Both the position numbers and the translations under genes were made by a program. The notes under the pieces are model-generated. The model was not told the DNA's origin. It saw nothing but the letters and a program-made list of their open reading frames with translations, and searched no databases. From the IMG/VR virus record IMGVR_UViG_3300037311_000078, positions 1 to 63,327 of that record: a DNA stretch of 63,327 nucleotides; one strand, written 5' to 3'. Shown here in pieces: positions 1-63,327 of this stretch (the first letter of the stretch is position 1; the number at the start of each line of letters is the position of its first letter). Origin of the DNA: a virus (taxonomy: Duplodnaviria > Caudoviricetes).

Positions 1-16
1 TTTATAAAGCAACATC

Positions 17-1042
17 ATGAACAACATCCTTATCCTTGACACTGAAACATCCGGGCTTCCACTCGACTTCAAGTCGCCACCATCACACGACAACAACTGG
101 CCGCACCTGGTGCAGCTCGCATGGCAATGCTACACACCGGCCGGTGATCTCCTGGAGGAGTACTGCCAGATCGTAAAGCCGAATGGTTGGACCATCGCCG
201 CTGAGGCTGAAAAAACGCACGGCATAAGCCTGGAGGTGGCAACGGAAAAGGGGCTGCCAATTGAATCGGTAATCAAGTCGCTTATGCTACGGCTGAACGA
301 CTGCAAAGTGATCGTGTGCCACAACACCGGCTTTGATAAGCCGGTCGTGCTCAGTGAATTTCTGCGCCTGAAAAACAAGTTCCCATCCATGCATGATTCT
401 GAATGGTGGATTGAACGTGTACCTTTTTACTGCACGATGCTGGCAACTACGTCGCTTCTGGCCATACCACACCCGAATGAATATTTCAGGAAGAAAGGGC
501 AATTCAAATGGCCATCGCTTGACGAGCTTCATGCCTTCCTGTTTGGTGAAGCTATTTCAGGCCGTGAAGATTTCCACGATGCATTGGTTGACGTAAAGGG
601 TACGGCGCGGTGTTACTTTGAACTGATTAAAAGAAACCAAAGGATTACACCAGAGATGATCCAAAGCCTTGATGCCAACCAGGTATTCGTGTTTGGATCA
701 AACACTGAAGGCCGTCACGGCGGTGGCGCTGCTCATTACGCGCATAAATTATTCGGAGCAGAATGGGGTGTTGCAGAGGGGATGACAGGCAAAACGTACG
801 CTATTCCAACCTGCACTCCATTCATTGAAAAAATTGGATTGGATGCCATTGCTGAAAGCGTTTCCAGGTTTATTGAACATGCAAAGAGAACTCCCGATGC
901 TGTGTACCTGGTAACGCCAATTGGGTGCGGAATCGCTGGATTCTCAACAGAAGAAATTGCTCCACTCTTTTCATCTTGCATCGAAATCAAAAACATATAT
1001 CTTCCTCAATCATTCTGGAACATCTACTCAACAACAAAATAA
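17..1042 (+). CDS. DEDDh 3'-5' exonuclease (DnaQ-like) fused to a C-terminal macrodomain-like domain
   Basis: ExoI LDTETSG, ExoII HNTGFD, ExoIII HDALVD; C-terminus FVFGSN..GRHGGGAA..TYAIPT..VTPIGCGIAG. Confidence 0.8.
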   Translation: MNNILILDTETSGLPLDFKSPPSHDNNWPHLVQLAWQCYTPAGDLLEEYCQIVKPNGWTIAAEAEKTHGISLEVATEKGLPIESVIKSLMLRLNDCKVIVCHNTGFDKPVVLSEFLRLKNKFPSMHDSEWWIERVPFYCTMLATTSLLAIPHPNEYFRKKGQFKWPSLDELHAFLFGEAISGREDFHDALVDVKGTARCYFELIKRNQRITPEMIQSLDANQVFVFGSNTEGRHGGGAAHYAHKLFGAEWGVAEGMTGKTYAIPTCTPFIEKIGLDAIAESVSRFIEHAKRTPDAVYLVTPIGCGIAGFSTEEIAPLFSSCIEIKNIYLPQSFWNIYSTTK

Positions 1043-1049
1043 TACAACA

Positions 1050-1700
1050 ATGGAAAACTTATTCGATTTCTCTCCTTACGCTCCAAAAGATGGGCACGTT
1101 CTTGTTCTGAAATCACTCAACGCAAAGCTTATTGCTGCGCACAATGATTTCCAGTGGCCTGAATTTGGAATCTGTGAAGCGCCTGATTGGTTGCAGACAA
1201 ACGAATGTGGCAACGGATTGCATGGATGGCTATGGGGGGCAGGAGATTCCAACCTCCGGTGCTCAGACGATGATGCAAAGTGGCTTGTTCTTCATGTAGA
1301 GGAATCAACCATTATCAACTTGGATGGGAAGGTTAAATTCCCAAAATGTGAAGTGATATTTGTAGGTACTCGTGAAGATGCCGTTTCGATTATTCAAAAT
1401 TATGCTCCTGCTGGAACGGCTATCATGTTTTCCACGCTGACCGGGGGCTATGCATCCACGCTGACCGGGGGCTATGCATCCACGCTGACCGGGGGCTATG
1501 CATCCACGCTGACCGGGGGCTATGCATCCACGCTGACCGGGGGCTTGTGGGGAGTATTGGTATTTAGATTCTACAATGAAAAATCGAATGAATATGAGCA
1601 ACGTTGCGCGCTCATCGATGGTGTAAATTACTTGCCTGGGATGAAATATAAACTCAATGATGAGTATGGCATTGAGATGGTAAATGATACTGAAGCATAA
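1050..1700 (+). CDS. phage protein with STLTGGYA octapeptide repeats
   Basis: ATG at 1050 after an A-rich leader; CGNGLHGW and KVKFP motifs followed by tandem octapeptides. Confidence 0.7.
   Translation: MENLFDFSPYAPKDGHVLVLKSLNAKLIAAHNDFQWPEFGICEAPDWLQTNECGNGLHGWLWGAGDSNLRCSDDDAKWLVLHVEESTIINLDGKVKFPKCEVIFVGTREDAVSIIQNYAPAGTAIMFSTLTGGYASTLTGGYASTLTGGYASTLTGGYASTLTGGLWGVLVFRFYNEKSNEYEQRCALIDGVNYLPGMKYKLNDEYGIEMVNDTEA
1431..1545 (+). repeat. 24-bp tandem repeat TCCACGCTGACCGGGGGCTATGCA, 4 identical copies plus a 19-bp partial
   Basis: units start at 1431, 1455, 1479, 1503, 1527. Confidence 0.97.
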
Positions 1701-1703
1701 GTC

Positions 1704-3125
1704 ATGCAACTTAGACCATACCAACAGAAAGCTGATGACGAGATCGTTGCAGCCTGGGCATCCGGAAAGAAGCGGGTATTTCTACAGCTACCGACAGGTG
1801 GCGGCAAGACAGTCATGTTCAACCACCGCGCCGCCGTAGCTGCCAGAAAGGGCAAGCGTGTTCTGATCATCGCCGACCGCAGGGAGTTGATACAGCAGGC
1901 CTGGTCACGCCTTTGGCAAGCAGCGAACATCCACGCAGGAATCATCCTGTCTGGCCATCCGCAAAATCACGCGTTACCAATTCAGATTGCCAGTATCCAG
2001 ACGCTAAACCGGCGCACATTCCCGCCGAACATCGACATGGTAATAATCGACGAGGCGCGTGGATCCGTAGCAGACAGTTACAAGACGGTGTTCAATCATT
2101 ATAAGGATGCTTACTTCCTTGGCGTGGATGCCACGCCGATCAGGACAACCGGTCAGGGGTTCGATCACCTCTATGACCACATGGTTTTAGGACCTACCCT
2201 GAAAGAGTTGGAAGCATTGGGATCACTCGTGCCGGCGCGGCCATTTGTTAACCCGCTGGACCAAAGGATCCTCGACCGGGTGAAGATCACCGCAGGGGAT
2301 TATAACGAAAAGCAACTAGCAGAAGTGATGGCAGACAAAACCCTCACAGCTGACCTGGTGCAAAGTAAATTGAAGCATGCGCCTGGGCTGAAAACAATCG
2401 TGTTCGCCGTATCCATCGCCCACTCGAAGATGATTATCGAGCAGTACAATGCTGCCGGCATCAAGGCCATGCACGTGGACGGTGAGATGGCCATGGAAGA
2501 ACGGGCTTCGATCTTCAAACGGTTCAAAAACGGAGACTTCGAAGTACTATGTAACGTCGGTATTGCATGCTACGGATTTGACGAGCCTAGTATCCAATGT
2601 GTGCAGCTGGCACGGCCTACGAAGTCGCTGGCACTCTACCTGCAGCAAGTTGGACGCGGCACCAGGCCATACACATTGCCGACCGGGGAGAAGAAGGAGA
2701 AATACATACTGCTCGATCACGCCAACTGCGTGATGGAGTTCGGAATGCCGAACAGCGAACGCCGGTGGCAACTGAAAGGCAGAAAGAAGGAAGCGCAGCG
2801 CCCGCGCCAGTTCAAGATCAAGATGGGCGACGAAGAAAAGATCGTGACTGCCAAGGACTACCCGCAGGGAGTTGAAGGCTTGGAATTGCAGGAGATTGAC
2901 GAGCTGACATTGAGGATTGAAGAGTTTAAAAAAATCATGGAGCATGCCACAGCCAAAGGATACAAGCCATTGTCGTGCGTATTCAGATATACAGACAAGT
3001 TTCCGGATGTTGGAGCTGATGAGCTAAAGCAAATCGAAAAGCTACTCAACTTCAAACAGGGCTGGTGGCGCTACAAGCTGAAAGACCTGGAAGAAAACCG
3101 AAACAAAAAAGCTCAAACCGCATGA
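1704..3125 (+). CDS. superfamily 2 (DEAD/DEAH-like) helicase
   Basis: LRPYQ Q-motif, PTGGGKT, IIDEAR, ATP motif III, QQVGRGTR motif VI. Confidence 0.92.
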   Translation: MQLRPYQQKADDEIVAAWASGKKRVFLQLPTGGGKTVMFNHRAAVAARKGKRVLIIADRRELIQQAWSRLWQAANIHAGIILSGHPQNHALPIQIASIQTLNRRTFPPNIDMVIIDEARGSVADSYKTVFNHYKDAYFLGVDATPIRTTGQGFDHLYDHMVLGPTLKELEALGSLVPARPFVNPLDQRILDRVKITAGDYNEKQLAEVMADKTLTADLVQSKLKHAPGLKTIVFAVSIAHSKMIIEQYNAAGIKAMHVDGEMAMEERASIFKRFKNGDFEVLCNVGIACYGFDEPSIQCVQLARPTKSLALYLQQVGRGTRPYTLPTGEKKEKYILLDHANCVMEFGMPNSERRWQLKGRKKEAQRPRQFKIKMGDEEKIVTAKDYPQGVEGLELQEIDELTLRIEEFKKIMEHATAKGYKPLSCVFRYTDKFPDVGADELKQIEKLLNFKQGWWRYKLKDLEENRNKKAQTA

Positions 3126-3952
3126 TCGCATTTGCTTACTTCGGAGGAAAATACAGAATGATCGAGGACTTACTCCCGATGCTTCCTGAGTGCGACCACT
3201 ACTGCGAACCGTTCGCCGGAAGTCTGAGCATATTGCTGAATCGTCGGCCTTCTTCTATCGAGACGGCAAATGATCTTAACAGCGACTTGACCAACTTCTT
3301 CCGGGTACTGCGTACCAACGGGAAGAAGTTGGTCAAGTCGCTGCAATGCACGCCGTATTCGCGCGAGGAATTTGAATTGGCATGGCTTCCGTGCGAAGAT
3401 AGAACCGAACGCGCGCGCAGGTTTTTCATCAGGGTTACCATGGACATTGCAAAGGCCGGGCGTAAAACGGATAAGTCCTGGTCAGCAAACACGAAGTTTT
3501 GCCCAGGTGAGCACAGCTATGCACCGGCGAACTTTATCAAAAAAGTGAAGGGGCTACCTGAAATAGTTGACCGCCTGCGCATGGTTCAAATTGAGAACCG
3601 GCCGGCACTGAAGGTGGTCAAAAAATTTGATAACCCGAACACGCTATTCTACTGCGATCCACCATACATTCACGAAACCAGGTCGAGCAAAAAAGACTAC
3701 CTGCACGAGATGTCGTTTGACGATCATGTAGAACTCGCTGAGGCGCTAAATACCTGTAAGGCAATGGTTGCCCTATCTGGCTACGATCACCCTGCAATGG
3801 ACGATTTGTACAGCGCTCCGAAATGGTATAAGCATAAATTCAAAAGCAAGCAAGTGCCTATGTCACAGGGGAATGGCCTGGTGAGGCAGGAGGTTCTTTG
3901 GACGAATTACGACCCGGCCAAGAAGCTGGGGCAATTAAAACTGTTCACATAA
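3122..3952 (+). CDS. DNA adenine methyltransferase (Dam/D12 class)
   Basis: YFGGK, EPFAGS, ND, YCDPPY, EVLWTNY; ATGA overlap with the helicase stop. Confidence 0.92.
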   Translation: MIAFAYFGGKYRMIEDLLPMLPECDHYCEPFAGSLSILLNRRPSSIETANDLNSDLTNFFRVLRTNGKKLVKSLQCTPYSREEFELAWLPCEDRTERARRFFIRVTMDIAKAGRKTDKSWSANTKFCPGEHSYAPANFIKKVKGLPEIVDRLRMVQIENRPALKVVKKFDNPNTLFYCDPPYIHETRSSKKDYLHEMSFDDHVELAEALNTCKAMVALSGYDHPAMDDLYSAPKWYKHKFKSKQVPMSQGNGLVRQEVLWTNYDPAKKLGQLKLFT

Positions 3953-3968
3953 ATTTACGTAAATTCAC

Positions 3969-4343
3969 ATGCAACACAACACAAACGAACCGGTCCCCAT
4001 GGTTGTCGAATTGTTCGGACACCAAAAGATTGCTGGCTATGTCAGCGAGCACAATGTCGCCGGCGCTCCGTTTATTCGGGTAGATGTGCCTGAAACGGAT
4101 ACCACGCCAGCATTCTCCCGCATGTTTCACCCCAACGCAATTTATTGTTTCAATCCGTGCGACACGGAAACGATGATCGCAATGGTTGATCGCCTGGAGG
4201 TTCGACCAATCGAGCCGTTTGAAATCCGGAAGCTGGTAACCAAAATATCTGCTCAGCAGCTCGTCTCAGAATCAGAGGTGAACACCTTTGATGAAGATAA
4301 CGAGAGAACACCATTCGACCAGGAGGGCGAAGGCGAATGGTAG
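3969..4343 (+). CDS. hypothetical phage protein
   Basis: ORF in a tightly packed operon; VELFGH..IAG motif. Confidence 0.65.
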   Translation: MQHNTNEPVPMVVELFGHQKIAGYVSEHNVAGAPFIRVDVPETDTTPAFSRMFHPNAIYCFNPCDTETMIAMVDRLEVRPIEPFEIRKLVTKISAQQLVSESEVNTFDEDNERTPFDQEGEGEW

Positions 4344-4906
4344 GCATAGGATTTATTTACCCGATGTTCAAGGCGATGGTTGAAGGCGATAAAACCCAAA
4401 CCAGCCGAATGGGATCGCGCAAGTACCATGTCGGTCAGCGCATCTACGTAAAAGAACCCACAGTTCTTTGGGGCTACCCAGGGGCGTACCCAGAAGAAAA
4501 AGATGTGATTCACCAATGGTATGACTGCAAGTTCACAGGGGTATCCTATCTATGGGATGGCCAGACGGCGCCGCCTGAAACATTTTGGAAGCAATACAAC
4601 AAAATGTTCATGCCAGCTGGGGCGGCTCGTCACATCATCGAGATCACCAACGTAGAAACCAAACGCCTGGGCGACTTCGACGCAGACGATTACCGGCGCG
4701 AGGGAATGAAGGAACACATGGCCGTGCCGCTGGTGCCAGGAGAGCGACCTATTTCTGAATGGCGTGTTGATCTGGCAAATGACAGCTGCTTTGCCCGCGA
4801 GGATCCAGCCGATGTATTCAGGTACATATTGAAGCTTACCGCAGGGAAAGACATCTACGATCCTGAGATGTTACCAACCGTTTACCAATTCAAACGCATA
4901 AAATGA
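4337..4906 (+). CDS. ASCH/PUA-like hypothetical protein
   Basis: MVEGDKTQTSR, G.RIYVKE, FMP..AAR..IEITNV motifs. Confidence 0.55.
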   Translation: MVGIGFIYPMFKAMVEGDKTQTSRMGSRKYHVGQRIYVKEPTVLWGYPGAYPEEKDVIHQWYDCKFTGVSYLWDGQTAPPETFWKQYNKMFMPAGAARHIIEITNVETKRLGDFDADDYRREGMKEHMAVPLVPGERPISEWRVDLANDSCFAREDPADVFRYILKLTAGKDIYDPEMLPTVYQFKRIK

Positions 4907-5607
4907 AACCGGCTAATTTCTGGACAGAATTTGAACTCCAAGCAATCGAGCGGCACTATGCCAAACACGGCACGAAGTTCGTGGATGAGATAATCTTTGC
5001 TCACCACGGATGGCGCCGGGGATATCGCAATGTGATGCAGAAGGCAAACAAGATGGGGTTCAAATACGAGGGCCAAAACCGGGGTATGTTCAGAGCTGGT
5101 TTCACACCGCACAATAAGGGGCGCAAGATGTCGCCGGAACTCCGGGCAAAATGCGCCCCTACAATGTTCAGGCCTGGCATCATTCCAAAAAACACCAAGC
5201 CAAAAGGAGATGATATAAGCATCAGGCATTCACACACTTCAAAGCCTGAGGTTTACCTTCGATTGAAGCCAGGTAAGTGGGTGATGCTGTCAAGGCATAC
5301 ATACGAATCATTCTTTGGCAAGGTTCCAGACGGGTATATCGTATACCACAAAGACGGCGATCCGCTTAACTGCGACATTAAAAATCTGGATATCATGTCC
5401 AGGGCGCAGAATGTTCGCAGGAATCACAACCTGGTAAAGATCAGGGCAAAACATGCAGCGCTGACAGATGAATATGTGGTATGGTATATGAAGCGATACA
5501 AGGGGATAGAGTTGCCACTCGAGGAAAGCAGGGATTCCGGTCTGCTGGAAATTTACCGGAAGCAAATTGAAGTCAAACGTTCAATCAATAAAAAGCAACA
5601 ACAATGA
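4903..5607 (+). CDS. HNH endonuclease-signature protein
   Basis: F..G.TPHNKG repeats; PDGYIVYHKDGDPLNCDIKNL. Confidence 0.8.
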   Translation: MKPANFWTEFELQAIERHYAKHGTKFVDEIIFAHHGWRRGYRNVMQKANKMGFKYEGQNRGMFRAGFTPHNKGRKMSPELRAKCAPTMFRPGIIPKNTKPKGDDISIRHSHTSKPEVYLRLKPGKWVMLSRHTYESFFGKVPDGYIVYHKDGDPLNCDIKNLDIMSRAQNVRRNHNLVKIRAKHAALTDEYVVWYMKRYKGIELPLEESRDSGLLEIYRKQIEVKRSINKKQQQ

Positions 5608-6038
5608 AGAAGTTACCCGTTACACAGATCAACTCCCTGATCGGGAGGAAATTCGAGTACATGACCAAGGAGATCACGATCAACGCCTGGTAGCAGGTTG
5701 GTGATAAGATCGTATTCGCCACCGACAAAGAACCGATATCCGTTGATGCATGCAGCGTTGATGTATTCATCACTGGACTGATTGAGATTGGTGACAATGC
5801 CGTTCAAGTGGCACAACAGCGCCAACCGGTCAGGCTTAGTTCAGTTCCTGCAGATATATCGCGCAAGATCGTGGACAAGATGTCTGCCATGCTGGATGAA
5901 ATATCTGAGGCCAAAACTCCGGAGGAAATAAACCATGTGACGAAAAAGGCGAAGGCGCTCAGCAATGCTGCCAACACCATAACCAACCTGGGCAAGTTGG
6001 AACTGGAAGCCATCAGGATGAACCGGGCAACAAAATAG
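5604..6038 (+). pseudogene. hypothetical gene interrupted by one in-frame TAG (5691-5693)
   Basis: ATG at 5604 overlaps the upstream stop (ATGA); the frame continues after the TAG into ORF 5808..6038. Confidence 0.6.
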
Positions 6039-6049
6039 TAACGATGAGT

Positions 6050-6080
6050 TTGGATAAATCAAAACATTGTTTTACTTTTG
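6050..6080 (+). promoter_or_regulatory. Bacteroidota sigma70-type promoter
   Basis: TTG (6050-6052)-N20-TACTTTTG (6073-6080). Confidence 0.65.
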
Positions 6081-6084
6081 TAAC

Positions 6085-6236
6085 GGCTAAAGAGCCAAAG
6101 CGTGTGGCAACGCTTTTCAAGAGTGTGAATTTAAGGAAATATGAGCGCCATTGCAGGTGCGGGTGTCCGGGGTACTCTTGCCCGGACTTTGGCTACGCCA
6201 CTAAAGCCGCCCGTCCTGCAATGGCGCTTTTCTTTT
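6085..6236 (+). ncRNA. structured leader RNA upstream of the replication initiator
   Basis: perfect 14-bp stem 6144-6157/6215-6228 enclosing two hairpins, followed by a U-rich tract. Confidence 0.55.
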
Positions 6237-6258
6237 ACCCTATGTCTAATCTAAATCA

Positions 6259-7203
6259 ATGAGTAAGGAGCGTGATTTTAAGGGGGTTTGGATACCTAAA
6301 CACCTTTGGTTAAACCCGGATTTATCTCCAATTGAAAAGTTGTTTCTTGCAGAAATAGACAGCTTGGACAACGATCCCCAAAAAGGATGCTTTGCATCAA
6401 ATGAATACTTCGGTGAGTTTTTCCAGATTTCGGAGGGGAGAGCAGCCAACATAATTTCATCGCTCAGAAAGCGAGGTTATATAATTCAGGTATTCTTTGA
6501 CGGTCGTAATCGAGGTATAAGACTTCACGAAAATGTGAAAGCAGGTTTCACGATAAATGGAGACAGCATTCACGATAGTGTGAAACCTGGTTTCACGAAA
6601 AAGGGAAAGCCGGTTTCACGAAAAGGTGAACATAATAATACAGTTGAAGATCAAAGGTTTAATAGTACAGGGTATAGCGAATCCTCCGCCGCTGACGCGC
6701 CGGCTATCGAGCTTCCAGTCGAAGAAGAAAAAAAGAAAAAAAGGGACGCACCGGGCCCGGGCGCCGCGCCAAGCTGGACAAAGACGGCGGCGACAATTTT
6801 TGACGAGGTCGGCGCTGAACTTTCTAAGGCTGAGGGGATTGATTACATACCGTTCAACTGGAAAGTCTGCAACGATCAGAATTTTGCTCACCTGAAAAAC
6901 CTACGCAAGCTGGCAATTGAGCCGGACTTCAAAACTAAAATTGGGCATATCCCAAATGATGAAGAGTTCTTTGCGAGTTTTCGTGCCGTAATGACGTTAT
7001 CCTTCAAGTATTTCAGAAAAATACAGAAGGAAACCAATGGCGCACTACACTACACACCGTCGAGTATTTACTCGTCGTACAACAAAATCAAAAACTTCAA
7101 AAATGGCACCAACAACAACAATGGAAGTATCGGTGGCCAACCAAGTAAGTTTGGTCAAGGAGGCAATCAGAACGGCAAGTACGATCCGGCCAAGGGCTAC
7201 TAA
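6259..7203 (+). CDS. phage replication initiator / replisome organiser (N-terminal wHTH)
   Basis: FKGVWIP..LW....LS..EK.....IDSL...GCFASNEY N-terminus; internal iterons. Confidence 0.8.
   Translation: MSKERDFKGVWIPKHLWLNPDLSPIEKLFLAEIDSLDNDPQKGCFASNEYFGEFFQISEGRAANIISSLRKRGYIIQVFFDGRNRGIRLHENVKAGFTINGDSIHDSVKPGFTKKGKPVSRKGEHNNTVEDQRFNSTGYSESSAADAPAIELPVEEEKKKKRDAPGPGAAPSWTKTAATIFDEVGAELSKAEGIDYIPFNWKVCNDQNFAHLKNLRKLAIEPDFKTKIGHIPNDEEFFASFRAVMTLSFKYFRKIQKETNGALHYTPSSIYSSYNKIKNFKNGTNNNNGSIGGQPSKFGQGGNQNGKYDPAKGY
6524..6630. repeat. iterons, putative replication origin
   Basis: TTCACGA at 6524, 6547, 6569, 6592, 6615 (22-23 bp period); three copies form TTCAC-N6-GTGAA. Confidence 0.75.
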
Positions 7204-8446
7204 CCACGTGGAGATGGCCATGTGCCGCCTCCTGGAATCAGCGCCAAAGCTGGTTGCCGATGATCGCCTTCGCGCGTTCGACCCGGACACGTTCAAAGAC
7301 CTGGACGCCTATGTGATGGCAGTCCTGTTGTCCGGAAGCCTGATCCAGCGCGCCGGCGTAATTGACAACCTGGATCCAAGCTGTGACCTGGCTATCCCTG
7401 AATTGAAAAGCCTCAGCCGCGACAACGCGACGGAACTGCTTGGTTCCTATGTCCGTCAAGCATGCAACGCATTCGGATGCGATTTTAAAGGCGATATCGC
7501 CTACGCTGTAAATATGCTGTATGACAGCTACGGTGGCCTGACAATCTTGGAGTGGGCAAGATTCATAAATGCCATTTGCCGCGGCGCCTATCAAACCGAT
7601 TTCCAAAGCATCAATACCAGGGGGATCAACCTTGATTTCCTGAATGACTGGATTGAACAGCACTGCGATAACCGGGACAGCATCCTGAGGTCGCTGAAAA
7701 GCGAGTTGCCAGATAAACCAGAGAAAGACCCTGAAAATGCAGTAACCATCGAGCAGATAAGAATATCACAGGCAGAGTACGCGCAGTTCACAGCGTCAAT
7801 CAATCAGCGCCGGCGCGATTGGGAATCGAGCCTGATCGAAACCAAAATGGAAGTCGCCCGGGAAACCAGACCGGACAAAGATGACAAGATGGTGGATTTT
7901 GCCTACGAGCTTCCGGTTCAGCGCGACCGGCCAGAAGCTGCATACAAACGACTGTATGCACTCCTGGAAGTGTTCTACTTCTTTGGAGAGGACGGTGCAA
8001 AGGAAAAGATTGCTGCACTGATGGGGGCGTGGGAATTACTTCGGGTGATTGAATACGCCGAAGTTGATCCAAAGGACTTCTACCGAAGCCAGGCCGCAGC
8101 GTTGTACAAGAACCTGGTACGGCTTGTAAGGCCTCAGCCAGCTACCGACTACCTTCTGGCATCGATGTACAAAATTGCTGAGGGTAAACCTCTATCCGAA
8201 TTTCACAAGGCAATAACCGACAGAGATTACGATGGCAATTCTCCTCACCTGCCAGCTGATGATTACGTTAACGCATACATGTCAGCGCTTACCAGGGAGT
8301 TTAGAGGCGAGTACGTAAAGGCTATGACCGACGCGCACCCTGATTTCTTCCCGTTGTACCAGGATGAATACTTTGGCCTGTGCTGCATCCAGTATGCGGT
8401 TCGGGTCTTGAAAATGGCACATCCATTTTTTCACTACATAGATTAA
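7103..8446 (+). CDS. hypothetical protein (position suggests a replication accessory/loader)
   Basis: long ORF overlapping the initiator 3' end; no motif recognised. Confidence 0.55.
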   Translation: MAPTTTMEVSVANQVSLVKEAIRTASTIRPRATNHVEMAMCRLLESAPKLVADDRLRAFDPDTFKDLDAYVMAVLLSGSLIQRAGVIDNLDPSCDLAIPELKSLSRDNATELLGSYVRQACNAFGCDFKGDIAYAVNMLYDSYGGLTILEWARFINAICRGAYQTDFQSINTRGINLDFLNDWIEQHCDNRDSILRSLKSELPDKPEKDPENAVTIEQIRISQAEYAQFTASINQRRRDWESSLIETKMEVARETRPDKDDKMVDFAYELPVQRDRPEAAYKRLYALLEVFYFFGEDGAKEKIAALMGAWELLRVIEYAEVDPKDFYRSQAAALYKNLVRLVRPQPATDYLLASMYKIAEGKPLSEFHKAITDRDYDGNSPHLPADDYVNAYMSALTREFRGEYVKAMTDAHPDFFPLYQDEYFGLCCIQYAVRVLKMAHPFFHYID

Positions 8447-8454
8447 CTTTTGTT

Positions 8455-9117
8455 ATGGCAAAAAAGATCAATCCTAACTCCCGTATCACCATTACTCAGG
8501 TGAAGTTGCCTGACCTAAATGAAGAGATTGAAAACTTCGAGGATCAAATGACGGCCATCGAGATCGGGTATTCAGAGGAAATGCTCGACGATGACGGCAA
8601 CCTGGAATTCGTGAAGGAGCACCCGAAGGTTAAGTTCAGGAATTTCCTTGCGCATCCTGACCTGCTCAAACATTTCAACGGGCTTCGCCCCCACATGTCG
8701 CTTATCTGCGAATTCCGGGATGATTCCGAAGCTGATCCGGAAAACCTGCTCGAAACGGTTGCCTATGGCGACATCTACGTTACAGACATCACGCTGGTTG
8801 GATCCAGCGAAAAGTCCGGCGTTGTCCTGGGTGGTTTCAAAATCCTGCGCGACGGCTCTAAACTGAAGCTGGTTACCCCTGCGGTTCGCTTCGATCTGGG
8901 CGAATACGAATACGGCGAACAACTGTCGGAGCTTACCGATGAAATCATGGTTGAGGCACGTGCTGCGCTTCTCGAAAAGAAACACCGTATCGTTCAGCTC
9001 GATATGTTTGATGATGACCCGGATTCACACCTGGACAAAACGGCTAAGGATATGAAGGTATTCATGCGCGACAACAATGTAACGATCACCGTAGGAGAAT
9101 CAGCGCCGGGTCAATGA
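8455..9117 (+). CDS. hypothetical phage protein
   Basis: ORF with ATG at 8455, operon packing. Confidence 0.65.
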   Translation: MAKKINPNSRITITQVKLPDLNEEIENFEDQMTAIEIGYSEEMLDDDGNLEFVKEHPKVKFRNFLAHPDLLKHFNGLRPHMSLICEFRDDSEADPENLLETVAYGDIYVTDITLVGSSEKSGVVLGGFKILRDGSKLKLVTPAVRFDLGEYEYGEQLSELTDEIMVEARAALLEKKHRIVQLDMFDDDPDSHLDKTAKDMKVFMRDNNVTITVGESAPGQ

Positions 9118-9590
9118 AAGGATGGGATATGAAATCGGTAAATGAGGCTGCCAGGCGCGGCCTTTCAGTTAAAGCCCAGGACGGCAAGCCATTGGACATA
9201 TTACCGCAACCAACTCCGGTGTCGGTAAACAAGTTCAGGAACGAGCCTAAAACGGTTGACGGTATTCGTTTTGCCTCAAAGCTGGAAGCTAACCGGTACC
9301 TGCAATTGAAGATGATGAAGGCCGGTGGCCTCATTACCGATTTCATTATTCAGCAAACATATTACCTCGAGGTAAACGGCTTGCACATATGCCGGTATAT
9401 CGCCGATTTTGTAATCACCTGGGCCGATGGGAGGGTCACAATAGAAGATACAAAGGGGGTAGAAACCCCTGAGTTCAAGATAAAAAAGAAGTTGATGCTG
9501 GCAATACATGGCATCGAAATCGAATTAGTAAAACTGCAACAATCAAAACTTCACAACAATGGCAAAGTCAAAAAAAGTAGGCGCAGATAA
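9114..9590 (+). CDS. DUF1064-family PD-(D/E)XK nuclease-like protein
   Basis: NKFRN....VDGIRFASKLEA.RY, YIADF, EDTKG..T.EFKIKKKL. Confidence 0.85.
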   Translation: MKGWDMKSVNEAARRGLSVKAQDGKPLDILPQPTPVSVNKFRNEPKTVDGIRFASKLEANRYLQLKMMKAGGLITDFIIQQTYYLEVNGLHICRYIADFVITWADGRVTIEDTKGVETPEFKIKKKLMLAIHGIEIELVKLQQSKLHNNGKVKKSRRR

Positions 9591-11406
9591 CGCGCTCGCG
9601 CCGGTGGCAGGCATTGAAATGCTGGCCATCCACGAATTGGTTAACTCACCAACTAACCCAAGAAAAACCTACAGTATTCCAGAGCTCGAAGAGCTGGCAC
9701 GTTCTATCCGTGACCACGGCCTGATCAATCCAATTACCGTACGCCCGGTGTACAATGACGTTCACCCAAATATCCGTTCATGGTACGAGGTAGTTGCTGG
9801 TAACCGCCGATTCAAGGCTGCTCAGATTGCAGACATGGAGTTCGTGCCATGCATCGTGCGCGAACTGAGCGATGACCAGGTGCTTGATATCCAGATTGAC
9901 GAGAACCTTCACCGGCAAGATGTTCCACCGCTCGAAGAAGCGGACGCCTTCAAATCCCTCCTGGATGCCAAGCGGATCAGCATCAACGAGCTGGCCGCCC
10001 GGTTGAACAAGTCAGCGGCTTATATCTACCGTCGTATCAAGCTCACAAACCTTTCCGACAAATACCGGCCACACCTTCAATCCGGAGCGCTACCGGTTAC
10101 AACGGCAGAAATCTTTGCATCCTACCCGCAGGAAGCACAGGAAGTGATCTACAAAAACGTGTGCTACACGGAAGGTGAGCGTGTTATATTCTACGATTCG
10201 CGCAATGTTCGAAGCCGACTGGAGAGCCAAACCTGCAACAGCCTGCAAAAAGCAATATGGCCACTCGACCACGTTGATATGCAGCCTGGTTTACAGGCAT
10301 GCACTACATGCGAAAAGAATACTGCCGTGGCTACCCTCCTTTTCCCTGATGGCGCTGACGCTCCACGATGCACAGACAAAGCCTGTTGGAACATTAAGCA
10401 GACTGTTTGGATGGCTTTATCGATCCAGCAATGGAAGGCGTACTGCAAAAAAGAAGGCATAGAGGAGGTTTATGCCGACCTGTACTTCTACAGCTACGAC
10501 AAAAAGCCGTATGAGAAAATTTTTGATGGCTCCGAAAAGGTGCTTGGTAAGTTTGATTATGAGATTGTTGATAGGGATTACCCTGGTGCGTTCAAGGTGC
10601 TGTTTATTGGAGGGTCATCATGGGATGAAGAGAAGAATTCCTGGAACTTCAAAGTTGGATACATTGCATTGCGAAGGAAAAGCAGTGGCGAGCGAATTGA
10701 CTGGGAGATGGACAAGATACTGAAGGATGAAACCCTAACCCAGGAGGAGAAGGATCGTCAGGTGAAACTACTTGCCGAGAAGCGTCAGCGCCAACGGACT
10801 GAACAAGAGGTTCAGCACGAGCAAAAACAGTATCGGTTGAGACTGATTGAGAAATGCGCCGACGTAAAACCTGACTTTGATGCTGAACTTTTGCGGATAT
10901 TTCTTTACCGTGAACTTCTTGATCAGCAGACGCATACCCGTAAATGTTGGCATGTTATTTTCAGCGAAGAGGCTCAAGGCTGGAGGCCTGATTCTTTCCT
11001 CAAAGAGCACTATGACAATGGCGAGTGGAATGCCATGACGGTTGACGCATGGGTAAATATGCTGGAAGAAAAGGGAGAAATAACCCCGTTCGATGTATGG
11101 AATGATCTTCTTACTGAGGAAGAAATGAATCAGTTTGTGATAGAATCTCTATCAAAAGTGGCAGATTATAGGCTCAATCAGATGTTCACAATATCGGCGC
11201 TTTATAAAATCTATGACCGCCTTGGAAACTGGAACGATGATATCCCAACCGAACCCGTTGTAAGGTTTGCCAAACATGTAGGAATTGATACTGACAAAAC
11301 GTTGGAAGATGTAAAGCAAAAAATCTACGAAAAAAATCAAGGTAAGGCAGAGGCCGATCTTGACGACGACGAATATGATTACGACCTCAATGAGGATGAC
11401 GAATAA
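9559..11406 (+). CDS. ParB/RepB/Spo0J-family protein with long C-terminal extension
   Basis: NPRK, LARSI...GLINPITVR, VAGNRRFKAA, ENLHRQD..PLEEA, HTH, Cys cluster. Confidence 0.88.
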   Translation: MAKSKKVGADNALAPVAGIEMLAIHELVNSPTNPRKTYSIPELEELARSIRDHGLINPITVRPVYNDVHPNIRSWYEVVAGNRRFKAAQIADMEFVPCIVRELSDDQVLDIQIDENLHRQDVPPLEEADAFKSLLDAKRISINELAARLNKSAAYIYRRIKLTNLSDKYRPHLQSGALPVTTAEIFASYPQEAQEVIYKNVCYTEGERVIFYDSRNVRSRLESQTCNSLQKAIWPLDHVDMQPGLQACTTCEKNTAVATLLFPDGADAPRCTDKACWNIKQTVWMALSIQQWKAYCKKEGIEEVYADLYFYSYDKKPYEKIFDGSEKVLGKFDYEIVDRDYPGAFKVLFIGGSSWDEEKNSWNFKVGYIALRRKSSGERIDWEMDKILKDETLTQEEKDRQVKLLAEKRQRQRTEQEVQHEQKQYRLRLIEKCADVKPDFDAELLRIFLYRELLDQQTHTRKCWHVIFSEEAQGWRPDSFLKEHYDNGEWNAMTVDAWVNMLEEKGEITPFDVWNDLLTEEEMNQFVIESLSKVADYRLNQMFTISALYKIYDRLGNWNDDIPTEPVVRFAKHVGIDTDKTLEDVKQKIYEKNQGKAEADLDDDEYDYDLNEDDE

Positions 11407-11428
11407 TGAAGAACCATTGTTGTTAAAT

Positions 11429-11463
11429 TCCCCGTTTGGCTTTATTGCTGGGCGGGGTTTTTT
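11429..11463 (+). terminator. intrinsic terminator
   Basis: GC-rich imperfect hairpin plus T-run after parB. Confidence 0.55.
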
Positions 11464-11474
11464 ACTTTTGTGCC

Positions 11475-12233
11475 ATGCCTTACACAGATCACACCAACCC
11501 GGATACAGCCGCGCAATTTTCGGCCATTGCGCCAGTTTATGACAGCGCCTTTAAAAACCCATTTGATCGTGCTGAGGAGGAGTTTATTTTCGACAACTAT
11601 ATCCTACCATACATAGGACGTAATGACGTACTCGATATCGGGTGTGGAACAGGATTGGTAAAAAAACTGAGCGATCGGTTTTTGTTTGGGCCATCGTCAT
11701 ATACCGGCGTCGATTACTCTGTGGATATGATTGTCCAAGCTCACAAAAACCATCCTGTTACAGCTTTGAGCCGCCCCCAGTTTTTCACCCAGGATATGCT
11801 GGACTTCATGGATAACTCAAAGCCAGAATCATATCACGCCATCGTGTCCATGTATTTCCCGATGAATTACTGTCAGTATCCACCCAAGCGGATATACCAG
11901 GCAGCAAAGCGAATTCTAAAGCCTGGTGGCAGGCTGATCACACACGTGGCCACTGCAAGGTATGCTGCTCGAAAGTCGCACATAGTTTCTGCCGGCAACA
12001 TGCGCCGGTATTACCACCACACCAACGATGCTCATTGGCTTGGAGACAACATACCAAAAGGAATGAAGCTCGGAGATGTGGCCGGTGTAAACTACTTCAT
12101 TGAGCGCCATCGCAAGGCGCTGGAATATTGCCCCAAAGCCATAAACAAAAAACTGTTTGCATACGACCAGCGCCGCGGTGTGCAGGCCGGTGCAATTCCA
12201 TACATGTACATCCTAAACATCGAAAAATTATGA
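11475..12233 (+). CDS. class I SAM-dependent methyltransferase
   Basis: VLDIGCGTG, GVDYS..M, RILKPGG; TACTTTTG box at 11463-11470. Confidence 0.88.
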   Translation: MPYTDHTNPDTAAQFSAIAPVYDSAFKNPFDRAEEEFIFDNYILPYIGRNDVLDIGCGTGLVKKLSDRFLFGPSSYTGVDYSVDMIVQAHKNHPVTALSRPQFFTQDMLDFMDNSKPESYHAIVSMYFPMNYCQYPPKRIYQAAKRILKPGGRLITHVATARYAARKSHIVSAGNMRRYYHHTNDAHWLGDNIPKGMKLGDVAGVNYFIERHRKALEYCPKAINKKLFAYDQRRGVQAGAIPYMYILNIEKL

Positions 12234-12949
12234 AACGTGCTATCTGCATTGGACTGAACTACGAAGGCTCTGATTACGAGCTTGGCGGATGCGTAAACGA
12301 CGCACTGGCCAATAAGAAGCGCCTGGAAGAAAAGGGTATCAAGGTTGACCTATATACCGAAACTATTGGAGCTAATGAGTTCCTGGATGCGCTGTACGCC
12401 ATGAAGGCTGTGCAGAAATCAGGCGACACGCTATTCATCACATATTCAGGACATGGAACTCAATTTGATGGACCCGAACATGATGGCAACGAGGGACTTT
12501 GTTTCTGGACAGGTGACGAAATCGAGGTGCTCGCAGACTTCGACCTGCAAAAAGAACTGTCACTATTCAAGGGTACGGTAGTCCTAATTCTGGATTCCTG
12601 TTTCTCCGGTGGTATGGCCAGGGCACTAAAGGTTGACCGCAAGAAGAAAGCAAAGTGCATACAGTGGAACCCTTTAACGATGACCAAGATCGAGCCGCGT
12701 AAGCACAAGGGTGTCGTTGGCGCCAAAGCCGTAACGAACAAGCGGTATAACCTTTTCGCATGCAGCGAGAATGAGGTATCCTGGGACACCGGCGTAAGTG
12801 GCCTATTTACCGCATCGTTTATGAAAGCATACGATGTCGGCCCGAGAACGATCGGAAAGATTATGGGTAAAGCATGGAACGACTGCTCGCCGGATCAGCA
12901 CCCAACATTTCACATTGTAAACGGAGGCGCTACAAAGCGCTTATTCTAA
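12230..12949 (+). CDS. metacaspase / peptidase C14
   Basis: AICIGLNY, L.GCVNDA, YSGHG (catalytic His), LDSCFSG (catalytic Cys), GLFT. Confidence 0.9.
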   Translation: MKRAICIGLNYEGSDYELGGCVNDALANKKRLEEKGIKVDLYTETIGANEFLDALYAMKAVQKSGDTLFITYSGHGTQFDGPEHDGNEGLCFWTGDEIEVLADFDLQKELSLFKGTVVLILDSCFSGGMARALKVDRKKKAKCIQWNPLTMTKIEPRKHKGVVGAKAVTNKRYNLFACSENEVSWDTGVSGLFTASFMKAYDVGPRTIGKIMGKAWNDCSPDQHPTFHIVNGGATKRLF

Positions 12950-14074
12950 ATGGTACGGGAATATCAACAGGAAACGGTACTGGAGGCAGCTCTGGACCGT
13001 TTCCGATATTTGTTTCAGAATGGTCGGGTCTGCGTCTCATTCTCCGGAGGCAAAGATTCAACCGTTTGCATTGAGCTGGCCGTAATGGCCGCTCAGTCGC
13101 TTGGTATTGCCCATGTTGACGTTGTGTACCGTGACGAGGAAGTTGTGTCACCAGAAACCACAGCATTCGCCCTACGGATGGCTGCGCGCCCAGAGATAAG
13201 ATTCCATTGGTGTGTGGCCAATCAGCCGATCATAAACATCTTTGACCGGAACGTTCCCTACGTGTGGACCTATGACCCATTGCTCGAACCTGAACAATGG
13301 ATGCAATTGCCACCAGATATTGCCCAGATCATTCCAGACATGAACATCGAGCGCCTGATCACAAAGGAACGGCTTGGTATTCCTGATGATGAAACCTTGT
13401 TCGTGGTGGTCGGTATTCGCACCTCAGAAAGCCTACGCCGTAAGTTCGCCATCAATGCGAGCAAAGGATACCTAACCAAGAAGATCAACGGCATATCGAA
13501 AGCCAGGCCTATCTACGACTGGGAGGATGATGACATTTGGAAGTTCCTAAAGGATTACCAATGCGACTACAACCGGGACTATGACGTAATGTGGCGCCTG
13601 GGTATTCCGAAGCGTAGCCTTCGCATTGCCCCACTCACCATGAACACTGCCGGAATTGGCCAACTACAGGCCATGGCTAAGGCTTACCCGAAATGGTTTG
13701 ACAAGCTGTGCGTTCGATGTAAAGGCGTACGCGCTGCGTCAAACTTTGGAAAGGCGGCGTGTGAACCCATACGCCGCGCCGGTGAAACCTGGGAGGATTG
13801 TTTCAACCGCACGTGCATAACTGAGGCACCCGAATGGATCCGCAAACGCGCTGAGGTGCTGATGCAAAAGTGGACAGCCGCCCAGGCGAAGCTCACCACT
13901 GATCCGCTACCTCAGAAGGGTGGCCATAACTTCAAAGGAATGTCATGGGAGAAGTTGACCAAGATCATGTACAACGGCGATCCGTTCTGCATGAAAACAG
14001 GCGAACTTCCGTATGTCGAGCCGCACGAATTTCGCCCCGATGGTGGATCGTGGCATGGTAAACCAACCTGGTGA
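12950..14074 (+). CDS. PAPS-reductase-family PP-loop protein (IbrA/DUF3440-like)
   Basis: SFSGGKDS, GIRTSES.RR, PIYDW...DIW, YN..YD. Confidence 0.88.
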   Translation: MVREYQQETVLEAALDRFRYLFQNGRVCVSFSGGKDSTVCIELAVMAAQSLGIAHVDVVYRDEEVVSPETTAFALRMAARPEIRFHWCVANQPIINIFDRNVPYVWTYDPLLEPEQWMQLPPDIAQIIPDMNIERLITKERLGIPDDETLFVVVGIRTSESLRRKFAINASKGYLTKKINGISKARPIYDWEDDDIWKFLKDYQCDYNRDYDVMWRLGIPKRSLRIAPLTMNTAGIGQLQAMAKAYPKWFDKLCVRCKGVRAASNFGKAACEPIRRAGETWEDCFNRTCITEAPEWIRKRAEVLMQKWTAAQAKLTTDPLPQKGGHNFKGMSWEKLTKIMYNGDPFCMKTGELPYVEPHEFRPDGGSWHGKPTW

Positions 14075-14090
14075 CGAAATTTCCGACATC

Positions 14091-14324
14091 ATGACGAAAA
14101 ACCCGACATTGAAAGAAACAGTGCGTATGCTGCTGAACGCATCCACACTTGAACAGCTGGAACTCTGCCGGCCACATATTACCCGACAAGACCTTGCAAC
14201 ATCGGTCGTCTTGACAGAAGTATTCAATTATCAATTTGAAGCATTATGTCAGAAGTCAACAAGAATGTTATCGCCAAAGGCAAAAAGACTATCGAGAAGA
14301 AGTTCAACACTCTCGAAGCTCTGA
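14091..14324 (+). CDS. small hypothetical protein
   Basis: ATG at 14091 fills the gap between IbrA- and IbrB-like genes; overlaps the next gene. Confidence 0.4.
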   Translation: MTKNPTLKETVRMLLNASTLEQLELCRPHITRQDLATSVVLTEVFNYQFEALCQKSTRMLSPKAKRLSRRSSTLSKL

Positions 14325-15142
14325 GGGTATTCTACATACCACACTCCATGATATCACCCAACCAATACAATCCGAACCGGCAAAGCGAGTTCGAGTTTGA
14401 GCTATTGATAAAGTCCATGAGCGAGGACGGCTTTACCCAGCCGATTGTTACCCGCCCACTGTTCACTGATGAAATGGCCTGTAATGCCCTGGGCTTGCCG
14501 GTAGGCACCAACCATAAAGAAATAGACTGGATGACTGCTGCCAACAAGCTGGACTCAGGATTCATGGTAGTGGATGGTGAGCACCGGTGGAAAGCCGCCG
14601 CAAAACTTGGTTACCCTGAGGTGCCTTGCGTTGTAACATACATGACCGACGCACAGATGCGGATCGCTACCCTGCGGCATAACCGGGCCAGGGGGACAGA
14701 GGATATAACCCTGACCGCTGATGTACTACGCGACCTTGAAAAGTTGGGCGCCCTCGATCATGCCGCTGACAGCCTCCAGATGGATGATGTTGAAATACAA
14801 AAGCTACTCGCTGAGGCAACCGCAACCGATGACCTGGGAGGTAGTGAGAACTTCAATCAGGCATGGGAAGTTAATACCGCCAACGTCCCAGGATCGAACC
14901 CTGACGACAACTTTAACGTCGGCATGACCACCAAGGCCGTAGAGGAACAACGGCGCATCCAGAACGAAACCAGCGCCGCCAAAACAGCGGAAGAAAGGCA
15001 GATGGTACAGCGAACATCTGACTTGGTCAGGATCATGCTGGTATTCCAGGGCGATGAGGCCAAGATCGTTCAACAGGTCCTTGGAAAAGACCAAGCTGAA
15101 AAACTGCTCGAATTGTGCCGCAAAGAGCTGGCCACCCAATAA
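14246..15142 (+). CDS. ParB/Srx-domain protein (IbrB-like)
   Basis: PNQYNPN, DGFTQPIV, VVDGEHRW, ATLRHNRARG. Confidence 0.87.
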   Translation: MSEVNKNVIAKGKKTIEKKFNTLEALRVFYIPHSMISPNQYNPNRQSEFEFELLIKSMSEDGFTQPIVTRPLFTDEMACNALGLPVGTNHKEIDWMTAANKLDSGFMVVDGEHRWKAAAKLGYPEVPCVVTYMTDAQMRIATLRHNRARGTEDITLTADVLRDLEKLGALDHAADSLQMDDVEIQKLLAEATATDDLGGSENFNQAWEVNTANVPGSNPDDNFNVGMTTKAVEEQRRIQNETSAAKTAEERQMVQRTSDLVRIMLVFQGDEAKIVQQVLGKDQAEKLLELCRKELATQ

Positions 15143-15148
15143 TGCAAC

Positions 15149-15724
15149 GTGAAGGGCGACACCAAAAACAAACGGACTTCTGTACAGATACAGGAGGATC
15201 GAGAGTATATCTGCAAGCACTACATGCGGGGCATATCCCACGTGAAGATTGCCGAGCAGATGGTGATCGACTTAAAACGAGACTACATACTATCCCGCCA
15301 ACAGATTGAGTACGACATAAAAGAGATCGTTAAGGGGCTTCGTGATTCGTATGAAGCGCAATTTAACGACTATCTTTATCAGCAGTTACGGAAGATTGAC
15401 GAGCTTGAATCTGAGGCGTGGGCAGCATGGGAGGCCAGTAAAAAGGCGAGGAAGAAAACCACCATCATCACCAAAAAGAACCAGGTGAAACAGGAGCCTG
15501 GGGAGGATCAGCCAAAGGATCCGCAGGATGTTATAATTGAATCAGCAGATCAGACAGGAGACATCCGGTATTTTGATAAAATTCAGTGGTGCGTGGAAAC
15601 CAGGTTGAAGCTGCTCGGGTTCTTTAGAATGAACCAATACGCGAAAACTTTGGACCAGGGAGAAGATGACGAACAACACCAAACCGGCGTTGTTATATAC
15701 ATACCTGACAACAATCGCCAATGA
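15149..15724 (+). CDS. HTH protein, terminase small subunit-like
   Basis: N-terminal HTH, RLKLLG, C-terminal VVIYIPDNNR. Confidence 0.55.
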   Translation: MKGDTKNKRTSVQIQEDREYICKHYMRGISHVKIAEQMVIDLKRDYILSRQQIEYDIKEIVKGLRDSYEAQFNDYLYQQLRKIDELESEAWAAWEASKKARKKTTIITKKNQVKQEPGEDQPKDPQDVIIESADQTGDIRYFDKIQWCVETRLKLLGFFRMNQYAKTLDQGEDDEQHQTGVVIYIPDNNRQ

Positions 15725-16230
15725 AACGCAAACTAACCTCTTTGTCCTGGCCGGTAACCATATCCAACGGTGAACTCCACGTGCCACGTGAACGCATGTT
15801 CAAGGACATAGCCCAGCTGGCAGACAACCCGGAAGCTATGCTTCTGTTGAAGCCAATTGATAATCCAAAGACGCATCGACAGTTGCGTACATTCCACGGT
15901 CCAATCATCGAGCAGGTTCAGTCGTTCATCATGGCTACCGATGGGGTATACAAGTCGGTAGACCGCATCAAGTACGACCTGAAAGAACAGTTCCTGCAAA
16001 AGCGGAAGAAATACTGGGACGATGGAAGCCCGGTGATCTGGAAGATTCAGCACCCGACAAAGCCTGGTGTCTGTATGGAATGGCACGTGGAGGAGGTGCC
16101 TTCGCTTTCCGAACTCTCAATTGACGAGGCCCGCGGATTCATAAATGATATACTGGAATTCTACCTGCATGAGCGCGGCCTGACCATAGTCATTGATCCA
16201 GACGAGGCCGACCCTAAATTCAAAGACTAA
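15721..16230 (+). CDS. hypothetical protein (possibly NinB-like)
   Basis: ATGA-coupled ORF; KT.RQ...FH and SLSELS..E...FI patterns. Confidence 0.55.
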   Translation: MKRKLTSLSWPVTISNGELHVPRERMFKDIAQLADNPEAMLLLKPIDNPKTHRQLRTFHGPIIEQVQSFIMATDGVYKSVDRIKYDLKEQFLQKRKKYWDDGSPVIWKIQHPTKPGVCMEWHVEEVPSLSELSIDEARGFINDILEFYLHERGLTIVIDPDEADPKFKD

Positions 16231-16517
16231 CCTGGTAGGATAGTTACCACGATCATCTGATCGAACTGGTAACGCGGTTGCCCCTTTACCGTTCCACCGA
16301 ATTTACTGAGCGTTGACATGATCCACGAATCAGTCAACCGATTCGGCTTTCCAGCCTTTTCTTTCTTGCGCTCGCTGACTATGGCATACACCCGCTTATA
16401 GTCAGGATTGGTCGTAGTCGCTCCCCTGAATAAATCCGGGAATACATTTTCGATGAAATGATCAAGCGCCACGCGCAATTCGTTGTCTGTTTCGGTTTCT
16501 GTATGTTGTTGATTCAT
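16227..16517 (-). CDS. small divergent protein, putative regulator
   Basis: only convincing minus-strand gene; TACATTTG box (16523-16530, minus) 5 nt before the ATG. Confidence 0.65.
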   Translation of the reverse strand: MNQQHTETETDNELRVALDHFIENVFPDLFRGATTTNPDYKRVYAIVSERKKEKAGKPNRLTDSWIMSTLSKFGGTVKGQPRYQFDQMIVVTILPG

Positions 16518-17261
16518 AGCTGCAAATGTAGATTCAATTCGCCGATTCAAAAAATAATTTGAATCTCATTTGCTTTATTCAAATTCTTGTTTGAATCTTT
16601 GCAGAATCAACAATGGAATAATGACTACAGGAAAAGACATAGCGAATCGGCTCGGCATGCACCCGACCAGTCTCCAAAAGGCTGGAATCGGAATGGCCAT
16701 CGAGATTCAAGATACTGAATTGATTCGGTTTCTTGAAAGCAGAATCAAGCCATCGGGCGCATGGCGTCCGGAGAAAGCAGCCGTCGCTGCACAGTGGTAT
16801 TCAGAACTTACCGGAGCGTCGCTACCAGCACCAAGCCAGGATCACGAGCCAAATGCAAAGGAGCAGTTAACCCAGATACCCGCACGGCCACGTAAACCAC
16901 GGCAACAAATTGAATTTTCACCGGTGCAAAATGGTGCAATTGAAACTCACTGGCTGCGCAGCGACGCAACAATGGTCGCTCTATTGGTTGTTGCAACCGG
17001 CGCACAGATTCTGCATACCAGCAGCTTCTTTTATTTCATCACGCCGATTCCGGGGGAAGTGTTCAGAATCGTCACGGCGATTCTCGTTGGATTCGCTGTT
17101 GATTCAGCGGCACTGATTAAGACGATTCGAAGTGGAAACAGAATCTACCTGATCATATTCGCCATCGGTCACTTCTTCGTGAATCTGTCCGCGCACTTCC
17201 GATTCCTGGAAAGAACCGAATCAGACATCGACACCACGACATGGCTATTCTTTGGAGAATC
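16327..17261. repeat. dense cluster of GAWTC pentamers (25 counted)
   Basis: manual count of GAATC/GATTC; about 2 expected by chance. Confidence 0.9.
16523..16601. promoter_or_regulatory. divergent promoters with two palindromic operators ATTCAAA-N6-TTTGAAT
   Basis: palindromes at 16545-16564 and 16577-16596; -7 boxes TACATTTG (minus) and AATCTTTG (plus, 16594-16601). Confidence 0.7.
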
Positions 17262-17331
17262 ATGCCTGCTTTCATTTCTCGTCGCATTCGCAGTTTATTC
17301 ATACAGCGAGGCGTTTGCCTTTAAAAAGTAA
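16621..17331 (+). CDS. N-terminal HTH-like domain plus about 4 C-terminal TM helices
   Basis: TGKDIANRLGMHPTSL; Pro-rich linker; four hydrophobic segments. Confidence 0.7.
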   Translation: MTTGKDIANRLGMHPTSLQKAGIGMAIEIQDTELIRFLESRIKPSGAWRPEKAAVAAQWYSELTGASLPAPSQDHEPNAKEQLTQIPARPRKPRQQIEFSPVQNGAIETHWLRSDATMVALLVVATGAQILHTSSFFYFITPIPGEVFRIVTAILVGFAVDSAALIKTIRSGNRIYLIIFAIGHFFVNLSAHFRFLERTESDIDTTTWLFFGESCLLSFLVAFAVYSYSEAFAFKK

Positions 17332-17345
17332 TTCGTCAATCAGTC

Positions 17346-17666
17346 ATGGACTTCGTACTTCAAACCAGAACAGAAATTAAAACCCCATCGCAGCAGCTGT
17401 TGGAACGCCCTGCAGTATGGAGCGGCACAACAGCCGACTGGGGTACTATCGGCAGTGACATTGCTCCTATCACAAACCAGGAGACAAATGCGCTCAAATC
17501 AAAGTTGAAAACCACCACCCCTGATTTCATCAAAGCGGGGCGGATCAAACACCTGATGCTCCAGGGCAAAGGGCCATCGGATATCGCCAAGGCATTGCGC
17601 AACTTCGGGTGGGGGTATGGCCTGTCAACCATCAAGCATTATCACGCCGCCCTATCGGTGGCATAA
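17346..17666 (+). CDS. small protein with C-terminal HTH
   Basis: IKHLMLQGKGPSDIAKAL..GYGLSTIKHY. Confidence 0.6.
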   Translation: MDFVLQTRTEIKTPSQQLLERPAVWSGTTADWGTIGSDIAPITNQETNALKSKLKTTTPDFIKAGRIKHLMLQGKGPSDIAKALRNFGWGYGLSTIKHYHAALSVA

Positions 17667-17680
17667 TCAGTTCACGAGAG

Positions 17681-17704
17681 GGGTGCAAATTCTTTTTTGC
17701 ACCC
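17681..17704. promoter_or_regulatory. palindrome GGGTGCAAA-N6-TTTGCACCC
   Basis: perfect 9-bp inverted repeat in the intergenic gap. Confidence 0.6.
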
Positions 17705-17735
17705 TTAAATCATTCAAAATCAACGCCTTTAAAAA

Positions 17736-19448
17736 ATGATACGTGCAAAATTTTCCATAGAACTGCACCGCAATCCACCGGTGCTTCACCTGACCGAGAG
17801 GGGTAGTGTGTATCAGATTCGCTTGAATGATGGCAGCACATCCATGATGATAGGCGATATCCCCGTTCCTGTTCAGGGGTGCCCATTCCCAAGCGAGCTT
17901 GCACGTGCGCGGTTCTGGGCATTCCTACATCGAAACTTCAACAACCTGGTGACAACCTTTGCAATCGTATTGTCATTGGTCATGCTTCATGTTTTGTTGA
18001 TGATCACATACCCGGGTGAAATGATCGGCGCTACGGTATCTGTATTCTCATTCTGGATGAATGCAGCACTTGTTGTAACCGGATCAGCCGCGTTGATCGC
18101 ATGGACAGTGCGAAGATTCTGGGGTGGTGTAACAATCAAATTCGGTGTTGATGAAGAAATGCAACTGCTGACGGCCGGAAGTATCAATATCGCCCCGGAT
18201 GTGTTGATCGCGTCTGAATCACTCGATGAATCGCCGGAAAGCTTCGAAGGTCGCATGCGGTCGGCGTTTGAAGAAACGACCGGCACGCAGAAATGGGTAC
18301 TCGTCGTCCCGCGCGGCCAATGGAAATTCATGGTCATCAAGAATTCAGATTTGCCAGACGCCAAACCAATGTATTCTGAGTTTCTGCGCAGCGCCCCATT
18401 CGATCCTATGCCATTCGGTGAATTGGAGATCGCACGAGATTCAAACCTGTACACCAAAGAATCGTATGGCAGTTACCTAGAGTACCTGCGTCACCTCACT
18501 GATGAATACCGCATTTGGTCTGAGGCTGCCAAGCAAGGCGCCGTGGATCCATTTGCATCAATCGCCAACGCTATGAAAAAAGCAATGAACACCATCACCC
18601 TACTCTTGATGTTTACCCTGAGCATGAGCGCCCAGAAAACAACCCAGCTGGCAGCATACCTTGGCGATCGCGCAACGATCTCCGCACCGGAAGCTGGCAA
18701 GCAGGTTGACTTCGTATTCGAGCGCCGGGAAATATCAGTTCGCGCAAACGGAAAGGCCAACTATATCGACCTGATACAGTCGGTACCATTTTTCTCAGAT
18801 GCTGATGACGCCGGGAGGCTGCTCCTGGTAAAGGTGGATGGCCAGAAGATATTGCCGAAAGACCCGGCAAAAGCAGTTGAGCCAAAGGCTGAATTGAAAA
18901 CAGAAAAGATCGGAGATGGATCGGTATCAGAGGTTCCTGTTGACCTGAATAGCAGCATGTTTGACCAGATACCAGATTCTGCGGCATTTCAGAAGATGAA
19001 GTACGCAGACCTGGCCGACAAGCGCCGGCAATGGGCAAAGGTTGAACCGATGGTAGATTACTACATGTGGAAGTTCTATCTATGGCTCCCACTTCTTGCC
19101 GTAATATTCGCATACTTCTGGTGGGTAGCATCATTGGGCAGCGCCGAAAGCGTGGATGATCTATTAGGGCATGCCGTGGTAGGTAACATAATCCTTAAAT
19201 CATACGTGATCAGCAAAGCAATGCTGTTTGTATTGCTTATCCTGATCGGGGCGGTATTCTCCCTCCAATGGGGAGTTACCTACTACTACACCTACGACGT
19301 CTCGTTTTGGATGCTGGTTCGTATCGCATTAATTGCATGGCTGTCGTACCAGGTAAGCAAGAAGGTGCTGCCTAACCTGAAACGGGATACTCCTGCAGGA
19401 GGTGTAGTTTACAATGGACGATACAATAACCGTCAATTACCTGGATAA
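17736..19448 (+). CDS. polytopic membrane protein of unknown function (570 aa)
   Basis: 2 N-proximal TMs, a central hydrophobic segment, about 3 C-terminal TMs. Confidence 0.75.
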   Translation: MIRAKFSIELHRNPPVLHLTERGSVYQIRLNDGSTSMMIGDIPVPVQGCPFPSELARARFWAFLHRNFNNLVTTFAIVLSLVMLHVLLMITYPGEMIGATVSVFSFWMNAALVVTGSAALIAWTVRRFWGGVTIKFGVDEEMQLLTAGSINIAPDVLIASESLDESPESFEGRMRSAFEETTGTQKWVLVVPRGQWKFMVIKNSDLPDAKPMYSEFLRSAPFDPMPFGELEIARDSNLYTKESYGSYLEYLRHLTDEYRIWSEAAKQGAVDPFASIANAMKKAMNTITLLLMFTLSMSAQKTTQLAAYLGDRATISAPEAGKQVDFVFERREISVRANGKANYIDLIQSVPFFSDADDAGRLLLVKVDGQKILPKDPAKAVEPKAELKTEKIGDGSVSEVPVDLNSSMFDQIPDSAAFQKMKYADLADKRRQWAKVEPMVDYYMWKFYLWLPLLAVIFAYFWWVASLGSAESVDDLLGHAVVGNIILKSYVISKAMLFVLLILIGAVFSLQWGVTYYYTYDVSFWMLVRIALIAWLSYQVSKKVLPNLKRDTPAGGVVYNGRYNNRQLPG

Positions 19449-19936
19449 TGAATCTCGAAAAGTTTTTTGAAAAAATCGGCCTTGAGTGGACGTACATCGT
19501 TGGAAGCCCGCAATATCCGTGGCGCTTCAAGGTAGGGCGTTCTACATCGTTCAGCGTACGCGCACGAGACATCGCGCGTACAATGTCGAGGGAGGCTGGC
19601 ATAGATGTGAGAGTAGTACCGTTTTTTAAATTACCGATGTTCTGGGCAGGCCGGAGTGAACGAGCCATTCACACATGGCCAATGTTTCGCTACTTCAAAG
19701 CGAACATGCCCGGGAGCGGATGTACTGAGTGGGCTTGGGTTCTGAATCCTTATGTTGGAACCCTCGCCTACTCTTTTTGCACATACCACGGTATCGAGTG
19801 CGCAACTTGGGTAGGTGCTATTGTTTTTGTAGCGCCGCTGGCTTTCGATTTTGCATTCATCTTAATCACTATCGCCATGCTCCAGTACGGGTTCGTTGGT
19901 GTAATTATCTACGCAATATGGAACACCTTTTGCTGA
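19448..19936 (+). CDS. T5orf172/GIY-YIG-like domain with C-terminal TM helices
   Basis: TYIV..FKVGRS....R, ERAIH, GSGCTEW; hydrophobic C-terminus. Confidence 0.6.
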   Translation: MNLEKFFEKIGLEWTYIVGSPQYPWRFKVGRSTSFSVRARDIARTMSREAGIDVRVVPFFKLPMFWAGRSERAIHTWPMFRYFKANMPGSGCTEWAWVLNPYVGTLAYSFCTYHGIECATWVGAIVFVAPLAFDFAFILITIAMLQYGFVGVIIYAIWNTFC

Positions 19937-20052
19937 TAAAACATACATTCGCAGACGTGCCGACGCATGCTATCCTGATAAACCTTGCCATCTTTGCTGC
20001 AATATTCCTTATCATAAGAACAAAATACACCAGTGAACAAAAGCCACGTTGA
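19918..20052 (+). CDS. small single-TM protein (44 aa)
   Basis: ATG at 19918; AILINLAIFAAIFLII; bridges the flanking genes. Confidence 0.5.
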   Translation: MEHLLLIKHTFADVPTHAILINLAIFAAIFLIIRTKYTSEQKPR

Positions 20053-20947
20053 TATTGCACAGGTAATCCTCACCGATGACAGCCTACTTGGTTTCCTCGC
20101 ATGGGCACTGGTGGCTGCGATGTTGCTGCAGGTGCTCAAGCTCACCGGCGCGATCGGTAGCGGTATCGGCTGGGTATGGCGCAACCGTGGCACGGTATTA
20201 CTTCGCCCTTCGTGGCCAATGTTCCTGTCAGTTTCTGCCATCGGCCTTTGCGCCTGGATGTTTCGTTACCAGCTTAACGATCAAATTCAGTACATCGAGC
20301 AGGTGTATTTACGCCCGGTGTACATGAACAACGATACCAGCTATTGGGCTTTGTCCATGTATGAAACCGAACTCAAGCGCCATGTGAGCGAATCGGAGTT
20401 TCAGATTGTAAAGCAGGAGACTGATCGCCTGGCGCACGAGCTTCAAAGCTCACCACTTGCGCTATATGAGGTATGCTATTCTGAATGCGGACTGGATCCA
20501 TTCGCGTGCAACGTGGATGATCGCACAGGAGATACCGTGGCCGTTGGGTGGATACAATTTACGCGTGCTGGAATCAAACAGGTATCTGTGCAGGGGAAGC
20601 AGATAACATGGCCACAGGTAAAGTCCTGGGTGAAGTCACGTAATTTGTCCGCCATGATGGAAGCTACCAGGTCATATATGACAGGCCGGGCAAATGGCCG
20701 CGCATTACCGACATCCACAGAAATTTACATTGCCGTGTTTGCCCCTGCATTTGTTGGGTACGGAGACGATAAAACGCTGTATTCAATCAGCAGTTGGCCG
20801 GCAGCTTACTACGATAATAAAGGGCTGGATGGATATGGCCTCGTAAATGGAAAGATCGTTAAAGGTGCTGCATTTATGGACGGTAAGATCACCGTTCAGG
20901 ATATGCGATTGCACCTTGCTCTCAAAAAATCACTGTTTCTCGCATGA
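20033..20947 (+). CDS. membrane-anchored lytic transglycosylase (lysozyme-like fold)
   Basis: 2 N-terminal TMs; YSECGLDP.A.N, AVGWIQFT, IYIAVFAP, YYDNKGLD, DGKIT. Confidence 0.75.
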   Translation: MNKSHVDIAQVILTDDSLLGFLAWALVAAMLLQVLKLTGAIGSGIGWVWRNRGTVLLRPSWPMFLSVSAIGLCAWMFRYQLNDQIQYIEQVYLRPVYMNNDTSYWALSMYETELKRHVSESEFQIVKQETDRLAHELQSSPLALYEVCYSECGLDPFACNVDDRTGDTVAVGWIQFTRAGIKQVSVQGKQITWPQVKSWVKSRNLSAMMEATRSYMTGRANGRALPTSTEIYIAVFAPAFVGYGDDKTLYSISSWPAAYYDNKGLDGYGLVNGKIVKGAAFMDGKITVQDMRLHLALKKSLFLA

Positions 20948-21246
20948 AAATTATTCTTATCTTCATAGCCGGGTATATCGCCCGGCACATTATCGGCATA
21001 CTATTCAACCGGGTTTTCAGGAAACCAAGCGCCACCCAGGTAGAGGTTACAATGGATGATATTCAGGATTCGGTAATATCCTACGACCGTGGGAAAAACT
21101 GGTTCGTCCGAACGAAAGACGGCGTTTTTGTAAAAGTTGGCTATAACTCAATTCAATCAATACTCGATTTCTATGAGAATCAAAATAAAACAGGCGCTGA
21201 TCACACATCCGCTGACGCGGCCAGCAATCAGGACAGTAAACGGTAA
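20944..21246 (+). CDS. small protein with N-terminal membrane anchor
   Basis: MKIILIFIAGYIA; ATGA-coupled. Confidence 0.55.
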   Translation: MKIILIFIAGYIARHIIGILFNRVFRKPSATQVEVTMDDIQDSVISYDRGKNWFVRTKDGVFVKVGYNSIQSILDFYENQNKTGADHTSADAASNQDSKR

Positions 21247-21946
21247 GCACTACAAACTGCGCGCGGTCCGCGCAATTATTTCCCATTGGACGGCCAATAC
21301 CAACCGTGGCGCCAACGCGATGGCCAATCGTAATTACTTCAACAACGGATCGCCCGGGCCCGGTGGAACGTTCAGAGCGGCCAGCGCTCACTACTGCGTG
21401 GACAGCAACGAGATCGTGCAGTGCCTACCTGATGACGAGGTTGGTTTCCACATCGGAGGATCTCGCTACTATGAATCTGGGCGCCGTATCATGGCCGGTT
21501 ATAAAAGTTTGACGCCAAATTATTTCGCCATAGGTTTTGAGATGTGCGTCAACAGCGATGGCGATTGGAACAAAACATATCAGTCCAGCGCAAAGCTGGC
21601 AGCATATCTGTTGTTCAAGCACAAGTTGACAATCAATGATCTGCTACGTCATTACGACATCACCGGCAAGGATTGCCCGAAAATGATGATCGCAGAGAAT
21701 GAATGGCAGAAATTCAAAGACACGGTATCTGAACATCTCGCTATTTTGAATAAGGTTTGTTTCCACGCAAGAGTTGGCGCATCAAATCTGAATGCCCGAT
21801 CTGGACCAGGTACACAACACCAGGTCGTCAGGGTTTTAAATCAGGGCGAACCTGTTGTATGTTATCCTGGTGCATCAACAAACGGTTGGGTTCCTATCGG
21901 CGAAAACGAATTTGTCAACTCTAAATATCTCATTTATGAAATGTAA
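21173..21946 (+). CDS. N-acetylmuramoyl-L-alanine amidase (Amidase_2) with SH3b domain; endolysin
   Basis: IISHWTAN, ASAHYCVD, IGFEMC, RHYDITGKDCP; LNARSGPGT. Confidence 0.92.
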   Translation: MRIKIKQALITHPLTRPAIRTVNGKHYKLRAVRAIISHWTANTNRGANAMANRNYFNNGSPGPGGTFRAASAHYCVDSNEIVQCLPDDEVGFHIGGSRYYESGRRIMAGYKSLTPNYFAIGFEMCVNSDGDWNKTYQSSAKLAAYLLFKHKLTINDLLRHYDITGKDCPKMMIAENEWQKFKDTVSEHLAILNKVCFHARVGASNLNARSGPGTQHQVVRVLNQGEPVVCYPGASTNGWVPIGENEFVNSKYLIYEM

Positions 21947-22268
21947 AATCGAAGCCATTGCCGCGTTGACGTTGGAACCGAAGGAAGGTGGATCCACGTT
22001 GACGCGGACAGAATTCGCCCTTGAATTGTCAGACAATATGATACGGTCTGAATACATGGACGAGAGTGGAAAGCCGACAAAGCTCGGCGTTCATGCCATC
22101 ACATCCTGTTTTATCCAGGGACTTTTGGGAAGTATCCACTATGCGCACCAGAACGGCATGCGCGATAGCGCTGAACACCTGCGGTACATCATCTCAGAAT
22201 TGGAGCGCGGGTTCGTTAGACCGGTAGAAATCGAACATGGAAAGTTTAATCCGCTTCACAATGGATAA
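21936..22268 (+). CDS. hypothetical protein
   Basis: overlapping operon ORF. Confidence 0.6.
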   Translation: MKCKIEAIAALTLEPKEGGSTLTRTEFALELSDNMIRSEYMDESGKPTKLGVHAITSCFIQGLLGSIHYAHQNGMRDSAEHLRYIISELERGFVRPVEIEHGKFNPLHNG

Positions 22269-22509
22269 AGCAATCGCCACAGACTTTTTCAAAAAAGGGA
22301 TGATTGTTGTCAATCCACGTTATATCCCTGAATATGACAATCATCCAAATGTTGAGCAGGCCTGGATGCTTTGCATTATTGACGACATAGTTCCACATCG
22401 ACAACGTAAAAGGTTAGTCGCATACAAGTTAAGGACAATAAAATCGGGGTTTTATATATCCAGCGTATCGCTCGATGACCTTTTAGAATCAAATCGGTTT
22501 CTTATTTAG
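22261..22509 (+). CDS. hypothetical protein
   Basis: overlapping operon ORF. Confidence 0.5.
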   Translation: MDKAIATDFFKKGMIVVNPRYIPEYDNHPNVEQAWMLCIIDDIVPHRQRKRLVAYKLRTIKSGFYISSVSLDDLLESNRFLI

Positions 22510-22557
22510 CACAATTTTTGCAACATCATTTCATCACATCAAAATTTCATCTGCAAC

Positions 22558-22911
22558 ATGAAAAACATCCTCATCCTCATCCTGCTCGCCACCGCCTTTC
22601 AAAGCTCTTGCCAAAGTGCCAGCGCCGAGCCATCCCAGTTCAAACAGGTCACGACCGCCGCCAATGTATCCATCGGCACCGAATCCGTTTGGGCCTATTA
22701 CCCGGCCGCCGAGTTCGTAATTTCCTACTGCGGGGAGGCGAATTTTGAAATTGAGAACCACTCGAATATCTTTGAGGCTCAAATCACTCAAACCGAACCA
22801 GGAATCTGGTTTGCGAAGTCTCCCGATGGCGACTACATCAAGATCAATTCGATCACAGGTGTAACCAATATGGAGATCAACGGCGAATTCCGGTGCTTCG
22901 TTAAAAATTAA
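22558..22911 (+). CDS. secreted or lipoprotein hypothetical
   Basis: signal peptide MKNILILILLATAFQSSC. Confidence 0.6.
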   Translation: MKNILILILLATAFQSSCQSASAEPSQFKQVTTAANVSIGTESVWAYYPAAEFVISYCGEANFEIENHSNIFEAQITQTEPGIWFAKSPDGDYIKINSITGVTNMEINGEFRCFVKN

Positions 22912-22913
22912 CC

Positions 22914-23135
22914 ATGGAACTGCCTGCATTCCATCCGAACTCAACCCCAACACCTGATCGGTGGTCAGGACAAATGGTGTACAAGGGTGTCAACGCAACC
23001 ATCAACTTCGTACCATACGCTGCACTACTGATGTTCGCAGTGTTCAAATACGAAGGGGATAACTGCCAGACATTGTACGACGGATCGGACGAGTGCATGG
23101 CAGTTTCAATTTTCAACCAACACTGCTCAACATGA
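22914..23135 (+). CDS. hypothetical protein
   Basis: operon packing. Confidence 0.5.
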   Translation: MELPAFHPNSTPTPDRWSGQMVYKGVNATINFVPYAALLMFAVFKYEGDNCQTLYDGSDECMAVSIFNQHCST

Positions 23136-23701
23136 GACATCTGATTATCCTCCTCCTGGCGTTTATCGCCACCACCACAACCCTCGTTTCCCAGGAACCC
23201 ACATTCATCGAATTCACCATCGAATCAGTCCACGACGGAGACACCTGGGTAGCCAAAGACGCCGCTGGCAACAAATTTACGTGCCGTCCTATCGGCTACG
23301 ATGCACCCGAAGTTCGCAGCAACATCATCCTGGAAACCCAGCCATACGGCCGAATATCCGGTGACACGCTCAGGAGACTTATCAAAGGCAAAAAAATCCT
23401 GCTCGATACCACAGCGCTGACAATCAAGGATCACCGCGACGTTTATGGCAGGTTACTCGTAGAACCATATTTCGCTGACAGCTCATCCATTGCCCTATTC
23501 ATGATAAAGAACGGGTACGGATGGTACGCATATACAGCCAACCGAAGGTTTCCCAAAATGAACACCATCCTGAAAGATGCCCACCGTACCGCCCGAGCTG
23601 ATAATATTGGGCTATGGGCCGGTTATCTGGATGCCAAAGGCAAAAAGCGATATGCAGAAGCTCCTTGGACCTGGCGAAAGAAATACTCATTGAGAGAGTA
23701 A
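23132..23701 (+). CDS. thermonuclease (SNase-like) with signal peptide
   Basis: VHDGDT, R.IGYDAPE, QPYG, DVYGRLL, GLW, PW.WR. Confidence 0.92.
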   Translation: MRHLIILLLAFIATTTTLVSQEPTFIEFTIESVHDGDTWVAKDAAGNKFTCRPIGYDAPEVRSNIILETQPYGRISGDTLRRLIKGKKILLDTTALTIKDHRDVYGRLLVEPYFADSSSIALFMIKNGYGWYAYTANRRFPKMNTILKDAHRTARADNIGLWAGYLDAKGKKRYAEAPWTWRKKYSLRE

Positions 23702-23818
23702 AGACGCATCGAAGTGCAAATTTTTCCATTCATGATAGAACGCGACGGCAGCAATTGTCGGCGCGTTTTTTGTAGCATTCAGTACCTTCGTACATTCATT
23801 ACCAAAATCACACACAGA

Positions 23819-24469
23819 ATGAGAAATCAAATCCTCTTTTCCCTGGCATTTTTTGCCCTCATCTTCCAGGCCAGCGCCCAGAAGGTCTATTACAAATTCC
23901 CGGTCGACTACACCAAGCAGGAACCCACCCACACCGTCACCCTGCCCAGCTCCAAAGACAACAAACTAAAGTTCTACGGGAACAACCTGTACCTGTACGA
24001 CAATGTCGACCTTACCTACAGGAAGGTTTCCAAAGTCCCGTTCTACGCGGAGATGAGCATTTCAAACGACACATCAACCGTGACGTTCGCCGCAACTACA
24101 CCCACCGTACTGCAAGACCTGACGGCCGGCCCTATCTCCGGGTTCACCATGATCAGCGATTCACTACTCAGGTACGACGGCAATGAAAGCGGCGTATTCC
24201 GCGTAAGCTATTCGGCAAGCCTGTCATTCACTGAAGCGGCGAACATCCTGAATGGATATGTCCAGGTCAACGGCGTAGAGGTAACACGTTCGAGATTCCG
24301 ACAGACAGCAACCACCGCGAACACGGAGCGCATCAATATCGCCGGGTCTTTCCTTACCACACTCACCCCCGATGCCCTACTGAGGTTTATACTGGTGCCA
24401 TCCACCCATACAGGAAGCGACGACATTCTGGTATATCAGTTCAACCTAAACATCGTGCAGCTCAAATAG
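23819..24469 (+). CDS. signal-peptide protein with beta-sandwich-like C-terminus
   Basis: MRNQILFSLAFFALIFQASA|Q; G.FRVSYS..VQVNG pattern. Confidence 0.6.
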   Translation: MRNQILFSLAFFALIFQASAQKVYYKFPVDYTKQEPTHTVTLPSSKDNKLKFYGNNLYLYDNVDLTYRKVSKVPFYAEMSISNDTSTVTFAATTPTVLQDLTAGPISGFTMISDSLLRYDGNESGVFRVSYSASLSFTEAANILNGYVQVNGVEVTRSRFRQTATTANTERINIAGSFLTTLTPDALLRFILVPSTHTGSDDILVYQFNLNIVQLK

Positions 24470-24504
24470 GGGCATGCCACGACCTACATAAGAGACAATT
24501 TAGA

Positions 24505-24537
24505 ACGAGCAGACGTCAATGTCGGCTCGTTTTTTGT
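24505..24537 (+). terminator. intrinsic terminator
   Basis: ACGAGC..GCTCGT hairpin plus T-run. Confidence 0.6.
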
Positions 24538-24592
24538 TGCCCTGACAGTTGTACATTTGCACCCAGCGACATCTGTAAATATCTGATCGAAA

Positions 24593-25129
24593 ATGGCTAA
24601 AGCAAAATCATCTGACACGCCCCGTGGTAATCCCAAAAACAAGACTGGTGGCAACCCGCATCAGTTCAAGAAGGGGTACGACCCACGCCGAAACTATGTG
24701 GGCGCTCCGCCTAAACCTACGCGCCTGGCGTTGCTGGAAAAGGCATTCGGTAATAAGATCGAACCTGAGTTCGAGAAGAAGTCCACCATTGAGATACTTC
24801 GATACCTGTGCGAGATCACGCCGGCAGAACTACGCGCCCTTTCAGAGCGCGATGATATTGCGGCATTCGTGATTGCCTATGCAAAGCGGATCGTCCACGC
24901 CATAGACCACAATGACACCGTGGTATTGGAGGAGATATACAACCGCGCGTATGGCAAGCCGACATCTAAGCTGGCATTCACCGACGCCTCTGGAGACGAT
25001 AAGGACGGCGGCATATTCATTTTCCTGCCAGACAATCAGCGCGGTGATGCCAAAGATATTCCAACCGAACAAAGTTCTGTTCAGCCCCCTATGGATAAAA
25101 AGGAAGTCAAGCCCAAGAAAACCAAATAG
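24593..25129 (+). CDS. terS: terminase small subunit
   Basis: directly upstream of TerL; FKKG.DPRRN..G.P, RAYGKP, IFLPDNQR; TACATTTG at 24552. Confidence 0.75.
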   Translation: MAKAKSSDTPRGNPKNKTGGNPHQFKKGYDPRRNYVGAPPKPTRLALLEKAFGNKIEPEFEKKSTIEILRYLCEITPAELRALSERDDIAAFVIAYAKRIVHAIDHNDTVVLEEIYNRAYGKPTSKLAFTDASGDDKDGGIFIFLPDNQRGDAKDIPTEQSSVQPPMDKKEVKPKKTK

Positions 25130-25138
25130 AATTCTGAA

Positions 25139-26605
25139 ATGGACATTCGCCCGCAGGCTGGTTTCCAGCACAAGTTTCTCGCGTCACCCGCAGACATAGT
25201 GATTGGTGGCGGCGCTGCGGGCGCTGGGAAGTCATACGCGCTTCTCCTGGAGAACTTACGCCACGTCCGAAATGGGAAGTTTGGTTCGGTAAACTTCCGG
25301 CGCACAATGCCCCAAGTGCGCAACGAGGGCGGCCTATGGGATACATCAACGCAGATATATCTCGGTTTGCCCAACGCTTTGCGTCCGCGTCCACTGGAAC
25401 ACAGCGCTATGTGGGCGTTTCCTTCCGGTGCCAGGGTGAAGTTCAGCCACATGCAGTACGAGAAAGACATGTACAGCTGGCAGGGTTCACAGGTTCCATT
25501 GATCGGATTTGACGAGCTGACACACTTCCTGTCCGCGCAGTTCTGGTACATGCTCACCCGTAACCGTTCCACCTGCGGAGTGAAGCCATACGTCCGCGCC
25601 ACGACAAACCCACAAAGCTACGGGTGGGTCAAAGACCTGATTCAGTGGTGGATATACCCAGACAACTACCCTGACGAGAAGCTGCGAGGATATCCGATAC
25701 CAGAACGCGATGCGGCCGTTCGCTATATGACCAGGTACAAGAAGCGGATACTATGGGGCGACACTCCTGAGCAAGTGATAACACAGTTGCCGCCTGATCA
25801 GCAGAAGGAATGGGATAAGGATTCGATAAAAAGCCTTTCGTTCATCGGAGGCACGATGGTTGACAACCCGGAGCTTTTGCTGAAGGACCCATCGTACAAG
25901 GCAAACCTGCTCGCCCAGGATGAGGAGACCGCCCTGCAACTATTGAAAGGGTGCTGGTATTCGTCGGCCGGCGACAACGAACTATTCAGCGACAATGCCC
26001 TGCGGGATATGTTCACTAATGACTTCGTGCCAGGCGGCGATAGATATATGACGGCTGACATTGCCATGGAGGGAAGTGATCTGTTCGTGATCGTGATATG
26101 GAGCGGTTGGCGTGCTGAGCACATCTACACAATGTCGAAGTCTGACGGCCGCATGGTGTTGGAGAAAATGCAGCAGATGGCGAAGAAGCACGGCATACCA
26201 GGCAGCAACATCGCATTCGATAGCGCCGGTGTCGGCAACTTCCTGCGGGGCTGGATGAAAAACTCCATTGACTTCCGTGGAGGCGACCCCGCAGAACCAG
26301 AGGACAAGGTGAAGCTGATGTACAAGAACTTGAAAACGCAGTGTGCCTACATATTCTCACGAAAGATGAAAGAGTGCGAGGTGTATGTTGCGATTGATAA
26401 TGAGGATAATCAGGACCGTGTGCTGGAGGAGTTCAAGGCTCACAAGAAGAAAGGGCTTGATACACAGAACAAATTGACGATGAGCGATAAAGACGAGGTG
26501 AAGTCGGAGATTGGATATTCGCCTGATTACTTTGATGCGTTCACGATGAGGGCTGTTTTCGACATTAAAAAAAGAACACGCAAAAGAAGCACAACTACAA
26601 AATGA
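25139..26605 (+). CDS. terL: terminase large subunit
   Basis: PQAGFQ, GGAAGAGKS, FDELTHF, ATTNP, DIAMEGSD, DSAGVG, SPDYFDA. Confidence 0.95.
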   Translation: MDIRPQAGFQHKFLASPADIVIGGGAAGAGKSYALLLENLRHVRNGKFGSVNFRRTMPQVRNEGGLWDTSTQIYLGLPNALRPRPLEHSAMWAFPSGARVKFSHMQYEKDMYSWQGSQVPLIGFDELTHFLSAQFWYMLTRNRSTCGVKPYVRATTNPQSYGWVKDLIQWWIYPDNYPDEKLRGYPIPERDAAVRYMTRYKKRILWGDTPEQVITQLPPDQQKEWDKDSIKSLSFIGGTMVDNPELLLKDPSYKANLLAQDEETALQLLKGCWYSSAGDNELFSDNALRDMFTNDFVPGGDRYMTADIAMEGSDLFVIVIWSGWRAEHIYTMSKSDGRMVLEKMQQMAKKHGIPGSNIAFDSAGVGNFLRGWMKNSIDFRGGDPAEPEDKVKLMYKNLKTQCAYIFSRKMKECEVYVAIDNEDNQDRVLEEFKAHKKKGLDTQNKLTMSDKDEVKSEIGYSPDYFDAFTMRAVFDIKKRTRKRSTTTK

Positions 26606-26710
26606 TTGTACATTTGTTCGGTTAACAATTTGGTGAGCGGGGTTTCTTTAGTCGGTTTCCCCGATCGGATAAATGTTCAAGTCCACGCGCCCCTAAAGCG
26701 GGGCGCACAT

Positions 26711-26787
26711 GGATCAGTAGCCGCGGTGGCGCATGTGTTATAGTTGAGATCTTTCGCACATGCAGGGTTCGATTCCCAATTGGTCCA
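26711..26787 (+). ncRNA. degenerate tRNA-like element
   Basis: acceptor GGATCAG/TTGGTCC, mini D-arm, 7-bp GCATGTG/CACATGC arm with 19-nt loop, GGG-TTCGATT-CCC T-arm. Confidence 0.5.
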
Positions 26788-26815
26788 CGTTTTCATTTGG
26801 TTTTTTGGGGTTAGG

Positions 26816-26847
26816 GCCTCGGCGCTGTATTGCGTCGGGGCTTTTTT
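26816..26847 (+). terminator. intrinsic terminator
   Basis: GCCTCGGCGC/GCGTCGGGGC hairpin plus T6. Confidence 0.7.
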
Positions 26848-26888
26848 AATTGTATTGATTACATTTGCCACAACAAAACTGCAACATA

Positions 26889-27374
26889 ATGTCAACAAGC
26901 AACGGTAAAACAAACATCGGATACCCAAAGGCATTCGAGCTGCACGCCGCGATCAAACAAGAGATCGACAGGTTTGCAAAAGTACTCCCATCGTTCCCGG
27001 AGGAGTACGATATGACTAACCAGGTCAAAGGCTCCGAGTTGTTGGAGCGCGGTATCGGGGAGATTAAACAAAACGGCCTGATAAAACCTGTAGAGCTACA
27101 TGAAACGTACGAGCTGCCGGCAAAGGCTCTGCGAAACGTTAACCACGTGGCCAAGCTGCGCGCCTTCTGGCGAGCAAAAGGATTCCTCGGCATACATGAA
27201 TACATCTCCATGATCGGAGATTATATACAAGTTATGCAGGGCATGTATCCTGCCCTCTGGGAGAATGGCACGTATATTGGGGTAAAAGAAGGTACCCAGA
27301 TGATCCCTGATCCTGAATTCTTAAAAAAGGTGGACACGGCAAACAAAGTGGCCACCAAAGTTCAAATGCAATAA
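26889..27374 (+). CDS. hypothetical protein
   Basis: TACATTTG box at 26860-26867 upstream. Confidence 0.65.
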   Translation: MSTSNGKTNIGYPKAFELHAAIKQEIDRFAKVLPSFPEEYDMTNQVKGSELLERGIGEIKQNGLIKPVELHETYELPAKALRNVNHVAKLRAFWRAKGFLGIHEYISMIGDYIQVMQGMYPALWENGTYIGVKEGTQMIPDPEFLKKVDTANKVATKVQMQ

Positions 27375-27386
27375 AACACCGCTACC

Positions 27387-27932
27387 ATGGACAAGTTAAA
27401 ATCTATGATCGAGGACATGTTCCTCCATGCACAAACCCTTGAAGCTGGAAGCCCCGGCGTTCGCGCCGTAAAGCGCCATCTGCAACAAATGGCCGGTGAA
27501 CTCGGGTTCACTAACCTGGCACTCGAATTGCGCGGTAAGATCGCATCGGGTGAAGGCGCCGGGCGCACTGGCCGCTCTGCCCTCGTGCAGACAAATCGTG
27601 CATCAGGACGTTTCAATACCAAGCCACCAGAGCAACAGGTATTTGTAAACCCCACGACATCCTCCCCAAACAATGCGGAACCTGCGGGTATTGAGGAGGA
27701 TGATAACACCGCACATCAAGACGGCGCGTCAGAAATCTACGCTAAGATTGCCAAGATGACACCGTCGCAAATCGTATCGACCTACGGCGAAAGCGCTATC
27801 GTTGGCATGGTCAATAAGCTCGGCGGCAACATTGACGATACAAAGTCCGTGAATCAGAAAGCTGCGTATCTGAAAGCGCTAATCAAAGATTCCAGCACCG
27901 GCGCTGACGATAAAGAACCCATCGCTGAATGA
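27387..27932 (+). CDS. hypothetical protein
   Basis: operon ORF. Confidence 0.65.
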   Translation: MDKLKSMIEDMFLHAQTLEAGSPGVRAVKRHLQQMAGELGFTNLALELRGKIASGEGAGRTGRSALVQTNRASGRFNTKPPEQQVFVNPTTSSPNNAEPAGIEEDDNTAHQDGASEIYAKIAKMTPSQIVSTYGESAIVGMVNKLGGNIDDTKSVNQKAAYLKALIKDSSTGADDKEPIAE

Positions 27933-28747
27933 GGACGTATGAATTGACATGGGCGGTATTGACGTACGTTGACGGGAAAGAGCAGTTAAAGCACAAACAT
28001 GCTGACCTGCAATTCCCGTCAACTGCGGATGATATCACCATGCGCCAATGGACAGACTTCCAGGTTCGCAAAGCCAAAGGCCCGGCATTCATACTTGACC
28101 TCGAGCGCATGAGCGAATCAGCGCGTAAAGAGGCGATGGATAAATGGGAGGAAACCCATTGGGCTCAGTTCTTCGGTGAGATTGCCGAGACTATGGCCAC
28201 TGTGGTAAATGTGGAATCAGGTGATCTACTTAGATCATTACCTGCAATCGCAGACGGCCAGACGTCTTTACTGTCATTGTGGCTTGAACTGTCTACCATT
28301 ATCAACGGGTACTCCCCAAAGACGGGCAACACATTCGACTGGAAAAGCCATACATACATCTGGCCTCAGACGGTAGTTGATTCATTCGGAAACAATTGGT
28401 ATGGTCAGACACTTACAACCGCCCAGGCGATTGAAGCGCTCCAAACTGAGCACGTGTACAATGCAAAGGATGAGAATGGCAACTACGCGCTGGAAGATCG
28501 GAAGTATCACGTGGACATCACATTACTCGCAGTATTGTCCAGACGCGTAAAACAGAACGACGAGGTAGAGGAATTACCCCTTGACTTCGTAAAGCGCAGG
28601 GACTTCATTGAGAGAAGGGTGAAGGAGTTCGCTGACATTCCAATGACGGTCGCCCTCGACATGGCTTTTTTTTTGACCAGTTCAAAGATTGCATCGGCAC
28701 TCACCCGTATATCCAGTACGCTTTCCACACCTATGCCAACAACATAA
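27929..28747 (+). CDS. putative tail assembly chaperone (gpG-like)
   Basis: T9 slippery run at 28666-28674 near the 3' end. Confidence 0.6.
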   Translation: MRTYELTWAVLTYVDGKEQLKHKHADLQFPSTADDITMRQWTDFQVRKAKGPAFILDLERMSESARKEAMDKWEETHWAQFFGEIAETMATVVNVESGDLLRSLPAIADGQTSLLSLWLELSTIINGYSPKTGNTFDWKSHTYIWPQTVVDSFGNNWYGQTLTTAQAIEALQTEHVYNAKDENGNYALEDRKYHVDITLLAVLSRRVKQNDEVEELPLDFVKRRDFIERRVKEFADIPMTVALDMAFFLTSSKIASALTRISSTLSTPMPTT

Positions 28748-28953
28748 GCGAAGCAAAGATGCTCCGCGATGCTCACAATAAGTGGGGCGTGTGGGGTTGG
28801 TACATAGTTCTGGATACAATTGCTGAAGGTGACCGGTTTGGCCGTGCCGGAATGTCAAAGATGGAAGGCGCCCTATCATCCAACTTCTATGAAGCGATGA
28901 TCTGGGTTGGGAAACAGCGACACTTGTCACTCGAAAACAAACCAGAAAAATGA
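28675..28953 (+). CDS. -1 frameshift extension (gpT-like)
   Basis: -1 frame is open from the T-run through ORF 28759..28953. Confidence 0.6.
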   Translation, partial: DQFKDCIGTHPYIQYAFHTYANNISEAKMLRDAHNKWGVWGWYIVLDTIAEGDRFGRAGMSKMEGALSSNFYEAMIWVGKQRHLSLENKPEK

Positions 28954-29708
28954 CCGATCCAACCGAATTCTATTCCATAGCATACGCGATCACAAAAGCG
29001 TGGCCTGCAACATATCCAAGCGTAACATCTCCGGAGGCGATTGCCAAGCGGCCACAGTCGTTTGCTGTATTGCGCTCGCTGATGGACCTTGAGGCCGACA
29101 ATCTTGCAAAGGCAATAGAGCATACCAGGCCTCCGTATTTCTACATGAGAGGATACGATGCGAATGCGCAGCGAACTGGTGTAAAGATCGAATACCCTCT
29201 CATCGGGTGTGCTGAGGATACGTTCACTTTCTTCAAGCCTGTAGGTAGCCCGCAGAAACAGCGGCACAAGATCAATCTATTTGTGATAGACCAGCTACCA
29301 TACCGGGAGAATGCACACACCGACCAGTATTCCAGCGCCCGCGCCATCGAGGAGGTAGGTCGTGATCTACGTCAGATTATGCTTAAGTTCCTGAATGCCC
29401 TCAAAAGATGGGAGTATGTAGAATTCAGTTCAGGACCATACGCAGATGGATGGCACGATACCGCATGGTTAAAGGTGCATGGTGATGCAGCACAATGGGA
29501 GGTGTTGTACAGTCTTACCGATGTCATGGTAAATATGAACGAGGTCGGGGGTGATCTGATCTACCAGGGGAGCGACAACTTGGCCGTATTGATTACCAAT
29601 GTGTACATCGATACCGACTATTGCCCCCCTGAGATGGAGTTCAATTACGTGTATGATGAAGGCGGTGTTCTTGTGGCACCCGCTGAAAAATGGATGCTCG
29701 ACAAATGA
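28950..29708 (+). CDS. putative tail terminator / structural protein
   Basis: context only. Confidence 0.45.
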   Translation: MTDPTEFYSIAYAITKAWPATYPSVTSPEAIAKRPQSFAVLRSLMDLEADNLAKAIEHTRPPYFYMRGYDANAQRTGVKIEYPLIGCAEDTFTFFKPVGSPQKQRHKINLFVIDQLPYRENAHTDQYSSARAIEEVGRDLRQIMLKFLNALKRWEYVEFSSGPYADGWHDTAWLKVHGDAAQWEVLYSLTDVMVNMNEVGGDLIYQGSDNLAVLITNVYIDTDYCPPEMEFNYVYDEGGVLVAPAEKWMLDK

Positions 29709-30097
29709 AGTGTCCTTTTTCAAACGTCAGTTCAGTGTTCAAACTTGCGGATATGCCTCAAGGATGGAACACCCAGGAGAATGGAGACACCACATGTTCA
29801 TTCTGTGGATCCTGGCATCCAAAAGAGTTCCTTGCCTTTCTTGGCGAGGTTGTCACCAACGAGGACTTTAATATCAGAATTGAACTGAATGACAGTCGGG
29901 ATAAAATATACATTCAGCGTCCTACCGTAAAGTGTGCAGGTCAGGGAGCGATTAAAGTATACCTGGTGCATGTAAAGCAGTACATAGAAGAAAAAGGCCT
30001 TAGTATGGAAAAGGCCGACGAGAAACTACACAAGGCGTTTTTGGTTTCAAAGGCGAAATTTGCCCGATATATGGAACATGTAAAAAACAAGCCATGA
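29705..30097 (+). CDS. hypothetical protein (CSFCGS motif)
   Basis: ATGA-coupled at both ends. Confidence 0.55.
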   Translation: MKCPFSNVSSVFKLADMPQGWNTQENGDTTCSFCGSWHPKEFLAFLGEVVTNEDFNIRIELNDSRDKIYIQRPTVKCAGQGAIKVYLVHVKQYIEEKGLSMEKADEKLHKAFLVSKAKFARYMEHVKNKP

Positions 30098-30672
30098 CCT
30101 TAGAGCAGACACGGAAGGTATACATGGAGCGGTACAACGAATTTGCCGTTGAACTGGCCATGCAGTTTATCGACGAACTGAAAGACCAAGGCCATAAGGC
30201 TACAGGTCGCCTGATCGCGTCTGTTGTCGCAAAAGTATCGTCGGCACTGGACGAGATAGACCTCGCATTGTCGCACCTGGACTACGGCATAATTGTGAAC
30301 ACTGGAGTTGCCGCCAACCGGGTACCATACTCGCGTGGTAGCGGCGCAAAGACATCTAAGTTCATCGACGCGTTGATCGCATGGGTAAGGCTGAAAGGCA
30401 TAGCCGGTGGGTTGGATAAAAAGGTTCGCTCGGTGGCGTTCGCGATTGCCACGGCAATGAAACGGGATGGCGTACCGACAAAAGGAAGTTACAAGTTTAC
30501 CAACAATGGACGGCGTACAATGTGGATAGATTACGTGTACAACACATACAATGTGAAGTGGCAAGATCGAATTGAGATCATAAGCCAGGACTACATTGAA
30601 GATGCCTTTGACGCGATGCTTCAAAAAACCGTGAGCAAATACCCTGGATACCTTGAATATTCTAAAAGCTGA
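30094..30672 (+). CDS. tail completion protein (HK97 gp10-like)
   Basis: ATGRL..S, LIAWV..KG, AFAIA..M..DG. Confidence 0.6.
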   Translation: MTLEQTRKVYMERYNEFAVELAMQFIDELKDQGHKATGRLIASVVAKVSSALDEIDLALSHLDYGIIVNTGVAANRVPYSRGSGAKTSKFIDALIAWVRLKGIAGGLDKKVRSVAFAIATAMKRDGVPTKGSYKFTNNGRRTMWIDYVYNTYNVKWQDRIEIISQDYIEDAFDAMLQKTVSKYPGYLEYSKS

Positions 30673-30675
30673 CCC

Positions 30676-31920
30676 ATGGCAATTGTCATAAACACCGCGC
30701 CGGATGGTGGCGCCTTATACGCTGCGTATGTCTCTCAGTTCTTCGAGGTTCAGGATACGGTACCTACCGGCCAGACTCCTGCGGCATTGCAGGTGACTGT
30801 AAAGAACAACGGCGTTGCTGTGGAGACGCTGTACTACCCAGCCATCGAGGTTGTCACCGGCTCTCCAAACGACACTTGCATATTCAGGTTGGATATTCAG
30901 GAGATCGCACAGCGATTATTCTCGCCGGTTTCTTTGCTGCCTGGTGTACTTGGTGGATCACACAATCAGACGTTCAACGACGAGGTGTTATTCCTGTCGT
31001 GTGACTTCCAGACATGGCTCCCGGATGCAAATAACCTTCTTGTTTTGGGTGAAGCTGTTGAGTCATCCGTTGCATATCGTTGTGTGAACGCGGTTATGTA
31101 TATGGATGAGGAGCCTCAGATGGGGCCTTACTACTACGCCATCGAACGTAAGTGGCTCACGAACAAGCCGCTCAACGGTTGGACTGACGAGCGTAGCAAC
31201 GAGTTCCTATATGTATACAATCCTGACAGCACCGATTGGTATTGGATATTTGAGTTCAGGGACGCGGCCGGCACGTTGAAGTCAAAGCTCCGCGCAGACA
31301 ATTCAAACCAGGACAACCGGATAATGTCAAAGGGAGTTGGCGGAGCGAACGTGATTGCCACGTCATGGGATTCAATCATATTCAGCGATGGCGACCCGAA
31401 CGGGAATGGCATTGTGCCAGGGGTGGCATATTATGAAGTATATGGATCCTCCAGCACCACCGGCGCGACTCCGATAACTGAGGTCCGCAGGTACTATATT
31501 GCAGATGAACGATGCGTAAAGTATCGGGTTCACTTCCTGAATAAACTGGGTGCCTGGGATTACTTCCCAATATTGAGCGAGCCCAATGACGTTGTGTCAA
31601 TGCAGAATGACCCGTATGAAACCACCATGCCGGAAATGTTCAGCGAGGGCGCTACCAGGGCGCACGTCCGCAATCGCGGTCAGGTACGCGCCGACGATGG
31701 CATAGAGGTTGAAGTGGCAGGGTTCAGCCCAAAGCAGGCGGCGTGGCTTCAAGAGCTTGCTGTAAGCCCGAAGGCATTCATTGAGAAAACTCCGAGGGAC
31801 AACCCGACCCAGTACAGGTTATTCCCCATTGTAATCAGGAACACAAAGTTCAACCGGTCAGATCGGACATTCACCTTTGATGCCATATACAGCCGCGAAA
31901 TAATTAGCCAGCGCTCATGA
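30676..31920 (+). CDS. tail structural protein (distal-tail-like)
   Basis: FLNKLGAWDYF and WLQEL..SP motifs; position. Confidence 0.6.
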   Translation: MAIVINTAPDGGALYAAYVSQFFEVQDTVPTGQTPAALQVTVKNNGVAVETLYYPAIEVVTGSPNDTCIFRLDIQEIAQRLFSPVSLLPGVLGGSHNQTFNDEVLFLSCDFQTWLPDANNLLVLGEAVESSVAYRCVNAVMYMDEEPQMGPYYYAIERKWLTNKPLNGWTDERSNEFLYVYNPDSTDWYWIFEFRDAAGTLKSKLRADNSNQDNRIMSKGVGGANVIATSWDSIIFSDGDPNGNGIVPGVAYYEVYGSSSTTGATPITEVRRYYIADERCVKYRVHFLNKLGAWDYFPILSEPNDVVSMQNDPYETTMPEMFSEGATRAHVRNRGQVRADDGIEVEVAGFSPKQAAWLQELAVSPKAFIEKTPRDNPTQYRLFPIVIRNTKFNRSDRTFTFDAIYSREIISQRS

Positions 31921-34217
31921 GGACAATTGAAATCAGAATCAACGGCCAGCAGATTGATTATTCAGAGGCCAAGTCTATACCGCTATCCCTCCGGAAGCGG
32001 ACAGATAAGTTTTTGGAAATAGTTGGCGCTGATGGTTCTGAGGTTGATAATGTGTTGCGGTCGCTGGCTGTACCAGATACAGTAAGGAATCAGGAGGTAC
32101 TTATGACCTTGATGGCTCAAAGCTCGCTTGGTCGTGGATCCACGCGCGTATCTGTTCAGGTTATCATCAACGGCATAATGCTGTTTTCAGGCCCAGGTAT
32201 CCTTAGCAAAACGTCAAAGCGTAGCCTGGCTGGAATATCATTTGCCATCGAACTATTGGGTGATGGCATTTCGCTTTGGGAAAAGCTGGATAAGGTACGC
32301 CTTACCGACCTTGACCTTGGACAACTCACGTGGACGTTTGGTGAGGTTCTGGCAAACTGGAATGACGTGACGTTTGAGAACTACCCTGCTTACTGGTGCC
32401 CGGTGGTTTATGGGAACCTGAAAGGTGATGGACGTTGGTGGATAAAGGAGTTCAGGCCATCGGTCCCATATTGGCGAATTGTGAAGGCTATGTTTGAGGC
32501 CGAGGGGTATACCATAGAATCTGAATTTTACGAATCGCCATTCTTCCGGCGCCACGCTTACCTGTTCGGGGTTGGTGACAAATGGAAGATCGTTGATGAC
32601 AACTTGGGTGATTACCGATTCCGTGGTAAGTGGGAAAAGTCGGTCGTATGGGCTGCTGTTGGATTTCCCCCGATCGGTGGTGTGACCATAGTGGTCGAGC
32701 AAAACGATGACCCGGAAGGTATGTTCATATCTAACGGTGAACCGCAACTTCTTGTCGATCCGCCATTCTGGGTAAACAACGAGTATGAGCAATATTATGA
32801 GATAAAGCGAACCGGCATATATAGGTTCAAAATAACCATAAATACCGTGGATGCTGCAACCATGCAGTTTTTTCTTATTCGCGGGGTAGATACAATCGCA
32901 AATATTTTCTATCCAATTGGAGTATCAGACGATGATGGACCCGGTGTGACTGTTGAGTTCGACTACATGTGTGAGATTGGAGATAAGGTATATCTTATCG
33001 CAATTGGTTCACAGGCATGGGGCGGTGGGTTTCTCGCTGAATTCAGGTTTGCGAAAGTTTACATACGACTACTGAACATCCCATACCTTGGCGCTGACAT
33101 TGACATAGCCAGCTGCTTGCACGATAACCCGGTAAAGGACTTCCTACGTGGTATGTCTCACCAGTTCAACTTAGCCTGGGCGATTGATGATGTGACGCGT
33201 CGCGTATTCTTTGAGCCACGCTTCGACTACAACCTGATTGAAGAAGGGGAAGTGGTAAGGTACCGTGGATTCTACAGGCGTGACTTCCCTTTGCATGTGG
33301 GTGAAATTGATGCCGCTGAGGTAAGCATGGAATATGTGTCACCATTTGGCGATGGCCTTAAAATGGGATACAAGGCCAACAACAGCGATCCAATGGAAAA
33401 GGCAACCCTGAACGATCTTCGCCGCCAAGACGTGAAGCTGCCACCGTACTATGCAGATATTGATCTGCATGACCGGGGCGTTGCTGGCACTACTTCGCTG
33501 AACCCATACTTCACTACGCTGTACCAATCGCAGCCAAGTGATATCAGGATGCGCATCGCCGCATATCTCCCTACCGTTCTGCCATCGGCATACAAGCGGG
33601 GTAACCGATTGCCTGGTATGGTTTGGATGGATTTGGATGTAGAGAAAACAGAGGACCCGCCAACTTTCGAAAGTGAGCCAAAGTGTGGCATCATGTTTCC
33701 GAATGTGCTGTCTTTCTCGTTTTACTACACCGAGGAAGCGGATGTGCTATACTACTCACCCGGGGCGTTGGCACCGTGGATAACGCAGCAAAAGTGGATT
33801 GACATAGGTGGCCTTGATGCCCTGTCTACCAACGACAATGCGCCATGTTACGCAGACCTTCAATCCCTTGATACAACTCCGAGGCGCATGTACGGCCTGG
33901 TGTCTACATTTTACCCGAATTATGTCTCTGTGATCAAGGAGGGGCAGGTGCTTACCGGAAGGGTATCAATGCCGCTGCCAACAATCGCATCCTTGTCCTT
34001 CCGGCGCTTATGGAGACTACCATACGACCTGAACGAATCAGTGTGGATACTGCTCGAACTTACCGGCTACAAAGCGCTGGTTAGCGATACAAGCGTAGGG
34101 TCGTTCATTAAGTATGTACCACCAACAAAATCAGACTTTGACGCCATAGACCACGACGATCCTGGTACTACACCGGTAGTTCCAGACATTGCACCTGAAA
34201 CTGATCAACCTGAATAA
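31917..34217 (+). CDS. tail hub / baseplate-like protein
   Basis: 766 aa next to the tape measure; PVVYG, DFLRG...FNL. Confidence 0.6.
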   Translation: MRTIEIRINGQQIDYSEAKSIPLSLRKRTDKFLEIVGADGSEVDNVLRSLAVPDTVRNQEVLMTLMAQSSLGRGSTRVSVQVIINGIMLFSGPGILSKTSKRSLAGISFAIELLGDGISLWEKLDKVRLTDLDLGQLTWTFGEVLANWNDVTFENYPAYWCPVVYGNLKGDGRWWIKEFRPSVPYWRIVKAMFEAEGYTIESEFYESPFFRRHAYLFGVGDKWKIVDDNLGDYRFRGKWEKSVVWAAVGFPPIGGVTIVVEQNDDPEGMFISNGEPQLLVDPPFWVNNEYEQYYEIKRTGIYRFKITINTVDAATMQFFLIRGVDTIANIFYPIGVSDDDGPGVTVEFDYMCEIGDKVYLIAIGSQAWGGGFLAEFRFAKVYIRLLNIPYLGADIDIASCLHDNPVKDFLRGMSHQFNLAWAIDDVTRRVFFEPRFDYNLIEEGEVVRYRGFYRRDFPLHVGEIDAAEVSMEYVSPFGDGLKMGYKANNSDPMEKATLNDLRRQDVKLPPYYADIDLHDRGVAGTTSLNPYFTTLYQSQPSDIRMRIAAYLPTVLPSAYKRGNRLPGMVWMDLDVEKTEDPPTFESEPKCGIMFPNVLSFSFYYTEEADVLYYSPGALAPWITQQKWIDIGGLDALSTNDNAPCYADLQSLDTTPRRMYGLVSTFYPNYVSVIKEGQVLTGRVSMPLPTIASLSFRRLWRLPYDLNESVWILLELTGYKALVSDTSVGSFIKYVPPTKSDFDAIDHDDPGTTPVVPDIAPETDQPE

Positions 34218-37200
34218 TGGGACAAGAACGCGTAATATCCATGCGCCTTAAGCTGAAAGGCGAACAGGCGGTAATTGATAGCCTCCAGGAGGTGAATGAA
34301 ACCCTGTCCAAATCAGGATCGTTCCTAAAAGACATCGACACCAAGTCGCGGGCGCTGGACAATATGACCAAGCGGTTGCAGGCTATGGCCAAGGAACTGG
34401 AATCAGTCAACCGTAGGCTTGATGCTGCTCGTAGCGGTACTGGATCGGGTAACGCCGCAAATCTTGAGACCCAGCAAAAGAAGCTGACCGCCGAAATAAA
34501 GAACACGACTGCGGCAACGGTGAATCTTCGAAAGGAGCTTGCCGGTGTACAGCAGGGTTCACAGGCATACACCGACCTGGTGCGTAAGATCGCACAGACC
34601 AAGGTTGAGCAAAAGTTGCTAAATGATCAGATCAGAGAGCAGCAGCGCGAGTTCGAGCGCACAAAGGTGGCCGCAGGATCATACCGCGACCTTGACCTTG
34701 TCCTGCAGGGGCTAAGGGCCAAATACAAACTGCTTGGTGAAGCCCAGCGCGAAAGCGCCCAGGGCAAAGAGTTGCTCACTCAAATTGGAACGCTGGATGC
34801 AAAGCTCAAAGAGCTTGATAAAGGCATCGGGGTATACACCCGTAATGTCGGCAACTATGCCAGCGCGTTTGATGGGTTTGTTGGGGTGGCTACAAGACTG
34901 GGCGCTGTCCTGGGCGTTACCCTGGGTGCCACTACGTTCATCGAAGCAAACGATAAAGTTTCCGATTCAGTAGCCGACGTCGCAAAGACAGCAAACATCA
35001 GCATCGAAGCTGTCCGTAAGTTCCAGGAGGAACTTAAAGGCCGTGATACCAGGACAACACTCGTTGATCAACTGGGTATTGCAGAGATCGGCGGCCAGCT
35101 GGGCGTTGTTGAAGATCAGCTTCTTGACTTCACTAAAGCCACTGACATTGTGACGGTGGCGCTAAAGGATGAATTTGGCGGAAGTGTGCAGGAGGTTACC
35201 AAGCAGGTGGCCACTCTGCGCAATGTGATACCAGGGCTTAAAACAGATGACGTCGGGGCCGACATCTTGAAGATCGGAAACGCCCTCAACTTCTTGTCGG
35301 CTGAGGGGAATGCAACCTCGCCGGTGATCGCAGACTTTGTGAACAGATTGTCCGGTGTTGCTGGGCCTCTGAATATTTCGGCTGCATCAGTGTTTGGCCT
35401 GGCCACTACACTCGATGAGCTTGGTATAAGTGCAGAGCGAGGATCCACGGCTGCGCAAAATGCGCTGTTTGGGATTGCCGCCGCGCCGCAGAAATTCGCA
35501 GCCCTTGCAGGCAAAAGCGTGAAGGAGTTCACCGCATTGGTAGAACAAGACCTGGTTAAAGCACTTGGGCTTGTATCGAAGGGCGCCCAAGAGAGTACCG
35601 AAAAGAATACGGAGTTCGTAAAGCTACTCGACGAGCTGGGCATATCCGGCGTTCGTGAAATTGAAACATTCGGTAAGCTTGGTGGCGCGTATGAAACGCT
35701 GACCAAAAGGATTGACCAAGCCGGTAAGGCGTTGGAGGAAACGGCAAGCGTTACCCAGGAGTTCGAGAAAAAGAACAACACATTCGCCGCGTCAATAGAT
35801 AAGCTACAAAACTCCATAATCAACCTGACTGTAAACACAGACTTTCAGGACTTCCTTTCAACCGGAATCAACCTGGTTGCAGATTTTGTGAATGGGCTTG
35901 CTTTACTGCCTAAAATCATCAAGGAGAATCAGACCGAGCTTGCTGCGCTGACGCTGGCCATACTGGCATTCAACCGTGAACAGGTTATTGCCACTATTGG
36001 AACGATCAAGCAATCAGCGGCATACCTTCTTCTTACCGATGCAACTCGCCGTCAGGCCGTGGCCCAGGGTATCATGAATTCGGTGATGAAGGCGCTGCCA
36101 TTGCTGGCCGTCATTGGGGTGGTATATGCTGCGGTAAAAGCATACCAAGCGCTCACCGCTACAACAGATGCCGCCGCACTGGCAGCGAAGAAAGTGAGCG
36201 CTGCTCAAAAGGAGATTGCAGATGAGACGGGTAAGGAAGCCGGTGCTTTGGCTCGCAATATCGAGATATTGAAAAGCGCGGCTTCTTCTACCCAGGACAG
36301 GGCGAATGCAATCAATGCACTCAGGGAGGCATACCCTGAATACCTGGAAGGGATGGACCTCGAAAAGGCGTCGGTAGAACAACTTACGAACCTGCAAACA
36401 AGGCTGACAGACGAGATAATCAGGTCGGCAGCGGAGCGTAGGAAGTCAGCCGCACAGGACGAGGTAGTATCCAGGATCATTGAGAAACAATTGCGTATAT
36501 CAGCTATACAGCGTGGCGGGCAAGGAGAGGTCTCATTGTCTGAGCAGGTAAGGCTTGGAAATGGAGGAACGGATATAAAAGCAAATGTAGCGCAAGTCGT
36601 TACAGGCTTACAGGCTGAACTACAGACTCTTCAAAAAGAGTTTCAAGAGACCGGTAGACAGTTTGACGAAGCCTTTGGCCTGCGTAAGACTGGTACAGAG
36701 AATATAGCAGCGAGCGCCGGGTCCGATATCATCAATGAGCGCAAGGTTGTAAACAAACAATTGAGCGACCTCGACAAACAGCGAACAGACGAGGAGAAAA
36801 AGCGCATCGAGGAGTTGGCAAAGAAGCGTCTGGAGGATGAGCGCCGTGCGGCTGAAAACATATTCAAGCTCCAACAGGAGCTGATCGCCAAGACGTTTGA
36901 GGGCCGGAAACAATTGGCAAGGAACGAGACAGGTAGCGCCATATCTGCTTTGGTTGGAACGCCACAACAAATCGAAGCGCAGAAAAAACTTCTTGAACAA
37001 AAGCTTGCCCAGACAATAGACGAGATCGAGAAGGAGCGTAAGGCTGCGGAGGATCGCGCACTGGCAGATATCGAAGCGTTTAAACTGGAAGCTGCACGCC
37101 GAGCGGCAGAAAGCTCTGTTGGCTCTATAGGAAACCAACGAGAGGCCGTCCGTAATGTCGGTGCCATTGATGAGTTCAAGGCAAAATCAGACACCACGGC

Positions 37201-38572
37201 GCTGCAAAGCGGACTCGATCAACAGTATGCACAAGGATTGATAAGTCAGCAGGACTATAACGCGAGATCAGAGGCGCTTTCCCTTGATCTTGAGCGCCGT
37301 CTACTGGACATACAGACACAAACATTTGTCGCCGAAAAGACACTGATAGCCAATGAGCAGCAAGGCAAACTTGCATTGCTCGCCGCTGGGTACCAATCGG
37401 AGATCGCACAGCTTGACCAGGCGCAACAGGCACGTATTGCAGAGCTTCAATCACAACGTGATTCTGGTGCCATAAATGAGCAGGCGTTCCAACAGGCCGT
37501 AATCGATACGGAGGCCGCATACAAGCAGCAACGTATTGATGCAGAGAGGGAATTCCGGGAAGAGCAGGCGCAGATAATCCAAGATGCTGCACTGGGCATA
37601 ATTCAGACGGAGGCTGAACTGGCAGAGCAGCAACGAGCGATACAAGCCGAAACAGATGCTAAGAAACTGGATTCCATGCGTCGCACCCAGGAGCAAGCGA
37701 TTGCCTTGCAGGGTGCCCAGCTGGATGCAGTTGGTGAATATGTCTCCGGAGTAACCAGGCTGCTATCAGCAGATGAAGCCAACCGGAAAAAGTACGGAGG
37801 TGTGCTAAAGGCGCTGGCCATTGCGGAGATCGCCATCAACCTGCGGCGCGAGTTATCTGCTATATCTCTGGCTGCTATTCAGGCAGGAGCCGCCACGGGT
37901 CCATTTGGATTCCTTGCAGCCGGTGGTATATACGCCGCTCAGTCGGCCGGCGCGATACTGAAGGCTTTCTTCAACACCGCTGCTGTATTGTCACAGAAGT
38001 TCAAATATGGCGGCACAATACCAACGGATGAATCGGTAGGTGCTGAGGGTGGTAGTATCCCTTCTGGCTCCGGAATTATAAGCGGGCGCCCTCATAGCCA
38101 GGGTGGCGTTAAGTCTGTGTACAATGGTAGGCTGGTTGAGTTTGAGGGTGGTGAGTACCATTTGCGTAACGGCGCAGAGACATATATCATCAACAAGAAA
38201 TCCACATCTAAATTCAGGGATGCCCTACTAAGGATTTCGGACAAGCCCGGAACGTTCAGCCGCCGCCGCAAAGAACTTGCAAGCCAGATCAACGCGCACA
38301 AAGGATGGGGCAAGACATTCAAGTATGCGCAAGGTGGAGTGCTTGACGTGAACCCGCTTTCTGCCCCACAGGTGCAGGGTTCCGGATCGATCATAATAAA
38401 TGCAGCGAGCCGTGATGATGTGAACGCAGTGCTTGCGCTTGCATCCAGCGCCATCGCTATGGCCGAGGCGGCAAACAACCGCATTGATAATATCCAAGTC
38501 ATCAATAATCCGCTCGAAACTTTAGACGCTGGATCCGCAGCGGCTGAGGTTCGGAGCGTTAGAAACCTTTAA
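34217..38572 (+). CDS. tail tape measure protein
   Basis: 1451 aa helical Ala/Gln-rich; RNVGNY, AERGSTA core; C-terminal GRPHSQGG..EGGE. Confidence 0.92.
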   Translation: MGQERVISMRLKLKGEQAVIDSLQEVNETLSKSGSFLKDIDTKSRALDNMTKRLQAMAKELESVNRRLDAARSGTGSGNAANLETQQKKLTAEIKNTTAATVNLRKELAGVQQGSQAYTDLVRKIAQTKVEQKLLNDQIREQQREFERTKVAAGSYRDLDLVLQGLRAKYKLLGEAQRESAQGKELLTQIGTLDAKLKELDKGIGVYTRNVGNYASAFDGFVGVATRLGAVLGVTLGATTFIEANDKVSDSVADVAKTANISIEAVRKFQEELKGRDTRTTLVDQLGIAEIGGQLGVVEDQLLDFTKATDIVTVALKDEFGGSVQEVTKQVATLRNVIPGLKTDDVGADILKIGNALNFLSAEGNATSPVIADFVNRLSGVAGPLNISAASVFGLATTLDELGISAERGSTAAQNALFGIAAAPQKFAALAGKSVKEFTALVEQDLVKALGLVSKGAQESTEKNTEFVKLLDELGISGVREIETFGKLGGAYETLTKRIDQAGKALEETASVTQEFEKKNNTFAASIDKLQNSIINLTVNTDFQDFLSTGINLVADFVNGLALLPKIIKENQTELAALTLAILAFNREQVIATIGTIKQSAAYLLLTDATRRQAVAQGIMNSVMKALPLLAVIGVVYAAVKAYQALTATTDAAALAAKKVSAAQKEIADETGKEAGALARNIEILKSAASSTQDRANAINALREAYPEYLEGMDLEKASVEQLTNLQTRLTDEIIRSAAERRKSAAQDEVVSRIIEKQLRISAIQRGGQGEVSLSEQVRLGNGGTDIKANVAQVVTGLQAELQTLQKEFQETGRQFDEAFGLRKTGTENIAASAGSDIINERKVVNKQLSDLDKQRTDEEKKRIEELAKKRLEDERRAAENIFKLQQELIAKTFEGRKQLARNETGSAISALVGTPQQIEAQKKLLEQKLAQTIDEIEKERKAAEDRALADIEAFKLEAARRAAESSVGSIGNQREAVRNVGAIDEFKAKSDTTALQSGLDQQYAQGLISQQDYNARSEALSLDLERRLLDIQTQTFVAEKTLIANEQQGKLALLAAGYQSEIAQLDQAQQARIAELQSQRDSGAINEQAFQQAVIDTEAAYKQQRIDAEREFREEQAQIIQDAALGIIQTEAELAEQQRAIQAETDAKKLDSMRRTQEQAIALQGAQLDAVGEYVSGVTRLLSADEANRKKYGGVLKALAIAEIAINLRRELSAISLAAIQAGAATGPFGFLAAGGIYAAQSAGAILKAFFNTAAVLSQKFKYGGTIPTDESVGAEGGSIPSGSGIISGRPHSQGGVKSVYNGRLVEFEGGEYHLRNGAETYIINKKSTSKFRDALLRISDKPGTFSRRRKELASQINAHKGWGKTFKYAQGGVLDVNPLSAPQVQGSGSIIINAASRDDVNAVLALASSAIAMAEAANNRIDNIQVINNPLETLDAGSAAAEVRSVRNL

Positions 38573-38581
38573 TCTCATGGT

Positions 38582-38794
38582 ATGGTAGCGAACATTCAGA
38601 AAAAATCGGTGAAGCTTCACAAAATTCCACCAGGCGAACATGCCGATATGAAACAGGCCTTTGATAATGGCGAATGGTTCTGGCTCATCAAGAAGTGGAA
38701 TGAGTACACCGTTACATCAACGAAGCTGTGTGCCACATGCCCGGACAGCATCAAGGTTGTTAAGCATTACCTTCCTGACCTATGGGCGCAGTAA
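38582..38794 (+). CDS. hypothetical protein
   Basis: operon ORF. Confidence 0.5.
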   Translation: MVANIQKKSVKLHKIPPGEHADMKQAFDNGEWFWLIKKWNEYTVTSTKLCATCPDSIKVVKHYLPDLWAQ

Positions 38795-39081
38795 ACCTGA
38801 ATGAAATTGCCGCCCAGGGTAGAACGGCTACCCGTGACGAATTGAACAGTTTGTTCAAACAATTCGTTTGTGAGACCACATGTATCAGGGTTGTGAGGCT
38901 CATGGATGAGTCTGAGTTAAAGAGGTTGCTGGCATTACATTTGTTCGATCTCAATGTAGTACAGTATAATCGTAACAGAGGACTGATAATGTGTCAACTC
39001 AGGCTTGTTCTGGGCGTCTCAAAGACAACTATGTACCGGTGGTTTCCGGCAAGTGAGTACAAAGGCGTTCAGGTCGAGTGA
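38782..39081 (+). CDS. hypothetical protein with C-terminal HTH-like motif
   Basis: LGVSKTTMYRW. Confidence 0.55.
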   Translation: MGAVNLNEIAAQGRTATRDELNSLFKQFVCETTCIRVVRLMDESELKRLLALHLFDLNVVQYNRNRGLIMCQLRLVLGVSKTTMYRWFPASEYKGVQVE

Positions 39082-39126
39082 ATTGTTCCCAATGTCGGGA
39101 CATAATAATCACACGCTTTTTTCGCC

Positions 39127-39468
39127 ATGCCCAAGTACTTAGACGACTTCAACCGTATTATCGACTCATCCTCTGTGGCCGTGCTTTCCGGTCTCAGTCG
39201 AGTGTTATTTATGCAGGCCAATGACTATAAAGCGCGCATTACGACGTTTATAGCATCGGTATGCTTTGGACTTGTTACTGGCATAGTTACCGGAAACATT
39301 GAATCGCTGAATGGATGGCGCGATATAATCGTGGCAATTGCAGCGCTGGCAGCCAAGGAGATCATTGAATACCTGTCGGCGAAGATGAAGGACCCATTGA
39401 GATTTTATTCCGACATTCGCAACATCAAAAACAATGACAAATCAACTGATGAACCCAAGTCTGATTAA
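39127..39468 (+). CDS. putative holin
   Basis: small, 2-3 TMs, charged C-terminus. Confidence 0.55.
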   Translation: MPKYLDDFNRIIDSSSVAVLSGLSRVLFMQANDYKARITTFIASVCFGLVTGIVTGNIESLNGWRDIIVAIAALAAKEIIEYLSAKMKDPLRFYSDIRNIKNNDKSTDEPKSD

Positions 39469-39721
39469 CGCCGTTGGCTGCCTCGCAGCTGCCATATACT
39501 TGGCCATATCCATGAAGAATACACACCGGGATGATGCAGACAAGATGCTGCTTAATTTCGAGTGGTCACTTCTCGCGTCACTCATATTGATCGGCCTCGA
39601 TCAACTTCGAGATGTCATTAACCTGCTCGGCGGCATACCATCTTTGGCCTCGTTTGGAGTTACCGTTATGTGGATTTCTTCCATTCTGTTCTCACGCCAT
39701 TTGAAGGTAGCGTACAGATAA
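39434..39721 (+). CDS. small membrane protein
   Basis: 3 hydrophobic segments. Confidence 0.55.
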   Translation: MTNQLMNPSLINAVGCLAAAIYLAISMKNTHRDDADKMLLNFEWSLLASLILIGLDQLRDVINLLGGIPSLASFGVTVMWISSILFSRHLKVAYR

Positions 39722-39780
39722 CTTCCCACTTACGGGAAGAATTGAAAGCAAAGGCACGACTGTTGTTTCACCTTTGCACC

Positions 39781-41157
39781 ATGACGGTTATCAATAAATC
39801 CACCAGGCCAATTCCAAAGGCGAGCTTCGGTAAGCGTGCTGTAGTAGCGCTTGACCGCGCTGGCAATCAGGTTGAGAACATCTCGCCTGCGATGAACCTT
39901 GCTGGTGGAACTGTCAACATAATGATATTCGGGGAAATCTCCGAATGGTGGGGCGTCAACAAGTCCGATGTTTACTGGGCGCTCAAAGATCGTCAGGTCA
40001 GTCAGATCAACGTTTTTATATCCTCCCCAGGTGGTGAAGTTGACGAGGCATTCGTGATCCACGATATGCTGGCCGGTCACCCGGCGAATGTCACCGCTTA
40101 CCTGGTAGGGCAATGCGCATCAGCAGCAACCATCATTTCATGTTCGGCAAACGAAGTTCTTATGAGCGCTCAATGCCTGTTCATGATCCACAAGCCAACG
40201 TGGTTCCAATGGGGCGATGCCGAATCGCTACGTAAAGGTGCCGATATCCTGGACAAATACCAGAGCCTTATCATCGGCGTGTACAAGCGCAAAACCGGAA
40301 TGCCGGATGATCGCCTGAATGAGTTGATGAATGCAGAAACCTGGTTCGAGCCAAGCGAAGCGCTTGCCCTTGGATTCGTTGACCAGATCGTTGACAACAT
40401 CGAGGTTGACTTCCTGCTGCCCACAACCGGCGTAAACAATCCTAATGAAGAAATGGACGGAATCTTTGATTCCGCTCGATCTTATACCGATGCAGCTACA
40501 CTTGCATTGGAGCATAACCTGCGGCCTGCAAACAAGGCTGACATCTCAAAATTTGTCAATAAACGTAAGAACAAAGCCATGAACGAATTTTTCAAAGGCA
40601 TCCTGAATTTCCTGAACGGTAAAGGCGCCCTCGCTCCAAATACCAATGTTGACACCCTTGCCGATGACATGGCTGCCAACGAGGCCCTTAACACCGCGGC
40701 TGAAAACGAAACGGTAAACAACGCCGTGAAAAAAGCCGTTGCCAATCTGCAACCAACTGCGATCACCATGGAAGGTGTGCTCAACATGGTCGAAAAAGCC
40801 TCTGATGAGGACAAGGCCAAACTGGCAAAAGCGCTGAACCTGGAACCGGTTGCCGACAAGGCGAGTGACGAAGAAACTGATGAAGGTGGTGGATCCATCA
40901 CGGAGGACGTTGTTATGACGCTCACAACCAAGGTCAATGACCTGATCGCTGAAATCGCAAACCTGAAAAAGCCTGGTTCCGTATCATCGCCGACCAACGG
41001 GGGCAAGCCTACAGGTGATAAACCTACTGGCAAAGAGGCCAAAATCAGCGACCACAAAAAGAAAATCGCCCTTGACTCTTTCCGTGCGGGCAAGATCAAC
41101 GCCGAAATGTACACCAAGATCACAGGCGAGGAGCCACCGGTGCGGGAGCGCAAGTAA
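39781..41157 (+). CDS. ClpP-like prohead protease with C-terminal scaffold region
   Basis: ISSPGGEV, CASAAT, FMIHKP, AETWF..EA..LGFVD. Confidence 0.9.
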   Translation: MTVINKSTRPIPKASFGKRAVVALDRAGNQVENISPAMNLAGGTVNIMIFGEISEWWGVNKSDVYWALKDRQVSQINVFISSPGGEVDEAFVIHDMLAGHPANVTAYLVGQCASAATIISCSANEVLMSAQCLFMIHKPTWFQWGDAESLRKGADILDKYQSLIIGVYKRKTGMPDDRLNELMNAETWFEPSEALALGFVDQIVDNIEVDFLLPTTGVNNPNEEMDGIFDSARSYTDAATLALEHNLRPANKADISKFVNKRKNKAMNEFFKGILNFLNGKGALAPNTNVDTLADDMAANEALNTAAENETVNNAVKKAVANLQPTAITMEGVLNMVEKASDEDKAKLAKALNLEPVADKASDEETDEGGGSITEDVVMTLTTKVNDLIAEIANLKKPGSVSSPTNGGKPTGDKPTGKEAKISDHKKKIALDSFRAGKINAEMYTKITGEEPPVRERK

Positions 41158-41216
41158 GTTACCTGCGTCCAAACTTTGTAATTCACCAATAGCATTCATC
41201 TCAAACAAAATATAGC

Positions 41217-42374
41217 ATGGAACCTATTATCCTGCTCGACCTCGACACCCATGATGCCAACGCGCTGGTGCTTGAGCCTGCATTCAACTACGACAATGTG
41301 TTCCAGCGCAACCTGGGCGTGTACAAATTTGAAATTGGTAAGACCAAATTCAAGATGACGCACTTGTCGCGCCCGACCAATGTCCTGCAACCAAAAACCG
41401 GTTGCGATGACTGGAACCCAACTGTCAACTTCTCCCTTCGCCCTTACGAGATAGACAGCGTAGAGTACGAGCTCAACGGCCAGCAATGCCCTGATGAATT
41501 CGATGAAGCCTGCGCACGCAACCTCAAGGAATCAAGCGATGAAGTTGATCGTCTTGGCGCAACCATTGATGCAATAGAAATGGCAATGGCCATGCAGACC
41601 CGCGCTGCTATCGTTGACAGCACTTTCAAAATCGCATGGTTCGGCAACACCACCTTTGGTGCTGAGGTTACGGCTGGCGCATATAACCTGAGCGCATTGC
41701 CGCTGAAGGAGCGCACGAAGCTTACCAATATGCTGGAGCATCAGAACGGTTGGTGGAGCGAGATCAAAGCCCGCGTAAGCCTGTCTACCGAATACGGCAA
41801 AGTCCGTTACGTGGACACCAACGACGGCACCGCAGATGGCAACGCTACCGACCCTGGAAATATCGCAGACTACCTGCGCCAGATGCGCCTTTCCGCACAC
41901 CCGATCCTCCAATTCTGGAACCTCAACCGCCCGCGCACCGAGTGGCCGGTATATATGTTGCAGCGTGGATTGTTCCAGGCCCTGATCACATACTACCAAT
42001 CCCTCGGCACCGAAATGGCAAACCAGCTGATCCTTGATGGATTACCTGTACCAAACGCCACCACATTCGACGGGTACCCAGTATTGCTCATGCCTGAATG
42101 GGATATGTTCGACTACGAAACCGGAAACATCGACGCCACCAGCGGCCAGTCCAAAAAGCAGCGCGCGATCTTCACCGCAGGTATGAACTTGTGTGGCGTT
42201 GCCCATTTCCGTTCGCTCGATGGACGTCCTGAATCCGCATTGGCTATCCAGAAAAGCCCACTGTTGAAAGACAAAGGCAAGTCCTGGATGTACGCATCAA
42301 TGGGCATCGGCTTCGGTCTTGCACAACCTATCCTGCTCGTTGCTGGGTACAACAGTTCTGACTCCTACGTGTAG
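41217..42374 (+). CDS. major capsid protein
   Basis: 385 aa directly after protease/scaffold; strongly biased codons; KIAWFG motif. Confidence 0.75.
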   Translation: MEPIILLDLDTHDANALVLEPAFNYDNVFQRNLGVYKFEIGKTKFKMTHLSRPTNVLQPKTGCDDWNPTVNFSLRPYEIDSVEYELNGQQCPDEFDEACARNLKESSDEVDRLGATIDAIEMAMAMQTRAAIVDSTFKIAWFGNTTFGAEVTAGAYNLSALPLKERTKLTNMLEHQNGWWSEIKARVSLSTEYGKVRYVDTNDGTADGNATDPGNIADYLRQMRLSAHPILQFWNLNRPRTEWPVYMLQRGLFQALITYYQSLGTEMANQLILDGLPVPNATTFDGYPVLLMPEWDMFDYETGNIDATSGQSKKQRAIFTAGMNLCGVAHFRSLDGRPESALAIQKSPLLKDKGKSWMYASMGIGFGLAQPILLVAGYNSSDSYV

Positions 42375-42436
42375 TAGTCGGCACATGAATTAACGGGCCA
42401 CAAAGCCCATATCGATCATTCGCAAAAACATTCGTT

Positions 42437-42985
42437 ATGTCTGTCATAACTCCCATCTTGCGTTCTGCTTGCCCAAAGGCTCGGGCTGGTATCAGTGTTT
42501 TGTGGGCGATTAACTGTGCCGACGTCGCAACCCTGACGTTTAACGTTGATCGCGAAATCACCGCAATAACGCTGGTAGTTGCCACGCCTACGAAAAAGTG
42601 GTACCGCATCGAATTCGAGAAGGATACGGCCTTCTTCAACCAGGAGAAAACCCGTAACAAATCGGCGATCTCTGTTCGTCAGCAAGTTCAATTCATTGAG
42701 CCAGGCCTTGGCACTGCGGTGCGAAACGCCCTCGAAGATTTGAACGGCAACTGCTGTGTACATGCGATCATCCGCGACAACTCGAACAACTACCACTATG
42801 CTGGCATCAGCTTCAATGCAGAAGATGACGAGTGGTATTCAGAAGATATGCGCACCGGAGCAGGCTCTTCCAACACCAACACCGATCCAGCAGCCGACCA
42901 GGCTGAATACACGGAGACGTTGGAGTGCAATGCCCTGTTCTACGCACCATTCTGGACACTCGGAGAGGGCGGCATCACAGTGTAA
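42437..42985 (+). CDS. putative major tail tube protein
   Basis: C....GI..W N-terminus, IEFEK.TA.F.QE, AIIRD.N..Y..G; position. Confidence 0.6.
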   Translation: MSVITPILRSACPKARAGISVLWAINCADVATLTFNVDREITAITLVVATPTKKWYRIEFEKDTAFFNQEKTRNKSAISVRQQVQFIEPGLGTAVRNALEDLNGNCCVHAIIRDNSNNYHYAGISFNAEDDEWYSEDMRTGAGSSNTNTDPAADQAEYTETLECNALFYAPFWTLGEGGITV

Positions 42986-43039
42986 ACTTCTGTTTGGGCA
43001 GGCTATTATTGGCCCGCCCAAACTCAATTTTTCCCAAAC

Positions 43040-43321
43040 ATGGATAACAGCAACATCAATCAAAAGGCTGACGCACCGGCGCCAGTATCGGCTACAAAGG
43101 GCTTCTCTCTGGTGAATCCCGGAGGGTTCATTACTATCTACAAGGTTGGCAAAAAAACTAAGTTCCTTAACCATGACAATAAGGAAGTTCAGTATCTTGA
43201 CCAAAAGATTGAACCTGCAACCCAGGATCAATTAAAAGAGGTCTATGATGCTGATGCGTCGTATGTCACCATTGTTAAAGCTCCTGCAGGCTACGAAGCC
43301 CCATGGAACAAAAAGAAGTAA
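43040..43321 (+). CDS. hypothetical protein
   Basis: ORF after hairpin 42993-43022. Confidence 0.55.
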   Translation: MDNSNINQKADAPAPVSATKGFSLVNPGGFITIYKVGKKTKFLNHDNKEVQYLDQKIEPATQDQLKEVYDADASYVTIVKAPAGYEAPWNKKK

Positions 43322-43327
43322 TGAGTT

Positions 43328-44698
43328 ATGTCTACAGACTTGGAGCCTATTGACCTCGATTGCGAGGTTTGCGGGGATGATGTTAGCCCTAAGAAGCTGA
43401 TGTCTAAGCGCCGGGCGACGAGATCATTTGGCGACATTACAGACCCAATTGAAGAAGAACTTCGGGATCCTGATAGGGCCTCGATGATCTACGCCCAAAT
43501 ACCGATAGTACCGTTCTTTGACAACAGTGATGCAACGCTGCGCGTGATGCGCAGAATGCGCGAACTTTCTCCAACCCACTCATCATGTATCTCCAATATC
43601 AAGGAGTATGTGTTTGGCGGTGAGCTGACGATCAGGAATTATGTGGAGCCAGGTATGGCGTTTGATAGCGCTAATGATCAGGGGATATCGGATGCCGAAC
43701 AGGCAGAGTATATCACATTTATCAAATCGCTGAATCCAAATATCACATTCGGTCAGTTGCTCGATGTGGCAAAGGGTATCTATGAGAACCTGAAAACCTA
43801 TGGCAACGGGTTCTTAAGAGTGGACGCGGTTAGAGTTGCCGGCCAATGGTTTTTCTACTTTGAAAGCCTTGACGCTGAAAAGTGCAGGTATTTTGCCACG
43901 GATCGAAACGATCCTGACATACTTGTGATTTCTGCCGAGTGGACTTCCAGGTACATATCAAAGAACCCTCCTGAATTCATCAGCACCTTTCCGAACTGGT
44001 CAGAGTATGATGACGGAAGGATGAGCACGGTAATCCACGTTAAAAACAAAGTGGTAGGCCGTGATTGGTATGGGCTTCCAGAATCCTTTGGCTCGCTCTA
44101 CTGGCAATACCTGGAGGTGCAACAAGGTCAGCACGGCACAAGTGGCTATGCGAACGACTTCATTGCCCGGGTGTTCTTCGAGATTACAGCAGAGCCCGAT
44201 GCAGATGGTGATGAGGATGATTTTGACAGTGCTGTAGAAAGGACGTTCACAAACCAGGCCGGAAAGTATGGAGAGAACCCGCGGCGGTTTATCATTCGGC
44301 GCCGTCTACCTGACGACAAAGAAGCGACCGTGCACGAGTTCAAGGCGAACACTGAGCACGAGTACCATACGAGCATGGGAAGCCTTGCCGAAAGGCAGGT
44401 TATAAAATCCCACAACTGGCACTCGCTTTTGATGGGTACGCCTACAGCTGGCAAACTTGGCCAGTCACAGGAGTTCAAAGAGGTGTATCGACAGTACTTC
44501 AACAATGTTATCCGCCCATGGCAGGAGCGTTGTCTGAGGCCGCTGATCGAAGCGATTCAAGCCTGTGAGTTTATCCGGTTCGGAAAGAAGGATATTACCA
44601 CCAGGTTGTCACTCGGGTTGTTCAACCTGTATGAGGAGTACCTGAAAACAGAAGATCCCGCACAACCTAAAGCAACGAACGATGGCCCTGACGTATGA
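43328..44698 (+). CDS. portal protein
   Basis: SPTHSSCI, YGNGFL.V, DWYGLP, VIRPWQ. Confidence 0.8.
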   Translation: MSTDLEPIDLDCEVCGDDVSPKKLMSKRRATRSFGDITDPIEEELRDPDRASMIYAQIPIVPFFDNSDATLRVMRRMRELSPTHSSCISNIKEYVFGGELTIRNYVEPGMAFDSANDQGISDAEQAEYITFIKSLNPNITFGQLLDVAKGIYENLKTYGNGFLRVDAVRVAGQWFFYFESLDAEKCRYFATDRNDPDILVISAEWTSRYISKNPPEFISTFPNWSEYDDGRMSTVIHVKNKVVGRDWYGLPESFGSLYWQYLEVQQGQHGTSGYANDFIARVFFEITAEPDADGDEDDFDSAVERTFTNQAGKYGENPRRFIIRRRLPDDKEATVHEFKANTEHEYHTSMGSLAERQVIKSHNWHSLLMGTPTAGKLGQSQEFKEVYRQYFNNVIRPWQERCLRPLIEAIQACEFIRFGKKDITTRLSLGLFNLYEEYLKTEDPAQPKATNDGPDV

Positions 44699-45401
44699 AT
44701 TCGGTAGCGTAGATACGCTGATGACACAACAGGAGGTGGTAGACCACGCGCCGGTTGATCCGAATTCTTATGCGGATCAAAGGCTGCCATTCATTGCGAT
44801 GCGCGAGGAAAAGTTATTCAGGAAGTGCCTGGGTATAACGTTCTACAAAACATTGATGGCTGACCGGGTGATATACCGGATGGTATCAGGAACAGGGGTG
44901 ACAGTATATGTGAACTTCAAAGAGGGTACATCCTACTTGATAAACGCCGTGGTCCTGTACAAAAACCGATTGTACAAAGCTAAAGCGGCGACATCAGGAA
45001 CACAGATACCAACGGATGAGTCATACTGGATGATCGCGCCAAAGTTTGTGAGTGACGACCATAATTATCTTTGGGAACGATATTTGCGGACTATACTTGC
45101 GTTCTCAATCTCTAACGATAGTCTGTTTTACAGACTGGTTTCAGATACGGCGCAGGGATTGGTTCAGAAAGAGGAGGAAGGGAAGTTCAAAGCAGTGGCC
45201 ATCAAAGATGCCGGCCGGTTACGGCAAGAGTATCAAACCAATATTGACGATTTGATGGAGACTATGCACGAATTTATGAAGGAGAATAAAGACCTTTACC
45301 CTGACTACGCGCCGCTTACTGATGACTGCGTAAACTGCAATATCAACAAACCTCGTCATTATGGCTTTAACACTCGGAGGAGAAACACATCACTGCGATA
45401 A
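44682..45401 (+). CDS. putative head-tail adaptor
   Basis: follows the portal; LG..FY..L pattern. Confidence 0.5.
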   Translation: MALTYEFGSVDTLMTQQEVVDHAPVDPNSYADQRLPFIAMREEKLFRKCLGITFYKTLMADRVIYRMVSGTGVTVYVNFKEGTSYLINAVVLYKNRLYKAKAATSGTQIPTDESYWMIAPKFVSDDHNYLWERYLRTILAFSISNDSLFYRLVSDTAQGLVQKEEEGKFKAVAIKDAGRLRQEYQTNIDDLMETMHEFMKENKDLYPDYAPLTDDCVNCNINKPRHYGFNTRRRNTSLR

Positions 45402-45657
45402 ACTGAAGGAACTGGCAGACGCTACATCTTTGACGTTGAAGCTGATAGACCAGGGATTTAGATTGCACAAGGTAGATGAGTTTACGGCCGGGTTGAGATT
45501 GACAATTTGCGAAGGATGTGTTGAGGGATGGATACCAGAGGAGCGGCGTTGCGCAAAGTGCTGTTGTCCGATGGACTTCAAAGTAACATTGAAATACGAC
45601 CCCATAAAGGGGATAATGAAAAAAACGCCTATCCAGTGCCCTATTGGGAAATGGTGA
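45361..45657 (+). CDS. Cys-rich Zn-binding protein
   Basis: RL.IC.GC, RC.KC.C, CPIGKW. Confidence 0.65.
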   Translation: MALTLGGETHHCDKLKELADATSLTLKLIDQGFRLHKVDEFTAGLRLTICEGCVEGWIPEERRCAKCCCPMDFKVTLKYDPIKGIMKKTPIQCPIGKW

Positions 45658-45681
45658 GCATCACAATCAAAAATTAATGCA

Positions 45682-46404
45682 ATGATCCTTAAGCGTCTCA
45701 ACCCGAATGCAAGCGCTGATAATGCGCTCAAATTCACCAACTTGAGCGGCCTTTGCTGCGGCGATAAAGGCGCGGCTGTTGTCTGCACTTACACGGCCAC
45801 TCTTGGCAGCATCATCGGCACCACTGCTGTATCTTCTGTCAACATCAACGGAACCACTCACACGCTCGACGGCGCATACCTGGTCAACCAGGAGCGTGAA
45901 CGCGATGCCTTGGTGGACAATATCATCCGCATCATCAACGGCCTCGGATACGATGGGAAAGGAAACGTGACACAAAGCTTTGCGAGCGGCACGATGACAC
46001 TCACCGTTGAGTATTCCGACCTTGAATTTGGATGGCTTTCTACCGACGCCACTCCGTTCATCCCGACAGTTTGCCAGGTTATCGGCGATCCTGTAGCCTT
46101 CGTTGGCACATGCGACGCTGGCGCGGCCATCTACAAATCCGGCACCAACCTGATCGTGAAGCCTTATGCTGCAGGCGCTATCACCAACGTCACGATCAAC
46201 GACGGCGGAGGCGATGTCTACAACGGCGACCTGACCAACGGTACATTCACGGATGCCACGGTGACCGGCACGACAGGAAACAAAACTATCACTGTCGATG
46301 GCGACGCAGGAAACCAGAACTGGTCAGGCACTATCACCTTCACGGTGAGCGTTACCCAGTCCGGATGCGCAGCGTGGACCCGCACTATCAAACTGGTGTA
46401 CTAA
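45682..46404 (+). CDS. structural protein (Thr/Gly-rich, beta-rich)
   Basis: composition and context. Confidence 0.55.
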   Translation: MILKRLNPNASADNALKFTNLSGLCCGDKGAAVVCTYTATLGSIIGTTAVSSVNINGTTHTLDGAYLVNQERERDALVDNIIRIINGLGYDGKGNVTQSFASGTMTLTVEYSDLEFGWLSTDATPFIPTVCQVIGDPVAFVGTCDAGAAIYKSGTNLIVKPYAAGAITNVTINDGGGDVYNGDLTNGTFTDATVTGTTGNKTITVDGDAGNQNWSGTITFTVSVTQSGCAAWTRTIKLVY

Positions 46405-46411
46405 TGTACGG

Positions 46412-47023
46412 ATGAGCATCGCAGCTATTACGCCAATACAAAGCACACTCTGCCCAAATGCGCGCGCCGGATTGGTGGCCATTTGGGCAGTGCCTTGTAT
46501 AGATGTGGCAGACATTTTGATAGATGACGATGGGATGGTTTACAATGTGATCCTGAACGTTGGTGCCGAATGGGTATTGATGGAGTTTGAACCTGATAGC
46601 GCATATCTATTTCAGGAAAAATTGATTGTCCGTGGAAGCTCAAGCTATGTCAAGCAATCAATTTATTTTGAGGTTTGGGGATTGTCTACTGAAGGTAGAA
46701 ATGCCCTTGAGGATTTGAACGGAAACTGCTGCATGAATATAATCGCCCAGGACAAGGCAGGGAATTACCACTACTGTGGCATTTCAAAAACTGAGGAAGG
46801 CGATGCAATTCACGAATGGATGATGACCGGCGATGGATCCAGCGAGACCGGCCAGAACTCGCAGACAGATATTGCCAGGTACACAGAAACGCTGGTTAGC
46901 GTGTGCGAGTTTTACGCGCCGATAACCATTGACCCGAATACAATGGCGCCGTTGTTCTGGAAAAAACCGGACGACAATTTCTGGACAAAACCTGATGACC
47001 AACTCTGGACGATAAAACAATGA
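46412..47023 (+). CDS. paralog of the putative tail tube protein
   Basis: shares CP.ARAG, RNALEDLNGNCC, NYHY.GIS, YTETL, FYAP with 42437..42985. Confidence 0.75.
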   Translation: MSIAAITPIQSTLCPNARAGLVAIWAVPCIDVADILIDDDGMVYNVILNVGAEWVLMEFEPDSAYLFQEKLIVRGSSSYVKQSIYFEVWGLSTEGRNALEDLNGNCCMNIIAQDKAGNYHYCGISKTEEGDAIHEWMMTGDGSSETGQNSQTDIARYTETLVSVCEFYAPITIDPNTMAPLFWKKPDDNFWTKPDDQLWTIKQ

Positions 47024-47026
47024 ACC

Positions 47027-47386
47027 ATGTCAGATTATCCACACCTGTTCGACGATATTGGATCGCTTACGCGTACAACGCAGTTGTACACACAGCGCCG
47101 TTCCAGTGTGGAATCTCCGAACAACTACAAATTCACGATTGAAGAGCTGGCTGATTACCTTATTGCTGAGTTTGGATTTGTGACACTTGATAAGCTGTAC
47201 TACTTGCACGTTCAGTCTGGAGTTTCTGCCACATGGAACATAACCCATAACCTTAACAGGCCTGTTCACGTCCGATGTAAAAACTCTGACGATGAAAACA
47301 TAGTAGGAGAACCATTTGATGATAACATGAACCAGACATCCGTGTCGTTCACAATAGCCGTTGAAGGCACCGCACTTTGCACTTAA
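47027..47386 (+). CDS. tail fibre-associated protein
   Basis: W.ITHNL.RPV.V motif. Confidence 0.55.
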   Translation: MSDYPHLFDDIGSLTRTTQLYTQRRSSVESPNNYKFTIEELADYLIAEFGFVTLDKLYYLHVQSGVSATWNITHNLNRPVHVRCKNSDDENIVGEPFDDNMNQTSVSFTIAVEGTALCT

Positions 47387-47398
47387 ACTTATTACTCA

Positions 47399-48109
47399 AT
47401 GAAATATCTACACGAAATTGATGCCACAAAGGCTAACCGGCTACTGATACCGAAGTTCGCCAACCTCGCAGCGTTTCCATCTGCTGCATCTTCTGAAGGT
47501 TCTGTCGGTTATGCCGACGATACCAATACCGTGTACTACTCCAACGGAACCACATGGGCATCCATGGGTACCGTATCTGGAGCAATGACGTTCAAAGGTG
47601 GCGTTGCCTTTAACGCCGCAGAACCTGGATCGCCCGCAACCGGCGATACCTATGTGTTCACAACAGCAGGCTCCAATACATGGGAGGGCACAACGGTCGT
47701 TGAGATCGGTGACCTTGCAATCTGGAACGGCACGGCATGGACGTTCGTTCAACAGAATATCGGCGCGGCGTCTGAAACCGTTGCAGGGTATGTTGAGCTG
47801 GCCACAAATGCTGAGGCAATCACAGGCACAGATACCGCTCGTGCTGTCCACCCTGCCGGTCTGATGGCCGCTTTGCAGCAAAACCGTGTGACGTCAGTTG
47901 GCGGTACCGGTGGTAACATCTTGACTGGTAACAGCTCATTGACTACCTTCGCGGTCGTTCATACCGGCAAGGACACAAAGCCAATGGTTCGGGAAACCAC
48001 GGTCGGCAACTATGTCCAGGTTGATATCACCAGAACGTCAGCAACAGGGTGCGACATTGTCTTTGCCATCGCACCAGCGCCAACACCAACGTACACCGTA
48101 GTAATCTAA
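47399..48109 (+). CDS. short tail fibre protein
   Basis: FKG, GD.Y, WNGTAW, ASETVAG.VELAT.AE..TG.D..RAV.P fibre motifs. Confidence 0.7.
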   Translation: MKYLHEIDATKANRLLIPKFANLAAFPSAASSEGSVGYADDTNTVYYSNGTTWASMGTVSGAMTFKGGVAFNAAEPGSPATGDTYVFTTAGSNTWEGTTVVEIGDLAIWNGTAWTFVQQNIGAASETVAGYVELATNAEAITGTDTARAVHPAGLMAALQQNRVTSVGGTGGNILTGNSSLTTFAVVHTGKDTKPMVRETTVGNYVQVDITRTSATGCDIVFAIAPAPTPTYTVVI

Positions 48110-48116
48110 TACACCC

Positions 48117-50858
48117 ATGAAGTATAGAGGAATAGGGGACTTCTCCAATGCCGGACAACTGATCATGCCACAGTATGCCAATGCTGCTGCATTCCCGACA
48201 GCGTCAGGCGCGAAGTCCTCTATTTCTTTTGCGGATGATACGGACCTGCTTCACTACTCCACCGGCGCTGCATGGGTGCAGCTCGCAAACTTTGCGAACG
48301 ACCTTGCCGCTTTAGAAAACCTGGCATCGACAGGCATTGCCGTTCGCACTACAACTAACACATGGGCGCAGCGGTCAATCCAAAACTCGATTGACCCAGC
48401 GTCCACGGCATCTGTTACCATTACGAACGGAGATGGCGTTGCAGGGAATCCACAGGTAAACGTAAACACCAGCAATTCGTCAACCAAATTGGCAGTGTTT
48501 GTGGCGACTACGGCGAATATCACATTGTCAGGATTACAGACAATTGACGGGGTTGCGCTGGGGGGAGACGAAAGGGTGCTGGTGAAAAACCAAAGTACGG
48601 CATCTCAAAACGGATTGTATGTTAGTGCTTCAGGAGCTTGGACACGGGCAACTGATTACAATACAGATTCGGAAGCGGCACTTGGCACACTGATTTACGT
48701 GCAATATGGCACCGCAAATGGTGGTAATTGGTATAAGCAGGACACCGCTGGATCAATTGCGCTTGGTACCGATTCGCTGGCATATTCAGAGGTTTTTGGC
48801 GCTGCTGGTGGCACTCCTGGAGGCTCTGATGGCCAGGTTCAATACAACAACGGCGGCGCATTCGGCGGCGCTGCGGAGATCAGGTATGATGACGGTAATG
48901 GAAACACGGGATTTGGAACCAACGCGAATGCAAGCTATCGAATCTATGTGAACGGCGCTATGCGCTCACTTGGCGCAACCGTTGCCAGTGGCAGCGGCGC
49001 TGTTACCGGATTGACTGCTGCATCTATGCATTTGCAAAACACATCCGGTTCTGAAACATGGTACTTCGGTAGTCGTGACGATGACGGGTTGGATGTGTAT
49101 TCAACGACGCTGTCAGAGGTGTTTCGTATATATCCTGGATCCGGAAGGTTTAATCACAATTACGCTTTTTCTCTTCCGGCAGTAATCACACCATCTTCAA
49201 TCGGAGCGAATCAGAACAACTATGCGCTTGGTGATAGTGACCAAGCAGTTCACGCTCGAATTACCGCATCTGGAGAATTTGATATCACGGGCCTTGCAGG
49301 TGGCGCGGCCGGCAGGATAGTAGCGTTCACAAATATTGGCTCGAACGCTATCAGCTTCATACATGAATCAGCATCATCAACAACAGTCAACAGGTTCTCA
49401 ATTGGTACAGGATTTACTCTGGAAGCAAATGAGAGCGCGTTATTTTATTACGATGGTGCATCACTTCGCTGGCGCTGCTGGGGAAAGAACGTTACTGTTG
49501 CCTCAGGTGGGGGGACACCTGCGGGTGCAACCGGACAGGTGCAGTTCAACAATGCCGGCGCATTCGGCGCTAATTCTGTTTTCTTCTGGGACAACACCAA
49601 CACCAGGCTTGGCGTCGGCGCTGGAGCACCAGCTTACACGTTGGATGTGAACGCCACCGATGCGATACGCATACCCGCAGGAACCACAGGTCAACGTCCT
49701 ACCACCGCAACCGGTCTGATCCGACACAACACCAGCAACGCAGTATTCGAGTACTACGACGGCTCTGCATGGCGCTCGGTTCGTCACGACGGAAATACTC
49801 CTTCAGGACTTGGCACGACAAACTACGTGACGTATTATACGGCGGCTGGTACCATTTCGGGTGACATAGACTTCCAGCACAACGGAACTGTCGTTAGTAT
49901 AGGTCAGGCGGTGAATGCAAGCAATAGGCTGAGTATTACCGGAACGGGCGCATCCTCTTCGACTTATGGTCTTGCTGTTCACAGCTCAGCAGGCAACACA
50001 AACACCTTGATGGTCAGGGATGATAGCCGTGTCGGTATACTTACAAACGCCCCGATAATGTCACTTGACGTTCAAGGTAAAGGAACATTCGGTACTTCGA
50101 GCGCAAACACAACCAGAGCTTCAAGGGCGCTGAATCTTATTGACGCCAATGGAGTGATGCGTATTTGGCGCTATACCTCTACAACAAGCAACAGTCCATC
50201 ATTCGAGTTGATCTGGGGCAACACCGGCGATACGGCAACAACGGCTGGAAACTATTACTGGGACTTCTTTATCAACGCCGCATCGTCTGCGGCTGAGGCA
50301 TTTGTGGTCCGTAAAAGAACGGCGGGAACCGACCAAAACATGATGGTCTGGAACAAAGATAACTACCAACTTGTCGGACCTTATGTTGGAAACTCTGTAG
50401 GGCGCGGCGCGTTCTATCAAGCGGCTGGTCAAGTAAGTACAGCCGGTGACGCACAAGTAGTTTACTGGAACCTATATCGTTCCAGTACTTCGACGGCTTA
50501 TGATGTAATGCTCGATGGAACAAGCGCCTACCCTGACCTGGACACGCTTTCTGCAACAAACAGGGTGTGGGGCATAAGCATGCTTGTCACAACAACCGTT
50601 ACTGCACGGACATCCGGAACACCAGTTGTTGGCGATGTTAATGTGCAGGAGATTTTCGGGTACATTAAAAAGGTTGGAGGCGTCTATACGGCCAGTACCC
50701 TTACAAACATCGCAACATTGGGAGACGCAAACCTTAGCGCGGTTGCCGTTACATGGACTGCTGCTGCTGGTCAACTCGCAATAAACATATCACGGCCGGC
50801 AGGAACGGCAACATATAGGACCGTTGTTTCTGTCCGCATGTGCGACCTGGGCTCATAA
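48117..50858 (+). CDS. long tail fibre / receptor-binding protein
   Basis: ATTANITLSGLQTIDG, RVLVKNQ..SQNG.Y, GQVQ.NN.GAFG x2, PAGTT.QRP modules. Confidence 0.82.
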   Translation: MKYRGIGDFSNAGQLIMPQYANAAAFPTASGAKSSISFADDTDLLHYSTGAAWVQLANFANDLAALENLASTGIAVRTTTNTWAQRSIQNSIDPASTASVTITNGDGVAGNPQVNVNTSNSSTKLAVFVATTANITLSGLQTIDGVALGGDERVLVKNQSTASQNGLYVSASGAWTRATDYNTDSEAALGTLIYVQYGTANGGNWYKQDTAGSIALGTDSLAYSEVFGAAGGTPGGSDGQVQYNNGGAFGGAAEIRYDDGNGNTGFGTNANASYRIYVNGAMRSLGATVASGSGAVTGLTAASMHLQNTSGSETWYFGSRDDDGLDVYSTTLSEVFRIYPGSGRFNHNYAFSLPAVITPSSIGANQNNYALGDSDQAVHARITASGEFDITGLAGGAAGRIVAFTNIGSNAISFIHESASSTTVNRFSIGTGFTLEANESALFYYDGASLRWRCWGKNVTVASGGGTPAGATGQVQFNNAGAFGANSVFFWDNTNTRLGVGAGAPAYTLDVNATDAIRIPAGTTGQRPTTATGLIRHNTSNAVFEYYDGSAWRSVRHDGNTPSGLGTTNYVTYYTAAGTISGDIDFQHNGTVVSIGQAVNASNRLSITGTGASSSTYGLAVHSSAGNTNTLMVRDDSRVGILTNAPIMSLDVQGKGTFGTSSANTTRASRALNLIDANGVMRIWRYTSTTSNSPSFELIWGNTGDTATTAGNYYWDFFINAASSAAEAFVVRKRTAGTDQNMMVWNKDNYQLVGPYVGNSVGRGAFYQAAGQVSTAGDAQVVYWNLYRSSTSTAYDVMLDGTSAYPDLDTLSATNRVWGISMLVTTTVTARTSGTPVVGDVNVQEIFGYIKKVGGVYTASTLTNIATLGDANLSAVAVTWTAAAGQLAINISRPAGTATYRTVVSVRMCDLGS

Positions 50859-50870
50859 AAACATAAACCA

Positions 50871-51479
50871 ATGGCATTTCTATTCAAACTCAAGCGCTCG
50901 ATCATATTGCCTCAGGAGGATGGCAGTTACCTTGTATATCCAAAGAACGCATTCTCATTCGCGTATTCGGTAGTACCTAACCCAAAGGCTCGGGCACTAC
51001 GTATATCGCTGTTGCTGGCCAATTCGGTAACTGAGGAAGTAAAGCGTACCATCGCAGAATTCGATGTGACTGACGCTGGATTCCAAACAGGGGTTATTAC
51101 CAACCAGGCTGAGATCGACGCATGGCAGCTTGATTTTGATTCGCTGATGGAAGATTTTGCAAAGGCGACAAATGACTATGCTGTTAAAAAGCAGGAGGAA
51201 CTCGCGTTGCTTGCAGAACTTCCTAACGACCCTGAAATTCAAAAAGACCTTGACATCGTTGTGGCAGCACTCGTTGGCCTTAAAGAAGCTATGGAGACGG
51301 CCAAGGCTGCCGTTGACTTGAAGCGTACGGAGCGCCCAGCACCTGCTGAATTGTTCATAAATAAGTATGATGACCTGATTGGGTACTTCAACAATGACGG
51401 TTCTATCACCGATGAAGGCATTGTTTGGGCGCGTACCGTTCCGTTCTTTGGCGCCACCATTGGCGACTTCCTTGAGTAA
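50871..51479 (+). CDS. hypothetical protein (possible fibre chaperone, coiled coil)
   Basis: position after the fibre gene. Confidence 0.55.
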   Translation: MAFLFKLKRSIILPQEDGSYLVYPKNAFSFAYSVVPNPKARALRISLLLANSVTEEVKRTIAEFDVTDAGFQTGVITNQAEIDAWQLDFDSLMEDFAKATNDYAVKKQEELALLAELPNDPEIQKDLDIVVAALVGLKEAMETAKAAVDLKRTERPAPAELFINKYDDLIGYFNNDGSITDEGIVWARTVPFFGATIGDFLE

Positions 51480-51510
51480 TTATTATTCATAACCATAAAC
51501 TGCAACATCT

Positions 51511-51879
51511 ATGGACATTCATCCAAACGAGGTCGATGGGCCTACAACTGACGCACCTGAAGAGTTTACTCAAAAAACCAAGAAGGCCGCAAAGCCGCCC
51601 AAAAAGCCAATTGAAAAGGCGATCAAAGCCGACATCAAGGGAGGTGATGTCAAAATATTTGACATCCCGGAAAAACGCGCAAAGCGTATCGAGGAAATAA
51701 ACGCGGACATGGCGGCATACCGATCTGCCTACAACACCCGGATGCACGAGATACTAGTTGGTATCTGCGATGATCTGGATATCGGGAAAGACAAGATTGC
51801 CGAATACACACCGGACTTTAAGGGCATCATCGTAAAGTCTGATCAGCAACAGCAGTCACCACCTCCACTACGCCCATGA
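51511..51879 (+). CDS. hypothetical protein
   Basis: operon ORF. Confidence 0.55.
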   Translation: MDIHPNEVDGPTTDAPEEFTQKTKKAAKPPKKPIEKAIKADIKGGDVKIFDIPEKRAKRIEEINADMAAYRSAYNTRMHEILVGICDDLDIGKDKIAEYTPDFKGIIVKSDQQQQSPPPLRP

Positions 51880-52394
51880 GCAATTTGATTTTAATGCTGT
51901 GCATGGGGTTCTTTTGCGGCCTGAAAACTGCAGGGGTCGAAACTCCTGAAAGCAAACGTAAATGGATACGGCTCGGCGTTGTGCTTTGCCATATACTGCT
52001 GCTGCTCCAACTCGTTCGACTTGGCACCGGGCGCGGCGAAATGTTCTGGATCGTATTCGTGCTGTGTGTCGCATCCGGCGTATCTATCACCATATCAGTA
52101 TTCAACCGGTCAGAGCGCGACATGTACGATGTGATTGGAATGCTTCTTTTCATCCTGACATTTGTGGCATTGCGGATATCGGCGATCACAATTATCACTG
52201 GAATTGGATTGATGTCGGTATTGTATCCTATGCCGATAAGTTATGCTCAATCAGGCGTATGGATGCAGCCTACACGGAGAAACATAATTCGTGTCGTTAT
52301 TGTCTTCGGATTGGTAGTGTTCTGGTTCGGCGCTCATGAGTCGCTTACTATTGATCTTATCCAAATTTTAAACTGGATACTTGACGCCTTATGA
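51876..52394 (+). CDS. polytopic membrane protein
   Basis: about 5 hydrophobic segments. Confidence 0.6.
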   Translation: MSNLILMLCMGFFCGLKTAGVETPESKRKWIRLGVVLCHILLLLQLVRLGTGRGEMFWIVFVLCVASGVSITISVFNRSERDMYDVIGMLLFILTFVALRISAITIITGIGLMSVLYPMPISYAQSGVWMQPTRRNIIRVVIVFGLVVFWFGAHESLTIDLIQILNWILDAL

Positions 52395-52582
52395 AAAAGG
52401 TAAAGCGACAATGCGCCGTTCCTGGGTGTGCAGAACAAATACCCGGCAACAGATTGATATGTGAGACACATTGGGATAAAGTACCAAAGCCATTACAATC
52501 TAAATTCAGGCGAATCGCAAAGGACGGTAACGAGATCGAATGGATATCCGTCGTAAGAGAAGTAATCAACATTGCCATATAA
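52391..52582 (+). CDS. small Zn-finger-like protein
   Basis: CAVPGC..C..HW. Confidence 0.55.
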   Translation: MKKVKRQCAVPGCAEQIPGNRLICETHWDKVPKPLQSKFRRIAKDGNEIEWISVVREVINIAI

Positions 52583-52583
52583 C

Positions 52584-54044
52584 ATGAAGCATCTGAACCT
52601 TTTAACTTTAATCGTCGCATTCTGCTCGTGCCATCACGATGCATTTGAACCAAACGGGCCGATGGCGCCGGCACAAACCGTTCCAACGCCATGCTTGACA
52701 TACCCAGTAACCGGGGCTGCCCAGGTGATCGGTGTTAATGCCCAGCCGAACGTACCTGTTTCACTCCTGCAACCGTTCTACAGGATTCGACAATATCAGG
52801 CGTGGCGATACACCCATACCCCCCAGGGCATCGCCGTTGAGCCGTCACGTACCGGGAATATCAATTGCGACACATACTATCAGGAAGCCTTGACAAGCGG
52901 ACATCTGATTCACCCGGTGGTATCATGGAAGCTTGACTGGTTGACCACGCAATCAAACCCTGAGTGGATCCACGAGCCGATGACCGACCTCGCATCGGAT
53001 CCAGCGTTTCCTTTCTCGTACGGCGAGTGGTCGCGCTACTGGTGGCAGATCACGGCACGGTATGGAGCGTTCCCATGGCAGGATCAGTTTCTGAACGTGA
53101 ACCAAACGCCTCGATGGAACGGCGACCCGATAAACGAAAAGAAAACGGCCATGAAGCTGCTTTCCTACGTAGAGCCCGAAAACGAGCCTAACCGGTGGTG
53201 GAAGCCTGGGTATGCGCAATACACGCCGGTGCAGTGTGCGGCGATGATGAGCGCTGCATACGATGGCCACATGGGGCAAATGGGATTTGGTACCGGTATC
53301 CGGTGTGCTGATCCTGACATGCAGGTTGTATTGGGTGGTCTGGCCGACATTGATACGGCCTACCTGCAGGGTATAGTCGACTGGTCGGCCGTCAATCGTT
53401 GCGGCCACGGCGTACCGTTTAATGTCATCAACGTTCACTGGTATTGCAATGCCGGCAATAATCTATCCAATATCCATGTAAACCTTACGGGCCCAGGCGT
53501 TTGCCCGGAAGCTGACAACCTGCGCCTACGGCTTCAAAAATTGGCCGCGTGGCGCGACCGCGTGTTGCCTGGCATTGAAATATGGCTGAGTGAGTTTGGA
53601 TGGGATACGGACGCATACAGCCCGCTGCGCTGCCAACCTTACGGAAGCTACTCGCAGGAGAAAGTACAGGCCATGTGGATAGTTAGGGCGTACCTCGAAG
53701 GTATTGCCGCAGGAATAGACGGCATGTATCTCTATGAAGCTGCAAATGAGCCAAGCAATCAAGGGCTGTTTGCAGCATCTGGTGTTATGCTTAGTGAGGG
53801 TGAGGACTTTAAGAAGAAAGAGGCATACAGCGCAATTGTGTGGCTCGTTTCCCATCTGAATGGGTGGCATTACGACGGCGATTATTCAGGAGCCAACTAC
53901 AGGGCATATCGTTTCAAGTCTGATGACGGCCAGATTAAATATTGCGTATGGTCGCCAACCGCTGATGGCAGCACAGTAACTTTGCAAACTCAATCCGGGT
54001 CGGTGACGGTCACCGAGGACCCGATATTTATCTATCACCTATAA
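52584..54044 (+). CDS. lipoprotein glycoside hydrolase, clan GH-A
   Basis: lipobox AFCSC; ENEPN acid/base, INVHWY, IWLSEFGWD nucleophile. Confidence 0.8.
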   Translation: MKHLNLLTLIVAFCSCHHDAFEPNGPMAPAQTVPTPCLTYPVTGAAQVIGVNAQPNVPVSLLQPFYRIRQYQAWRYTHTPQGIAVEPSRTGNINCDTYYQEALTSGHLIHPVVSWKLDWLTTQSNPEWIHEPMTDLASDPAFPFSYGEWSRYWWQITARYGAFPWQDQFLNVNQTPRWNGDPINEKKTAMKLLSYVEPENEPNRWWKPGYAQYTPVQCAAMMSAAYDGHMGQMGFGTGIRCADPDMQVVLGGLADIDTAYLQGIVDWSAVNRCGHGVPFNVINVHWYCNAGNNLSNIHVNLTGPGVCPEADNLRLRLQKLAAWRDRVLPGIEIWLSEFGWDTDAYSPLRCQPYGSYSQEKVQAMWIVRAYLEGIAAGIDGMYLYEAANEPSNQGLFAASGVMLSEGEDFKKKEAYSAIVWLVSHLNGWHYDGDYSGANYRAYRFKSDDGQIKYCVWSPTADGSTVTLQTQSGSVTVTEDPIFIYHL

Positions 54045-54055
54045 CAAATTGAATC

Positions 54056-54436
54056 ATGCAAGATCAAAACCTTGGTATTGAAAATCTGGTCAGCATCGCA
54101 ATCGATGCCGTGGCCGTGGCAAAAAGCGTGGCCAAAGAACTTGAAGATGGTTTCCAGCCACTTCGTGATGTGCCAACCATCGCATTCGGAAACTTTGGAA
54201 AGCTCCAGAACATCGGGGCAAAAGCAAAGCCAGCCTGGGCGGAAATCAAAGACTTGTCTCCGGGCGAGATCGAAGACTTTGAGGAGCGCGTTGCATCAGG
54301 TGCTGGTATCCCGAACGAAGGCGTATATGGCAAAGTCCGTAAATCGCTCCGCCTGGTTGCCCGTACGTACAAAGTCGTAGAAGAAGCCATCGACATCGTG
54401 AATGATGCGAAGGACATCTTCGAGGATGAAGAATAG
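54056..54436 (+). CDS. hypothetical protein
   Basis: ORF before a terminator. Confidence 0.65.
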   Translation: MQDQNLGIENLVSIAIDAVAVAKSVAKELEDGFQPLRDVPTIAFGNFGKLQNIGAKAKPAWAEIKDLSPGEIEDFEERVASGAGIPNEGVYGKVRKSLRLVARTYKVVEEAIDIVNDAKDIFEDEE

Positions 54437-54501
54437 GCCATCCGCCAAACCCGGTTTAAATCGCAGCGTCAAAGTCAAGACCGATGTTTTGATGTTGCAG
54501 G

Positions 54502-54537
54502 CCCGGACACCTCCTCCCAGGTGTACCGGGTTTTTTA
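54502..54537 (+). terminator. intrinsic terminator ending the late region
   Basis: CCCGGACACCT/AGGTGTACCGGG hairpin plus T-run. Confidence 0.8.
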
Positions 54538-54561
54538 TTTGGTTAAAGTTGATAAAAATAG

Positions 54562-54595
54562 TTGCTCAACCGGTTAAAGTGGTTATCTTTGCAAC
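54562..54595 (+). promoter_or_regulatory. early promoter, copy 1 of GTTAAAGTRGTTATCTTTGCAAC
   Basis: TTG-N19-TATCTTTG; repeated at 57722 and 62871. Confidence 0.8.
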
Positions 54596-54644
54596 ACAAT
54601 TAAACAACAAGCGAAAATCATTTATCACCATCAACTCAACAACA

Positions 54645-55403
54645 ATGGCTCACATCACAAATTCAACCGCGAACACCACGAACGAAAACTTCACCCAGCT
54701 GGCACAACGCCACCTCCAACCCAAAGACATGAGCGACCGTGAAGCGATCGTTCACCAAGCCGCCCGGGATCACTTCCGCGAATTCATCGAGGAGACCGGA
54801 GCCGAATCAATCAAAGCGGCTACCATCGAACAACTGAAAGAAGCGGTACTCAAAGTGGTGGCATTCACGAAAAACGGCACCCTGGGCGAAAACTCAAAAG
54901 TCTGCATCGCAGACCGGGTGGTTATTATCGCATCATCACTCCGCGCCGAACTCAACCTGATCGCAAAGGCAGAAGAAATCACCATCGGCCGCGGCATCGA
55001 AAAGTATGTCATCGACGGTTTCAACTTTGAAGCAAACACTGGAAAGAAGGCACCGGCGAAAAAATCCGAGCCCAAACAGAAAGCATCTGCACCAGTGCCA
55101 GCAGCGGCCCCTGCAGTACCGGTTGATGGCCAACTGGAACGCGCCGACCTGGTTGAACAACTGCAATTCCACGGGGCTGATACCGTTGACAATGTGGCGA
55201 ATCTGTTGGAGGCCTGGAATATGGGTGGCGAATTTTACCTGAAAGCGAAACGCAGTGGCGAGATCGGCAAAACCGTGAAAGCTCTGGATGAGCAAGTCGA
55301 CCGCCAAACCATGATCGTTACAGATCAGCAAGGCAAGAAGATCGGAATGTGCTACATGGACAAAATTGCCCAGTACTTCACCGTGGTAGAAATCATCGCA
55401 TGA
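54645..55403 (+). CDS. hypothetical early protein
   Basis: ATG after CAACAACA leader. Confidence 0.7.
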   Translation: MAHITNSTANTTNENFTQLAQRHLQPKDMSDREAIVHQAARDHFREFIEETGAESIKAATIEQLKEAVLKVVAFTKNGTLGENSKVCIADRVVIIASSLRAELNLIAKAEEITIGRGIEKYVIDGFNFEANTGKKAPAKKSEPKQKASAPVPAAAPAVPVDGQLERADLVEQLQFHGADTVDNVANLLEAWNMGGEFYLKAKRSGEIGKTVKALDEQVDRQTMIVTDQQGKKIGMCYMDKIAQYFTVVEIIA

Positions 55404-56218
55404 TAGAGTACGTTCAACTAAATCACCCGGCGTTCAAAGACTTTCATAAAGCCTTTGAACGCCTCGCCCACCGGTTCCAATACAGCGACGTGTTCGACGA
55501 TTTTCTGGACTTCTGTATTTACTATCTATCACTTGCCAGGGTCGGATCGTTGGATCCTCTGCAGGAAAAATACCGGGATGAATTCAAGATGTTTTTGGAA
55601 CTGTTTAACCTGCTCGGCGAAGGTTCGGAAGAATTTCAGGACCTGCTTGGTACGGTTTACATGGAGATAAGCTCACGCAGTAAATCATCACGAATGGGGC
55701 AATACTTTACTCCCGATCCTGTAAGTATGATGATGGCAGAATTAACGCTATTTGATATTGATACAGAGCGTGTAGGCCAGAAGATAAACGATCCGAGCGC
55801 CGGATCCGGGATGATGATTTTGAAAGCAGCTTCTAAATTCGGTAACACCCGACACCTACAGTTTTTTGTAGCCCAGGATTTAGATTTGATGTGCTGCAAA
55901 ATGTGCGCGATCAACATGAGTATGAACACTATACCAGGTGAGGTTTACCACATGAACACTTTGTCGCTGGAATATTATGGAGCATACAGTTTGGACCTTG
56001 TAATCTACGAAGGGAAGAACATGTGTCTGATCAGAAAGTGGGATACAGAAAGTATCAAAGCACTAAACGAACGAGAGGCCAGGCTGCGGGCTGAATATGC
56101 TGAATCTAAAAAGGCAAGCATTCAGGAACAAATGATCGCAGATCGGGAAAAAAAGGATGCAGAAAAACTCAAAGCCAAAGACCTTAAAAAAGGCTTCACA
56201 TCAACATTATTTGATTAA
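55400..56218 (+). CDS. N6-adenine methyltransferase-like (HsdM-related, short)
   Basis: DLLG.VY, GQYFTP, DPSAGSG, QDLD; no NPPY/F seen. Confidence 0.75.
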   Translation: MIEYVQLNHPAFKDFHKAFERLAHRFQYSDVFDDFLDFCIYYLSLARVGSLDPLQEKYRDEFKMFLELFNLLGEGSEEFQDLLGTVYMEISSRSKSSRMGQYFTPDPVSMMMAELTLFDIDTERVGQKINDPSAGSGMMILKAASKFGNTRHLQFFVAQDLDLMCCKMCAINMSMNTIPGEVYHMNTLSLEYYGAYSLDLVIYEGKNMCLIRKWDTESIKALNEREARLRAEYAESKKASIQEQMIADREKKDAEKLKAKDLKKGFTSTLFD

Positions 56219-56229
56219 AATCCGCAATC

Positions 56230-56733
56230 ATGCTTGAACTAAACGAAATCACAAAAAAGCGCCTTATGTGGCTTCTGGCCCAGGCAAAACAAAATGGCGG
56301 CGTTCTGACGATCGACCGCAGGTACCCAGCCCCACCCATTACCGTAATGCTTACCGATATCCCCAGATCATTCTACTCGGAGATGACGGTAAGCCGCCAC
56401 AGCCCAGGAGAAAACCCGATTGACGGCTGGGCATTCCGTGTGGTATTCTTGAAAAACAGCATCGACAACAACCTGCCTATCTACCCGGCGATGTACTGTG
56501 ATGACGACTTCGGTCTGCATCACCTTTGTTCCTGGGAGAATGACGTTGACCAGGTGGAACGGCTTATGGGTAAACCACTCACACGGGCGAATGGTGTAAA
56601 GCCGCTCGTTCTGGAAATGCACGATCCATATTTGAACCTCGCAATCCCTGTAATCGAACGCCACGTAGATGCTATGTGGCGAACTCATAACCTTCCAACA
56701 CTGAAACGCCATGAGCAACACGCAACGGTTTAA
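56230..56733 (+). CDS. hypothetical protein
   Basis: operon ORF. Confidence 0.6.
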   Translation: MLELNEITKKRLMWLLAQAKQNGGVLTIDRRYPAPPITVMLTDIPRSFYSEMTVSRHSPGENPIDGWAFRVVFLKNSIDNNLPIYPAMYCDDDFGLHHLCSWENDVDQVERLMGKPLTRANGVKPLVLEMHDPYLNLAIPVIERHVDAMWRTHNLPTLKRHEQHATV

Positions 56734-57067
56734 AGACATCGAGGCATGCGCAAAAGCCATCAAGCTGCGCATGCCATTTGAGAAGCAATACGACAACGTA
56801 TTCGACATGCTGGATGGCATCATTGAGCTGTGCAAAGAACCATCCAATGACGATGAAAACATTCAGGTCGTTGAATATCAGGTTGGCGAAAATTGGATGG
56901 CGGTAGGCATTCCAGTTCACCAGCCATATATTGAACAGGTACAATGGTGCATTCGCAGGAAGGCATCATGGATAAAGGTGGTAGTAAAAAGAGATGGCGC
57001 CCCAGATGAATACAGAACTTACGACGTGTCAAAAATTTTCTCACCAACTCAAAAGATAGTCAAATGA
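56711..57067 (+). CDS. hypothetical protein
   Basis: operon ORF. Confidence 0.6.
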   Translation: MSNTQRFKDIEACAKAIKLRMPFEKQYDNVFDMLDGIIELCKEPSNDDENIQVVEYQVGENWMAVGIPVHQPYIEQVQWCIRRKASWIKVVVKRDGAPDEYRTYDVSKIFSPTQKIVK

Positions 57068-57714
57068 TAATCAGCGTTCAACTTATCCGCCGTACCGATG
57101 ATTCACCAAACAGAGTGATAATTAACGGGACTGAACTATTCCCAGATACGAGCCAGCTCGTGTACTCACACAGATCTAATGGATTCGACTGGGGGTATCA
57201 CGGATCCGGCCCAGCTCATACCGCACTCGGAATCTGCCTTCACCTATTTGGCCCACACATCGCACCTCATGTTTACCAAAGTTTTAAGGTGGAGCACGTT
57301 GCGTCTTGGTCTCGCGAAGGGTTCTATACCGTAGATGTCACCGGTTTCTACAAGGAATTTGTGGAGCCGAACATGCCAGACTATCTCGCAGAATGGATGG
57401 ACTTCGTACTTAACCAACTGATGGTAGCTACGGACGAAAAGGCCTTTGTTGTCACCGACACGATTGACCAGGAAAACTGGTGTGTGAAGTTTGAGGTAAA
57501 AGAAGGTGTTGCATACCTAAGGCCTGTATGCGAGCCATTGGGTTATACTCTGGTAAAGCTGAACGGCGTATGGTTTGTAACGGCAAAATTTCCGCTTACC
57601 GATAGCATGGTAGGCCTGGTAATAGACAGTTCGACAGAGATGTTTAGCACCGCAGTTGAGCAGTTTACAGACGTACTTGGAACAGCTGCAAAAAATATTT
57701 CAAAAATCGCTTGA
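57064..57714 (+). CDS. DUF6166-like protein
   Basis: H..GFDWGY.GSGPA..AL.I, YQ.FK. Confidence 0.65.
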   Translation: MIISVQLIRRTDDSPNRVIINGTELFPDTSQLVYSHRSNGFDWGYHGSGPAHTALGICLHLFGPHIAPHVYQSFKVEHVASWSREGFYTVDVTGFYKEFVEPNMPDYLAEWMDFVLNQLMVATDEKAFVVTDTIDQENWCVKFEVKEGVAYLRPVCEPLGYTLVKLNGVWFVTAKFPLTDSMVGLVIDSSTEMFSTAVEQFTDVLGTAAKNISKIA

Positions 57715-57744
57715 TAATCTGGTTAAAGTAGTTATCTTTGCAAC
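57711..57744 (+). promoter_or_regulatory. early promoter, copy 2
   Basis: TTG-N19-TATCTTTG with conserved spacer. Confidence 0.8.
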
Positions 57745-57765
57745 AGATTTAAAACACAACCACAC

Positions 57766-58218
57766 ATGAATACTGCAACCAGAACACTGATCGATACCAC
57801 GACATTTGAACGTGTCGGCAAGGAAGGCCGGGTACCTAAGCGTGTACCGGTGCCTCTCGACGTTCAATCGCTCGTAAGCGCATCACTGCCTTACGACCCG
57901 CGCAAACAGGGTGAGCGCCCCACAACGCTCGACATCTACACGCAGCTGATTGACCTGGGCTTGACAGCCTACATCAACGAAAGCGCCGGTCGTGCCCAGG
58001 ACGAGGACCCGTTCGGCCTCACCGATGATCAGATGGCTACGCATGAAACAGACGATGTGCTGTGGATCCAGCCGGAAGTAAATGACGGCATCAAAGAGAT
58101 GTTGGATATTGTCAATGCCAATAGACTCACTACCGGTGAAAAGCGTATCCGCGGCGTTGTTCCAATCGTATGCGCGTTGATCCGTAAGGGCGTACAGGTT
58201 TCACTCTCAAACCAATAA
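57766..58218 (+). CDS. hypothetical protein (possible duplicated ribbon-helix-helix)
   Basis: two ..LI..G[LV] helical motifs; first gene after the promoter. Confidence 0.55.
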   Translation: MNTATRTLIDTTTFERVGKEGRVPKRVPVPLDVQSLVSASLPYDPRKQGERPTTLDIYTQLIDLGLTAYINESAGRAQDEDPFGLTDDQMATHETDDVLWIQPEVNDGIKEMLDIVNANRLTTGEKRIRGVVPIVCALIRKGVQVSLSNQ

Positions 58219-58220
58219 TC

Positions 58221-58394
58221 ATGAAAACACAACGCGTATTACACATAAACACCAAGCCGGAAGTTCTGTCCAACAAAGAACGTCTGATGCTCGAACGCGA
58301 AAATGATTACTTCCAGGATGATCTGGAAGAAAAGCAGGATCGCGAGCGCCGACTCCTAAACAGAGTGAGCAAAAACCGGCTGATCAGGAAGTAA
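58221..58394 (+). CDS. small hypothetical protein (57 aa, absent from the ORF track)
   Basis: ATG 58221 to TAA 58394 fills the gap. Confidence 0.55.
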   Translation: MKTQRVLHINTKPEVLSNKERLMLERENDYFQDDLEEKQDRERRLLNRVSKNRLIRK

Positions 58395-58421
58395 TTGTTA
58401 ACCAAATTTCTCTCATACACA

Positions 58422-59150
58422 ATGGAAAGCAACATCAACAACAATGCAAATGTGGTAATTCACACACCGCATTTCTGGGAATCGCTTGACACCAAAGAAC
58501 TAGACAAAGGTCTGGTAGGCTTCAACGCGGATTTCAACGCAGTATCACGGGACGAAACGGTATCTGTACCCGGCCGAGCAGCTCGAAAGTTCTCCTCGCT
58601 CGACGAGATCATGAAAACCGTCCGGCCTATTCTTGCAAAGCACAAACTGTATGTGCAGCAGATGATCACCGGCGACGAGATGATTACCATGGTGCGCCAC
58701 GAATCCGGCCAGTTCCGCTCCATCTCCGCACCGATGCTCCAATGGCAAGGTCAGGGTACTAACTCCCTGCAAAACCTGGGGGGCGCCATCACCTACCTGA
58801 AACGCTACTACCTGAGCGCCGCGCTCTGCCTGGCGACCGAAGAAGATGACGACGGCAACAGCGCTGGCAAGATCGCCCCGGGCAAAGCCGCAACGAAGCC
58901 AGCCCCACAGGACGCCGCACCACCGGTGAAGCTGGATGAAACCGTAGTGGACGCATGGCAATCCAAAGTGAACGAATGCAAGGAGCCCGCTGACTTCGAA
59001 AGGCTGTCGAAAGAAATGGCCGGTGTTCAGAGTGAACCCGTGAAGAAATTTGTGAAAGCTGCCATGGGCAAGCGTATGGATGACACCGGTATCTTTTACG
59101 ACAAGGAGGCCAAAGCCTTTGCAAAAAAGACAATTGATGGAAACGCTTAA
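58422..59150 (+). CDS. erf: ERF-family single-strand annealing protein
   Basis: LDEI...RP.L, T.V.HESG, Q.LGGAITY.KRY.L....LATEEDDDG. Confidence 0.88.
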   Translation: MESNINNNANVVIHTPHFWESLDTKELDKGLVGFNADFNAVSRDETVSVPGRAARKFSSLDEIMKTVRPILAKHKLYVQQMITGDEMITMVRHESGQFRSISAPMLQWQGQGTNSLQNLGGAITYLKRYYLSAALCLATEEDDDGNSAGKIAPGKAATKPAPQDAAPPVKLDETVVDAWQSKVNECKEPADFERLSKEMAGVQSEPVKKFVKAAMGKRMDDTGIFYDKEAKAFAKKTIDGNA

Positions 59151-59796
59151 AATATCGCCGTCCATCCTTGATAACTACCGAACTTGTCTACACGGCAAGT
59201 TCGGTAAGTCAATCAAAGACTTCATTGAAGGCCTGGACAAGCCCTGGGAGAAAACGGAAGCACAGTCAAAGGGTGACGCATACCACAAGTTGCTCGAACA
59301 CGGTGGGTGTGACTTCTTTAATATCGACTTTAGTGGAAAGGTCACATACAAGGTGCATGAGCCGGACTTGAAACGCGACTGGATCTTCACCGAAGCCCAG
59401 GCGAAACCGGCACTCGATACGTTCACGGACTTTCCGAACAAACAGCACGAAGTATGGGGGCGCCTAGAACTCGAAATACTTGGGCATCCAATACGGATGA
59501 ACCTGCGGGTTGACGCACTCGAGGTCCCGATGATCTGGGACTATAAAACTACCGGCAAGCCGCCTCGTGCTGAGAACTACTCAGGCACTACCCAGTGGCC
59601 ACTCTACATGATGGCGTACCCAGAGTGCACAGCATTCAGATACCGGGTATTCCACCTGACGGACTACGGATGTGAAGCTCACGATTACCTGTTTGAGCGC
59701 AGTGTCCAACATGAAAGGGTTGCAATACAGTGGCTCACGCATCTGGTAGACTTCATCATTACCAATAACCTTCAACCCAAATTTGCACTCAAATGA
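59137..59796 (+). CDS. PD-(D/E)XK (RecB/Cas4-like) exonuclease
   Basis: SPS.L, G.AYH..LE, VD....DYKT, QW..Y. Confidence 0.78.
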   Translation: METLKISPSILDNYRTCLHGKFGKSIKDFIEGLDKPWEKTEAQSKGDAYHKLLEHGGCDFFNIDFSGKVTYKVHEPDLKRDWIFTEAQAKPALDTFTDFPNKQHEVWGRLELEILGHPIRMNLRVDALEVPMIWDYKTTGKPPRAENYSGTTQWPLYMMAYPECTAFRYRVFHLTDYGCEAHDYLFERSVQHERVAIQWLTHLVDFIITNNLQPKFALK

Positions 59797-60284
59797 ATCT
59801 ATTTGATATTGAAATGAAGCAACGGGATATCGTTGACGAGCTGATCGAGAACGGAGGCGCCTTGTCTCCGGAACTTGAGGCAAAGATGGCGATCACCCGC
59901 GAACTGTTTGATCACAAGGCGCAGAGTTACGCGCTGCTGATTAAGGAGCTTGATATGGACATTGAACAGCTCGACCAGGTAATCCATCAATTTAAAAAGA
60001 AGAAGGATACCCTTGAGCAATCCAAAGACCAGCTTAAAAGCCGGTTACTACAGGCCATGATCGCATTCGATATCCAGAAGTTCAAAAACAACCTGGTATC
60101 AATATGGGTGCAAACTTCGGAGAAACTAAAGATCATGAATGAACAGGCCATCCCAGCCGAATTTTTGAACGAAGTCGTAACTGTCAAGATCGATGCCAAA
60201 GGGCTGAAGGAGGCCCTGAAAGCTGGAACAGTTGAAACAGATGCGGCATACATCAGTGTTGAGCCCAATCTGCAAGTACGATAA
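59793..60284 (+). CDS. siphovirus Gp157-family protein
   Basis: NLFDI N-terminus, coiled coil, IP.EF..K.D...LK.ALK.G. Confidence 0.82.
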   Translation: MNLFDIEMKQRDIVDELIENGGALSPELEAKMAITRELFDHKAQSYALLIKELDMDIEQLDQVIHQFKKKKDTLEQSKDQLKSRLLQAMIAFDIQKFKNNLVSIWVQTSEKLKIMNEQAIPAEFLNEVVTVKIDAKGLKEALKAGTVETDAAYISVEPNLQVR

Positions 60285-60287
60285 GCC

Positions 60288-60932
60288 ATGAAAAGTAACG
60301 CGCCGGATTCCATCAGAAAACTAATCGCGCTTGGATCCGGCGCGATTACAGACGCCGAATTGCTCGGCATAATAATCGGATCAGACAGCATTGCAAGGCA
60401 AATACTGAATGCTTGTCACAATAACCTGCACGAACTTGGTAAGATGAGCATAGCCGACCTGCAGCGGTTTCACGGAATAGGAGAAACCAAGGCGGCTTCG
60501 ATTATCGCAGCTATCGAGATCGGGCGCCGCAGGAGCCTTTCAGACATCAGGAACAGGCCAAGAATAACCAGCAGCCGGGATGCCTTCAACGCAATAGGTT
60601 CACTGCTTTCAGACATTCACCACGAAGAGTTTTGGATGTTGATGCTGAACAGAGCAAACGAGGTGATAGAACGTAAATGCGTGAGCGTCGGTGGAACCAG
60701 TGGCACCGTTGTTGATATAAAATTGGTGCTAAAGACCGCAATAGATCACCGGGCATCAGGGTTTATTGCGGTTCACAATCATCCATCTGGCAACCTTGAA
60801 CCAAGCAGAGCGGACATTGAGCTAACCGACAAATTAAAGCAAGCAGGCCGCATGATTGATATGCCAATGCTTGATCACTTAATCGTCTCAGAGCGAGGAT
60901 ACTACAGCTTCGCAGATGAGGGCCTAACTTGA
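60288..60932 (+). CDS. radC: RadC (JAB-domain) protein
   Basis: ELL..IIG, GIG..KA HhH, EEF, HNHPSG..PS.AD, LDHLI, YYSF. Confidence 0.93.
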   Translation: MKSNAPDSIRKLIALGSGAITDAELLGIIIGSDSIARQILNACHNNLHELGKMSIADLQRFHGIGETKAASIIAAIEIGRRRSLSDIRNRPRITSSRDAFNAIGSLLSDIHHEEFWMLMLNRANEVIERKCVSVGGTSGTVVDIKLVLKTAIDHRASGFIAVHNHPSGNLEPSRADIELTDKLKQAGRMIDMPMLDHLIVSERGYYSFADEGLT

Positions 60933-60938
60933 ACAACC

Positions 60939-61214
60939 ATGAAAAAAGTTATCGCAGTAATCACCGCAAGCGACGAAGGCTTTGTTTCTTTCGCTGAATT
61001 TCATTGCAATGGGAACCAGCAGGTATGCCCAATGATTACCGGAAATAAGGTGAAATTGTCTGATGGGACAACACTTTTGAAAGTATCATCACTCGATGAT
61101 GCAAAAGGACATCAGTATATCGAGCACCATCTGGCCGGTCCTCTTCCAAAAGAACTTGCATTCATCATAAACTACATCAAATCAAATACCGATGATACAT
61201 CCAAGAAGGCTTAA
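60939..61214 (+). CDS. hypothetical protein
   Basis: operon ORF. Confidence 0.5.
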   Translation: MKKVIAVITASDEGFVSFAEFHCNGNQQVCPMITGNKVKLSDGTTLLKVSSLDDAKGHQYIEHHLAGPLPKELAFIINYIKSNTDDTSKKA

Positions 61215-61425
61215 CGATGGCGATGTTGTATTCTGGAATGGATATCCAGGTGTGATTAAAGTCACAGGGTCACACCGGACGTTCCAGGCTGTTTCTCCGG
61301 ATGGCAAGGTATGGAAGGAGGAAGCGCTGGGGCCATCAGACAAAACACAACTCGACCTGGTTTGCACCGCAAAAGATGCAGCCAAGAGATATGCATCCAC
61401 ACTGAAAGTTATATACGATGAATGA
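61192..61425 (+). CDS. hypothetical protein
   Basis: operon ORF. Confidence 0.5.
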   Translation: MIHPRRLNDGDVVFWNGYPGVIKVTGSHRTFQAVSPDGKVWKEEALGPSDKTQLDLVCTAKDAAKRYASTLKVIYDE

Positions 61426-61618
61426 AACCGTAGTACTCCAATGCTCCGACGATCTGGCCAAGCTGTTGAACGACCTTCGCACGGCTCAAAAATCTTACTT
61501 TACCCTACCACAAGGAACGCTCGACAAAACTCGCGCCCTTCAAGAATCAAAGCGCCTGGAGGGCGAACTTGATAAATTCCTGAAAGACCGTAAAAATCCA
61601 CAACAATCACTTTTCTGA
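61418..61618 (+). CDS. hypothetical protein
   Basis: R.AQK.YF..SK.LE..D, QQSLF C-terminus. Confidence 0.6.
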   Translation: MNETVVLQCSDDLAKLLNDLRTAQKSYFTLPQGTLDKTRALQESKRLEGELDKFLKDRKNPQQSLF

Positions 61619-61620
61619 CC

Positions 61621-62163
61621 ATGATACACGAAGTACCTACTTACCAAAGGTTCCTGCTCGGAACCAACCTGGTTCTGGCCACCATCACAAATTCCAGCCC
61701 GAGCACCAGCAAAAATATGCTTATCGCTTCTACTGATGCCACCGGTGGATCAACTCCGGATCCGGTAATATCCGGCCACGTGGAAAAATATCTTCGTGTC
61801 GCTGGCATATCAGATCAGCAGGCTATTGCTGTCAAGGTCATGGTCGAAGGCCTGACGGCGCCTTTGTATTGCGTCAGATCGGCGAACAAGTGGACTGTGT
61901 GCAGGAAGATCAACACCAAGGCATCCAGCATCACAACAAAGATCAATCCTGAATCAGGCGACAAGGTTATTATCATGGACACGTTTCGTGACAACATGAT
62001 TGACCGCGGCTGTGACCCGGAAGAGGTTGATGCGATGGTTGCATCTTGCTCTGATGGCCCAGAAGAAGTTGTCGAGGTGTATCTGCACGGTCCGGAGTAC
62101 TGGGTAACACTTGGAGCGCTTTGCGAGGTTCCTTTGGTATGCTGTAAAGTGGTAAACGAATAG
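61621..62163 (+). CDS. hypothetical protein
   Basis: operon ORF. Confidence 0.55.
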   Translation: MIHEVPTYQRFLLGTNLVLATITNSSPSTSKNMLIASTDATGGSTPDPVISGHVEKYLRVAGISDQQAIAVKVMVEGLTAPLYCVRSANKWTVCRKINTKASSITTKINPESGDKVIIMDTFRDNMIDRGCDPEEVDAMVASCSDGPEEVVEVYLHGPEYWVTLGALCEVPLVCCKVVNE

Positions 62164-62228
62164 CGAAATGGCAGCACGACCCACATCCAAATGGTTGGTT
62201 CTGATGTTTTTATATAGTCGTATAACCA

Positions 62229-62750
62229 ATGAAAATCGTAGTTGAATCCCCAGTACAGAAGGTTCAGGAGGCCAACGAGATCACCATCGAGCAATACCTG
62301 AAACGACGGATCCAGCGCCGGCGACGTGTGGCGAAGCGCAAGCTGAAAGCCGTACCACTTTTCGCGGTGGAAGAAATGCAGGGGGAATTCCCCGGATATA
62401 CATACGAGGAGTTTGTGGCCGACGTCACCCGTAAAACTCGCAAGGGTAAATCGTTTCGGAGGCAACGGGAGATGGGGTTCAACTGGAAAGATATTGCCCG
62501 AGAGATTCCAGAGTTCGTATTAAAGTGCAAGGTCAGGACTAAAACGAAGGCATTGCTTCGCGGGCGCCTAAAGGATGGCACTGAGTTTACCATGGTTATC
62601 AGGGCTGTGTGGCATGGCGAATATGGAGAGTGCCGGTTGAGGACACACGAACTTATAAACCTTTGGCGGCGTAATAGCGTTGCCGAATTCCAAAGACATC
62701 CATCCACGTTGTTGTACAGACACAACAACGATCTGGAACTGGCACAATAA
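62229..62750 (+). CDS. basic hypothetical protein
   Basis: Arg/Lys-rich ORF, PLFA motif. Confidence 0.6.
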   Translation: MKIVVESPVQKVQEANEITIEQYLKRRIQRRRRVAKRKLKAVPLFAVEEMQGEFPGYTYEEFVADVTRKTRKGKSFRRQREMGFNWKDIAREIPEFVLKCKVRTKTKALLRGRLKDGTEFTMVIRAVWHGEYGECRLRTHELINLWRRNSVAEFQRHPSTLLYRHNNDLELAQ

Positions 62751-62803
62751 ATGAAGCGTGTTTGTCCTGTACGGGAAAGCCTGTACGGGAAGGCAATTGA
62801 TTG

Positions 62804-62838
62804 ATCCGCTCGACGAAAAGTTGAAGCGGATTTTTTTT
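62804..62838 (+). terminator. intrinsic terminator
   Basis: ATCCGCT..AGCGGAT hairpin plus T8. Confidence 0.75.
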
Positions 62839-62856
62839 GAAAAAAAGTTCAAATTA

Positions 62857-62893
62857 TTGTCGGCGTCTCAGTTAAAGTAGTTATCTTTGCAAC
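62857..62893 (+). promoter_or_regulatory. early promoter, copy 3
   Basis: GTTAAAGTAGTTATCTTTGCAAC at 62871. Confidence 0.8.
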
Positions 62894-62940
62894 ATCTAAT
62901 AAAAGCAAGTACAACTACTCTAAACTCAAATTCAACAACA

Positions 62941-63327
62941 ATGGAAAATTTTTCAGAGATCAAAGAATTCATCGCTTCCCGTTGCCGAGAAAAATCAGCA
63001 TGCTCGACGGAGTTTAAGCGTTTGCTCAGTTCAGATTCATTTACAGAACTGCTCAAGGTATTAACTGACAACTGGTGGTGGTGCGTAAACAATTCCATTT
63101 TCGATGGAAACCTATTGCTTAAATTCGGATCAGAGGCATTATCAGCCTGCAATGTTACCATCGTAGATAATGGATATCATGAAGCCGCGGAAGGATACTG
63201 GTACGCCGATGGCAACTCCACAGTAAGCGCCGATGGCAACTCCACAGTAAGCGCCTATGGCAACTCCACAGTAAGCGCCTATGGCAACTCCACAGTAAGC
63301 GCCTATGGCAACTCCACAGTACGCGCC
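62941..63327 (+). CDS. partial protein with A(Y/D)GNSTVS octapeptide repeats, runs off the window
   Basis: ATG 62941, open to the end; MENFSEIKEF...ACS.EF. Confidence 0.75.
   Translation, partial: MENFSEIKEFIASRCREKSACSTEFKRLLSSDSFTELLKVLTDNWWWCVNNSIFDGNLLLKFGSEALSACNVTIVDNGYHEAAEGYWYADGNSTVSADGNSTVSAYGNSTVSAYGNSTVSAYGNSTVRA
63205..63327 (+). repeat. 24-bp tandem repeat GCC(G/T)ATGGCAACTCCACAGTA(A/C)GC, at least 5 copies
   Basis: units start at 63205, 63229, 63253, 63277, 63301. Confidence 0.97.

Follow-up and report, generated by a model that had tools for sequence, protein, structure and literature searches.

Twenty-five GAATC/GATTC pentamers (GAWTC) are packed into 935 bp around a single gene of a tailed phage, and this array is a selected cis element. 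Its high density is kept by selection, largely via synonymous codon choice. The window, i.e. the whole stretch of DNA analyzed here, comprises the complete source record IMGVR_UViG_3300037311_000078 (63,327 bp, rated 100% complete, without end repeats). The gene at the array (16621..17331, + strand) codes for a protein of 236 aa with a predicted HTH-like N-domain, a disordered linker and four TM helices, in the following referred to as HTH-4TM protein.

A local cluster of GAWTC pentamers

A preliminary description of this DNA had listed 25 GAWTC positions within 16327–17261, against about 2 expected. All of them are exact GAATC or GATTC matches (12 GAATC and 13 GATTC on the + strand), while GAGTC and GACTC do not occur in the interval. 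In the whole window the number of GAWTC is ordinary, 148 as compared to 153.9 +/- 11.9 in dinucleotide shuffles, and the remaining window therefore predicts 1.84 copies per 935 bp. The maximum in any other 935-bp bin of the window is 6. When strand-symmetric pentamers were ranked genome-wide by local enrichment, GAATC/GATTC came first.

The HTH-4TM gene contains 17 of the sites. Another 5 are located in a 103-bp divergent intergenic region and 3 in a small ORF on the minus strand (16227..16517, 96 aa from the ATG), the sole minus-strand gene nearby. Differing codon phases had been pointed out before, and indeed all three are represented among the 17 sites of the HTH-4TM gene (phase 0: 3, phase 1: 6, phase 2: 8).

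Pentamers are written by synonymous spelling

According to the preliminary description protein sequence fails to explain the pentamers, and codon-preserving shuffles had been proposed there as a check. The GAWTC excess in the HTH-4TM gene persists under such nulls. Resampling synonymous codons from genome usage yielded 3.03 +/- 1.55 GAWTC with a maximum of 10 in 5000 samples, as compared to the 17 present. If synonymous codons were permuted inside the gene the number was 4.37 +/- 1.78, and 17 was reached in 0 of 5000 permutations. Shuffling the codon order resulted in 2.33. The 3 sites of the small minus-strand ORF taken alone are non-significant (3 or more in 1008 of 5000 permutations).

We furthermore considered all encodable contexts, meaning amino-acid contexts in which some synonymous spelling gives GAWTC. 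In the HTH-4TM gene 17 of 21 such contexts (81%) are spelled as GAWTC, against a background of 102 of 572 (18%) in 48 other phage genes, which makes the locus a clean case of a regulatory code laid over a protein code. The corresponding figures for four homologous genes are 13 of 21, 17 of 20, 10 of 17 and 11 of 14.

Two arrays are separated by an empty spacer

The two sub-clusters noticed earlier are clearly delimited: 11 sites are found at 16511..16746 (array A) and 12 sites at 17007..17261 (array B), with a density of about 1 per 21 bp within each block. Array A takes in the start of the small ORF together with the divergent intergenic region and codons 1–42 of the HTH-4TM gene. Array B is located within the part of the gene encoding the four TM helices. 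An outlying pair (sites 16327 and 16340, spanning 16327..16344) is situated toward the 3' end of the small ORF and is absent at the aligned positions of the homologous contig L002 described below.

A block with sites corresponding to array A is also present in L002, L005, L006, L007/L009 and L008, and the intergenic core of this block shows no variation among the five loci aligned. The divergent promoter region carries two 22-bp imperfect palindromes (16544..16598) with GATTC/GAATC-type ends, located 32 bp apart and detected both as a direct and as an inverted repeat. The first copy (16544–16564) is identical across five aligned loci. The pentamers had been said to match an operator half-site, in agreement with the ends of these palindromes, which are candidate operators.

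The coding sequence in the spacer between both arrays (16747..17006, 260 bp, 0 GAWTC) specifies the last part of the N-domain and then the linker, which is variable and disordered. At the other loci spacers measure 254–395 bp and contain 0–1 GAWTC. Encodable contexts exist in the spacer and are mostly not realized. In contigs of relatives the matching breaks off at 16695 and restarts at 16996 (80% likeness). As the spacer is the least constrained coding stretch and yet is empty, it can be argued that the two-block layout itself is kept. Array B crosses the stop codon into the next gene in L002, L005, L006 and L008, and in L004 10 of its 11 spacings are retained.

Pooling 126 array sites from five loci resulted in the symmetric extended word HGAWTCD, or roughly YYGAWTCRR. 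G at position -1 and C at position +5 are found in 9% and 2% of these sites, as compared to 28% and 23% of the 123 window sites outside the array. Helical phasing of the sites was not detected (p >= 0.07 in 5 of 5 loci), so that an ordered nucleoprotein on one face of the helix is not indicated. One-mismatch variants of the pentamer showed no excess in the array (11 versus 10.7 expected and 8 versus 11.6 expected) in a test of low power.

Homologous loci conserve the array while sites turn over

We compared the window with a 64-kb viral contig (L002 and L003 are two labels for this one contig). Identity to the window amounts to 79% for a ParB-like neighbor, 55% for the HTH-4TM protein and 51% for the small ORF. 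GAATC/GATTC is the top clustered 5-mer of the contig, with 23 copies in the best 935-bp window at the equivalent place. The pairwise DNA alignment has 59.8% identity over 1102 aligned columns. Eleven of the 25 sites are positionally common, two of these with the central A/T swapped, while 14 are present in the window only and 12 in L002 only. With 11 of 25 positions common to a 55% identical relative, sites turn over and the density stays.

Through the HTH-4TM protein we found five metagenome loci (L004–L008) and one contig of a genome bin (L009/L010), the latter with the same site layout as L007. Every locus found in this way bears an array around its HTH-4TM gene. A scan of six loci, a set which includes L003 (the L002 contig) and leaves out L009, ranked GAATC/GATTC as the top clustered pentamer every time. 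The preliminary description had suggested testing homologous loci for a different pentamer that covaries with the HTH recognition helix; an enriched pentamer is present, and it is GAWTC each time. The cis-acting element postulated there thus turned out to be under selection, being conserved with site turnover in all homologous loci reached. In the accessible loci both the pentamer and the putative recognition helix of the HTH-4TM protein are invariant; since neither varies, the relation is one of co-invariance and not of covariation.

Near relatives are wastewater and activated-sludge contigs, mostly 90–95% alike. In these, none of the 40 listed differences falls inside a pentamer, a partial count as 85 more differences exist beyond the 40 listed. 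Within the array spans, where pentamers make up about 22% of the bases, 20 of the 40 listed differences are located, and by our arithmetic the chance of sparing all pentamers is about 0.007.

Taken with the codon analysis, these comparisons bear on the possibility that the cluster is functionless and simply results from amino-acid composition, codon bias or local mutational bias. The HTH-4TM protein is in fact somewhat rich in encodable contexts (21 per 236 codons versus 0.035 per codon elsewhere). However, the excess persists under three codon-level nulls, and sites reach into the intergenic region, the opposite-strand ORF and, at other loci, the next gene. Furthermore the density is maintained at 55% protein identity despite the turnover of sites, and the spacer has no sites although it is the least constrained part of the coding sequence. 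The by-product explanation is contradicted by these data and can be regarded as essentially excluded.

Searches for DNA of remote relatives were negative. Scans of viral contigs with the HTH-4TM protein of the window, with P0041, P0042 and two sub-family alignments returned nothing, and the same applies to a viral-contig scan with the neighboring protein encoded at 17736–19448. We also ran tblastn with five queries (the window protein, P0042, P0043, P0060 and P0097) against 50,697 phage records and identified no relative, the match of P0097 to a Xanthomonas phage being confined to a GIY-YIG stretch. A distant DNA search of phage records with 15700–18000 gave no match. When 401 genomes from the phylum of G001 were searched, the HTH-4TM protein turned up in G001 only, in addition to one weak match containing a stop.

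The HTH-4TM protein and its family

An HTH-TM protein had been named as a neighbor of the array in the preliminary description, and the AlphaFold model agrees with this: it consists of an HTH-like domain and a 4-TM domain. The overall pLDDT is 73. Residues 1–64, modeled as a strand, two helices, a short strand and two further helices, reach about 88, residues 70–103 are below 50, and the helices of the membrane part span residues 115–233. Thirty-one close homologues share 43–100% identity. Their putative recognition helix has three invariant residues (H14, T16 and S17) and two nearly invariant ones (P15 and Q19). A profile search retrieved 94 cluster representatives at E <= 1e-3, 35 of them at E <= 1e-10, and an alignment of 36 family sequences shows conserved Q, H, N and S columns, i.e. 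polar motifs in the TM part. As judged from sequence, the protein belongs to an unnamed phage family in which an HTH-like N-domain and a conserved 4-TM domain are joined by a variable linker.

The N-domain also appears in other combinations. In the remote relatives P0041 and P0063 it is joined to unrelated TM domains, and 6 of the 90 remote relatives scanned have it preceded by a GIY-YIG nuclease domain and followed by TM helices. The slot behind GIY-YIG would be the position expected of a DNA-targeting module. Pfam searches with family members gave only weak Cro, HTH_11 and HTH_37 matches, and no significant Pfam family was found for the N-domain. Foldseek with the whole model against the PDB returned nothing below E 1.9, the PDB profile search E >= 1.1 throughout, and an ESM Atlas search with the N-domain no usable match.

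We also considered an identity with DUF2637 (PF10935), to which weak leads had pointed (ESM Atlas score 0.76; BFVD Foldseek rank 7, E 0.42). This candidate was rejected, as the domain is absent from the 31 members (E <= 1) and from the 90 remote relatives (E <= 1e-3). Structural relatives that consist of the TM part without an HTH were identified in Tenacibaculum phage pT24 (gp103) and Rhodococcus phage RGL3 (gp23). No k-mer array was found at either gene, which is weak negative support for a link between array and HTH.

Genome context

Nearly all genes of the phage are located on the + strand. The array sits between an upstream block of replication and DNA-modification genes and a downstream block with endolysin, terminase and head genes. 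Upstream the genome encodes a D12-class (Dam-like) methyltransferase (3065–3952) with Dam and DpnII-type methylases as PDB relatives, an O-like initiator (6259–7203) whose gene contains 23-bp iterons (6524–6629, 4.4 copies), a true ParB with ParB_N and HTH_ParB (9559–11406), a PAPS-reductase-like protein (12950–14074) and a ParB-like protein with ParB_N only (14246–15142). A polymerase exonuclease part and a helicase are encoded in the upstream block as well. Downstream of the array are the endolysin (21137–21946), the large terminase TerL (25139–26605) and a head protease, and a second methyltransferase gene, N6_Mtase (E 9.6e-15), is located at 55349–56218.

The small divergent ORF occurs in 9 database clusters including its own, corresponding to 8 homologues. 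Its model (pLDDT 83.6) has three helices and a hairpin without an N-terminal strand-helix-helix; Foldseek found no match under E 1 in the PDB and none to a ribbon-helix-helix or HTH protein. A second small ORF follows the HTH-4TM gene (17346..17666, + strand, 106 aa). A C-terminal motif resembling an HTH was noticed by eye; the ORF is only 21–26% identical among three loci and has no Pfam or PHROG family.

No Rfam match was obtained for 15000–19000, a sigma-70 and terminator scan remained at shuffle level, and GC/AT skew does not change at the array. Coverage from sequencing runs consisted of contigs, and neither the gaps in this coverage nor a contig of an RNA library spanning 17175–17400 is a sign of molecule ends or of transcription. 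SD-like motifs precede only 2 of 43 genes. A Bacteroidota host, suggested by the scarcity of SD motifs, was dropped because SD-poor Alphaproteobacteria are known too. The relatives of TerL are scattered over viruses of Rhizobium, Bacteroides and Methanoculleus.

Possible functions of the array

Our favored reading, held tentatively and with somewhat less than even confidence, is that the two GAWTC blocks act in cis as binding sites for the membrane-anchored HTH protein encoded with them, and that they serve autoregulation as well as a membrane tether. Starting from the array itself, its selection, its conservation with turnover, the bipartite layout and the domain architecture of the protein, we infer binding, the identity of the binder, the membrane tether and its benefit. 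The roughly 25 pentamers would be protein-binding sites in cis, and the candidate binder would be the HTH-like N-domain of the HTH-4TM protein, whose gene lies on this very DNA and whose four TM helices would keep it in the inner membrane. Acting as operators, the palindromes could mediate autoregulation of the HTH-4TM gene and control of the small divergent ORF, while the many single pentamers on either side of the 260–400 bp spacer would allow loading of more protein copies. The loaded protein might then hold this stretch of phage DNA at the membrane, and this may be assisted by a coupling of transcription, translation and membrane insertion at the HTH-4TM gene.

This reading is favored by the array always lying around the HTH-4TM gene, by the joint invariance of recognition helix and pentamer, and by a flank preference that is symmetric and specific to the array. 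Against it, a short symmetric word without an excess of mismatched copies resembles an enzyme site as much as an HTH half-site. Alternative binders would be a host protein or the product of either the small or the downstream ORF. A bolder version, possible but on balance rather doubtful, is a self-encoded genome anchor: the gene would carry, by way of codon choice, the binding sites of its own product, the nascent protein would pin its template to the inner membrane, and adenine methylation may gate the process.

The explanation that takes the resemblance to an enzyme site literally, and which we consider fairly unlikely, is that the array is a cluster of adenine-methylation sites read by their full or hemi methylation state. 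The word would be GAWTC, or GANTC with the S forms lost via restriction avoidance; the writer would be a host CcrM-type enzyme or either adenine methyltransferase of the phage. As the HTH-4TM protein could be the reader, this explanation partly overlaps with that of a binding array. A methylation-sensitive switch, already raised in the preliminary description, has gained some weight. According to PMC8919816, methylation of GAWTC by CcrM variants has been demonstrated in marine Alphaproteobacteria, and the word is also the site of TfiI. The word at our locus is short, exact and symmetric including its flanks, and the sites are unphased. The spacing of about 1 site per 21 bp within the blocks is near the GATC density of oriC, and the phage encodes the Dam-like and the N6_Mtase enzymes. 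Outside the array GASTC is strongly depleted (14 versus 52.7 from a Markov model and about 118 from base composition), and relatives have 0–2 GASTC per array span. GAWTC outside the array is not depleted (123 versus 145.5 and about 121, respectively). A depletion of GASTC alone would fit a GAGTC-specific restriction enzyme of the host or a protection of W sites only, the latter in line with methylation, and it follows that the true word could be GANTC. For the restriction decoy that had been offered as a further alternative nothing speaks in favor, with GAWTC not being avoided elsewhere in the genome. The bin of the L009 contig holds a 780-kb contig with a full CcrM orthologue (E 2e-164 to 6PBD). 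However, this bin is untidy (29 N6_N4_Mtase matches, many short contigs), so the link is weak and does not establish the host. In the phage genome neither a CcrM-type enzyme (PF01555) nor GcrA was found, and the PDB relatives of the Dam-like enzyme are Dam and DpnII-type methylases, which are GATC enzymes. A methyltransferase alone would explain neither the flank bias specific to the array nor the strict placement around one gene.

We regard it as quite unlikely that the array serves another DNA transaction or binder, i.e. that it is a centromere-like site of a partition or positioning system, a site for the small or downstream ORF product, a secondary origin or a packaging site. Two short-repeat arrays flanking the genes of a system are the layout of par2 of pB171, and short-repeat arrays at an operon, a feature of partition loci, are present here with 11 + 12 sites; moreover, a true ParB and a ParB_N-only protein are encoded upstream. 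On the other hand, no ParA was found, either with PF13614 in the whole record or by family among the neighboring genes, and no ribbon-helix-helix centromere-binding protein was recognized at the locus. ParB proteins with HTH_ParB bind palindromes of roughly 16 bp and not pentamers. The small ORF, conserved and the only divergently transcribed gene nearby, would be a candidate binder by position; against this, its model has no ribbon-helix-helix or HTH match and the protein is confined to the 9 clusters. The downstream ORF diverges to 21–26% identity among loci while the word stays constant. An origin or a pac site is unlikely. At 16.3–17.3 kb the repeats typical of an iteron origin are absent; direct repeats of 17–23 bp are instead found within the initiator gene, and the iterons there are the likelier origin. 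The array is neither in nor beside the terminase genes, which are 8 kb distant. Molecule ends were not observed either, which carries little weight as the coverage consisted of contigs. That origin and terminase functions have better candidates elsewhere in turn supports the HTH-4TM protein as binder.

Comparison with known systems

Arrays of short words for DNA-binding proteins are already known from plasmid centromeres, iteron origins and oriC. To our knowledge, there is no described counterpart to an array located mostly in the reading frame of a predicted membrane-anchored DNA-binding protein and kept by synonymous choice through extensive divergence. Should the HTH-4TM protein bind its own gene, the locus would represent a compact system for positioning tailed-phage DNA at the membrane, and would give a function to an unnamed family of at least 94 sequence clusters. 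If the anchor version holds, the HTH-4TM family, including the forms with GIY-YIG, might represent general phage modules bringing specific DNA to the membrane. Literature searches on GAWTC, on GANTC clusters in bacteriophage and on DUF2637 returned no counterpart of the array.

The centromeres of par2 of pB171, of R1 parC, which has a similar layout, and the heptads bound by omega of pSM19035 resemble the array in consisting of many short words in two blocks at genes or a promoter. In these partition systems short repeats double as operator and loading platform. For pB171 the order parC1-parA-parB-parC2 is given in PMC4270457. In contrast to partition centromeres, we found neither an NTPase nor a ribbon-helix-helix protein at our locus, the word is bidirectional, unphased and located in coding sequence, and the candidate binder is a membrane protein.

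Dense clusters of a short symmetric methylation word are another point of comparison. In E. coli, SeqA reads a GATC cluster at oriC, and hemimethylated oriC associates with the membrane; the pac site of P1 carries hexamers with Dam sites. The GAWTC locus differs from both in lacking origin or pac features and in having a flank preference, and methylation is here only a rival reading.

Concerning the membrane, we found no sequence or fold relation between p16.7 or p1 of phi29 and the HTH-4TM protein (Foldseek, PDB profile search), and p16.7 is not known to have a sequence-specific site array. The likeness lies in the phage supplying its own integral membrane protein, which binds its DNA or terminal protein and serves as an anchor at the membrane, as we propose here for the HTH-4TM protein; PMC4974454 describes p16.7 and p1 as membrane proteins bringing replicating phage DNA to the membrane. 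The CcrM/GANTC system of Alphaproteobacteria shares the very word, GAWTC being methylated by CcrM variants. Hosts with CcrM are described as avoiding the word in their genomes, whereas the phage locus concentrates GAWTC (PMC8919816).

In having tens of copies of one site, presumably for one DNA-binding protein, the array finally resembles two dispersed systems. The 5-bp words described here are packed into 1 kb around one gene; by contrast, the stoperators of mycobacteriophage L5 and the ram sites of B. subtilis RacA, a protein which anchors DNA to a landmark of the cell envelope, are 13–14 bp long and are distributed genome-wide or over hundreds of kilobases.

Depletion of GASTC words

When analyzing word frequencies in the window outside positions 16301-17300, i.e. 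outside the region of the GAATC/GATTC (GAWTC) array, we found a strong depletion of GAGTC/GACTC (GASTC): both strands together contain 14 of these words, where a Markov model predicts 52.7 and base composition alone about 118. No depletion was detected for GAWTC in the same part of the window. GASTC words are scarce in the loci encoding homologues of the HTH-4TM protein, too. The depletion of GASTC together with the undepleted GAWTC suggests either restriction avoidance of GAGTC or a protection confined to the GAATC and GATTC forms. Also very rare in the window outside 16301-17300 is CTAG, with 12 occurrences on both strands vs 112.5.

The phage encodes two adenine DNA methyltransferases: a HsdM-like N6_Mtase at 55349-56218 (PF02384, E-value 9.6e-15) and a D12-class (Dam-like) enzyme at 3065-3952.

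For the genome bin G001, which includes a contig carrying the array module and is labelled Pseudomonadota, a CcrM orthologue was located on a single 780-kb contig. Across 200 kb of this contig, GAWTC reaches 0.59 and GASTC 0.78 of the frequency predicted by the Markov model. G001 yielded 29 N6_N4_Mtase matches, many of them on short contigs, and therefore probably contains much phage or mobile DNA.

Neighboring genes and repeats in the window

The region 9559-15142 encodes a true ParB of 615 aa with ParB_N and HTH_ParB domains. Also encoded there are a SAM methyltransferase and, at 12128-12949, a caspase-like Peptidase_C14 protein, as well as a ParB_N-only protein that comes after a PAPS-reductase-like protein. 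Searching the whole record with the PF13614 profile, we detected no ParA partner for the 615-aa ParB.

Repeats were mapped at three further positions. A 23-bp repeat of 4.4 copies (6524-6629) lies within the O-like initiator gene (6259-7203), and the interior of the initiator gene is the classic site for an iteron origin. Two 24-bp tandem arrays are located at 1431-1545 (4.8 copies, 100% matches) and at 63204-63327 (5.2 copies, 98% matches), the latter reaching the end of the record.

Upstream of the ATG starts of the window genes a Shine-Dalgarno-like tetramer is present in only 2 of 43 cases, and the leaders at these 43 starts are A- and C-rich. A contig from a metatranscriptome library, which is in itself no proof of transcription, matches positions 17175-17400 with 95-99% similarity, from the 3' part of the HTH-4TM gene into the beginning of the following ORF.

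Remote relatives of the HTH-4TM protein

Six remote relatives (P0097, P0109, P0115, P0120, P0126 and P0127) share the HTH-like domain and have, in addition, a GIY-YIG nuclease domain and TM helices at the C-terminus. These proteins are candidate membrane-anchored, sequence-directed nucleases. In Rhodococcus phage RGL3 (L043), which encodes a TM-only relative, we noticed a very strong local cluster of words containing C5 or G5 in a gene-poor stretch at about 44000-45600. This cluster, in which CCCCC reaches 36 per 1 kb vs 2.3 expected, is unrelated to the GAWTC array.

What the first reader, a model, noticed from the sequence alone, without database searches (positions are those of the whole stretch)
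16621..21246. Candidate undescribed system: DNA-membrane-cell-wall module
Seen: seven co-oriented, mostly overlapping genes: HTH+4TM, HTH, 570-aa polytopic protein, GIY-YIG-like+TM, 44-aa TM, 2TM+transglycosylase, TM-anchored protein; own switch and motif array. A separate amidase and holin-like genes exist. Known: Streptomyces Spd proteins combine TM and DNA-binding parts for intramycelial spread, and transfer systems use anchored transglycosylases. Inference: an envelope-spanning apparatus for DNA tethering or cell-to-cell spread (attractive if the host is filamentous), or a superinfection-exclusion complex. I saw no FtsK/VirB4/VirD4 ATPase, which weakens the active-transfer idea.
Basis: partly seen in the sequence, partly recalled or inferred. 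Interest (0 to 1): 0.85.

Follow-up and report, generated by a model that had tools for sequence, protein, structure and literature searches.

The report
Conserved phage membrane wall-cutter/nuclease module
This uncultured phage carries a conserved, undescribed set of inner-membrane proteins that pairs a cell-wall-cutting enzyme facing outwards with a DNA-cutting-type domain facing inwards; it may destroy rival DNA entering the infected cell, but its function is untested.

Summary
The genes are real and they do co-occur elsewhere. In 22 phage-type loci with enough upstream DNA, g3 (C-half) is present in 22 and g4 in 21. The one exception keeps g4 11 kb away.

- **g6:** a membrane hairpin plus a lytic-transglycosylase fold (Foldseek 9.6e-5), with an invariant Glu.
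- **g4:** a T5orf172/GIY-YIG domain plus two TM helices, with Tyr/Arg/Glu invariant in 31 of 31 sequences.
- **g3:** a fusion of two halves. It has no Pfam or fold relative.
- **g1:** a membrane protein. A phage-specific array of short DNA repeats lies at its 5' end.
- **gm:** a small divergent gene that belongs to the unit.

The module is almost the only thing shared with one otherwise unrelated phage. Copies of g6 and the g3 C-half also exist as chromosomal genes in one Saprospiraceae clade.

No ATPase, integrase or known holin/spanin match was found.

My best guess (0.35) is a SNIPE-like gate that cuts DNA entering an infected cell. A lysis role is the main rival.

The scan noted a similar-sounding module before, on other DNA (e1-6002716). 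I did not test whether the two are homologous.

The parts
16227..16517 (-). gm: a small divergent gene (96 aa from the ATG; the TTG at 16550 would give 107 aa). It is the only convincing minus-strand gene here and is a putative regulator of the module.
   Evidence: ORF. Its C-terminal motif RY(E/Q)F..V.I is shared with the small minus-strand genes just upstream of g1 in L002, L008 and L019 (by eye). A TACATTTG box on the minus strand lies at 16523-16530. No Pfam, NCBIfam or PADLOC match.
16544..16596 (.). Two palindromes between gm and g1: GATTCAAA-N6-TTTGAATC (16544-16565) and ATTCAAA-N6-TTTGAAT (16577-16596).
   Evidence: Read directly. Their outer bases are GAWTC sites.
16327..17261 (.). 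Array of 25 GAWTC sites in two clusters (16511-16746 and 17007-17261), spanning the intergenic region and most of g1.
   Evidence: 24-25 sites per 935 bases here, against a median of 2 and a next-best of 6 elsewhere. Sites fall in all three reading frames. Many spacings are about 11, 20 or 40 bases. Relatives carry other short direct repeats at the same place.
16621..17331 (+). g1: 236 aa, with an N-terminal HTH-like motif (by eye), a charged linker and 3-4 TM segments.
   Evidence: A family HMM finds it upstream of g2 in 5 of 11 viral/genome loci, and in L071, L082, L083, L093 and L096. L004 and L008 hold another protein of like build at this place. No Pfam or PDB support for the HTH.
17346..17666 (+). 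g2: 106 aa, soluble, with a conserved C-terminal HTH-like stretch (VK.LM..G....I...L...G.GYGER.IK.DHAAL).
   Evidence: Alignment A6. Present in 11 of 11 viral/genome loci and 8 of 11 metagenome loci with enough upstream DNA. PDB profile hits are weak.
17736..18584 (+). g3 N-half: a small beta domain, a TM hairpin and an alpha/beta domain, all predicted cytoplasmic.
   Evidence: AlphaFold model, mean pLDDT 80. Occurs as a separate ~280-300-aa protein in some relatives. No Pfam match in 48 members. No fold match at E<=0.001 in PDB or BFVD. Topology is my inference from charge distribution.
18585..19448 (+). g3 C-half: a signal-like TM segment (MKKAMNTITLLLMFTLSMSAQ), a periplasmic beta domain, a flexible linker and 3 TM helices.
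   Evidence: Stand-alone homologues with a signal peptide are chromosomal genes in Saprospiraceae-type genomes, next to an Omp85/POTRA gene.
19448..19936 (+). g4: an N-terminal T5orf172 (GIY-YIG superfamily) domain plus a C-terminal TM hairpin with a conserved P.P.D turn.
   Evidence: Pfam T5orf172 in 9 of 11 members, best 3.2e-6. Y16, K28, G30, S32, R38, E71 and E94 are invariant in 31 of 31 distinct sequences, and N100 in 97%. No PADLOC match.
19918..20052 (+). g5: 44 aa, one TM segment, overlapping the end of g4 and the start of g6.
   Evidence: Separate small TM ORFs of 38-66 aa ending just inside g6 occur in about 10-12 of 33 loci, with no sequence conservation (I set aside by eye the rows that are in-frame ends of g4). 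Not scanned against PHROGs.
20033..20947 (+). g6: an N-terminal TM hairpin (predicted N-out, C-out) plus a lysozyme-like/lytic-transglycosylase domain (about residues 100-304).
   Evidence: AlphaFold pLDDT 88.5. Foldseek: 9udh phage lytic transglycosidase 9.6e-5, phiKZ gp144 2.6e-3, then MltE. phrog_196 8.6e-10. E151 (in YSECG) is invariant in 55 of 55 distinct sequences, cellular ones included.
20944..21246 (+). g7: 100 aa with an N-terminal TM segment. It is a lineage-specific addition, not part of the conserved core.
   Evidence: 70% identical over 100 aa in L063, with the same 74-base overlap with the amidase gene. An ORF with a hydrophobic N-terminus just downstream of g6 occurs in only 4 of 27 loci.
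21173..21946 (+). Adjacent Amidase_2 + SH3_3 endolysin. It is a neighbour and not part of the conserved module.
   Evidence: Pfam 2.1e-18 and 1.7e-06; PHROG endolysin 7.8e-35. Amidase_2 was not found in 5 related virus records. It is present in L063.

Best explanation
The module builds an inner-membrane assembly.

Proposed parts:
- g3 is a six-helix scaffold. It joins cytoplasmic domains to a periplasmic domain on a flexible linker.
- g6 is anchored beside it by a hairpin and cuts peptidoglycan locally. Other envelope-spanning machines use dedicated transglycosylases in this way (recalled).
- g4 holds a GIY-YIG-type nuclease at the cytoplasmic face.
- g1, g2 and gm are DNA-binding or regulatory parts. 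They act on the repeat array and palindromes at the head of the operon.

Proposed role: the assembly sits on the route by which DNA crosses the envelope. It cuts DNA that enters an already infected cell, which is superinfection exclusion in the manner of SNIPE. The membrane tether keeps the nuclease away from the phage's own replicating DNA.

Shown: the genes, their co-occurrence, the folds or families of g4 and g6, and the conserved catalytic-type residues.

Inferred: topology, complex formation, nuclease and transglycosylase activity, timing, and the target DNA.
For: Linkage:
- Across 22 phage-type loci with at least 3.3 kb upstream of g6, the g3 C-half is present in 22 and g4 in 21.
- The one exception keeps g4 11 kb away in the same genome.
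- In L097 and L102 the order changes to g3-g6-g4 but the genes stay together.
- Against the complete phage G378, g3, g4 and g6 are the only window proteins with a substantial match, out of 92 ORFs queried; the one other hit is a 52-aa piece. An HMM adds a g2 relative there. In G378 the module lies on the opposite strand to its neighbours.

Parts:
- The g4 family matches T5orf172, with Tyr/Arg/Glu invariant in 31 of 31 sequences, and it always carries a C-terminal TM hairpin.
- g6 has a transglycosylase fold with an invariant Glu, and its anchor region has conserved residues.
- In most relatives g3 fuses a cytoplasmic half to a periplasmic half.

Precedent: SNIPE is a membrane-bound GIY-YIG nuclease that cleaves injected phage DNA. 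Its membrane tether prevents self-cleavage (PMC13190303, sections 5 and 9).

The window has its own endolysin and a holin-like gene elsewhere. The module therefore need not be the lysis system.
Against: - There is no functional or expression evidence of any kind.
- g4 is not a SNIPE family member. It has no DUF4041 domain, no PADLOC hit, and its anchor is at the other end of the protein.
- Why exclusion would need an active wall-cutting enzyme is not explained.
- A module of about 4.7 kb is large for exclusion.
- In the window the module runs without a break into g7 and the amidase endolysin, with a 74-base overlap. That suggests shared timing with lysis.
- The complete relative G378 shows no Pfam-recognisable endolysin other than g6.
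- g6 and the g3 C-half persist without the nuclease as chromosomal genes in one bacterial clade. That half therefore has a use of its own.
- The repeat array at g1 has no role in this model beyond regulation.
Confidence: 0.35

Rival explanations
1. The module is part of the lysis or egress system. g6 is a membrane-tethered endolysin. The small membrane proteins (g5, g7) and g3 control its release or disrupt the envelope. The g3 C-half acts like a spanin, reaching from the inner membrane towards the outer membrane.
For: - g6 is muralytic by fold, with an invariant Glu.
- In the window the module abuts and overlaps the amidase endolysin. It is followed by exported proteins, among them a secreted nuclease.
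- In many relatives the module lies just upstream of the terminase genes.
- Lipoprotein-like or secreted small proteins follow g6 in L009-L012, L019 and L005 (by eye).
- No Pfam-recognisable endolysin was found among the 75 ORFs of complete G378. None reached E<=0.001 among the 74 ORFs of G379.
- Amidase_2, Phage_lysozyme and SLT were absent from 4-5 relatives.
Against: - A cytoplasmic nuclease-type domain, HTH-like proteins and a DNA repeat array have no place in known lysis cassettes.
- The g6 anchor is strongly hydrophobic and conserved in sequence, unlike a releasable SAR signal (the SAR properties are recalled).
- The module has its own divergent gene and palindromes. It lies among early or replication genes in G379 and on the opposite strand in G378.
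- G379 has a sub-threshold Peptidase_M15_4 hit in another ORF, so it may have its own endolysin.
- The window has a separate amidase and a holin-like gene.
- g6-like genes are stable single-copy chromosomal genes in 27 of 61 related genomes, so the enzyme is not lethal in itself.
Confidence: 0.25
2. The module tethers, segregates or moves phage DNA at the membrane. g1 binds the repeat array in its own gene and fixes the genome to the membrane. g4 nicks there. g3 and g6 form a passage through membrane and wall. The purpose would be replication or packaging organisation, or DNA passage between cells of a filament.
For: - Every locus with a g1-like gene that I examined (8, the window included) has a local array of short, mostly same-sense repeats at the 5' end of that gene. 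The repeat sequence differs from phage to phage.
- g1 joins an HTH-like motif to a membrane anchor.
- Cellular homologues come mostly from Saprospiraceae-type genomes: 9 of 13 genome loci are Saprospirales-level. I recall these to be often filamentous.
Against: - No FtsK/SpoIIIE or AAA_10 ATPase in the window or 4 relatives, and no room for one inside the contiguous core.
- The HTH of g1 is unverified.
- The motifs were chosen after looking at the data.
- The array could equally serve gm, g2 or the 615-aa ParB-type protein at 9559-11406.
- The phage has a separate replication module.
Confidence: 0.12
3. The module remodels the host envelope during infection for some other end, for example changing the wall or outer-membrane links or blocking receptors. 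The nuclease-like domain would be a non-catalytic DNA- or protein-binding part.
For: - The g6 plus g3 C-half pair works without g4 in bacteria, next to an Omp85/POTRA gene.
- T5orf172 domains can act as DNA-binding regulators. CapR of PLE is cited as a T5ORF172 protein in 10.1101/2021.07.12.452122 (one passage read).
Against: The catalytic-type residues of g4 are invariant in 31 of 31 sequences, which argues for an active enzyme. No positive evidence points to any particular envelope effect.
Confidence: 0.13
4. g4 is a selfish homing endonuclease gene that merely sits among membrane genes.
For: T5orf172 genes act as homing endonucleases in ICP1-type phages (10.1101/2023.03.23.533998; search listing and abstract only). 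In G379, g4 lies 11 kb away from the rest of the module.
Against: g4 always carries the TM hairpin with a conserved turn. It is found in 21 of 22 loci beside g3/g6 and in 3 of 3 complete relatives. A selfish gene would be sporadic.
Confidence: 0.03

Closest known systems
SNIPE (PD-lambda-1), the membrane-bound anti-phage nuclease of E. coli (Saxton et al., Nature 2026, PMC13190303; abstract and sections 5 and 9 read)
   Same: A GIY-YIG/T5orf172-type nuclease domain is held at the cytoplasmic face of the inner membrane. The tether is proposed to spare resident DNA and to expose entering DNA.
   Different: SNIPE is one bacterial protein with an N-terminal anchor and a DUF4041 domain. Here a 162-aa protein has a C-terminal hairpin and no DUF4041. 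It is phage-encoded and is always found with a six-TM protein and a membrane-anchored transglycosylase. It has no PADLOC match.
Phage lytic transglycosylases (PDB 9udh; phiKZ gp144, 3bkh) and bacterial MltE
   Same: The fold of the g6 C-terminal domain (Foldseek 9.6e-5 and 2.6e-3). A conserved Glu.
   Different: g6 has a conserved N-terminal two-helix membrane anchor. It is not part of a tail or a classical lysis cassette. The Pfam SLT model does not match it.
Holin-endolysin-spanin cassettes (lambda S/R/Rz/Rz1 type; recalled)
   Same: Small membrane proteins sit beside a muralytic enzyme, near the terminase genes in many relatives. An endolysin abuts the module in the window.
   Different: There are no holin or spanin family matches among the proteins scanned. 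The module also has nuclease-type and HTH-like parts, a 570-aa polytopic protein, and its own divergent regulator and repeat array.
Superinfection exclusion of virulent phages (T4 Imm and Sp; recalled)
   Same: Phage-encoded membrane and periplasmic proteins that act at the envelope against later-arriving phages.
   Different: T4 Sp inhibits a lysozyme and Imm blocks entry. Neither is a nuclease or a wall-cutting enzyme. There is no sequence relation.
Streptomyces TraB/clt/Spd transfer and spread system, and dedicated transglycosylases of type IV secretion (VirB1; recalled)
   Same: Short repeats as a cis site, membrane proteins and a wall-cutting activity occur together.
   Different: No FtsK-like or VirB4-like motor was found in the phage. 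No family relation was found.

Membership tests
Lytic transglycosylase / lysozyme-like superfamily (g6) | Lysozyme-like fold | tested here: met
   Model pLDDT 88.5. Foldseek: 9udh 9.6e-5 (prob 1.00), 3bkh 2.6e-3, then MltE, MltF and Slt.
Lytic transglycosylase / lysozyme-like superfamily (g6) | Catalytic Glu conserved | tested here: inconclusive
   E151 is invariant in 55 of 55 distinct sequences. I did not superpose it on the catalytic Glu of a solved enzyme.
Lytic transglycosylase / lysozyme-like superfamily (g6) | Match to the curated Pfam SLT model | tested here: not met
   No Pfam hit for g6. PF01464 finds nothing in the window in six frames. PHROG phrog_196 8.6e-10 and a PDB profile hit at E=0.029 do match.
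T5orf172 / GIY-YIG superfamily (g4) | Match to Pfam PF10544 | tested here: met
   9 of 11 family members match, best 3.2e-6. The window's own protein scores 18.3 bits against a cut-off of 20.
T5orf172 / GIY-YIG superfamily (g4) | Conserved Tyr, Arg, Glu and Asn of the active site (their roles are recalled) | tested here: met
   Y16, R38 and E71 are conserved in 31 of 31 sequences, and N100 in 97%.
T5orf172 / GIY-YIG superfamily (g4) | Nuclease activity | not testable with these tools
   Needs an enzyme assay.
SNIPE / PD-lambda-1 | DUF4041 domain between the anchor and the nuclease | tested here: not met
   g4 is 162 aa. Pfam reports only T5orf172 and MUG113 in the family.
SNIPE / PD-lambda-1 | Match to defence-system models | tested here: not met
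   PADLOC: 0 relevant hits for 5 g4-family members.
SNIPE / PD-lambda-1 | Membrane anchor with a cytoplasmic nuclease domain | tested here: inconclusive
   Two C-terminal hydrophobic segments in all 11 aligned members. The side of the membrane is inferred, not measured. The anchor is at the opposite end of the protein from SNIPE's.
Holin-endolysin-spanin lysis cassette | Holin or spanin family members in the block | tested here: not met
   PHROGs and Pfam give no lysis family for g1-g4, g6 or g7. g5 was not scanned. The only holin hit in the window is at 39127-39468.
Holin-endolysin-spanin lysis cassette | Soluble or SAR endolysin in the block | tested here: inconclusive
   The amidase abuts the module in the window and in L063 only. 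g6 is muralytic but firmly anchored.
Conjugation-like or TraB-type DNA transfer | FtsK/VirB4/VirD4-type ATPase | tested here: not met
   PF01580 and PF12846: 0 of 5 virus records. VirD4-type models were not searched.
Integrated temperate phage moron | Integrase in the genome | tested here: not met
   PF00589 and PF00239: 0 of 5 records. A ParB-type protein is present, so a plasmid-like lifestyle is not excluded.

The most novel reading that the evidence does not exclude
The phage builds an envelope-spanning DNA gate of a kind not described before. A membrane-tethered DNA-binding protein would hold a phage-specific repeat array at the membrane. A tethered GIY-YIG enzyme would nick or cut DNA there. 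A six-helix scaffold with a dedicated wall-cutting enzyme would open the wall. The gate would pass or tether phage DNA across the envelope, for instance between neighbouring cells of a filamentous Saprospiraceae host, without a dedicated motor ATPase. Its envelope half has been domesticated by one host lineage.
Probability: 0.08. Interest if true: 0.95.

Novelty: new variant of a known kind. Interest (0 to 1): 0.68.

Why it matters
**If the best reading holds.** This would be a phage-encoded, multi-protein counterpart of the SNIPE principle, which tells self from non-self DNA by where the DNA is. Here it would be joined to a wall-cutting enzyme and a new six-helix scaffold. That would show that phages use the principle against each other.

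**Whatever the function.** The module defines several protein families with no Pfam or NCBIfam model among those scanned (g1, g2, g3, g6, gm). No g3 or g6 relative, by protein or DNA, was found in the isolated-phage collection; only the enzymatic domain of g6 finds distant tail-lysin matches. The g3 family alone has 173 representatives at 50% identity.

**Possible domestication.** The envelope half (g6 plus the g3 C-half) forms one clade of chromosomal genes nested among phage sequences. This is a candidate case of a bacterial lineage taking over phage envelope genes, and its direction could be tested.

**Lysis in Bacteroidota phages.** The module bears on how these phages burst their hosts, because some relatives show no other recognisable wall-cutting enzyme.

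Tried and rejected
- **Isolated phages:** blastn of 16000-22500 and tblastn of g3 against the phage collection found no match.
- **Single-protein scans of viral contigs:** nothing for g3 or g6. An alignment of g6 relatives then worked.
- **g3 alignment (A2):** it had no stretch conserved enough for a contig scan.
- **Protein Atlas:** no usable hit for g3 whole or for residues 126-290.
- **Fused forms of g6:** none found among longer proteins, which is weak evidence.
- **Complex prediction** of g3 residues 285-570 with g6: no verdict (score 0.00, controls not run). This counts neither for nor against binding.
- **Sequencing runs:** no RNA holder listed. One run labelled RNA-Seq is probably DNA. 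Laying contigs of 4 runs gave related strains but nothing on expression.
- **GAWTC as a methylation array:** rejected for lack of support. The phage methyltransferase at 11436-12233 matches only general class I SAM methyltransferase families, not DNA adenine methylase models. GAWTC is not enriched genome-wide (148 found, 154 expected).
- **Phage copying a widespread host machine:** rejected. The cellular g6-like gene was found only in the query genome itself among 201 genomes sampled across the phylum, and likewise among 121 sampled across the family. It was found in 27 of 61 close relatives. The cellular sequences form one clade inside phage diversity (the root is at the midpoint only, so the direction is an inference).
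- **Virion ejection proteins:** considered and set aside. The segments are strongly hydrophobic multi-pass anchors, and the relatives are tailed phages with tape-measure genes.
- **Papers:** four searches found no description of such a module in the listings I read. They were T5orf172 + transmembrane + phage (3 papers); membrane-anchored + lytic transglycosylase + superinfection exclusion + phage (73, 12 listed); T5orf172 alone (36, 30 listed); and Saprospiraceae + bacteriophage + lytic transglycosylase (670, 10 listed). Supplements were not opened.

Full report
**What the window is.** It is a complete 63,327-base virus record. Almost all genes lie on the + strand and there are no tRNA genes. 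No close relative exists among isolated phages. The large terminase is about 30% identical to that of Bacteroides phages.

**The observation.** The seven ORFs exist as described.
- g1 is 16621-17331, g2 17346-17666, g3 17736-19448, g4 19448-19936, g5 19918-20052, g6 20033-20947 and g7 20944-21246.
- The last four junctions overlap.
- A lone minus-strand gene, gm (16227-16517), faces away from g1.
- Between gm and g1 lie two palindromes, GATTCAAA-N6-TTTGAATC at 16544-16565 and ATTCAAA-N6-TTTGAAT at 16577-16596.
- GAWTC is not enriched genome-wide: 148 found against 154 expected. Yet 25 copies fall in 16327-17261, where the median for a window of that size is 2 and the next-best count is 6. They sit in all three reading frames, often about 11, 20 or 40 bases apart. 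This is a constraint at the DNA level and not a by-product of coding.

**Identity of the parts: g6.**
- Pfam and NCBIfam name nothing in g6.
- PHROGs match the C-terminal two thirds to the enzymatic end of 'baseplate hub' proteins at 8.6e-10.
- tblastn finds annotated transglycosylase domains of Klebsiella and other phages.
- A model built on 29 relatives (pLDDT 88.5) matches a phage lytic transglycosidase (9udh, 9.6e-5), phiKZ gp144 (2.6e-3) and MltE.
- E151 in the motif YSECG is invariant in 55 of 55 distinct sequences.
- The N-terminal two helices are strongly hydrophobic and carry conserved residues. This looks like a fixed anchor with specific contacts.
- From the charge distribution I infer N-out and C-out, which puts the enzyme in the periplasm.

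**Identity of the parts: g4.**
- g4 scores just below the T5orf172 cut-off on its own. Nine of 11 family members match, best 3.2e-6.
- Y16, K28, G30, S32, R38, E71 and E94 are invariant in 31 of 31 distinct sequences, and N100 in 97%. The Tyr/Arg/Glu/Asn set is what I recall as the GIY-YIG active site.
- All members end in two hydrophobic helices joined by a conserved P.P.D turn.

**Identity of the parts: g3.**
- g3 has 173 relatives among representatives at 50% identity. They come either as one protein of 500-600 aa or as two proteins of about 280-300 aa that split at residue ~285.
- That is exactly where g3 has an internal signal-like stretch.
- The AlphaFold model (pLDDT 80) shows, in order: a small beta domain, a helical hairpin, an alpha/beta domain, a further helix, a beta domain, a disordered linker and three long helices.
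- No Pfam family appears in 48 members. No fold match at E<=0.001 appears in PDB or BFVD.
- I infer that the N-half domains are cytoplasmic and the beta domain of the C-half is periplasmic.

**Identity of the parts: g1, g2 and gm.**
- g1 has an HTH-like motif by eye, a charged linker and 3-4 TM segments. No profile supports the HTH.
- g2 has a conserved C-terminal HTH-like stretch with weak PDB support.

**Co-occurrence.**
- A search with g6 found 28 relatives at 38-97% identity, plus one partial match.
- Their alignment recovered 15 viral, 13 genome and 41 metagenome loci. I scored these with family HMMs.
- *Viral/genome phage-type loci with at least 3.3 kb upstream of g6 (11 loci):* g2, g3N and g3C are present in 11 of 11. 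g4 lies between g3 and g6 in 10 of 11. g1 is present in 5 of 11. L004 and L008 hold another protein of like build at the g1 position.
- *Metagenome loci of the same kind (11 loci; duplicates of the viral contigs were not removed):* g3C 11 of 11, g4 11 of 11, g3N 9 of 11, g2 8 of 11.
- In L097 and L102, g4 follows g6 instead of preceding it.
- The one locus without g4 (L005) belongs to a complete genome that keeps g4 11 kb away. So 3 of 3 complete relatives hold g2, g3N, g3C, g4 and g6.
- A search from the g4 side found 12 loci, 11 of them on contigs already found with g6. The twelfth also has g6.
- Of the window's 92 called ORFs, only g3, g4, g6 and one 52-aa piece match the complete phage G378. 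There the module lies on the + strand among minus-strand genes.
- The small divergent gene recurs upstream of g1 in L002, L008 and L019 and shares a C-terminal motif with gm.
- All eight loci with a g1-like gene that I examined, the window included, have short repeats concentrated at the 5' end of that gene. They are mostly same-sense in the relatives, of both senses in the window. The words differ between phages: GCGGAAA x7 in L005, (A)ATTCGG x7 in L002, GCGAACG x7 in L019, GGACA x8 in L004. I picked the words after seeing the data, so the counts are descriptive.
- g5 has positional counterparts only. g7 is conserved only in L063, together with the amidase and the same 74-base overlap.

**An unexpected finding: cellular copies.**
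- Nine of the 13 genome loci come from Saprospiraceae, Lewinellaceae or Saprospirales assemblies.
- In ten loci the context is chromosomal. Either a g6-like gene stands alone beside RecX, LytTR, PorZ or a GH20 hexosaminidase gene, or it is followed by a g3C-like gene and an Omp85/POTRA gene.
- In 5 of 5 genomes with a lone g6-like gene, a g3C-like gene lies elsewhere. In the 3 whose surroundings I fetched it again sits beside an Omp85/POTRA gene. That protein has a signal peptide, a beta domain, a long Pro/Ala-rich linker and three TM helices.
- The g6-like gene was found only in the query genome itself among 201 genomes sampled across the phylum, and likewise among 121 sampled across the family. 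It was found in 27 of 61 close relatives.
- In a tree of 55 g6 sequences, all 13 cellular-context rows (plus 2 rows without context) form one clade with 100/98 support. Its sister is a phage sequence and it lies among much more diverse phage lineages.
- I read this as one capture of the g6 plus g3C pair by a bacterial lineage. The root is only a midpoint, so the direction is an inference.
- Two things follow. The envelope half works as a pair without the DNA-related half, and it is not lethal in itself.

**What is absent.**
- No tyrosine or serine recombinase in the window or 4 relatives.
- No FtsK/SpoIIIE or AAA_10 ATPase.
- No PADLOC defence model of note.
- Amidase_2 is absent from 5 relatives.
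- A Pfam scan of all ORFs of at least 70 aa in two complete relatives showed no classical endolysin family: 74 ORFs in G379 and 75 in G378.
- G379 does have a sub-threshold Peptidase_M15_4 hit (E=0.0013, 15.6 bits) in another ORF.
- Phage_lysozyme and SLT models found nothing in the five records.

**How it most likely works.** The architecture is an inner-membrane assembly. A wall-cutting enzyme and a linker-borne domain face the periplasm. A nuclease-type domain and further domains face the cytoplasm. The g3 fusion couples the two sides. HTH-like proteins, a private divergent gene and a repeat array sit at the head of the operon.
- The one experimentally understood precedent for a membrane-tethered GIY-YIG nuclease is SNIPE. 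It cuts phage DNA as it is injected, and its tether prevents attack on resident DNA (PMC13190303). That lead came from earlier notes of this scan.
- A phage has the same need to spare its own DNA. I therefore put superinfection exclusion by cutting entering DNA first, at 0.35.
- In this reading the transglycosylase makes room in the wall for the periplasmic part, as dedicated transglycosylases do for other envelope-spanning machines (recalled).
- The model does not explain why the envelope half is kept alone in bacteria. It also does not explain what the repeat array does beyond regulation.

**The rivals.**
- *Lysis (0.25)* has real support. The module runs straight into g7 and the amidase in the window. 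It lies before the terminase genes in many relatives. Some relatives show no other wall-cutting enzyme. Against it stand the nuclease-type and HTH-like parts, the private regulator, the variable genomic position and the fixed anchor.
- *DNA tethering or transfer (0.12)* is suggested by the arrays and by g1, but it lacks a motor.
- *Other envelope remodelling (0.13)* and a *selfish homing endonuclease (0.03)* complete the list.

**Comparison and novelty.**
- g6 is a new, membrane-anchored branch of the lysozyme-like transglycosylases.
- g4 is a T5orf172 domain with a new anchor.
- g1, g2, g3 and gm have no described family.
- The module is not a member of the SNIPE family, because the DUF4041 domain and the PADLOC model are both not met.
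- Four paper searches found no description of it.
I did not test whether the two are homologous.
- New here are the g3 split/fusion, the conserved divergent gene and arrays, the order variants, the lack of integrase and motor, and the cellular clade with its Omp85 neighbour.

**Verdict.**
- The function is open.
- Interest 0.68.

Noticed in passing
L050:8368-11464 (also L051, L052, L024, L026, L028, L029): In Saprospiraceae-type genomes, a conserved pair sits next to homoserine kinase. One gene encodes a g3C-like inner-membrane protein with a signal peptide, a beta domain, a long Pro/Ala-rich linker and 3 TM helices. The other encodes an Omp85/POTRA outer-membrane protein. This may be an undescribed envelope-spanning pair.
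   Followed up: partly
window 9559-11406: A 615-aa protein with ParB_N and HTH_ParB domains (4.8e-23 and 6.6e-09). No integrase or resolvase was found in the genome, so a plasmid-like lifestyle is not excluded. This protein could also be what binds the GAWTC array.
   Followed up: no
window 39127-39721: Two small overlapping genes encode two-TM proteins. The first matches a PHROG holin family (1.3e-4). They lie between the tape-measure gene and the head maturation protease gene, 18 kb from the amidase.
   Followed up: no
window 21173-21283: The amidase gene must start at 21173 or earlier to keep its first conserved residues, so it overlaps g7 by 74 bases. The overlap is conserved in L063. A terminator-like hairpin (21258-21274, plus a T-run) lies inside this overlap zone.
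   Followed up: partly
window 23132-23701: A secreted staphylococcal-nuclease-like protein with a signal peptide (PHROG nuclease, 5.6e-09). It is followed by another exported protein (23732-24469) and lies between the endolysin and the terminase genes.
   Followed up: no
window 16695-16996: In contigs of two wastewater runs, the middle of g1 is replaced by about 294 unrelated letters, while the flanks stay 88-95% alike. This stretch encodes the charged linker and lies between the two GAWTC clusters.
   Followed up: no
L097:5050-7793 and L102:4597-6960: An order variant of the module: g3C is followed directly by g6, and g4 comes after g6. In the g6 tree, L097 is the sister of the cellular clade.
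   Followed up: partly
G379:C1:16387-16455: A sub-threshold Peptidase_M15_4 match (E=0.0013, 15.6 bits against a cut-off of 25) in a 178-aa open frame of a complete relative. It may be that phage's endolysin.
   Followed up: no
L011:8368-9615 and L019:5462-6693: In several relatives, g6 is followed by three genes before the large terminase gene. They encode a lipoprotein-like protein of about 140-170 aa, a small protein with a SEC-C-type CPCGSG..K.CH motif, and a small-terminase-like protein (by eye).
   Followed up: no
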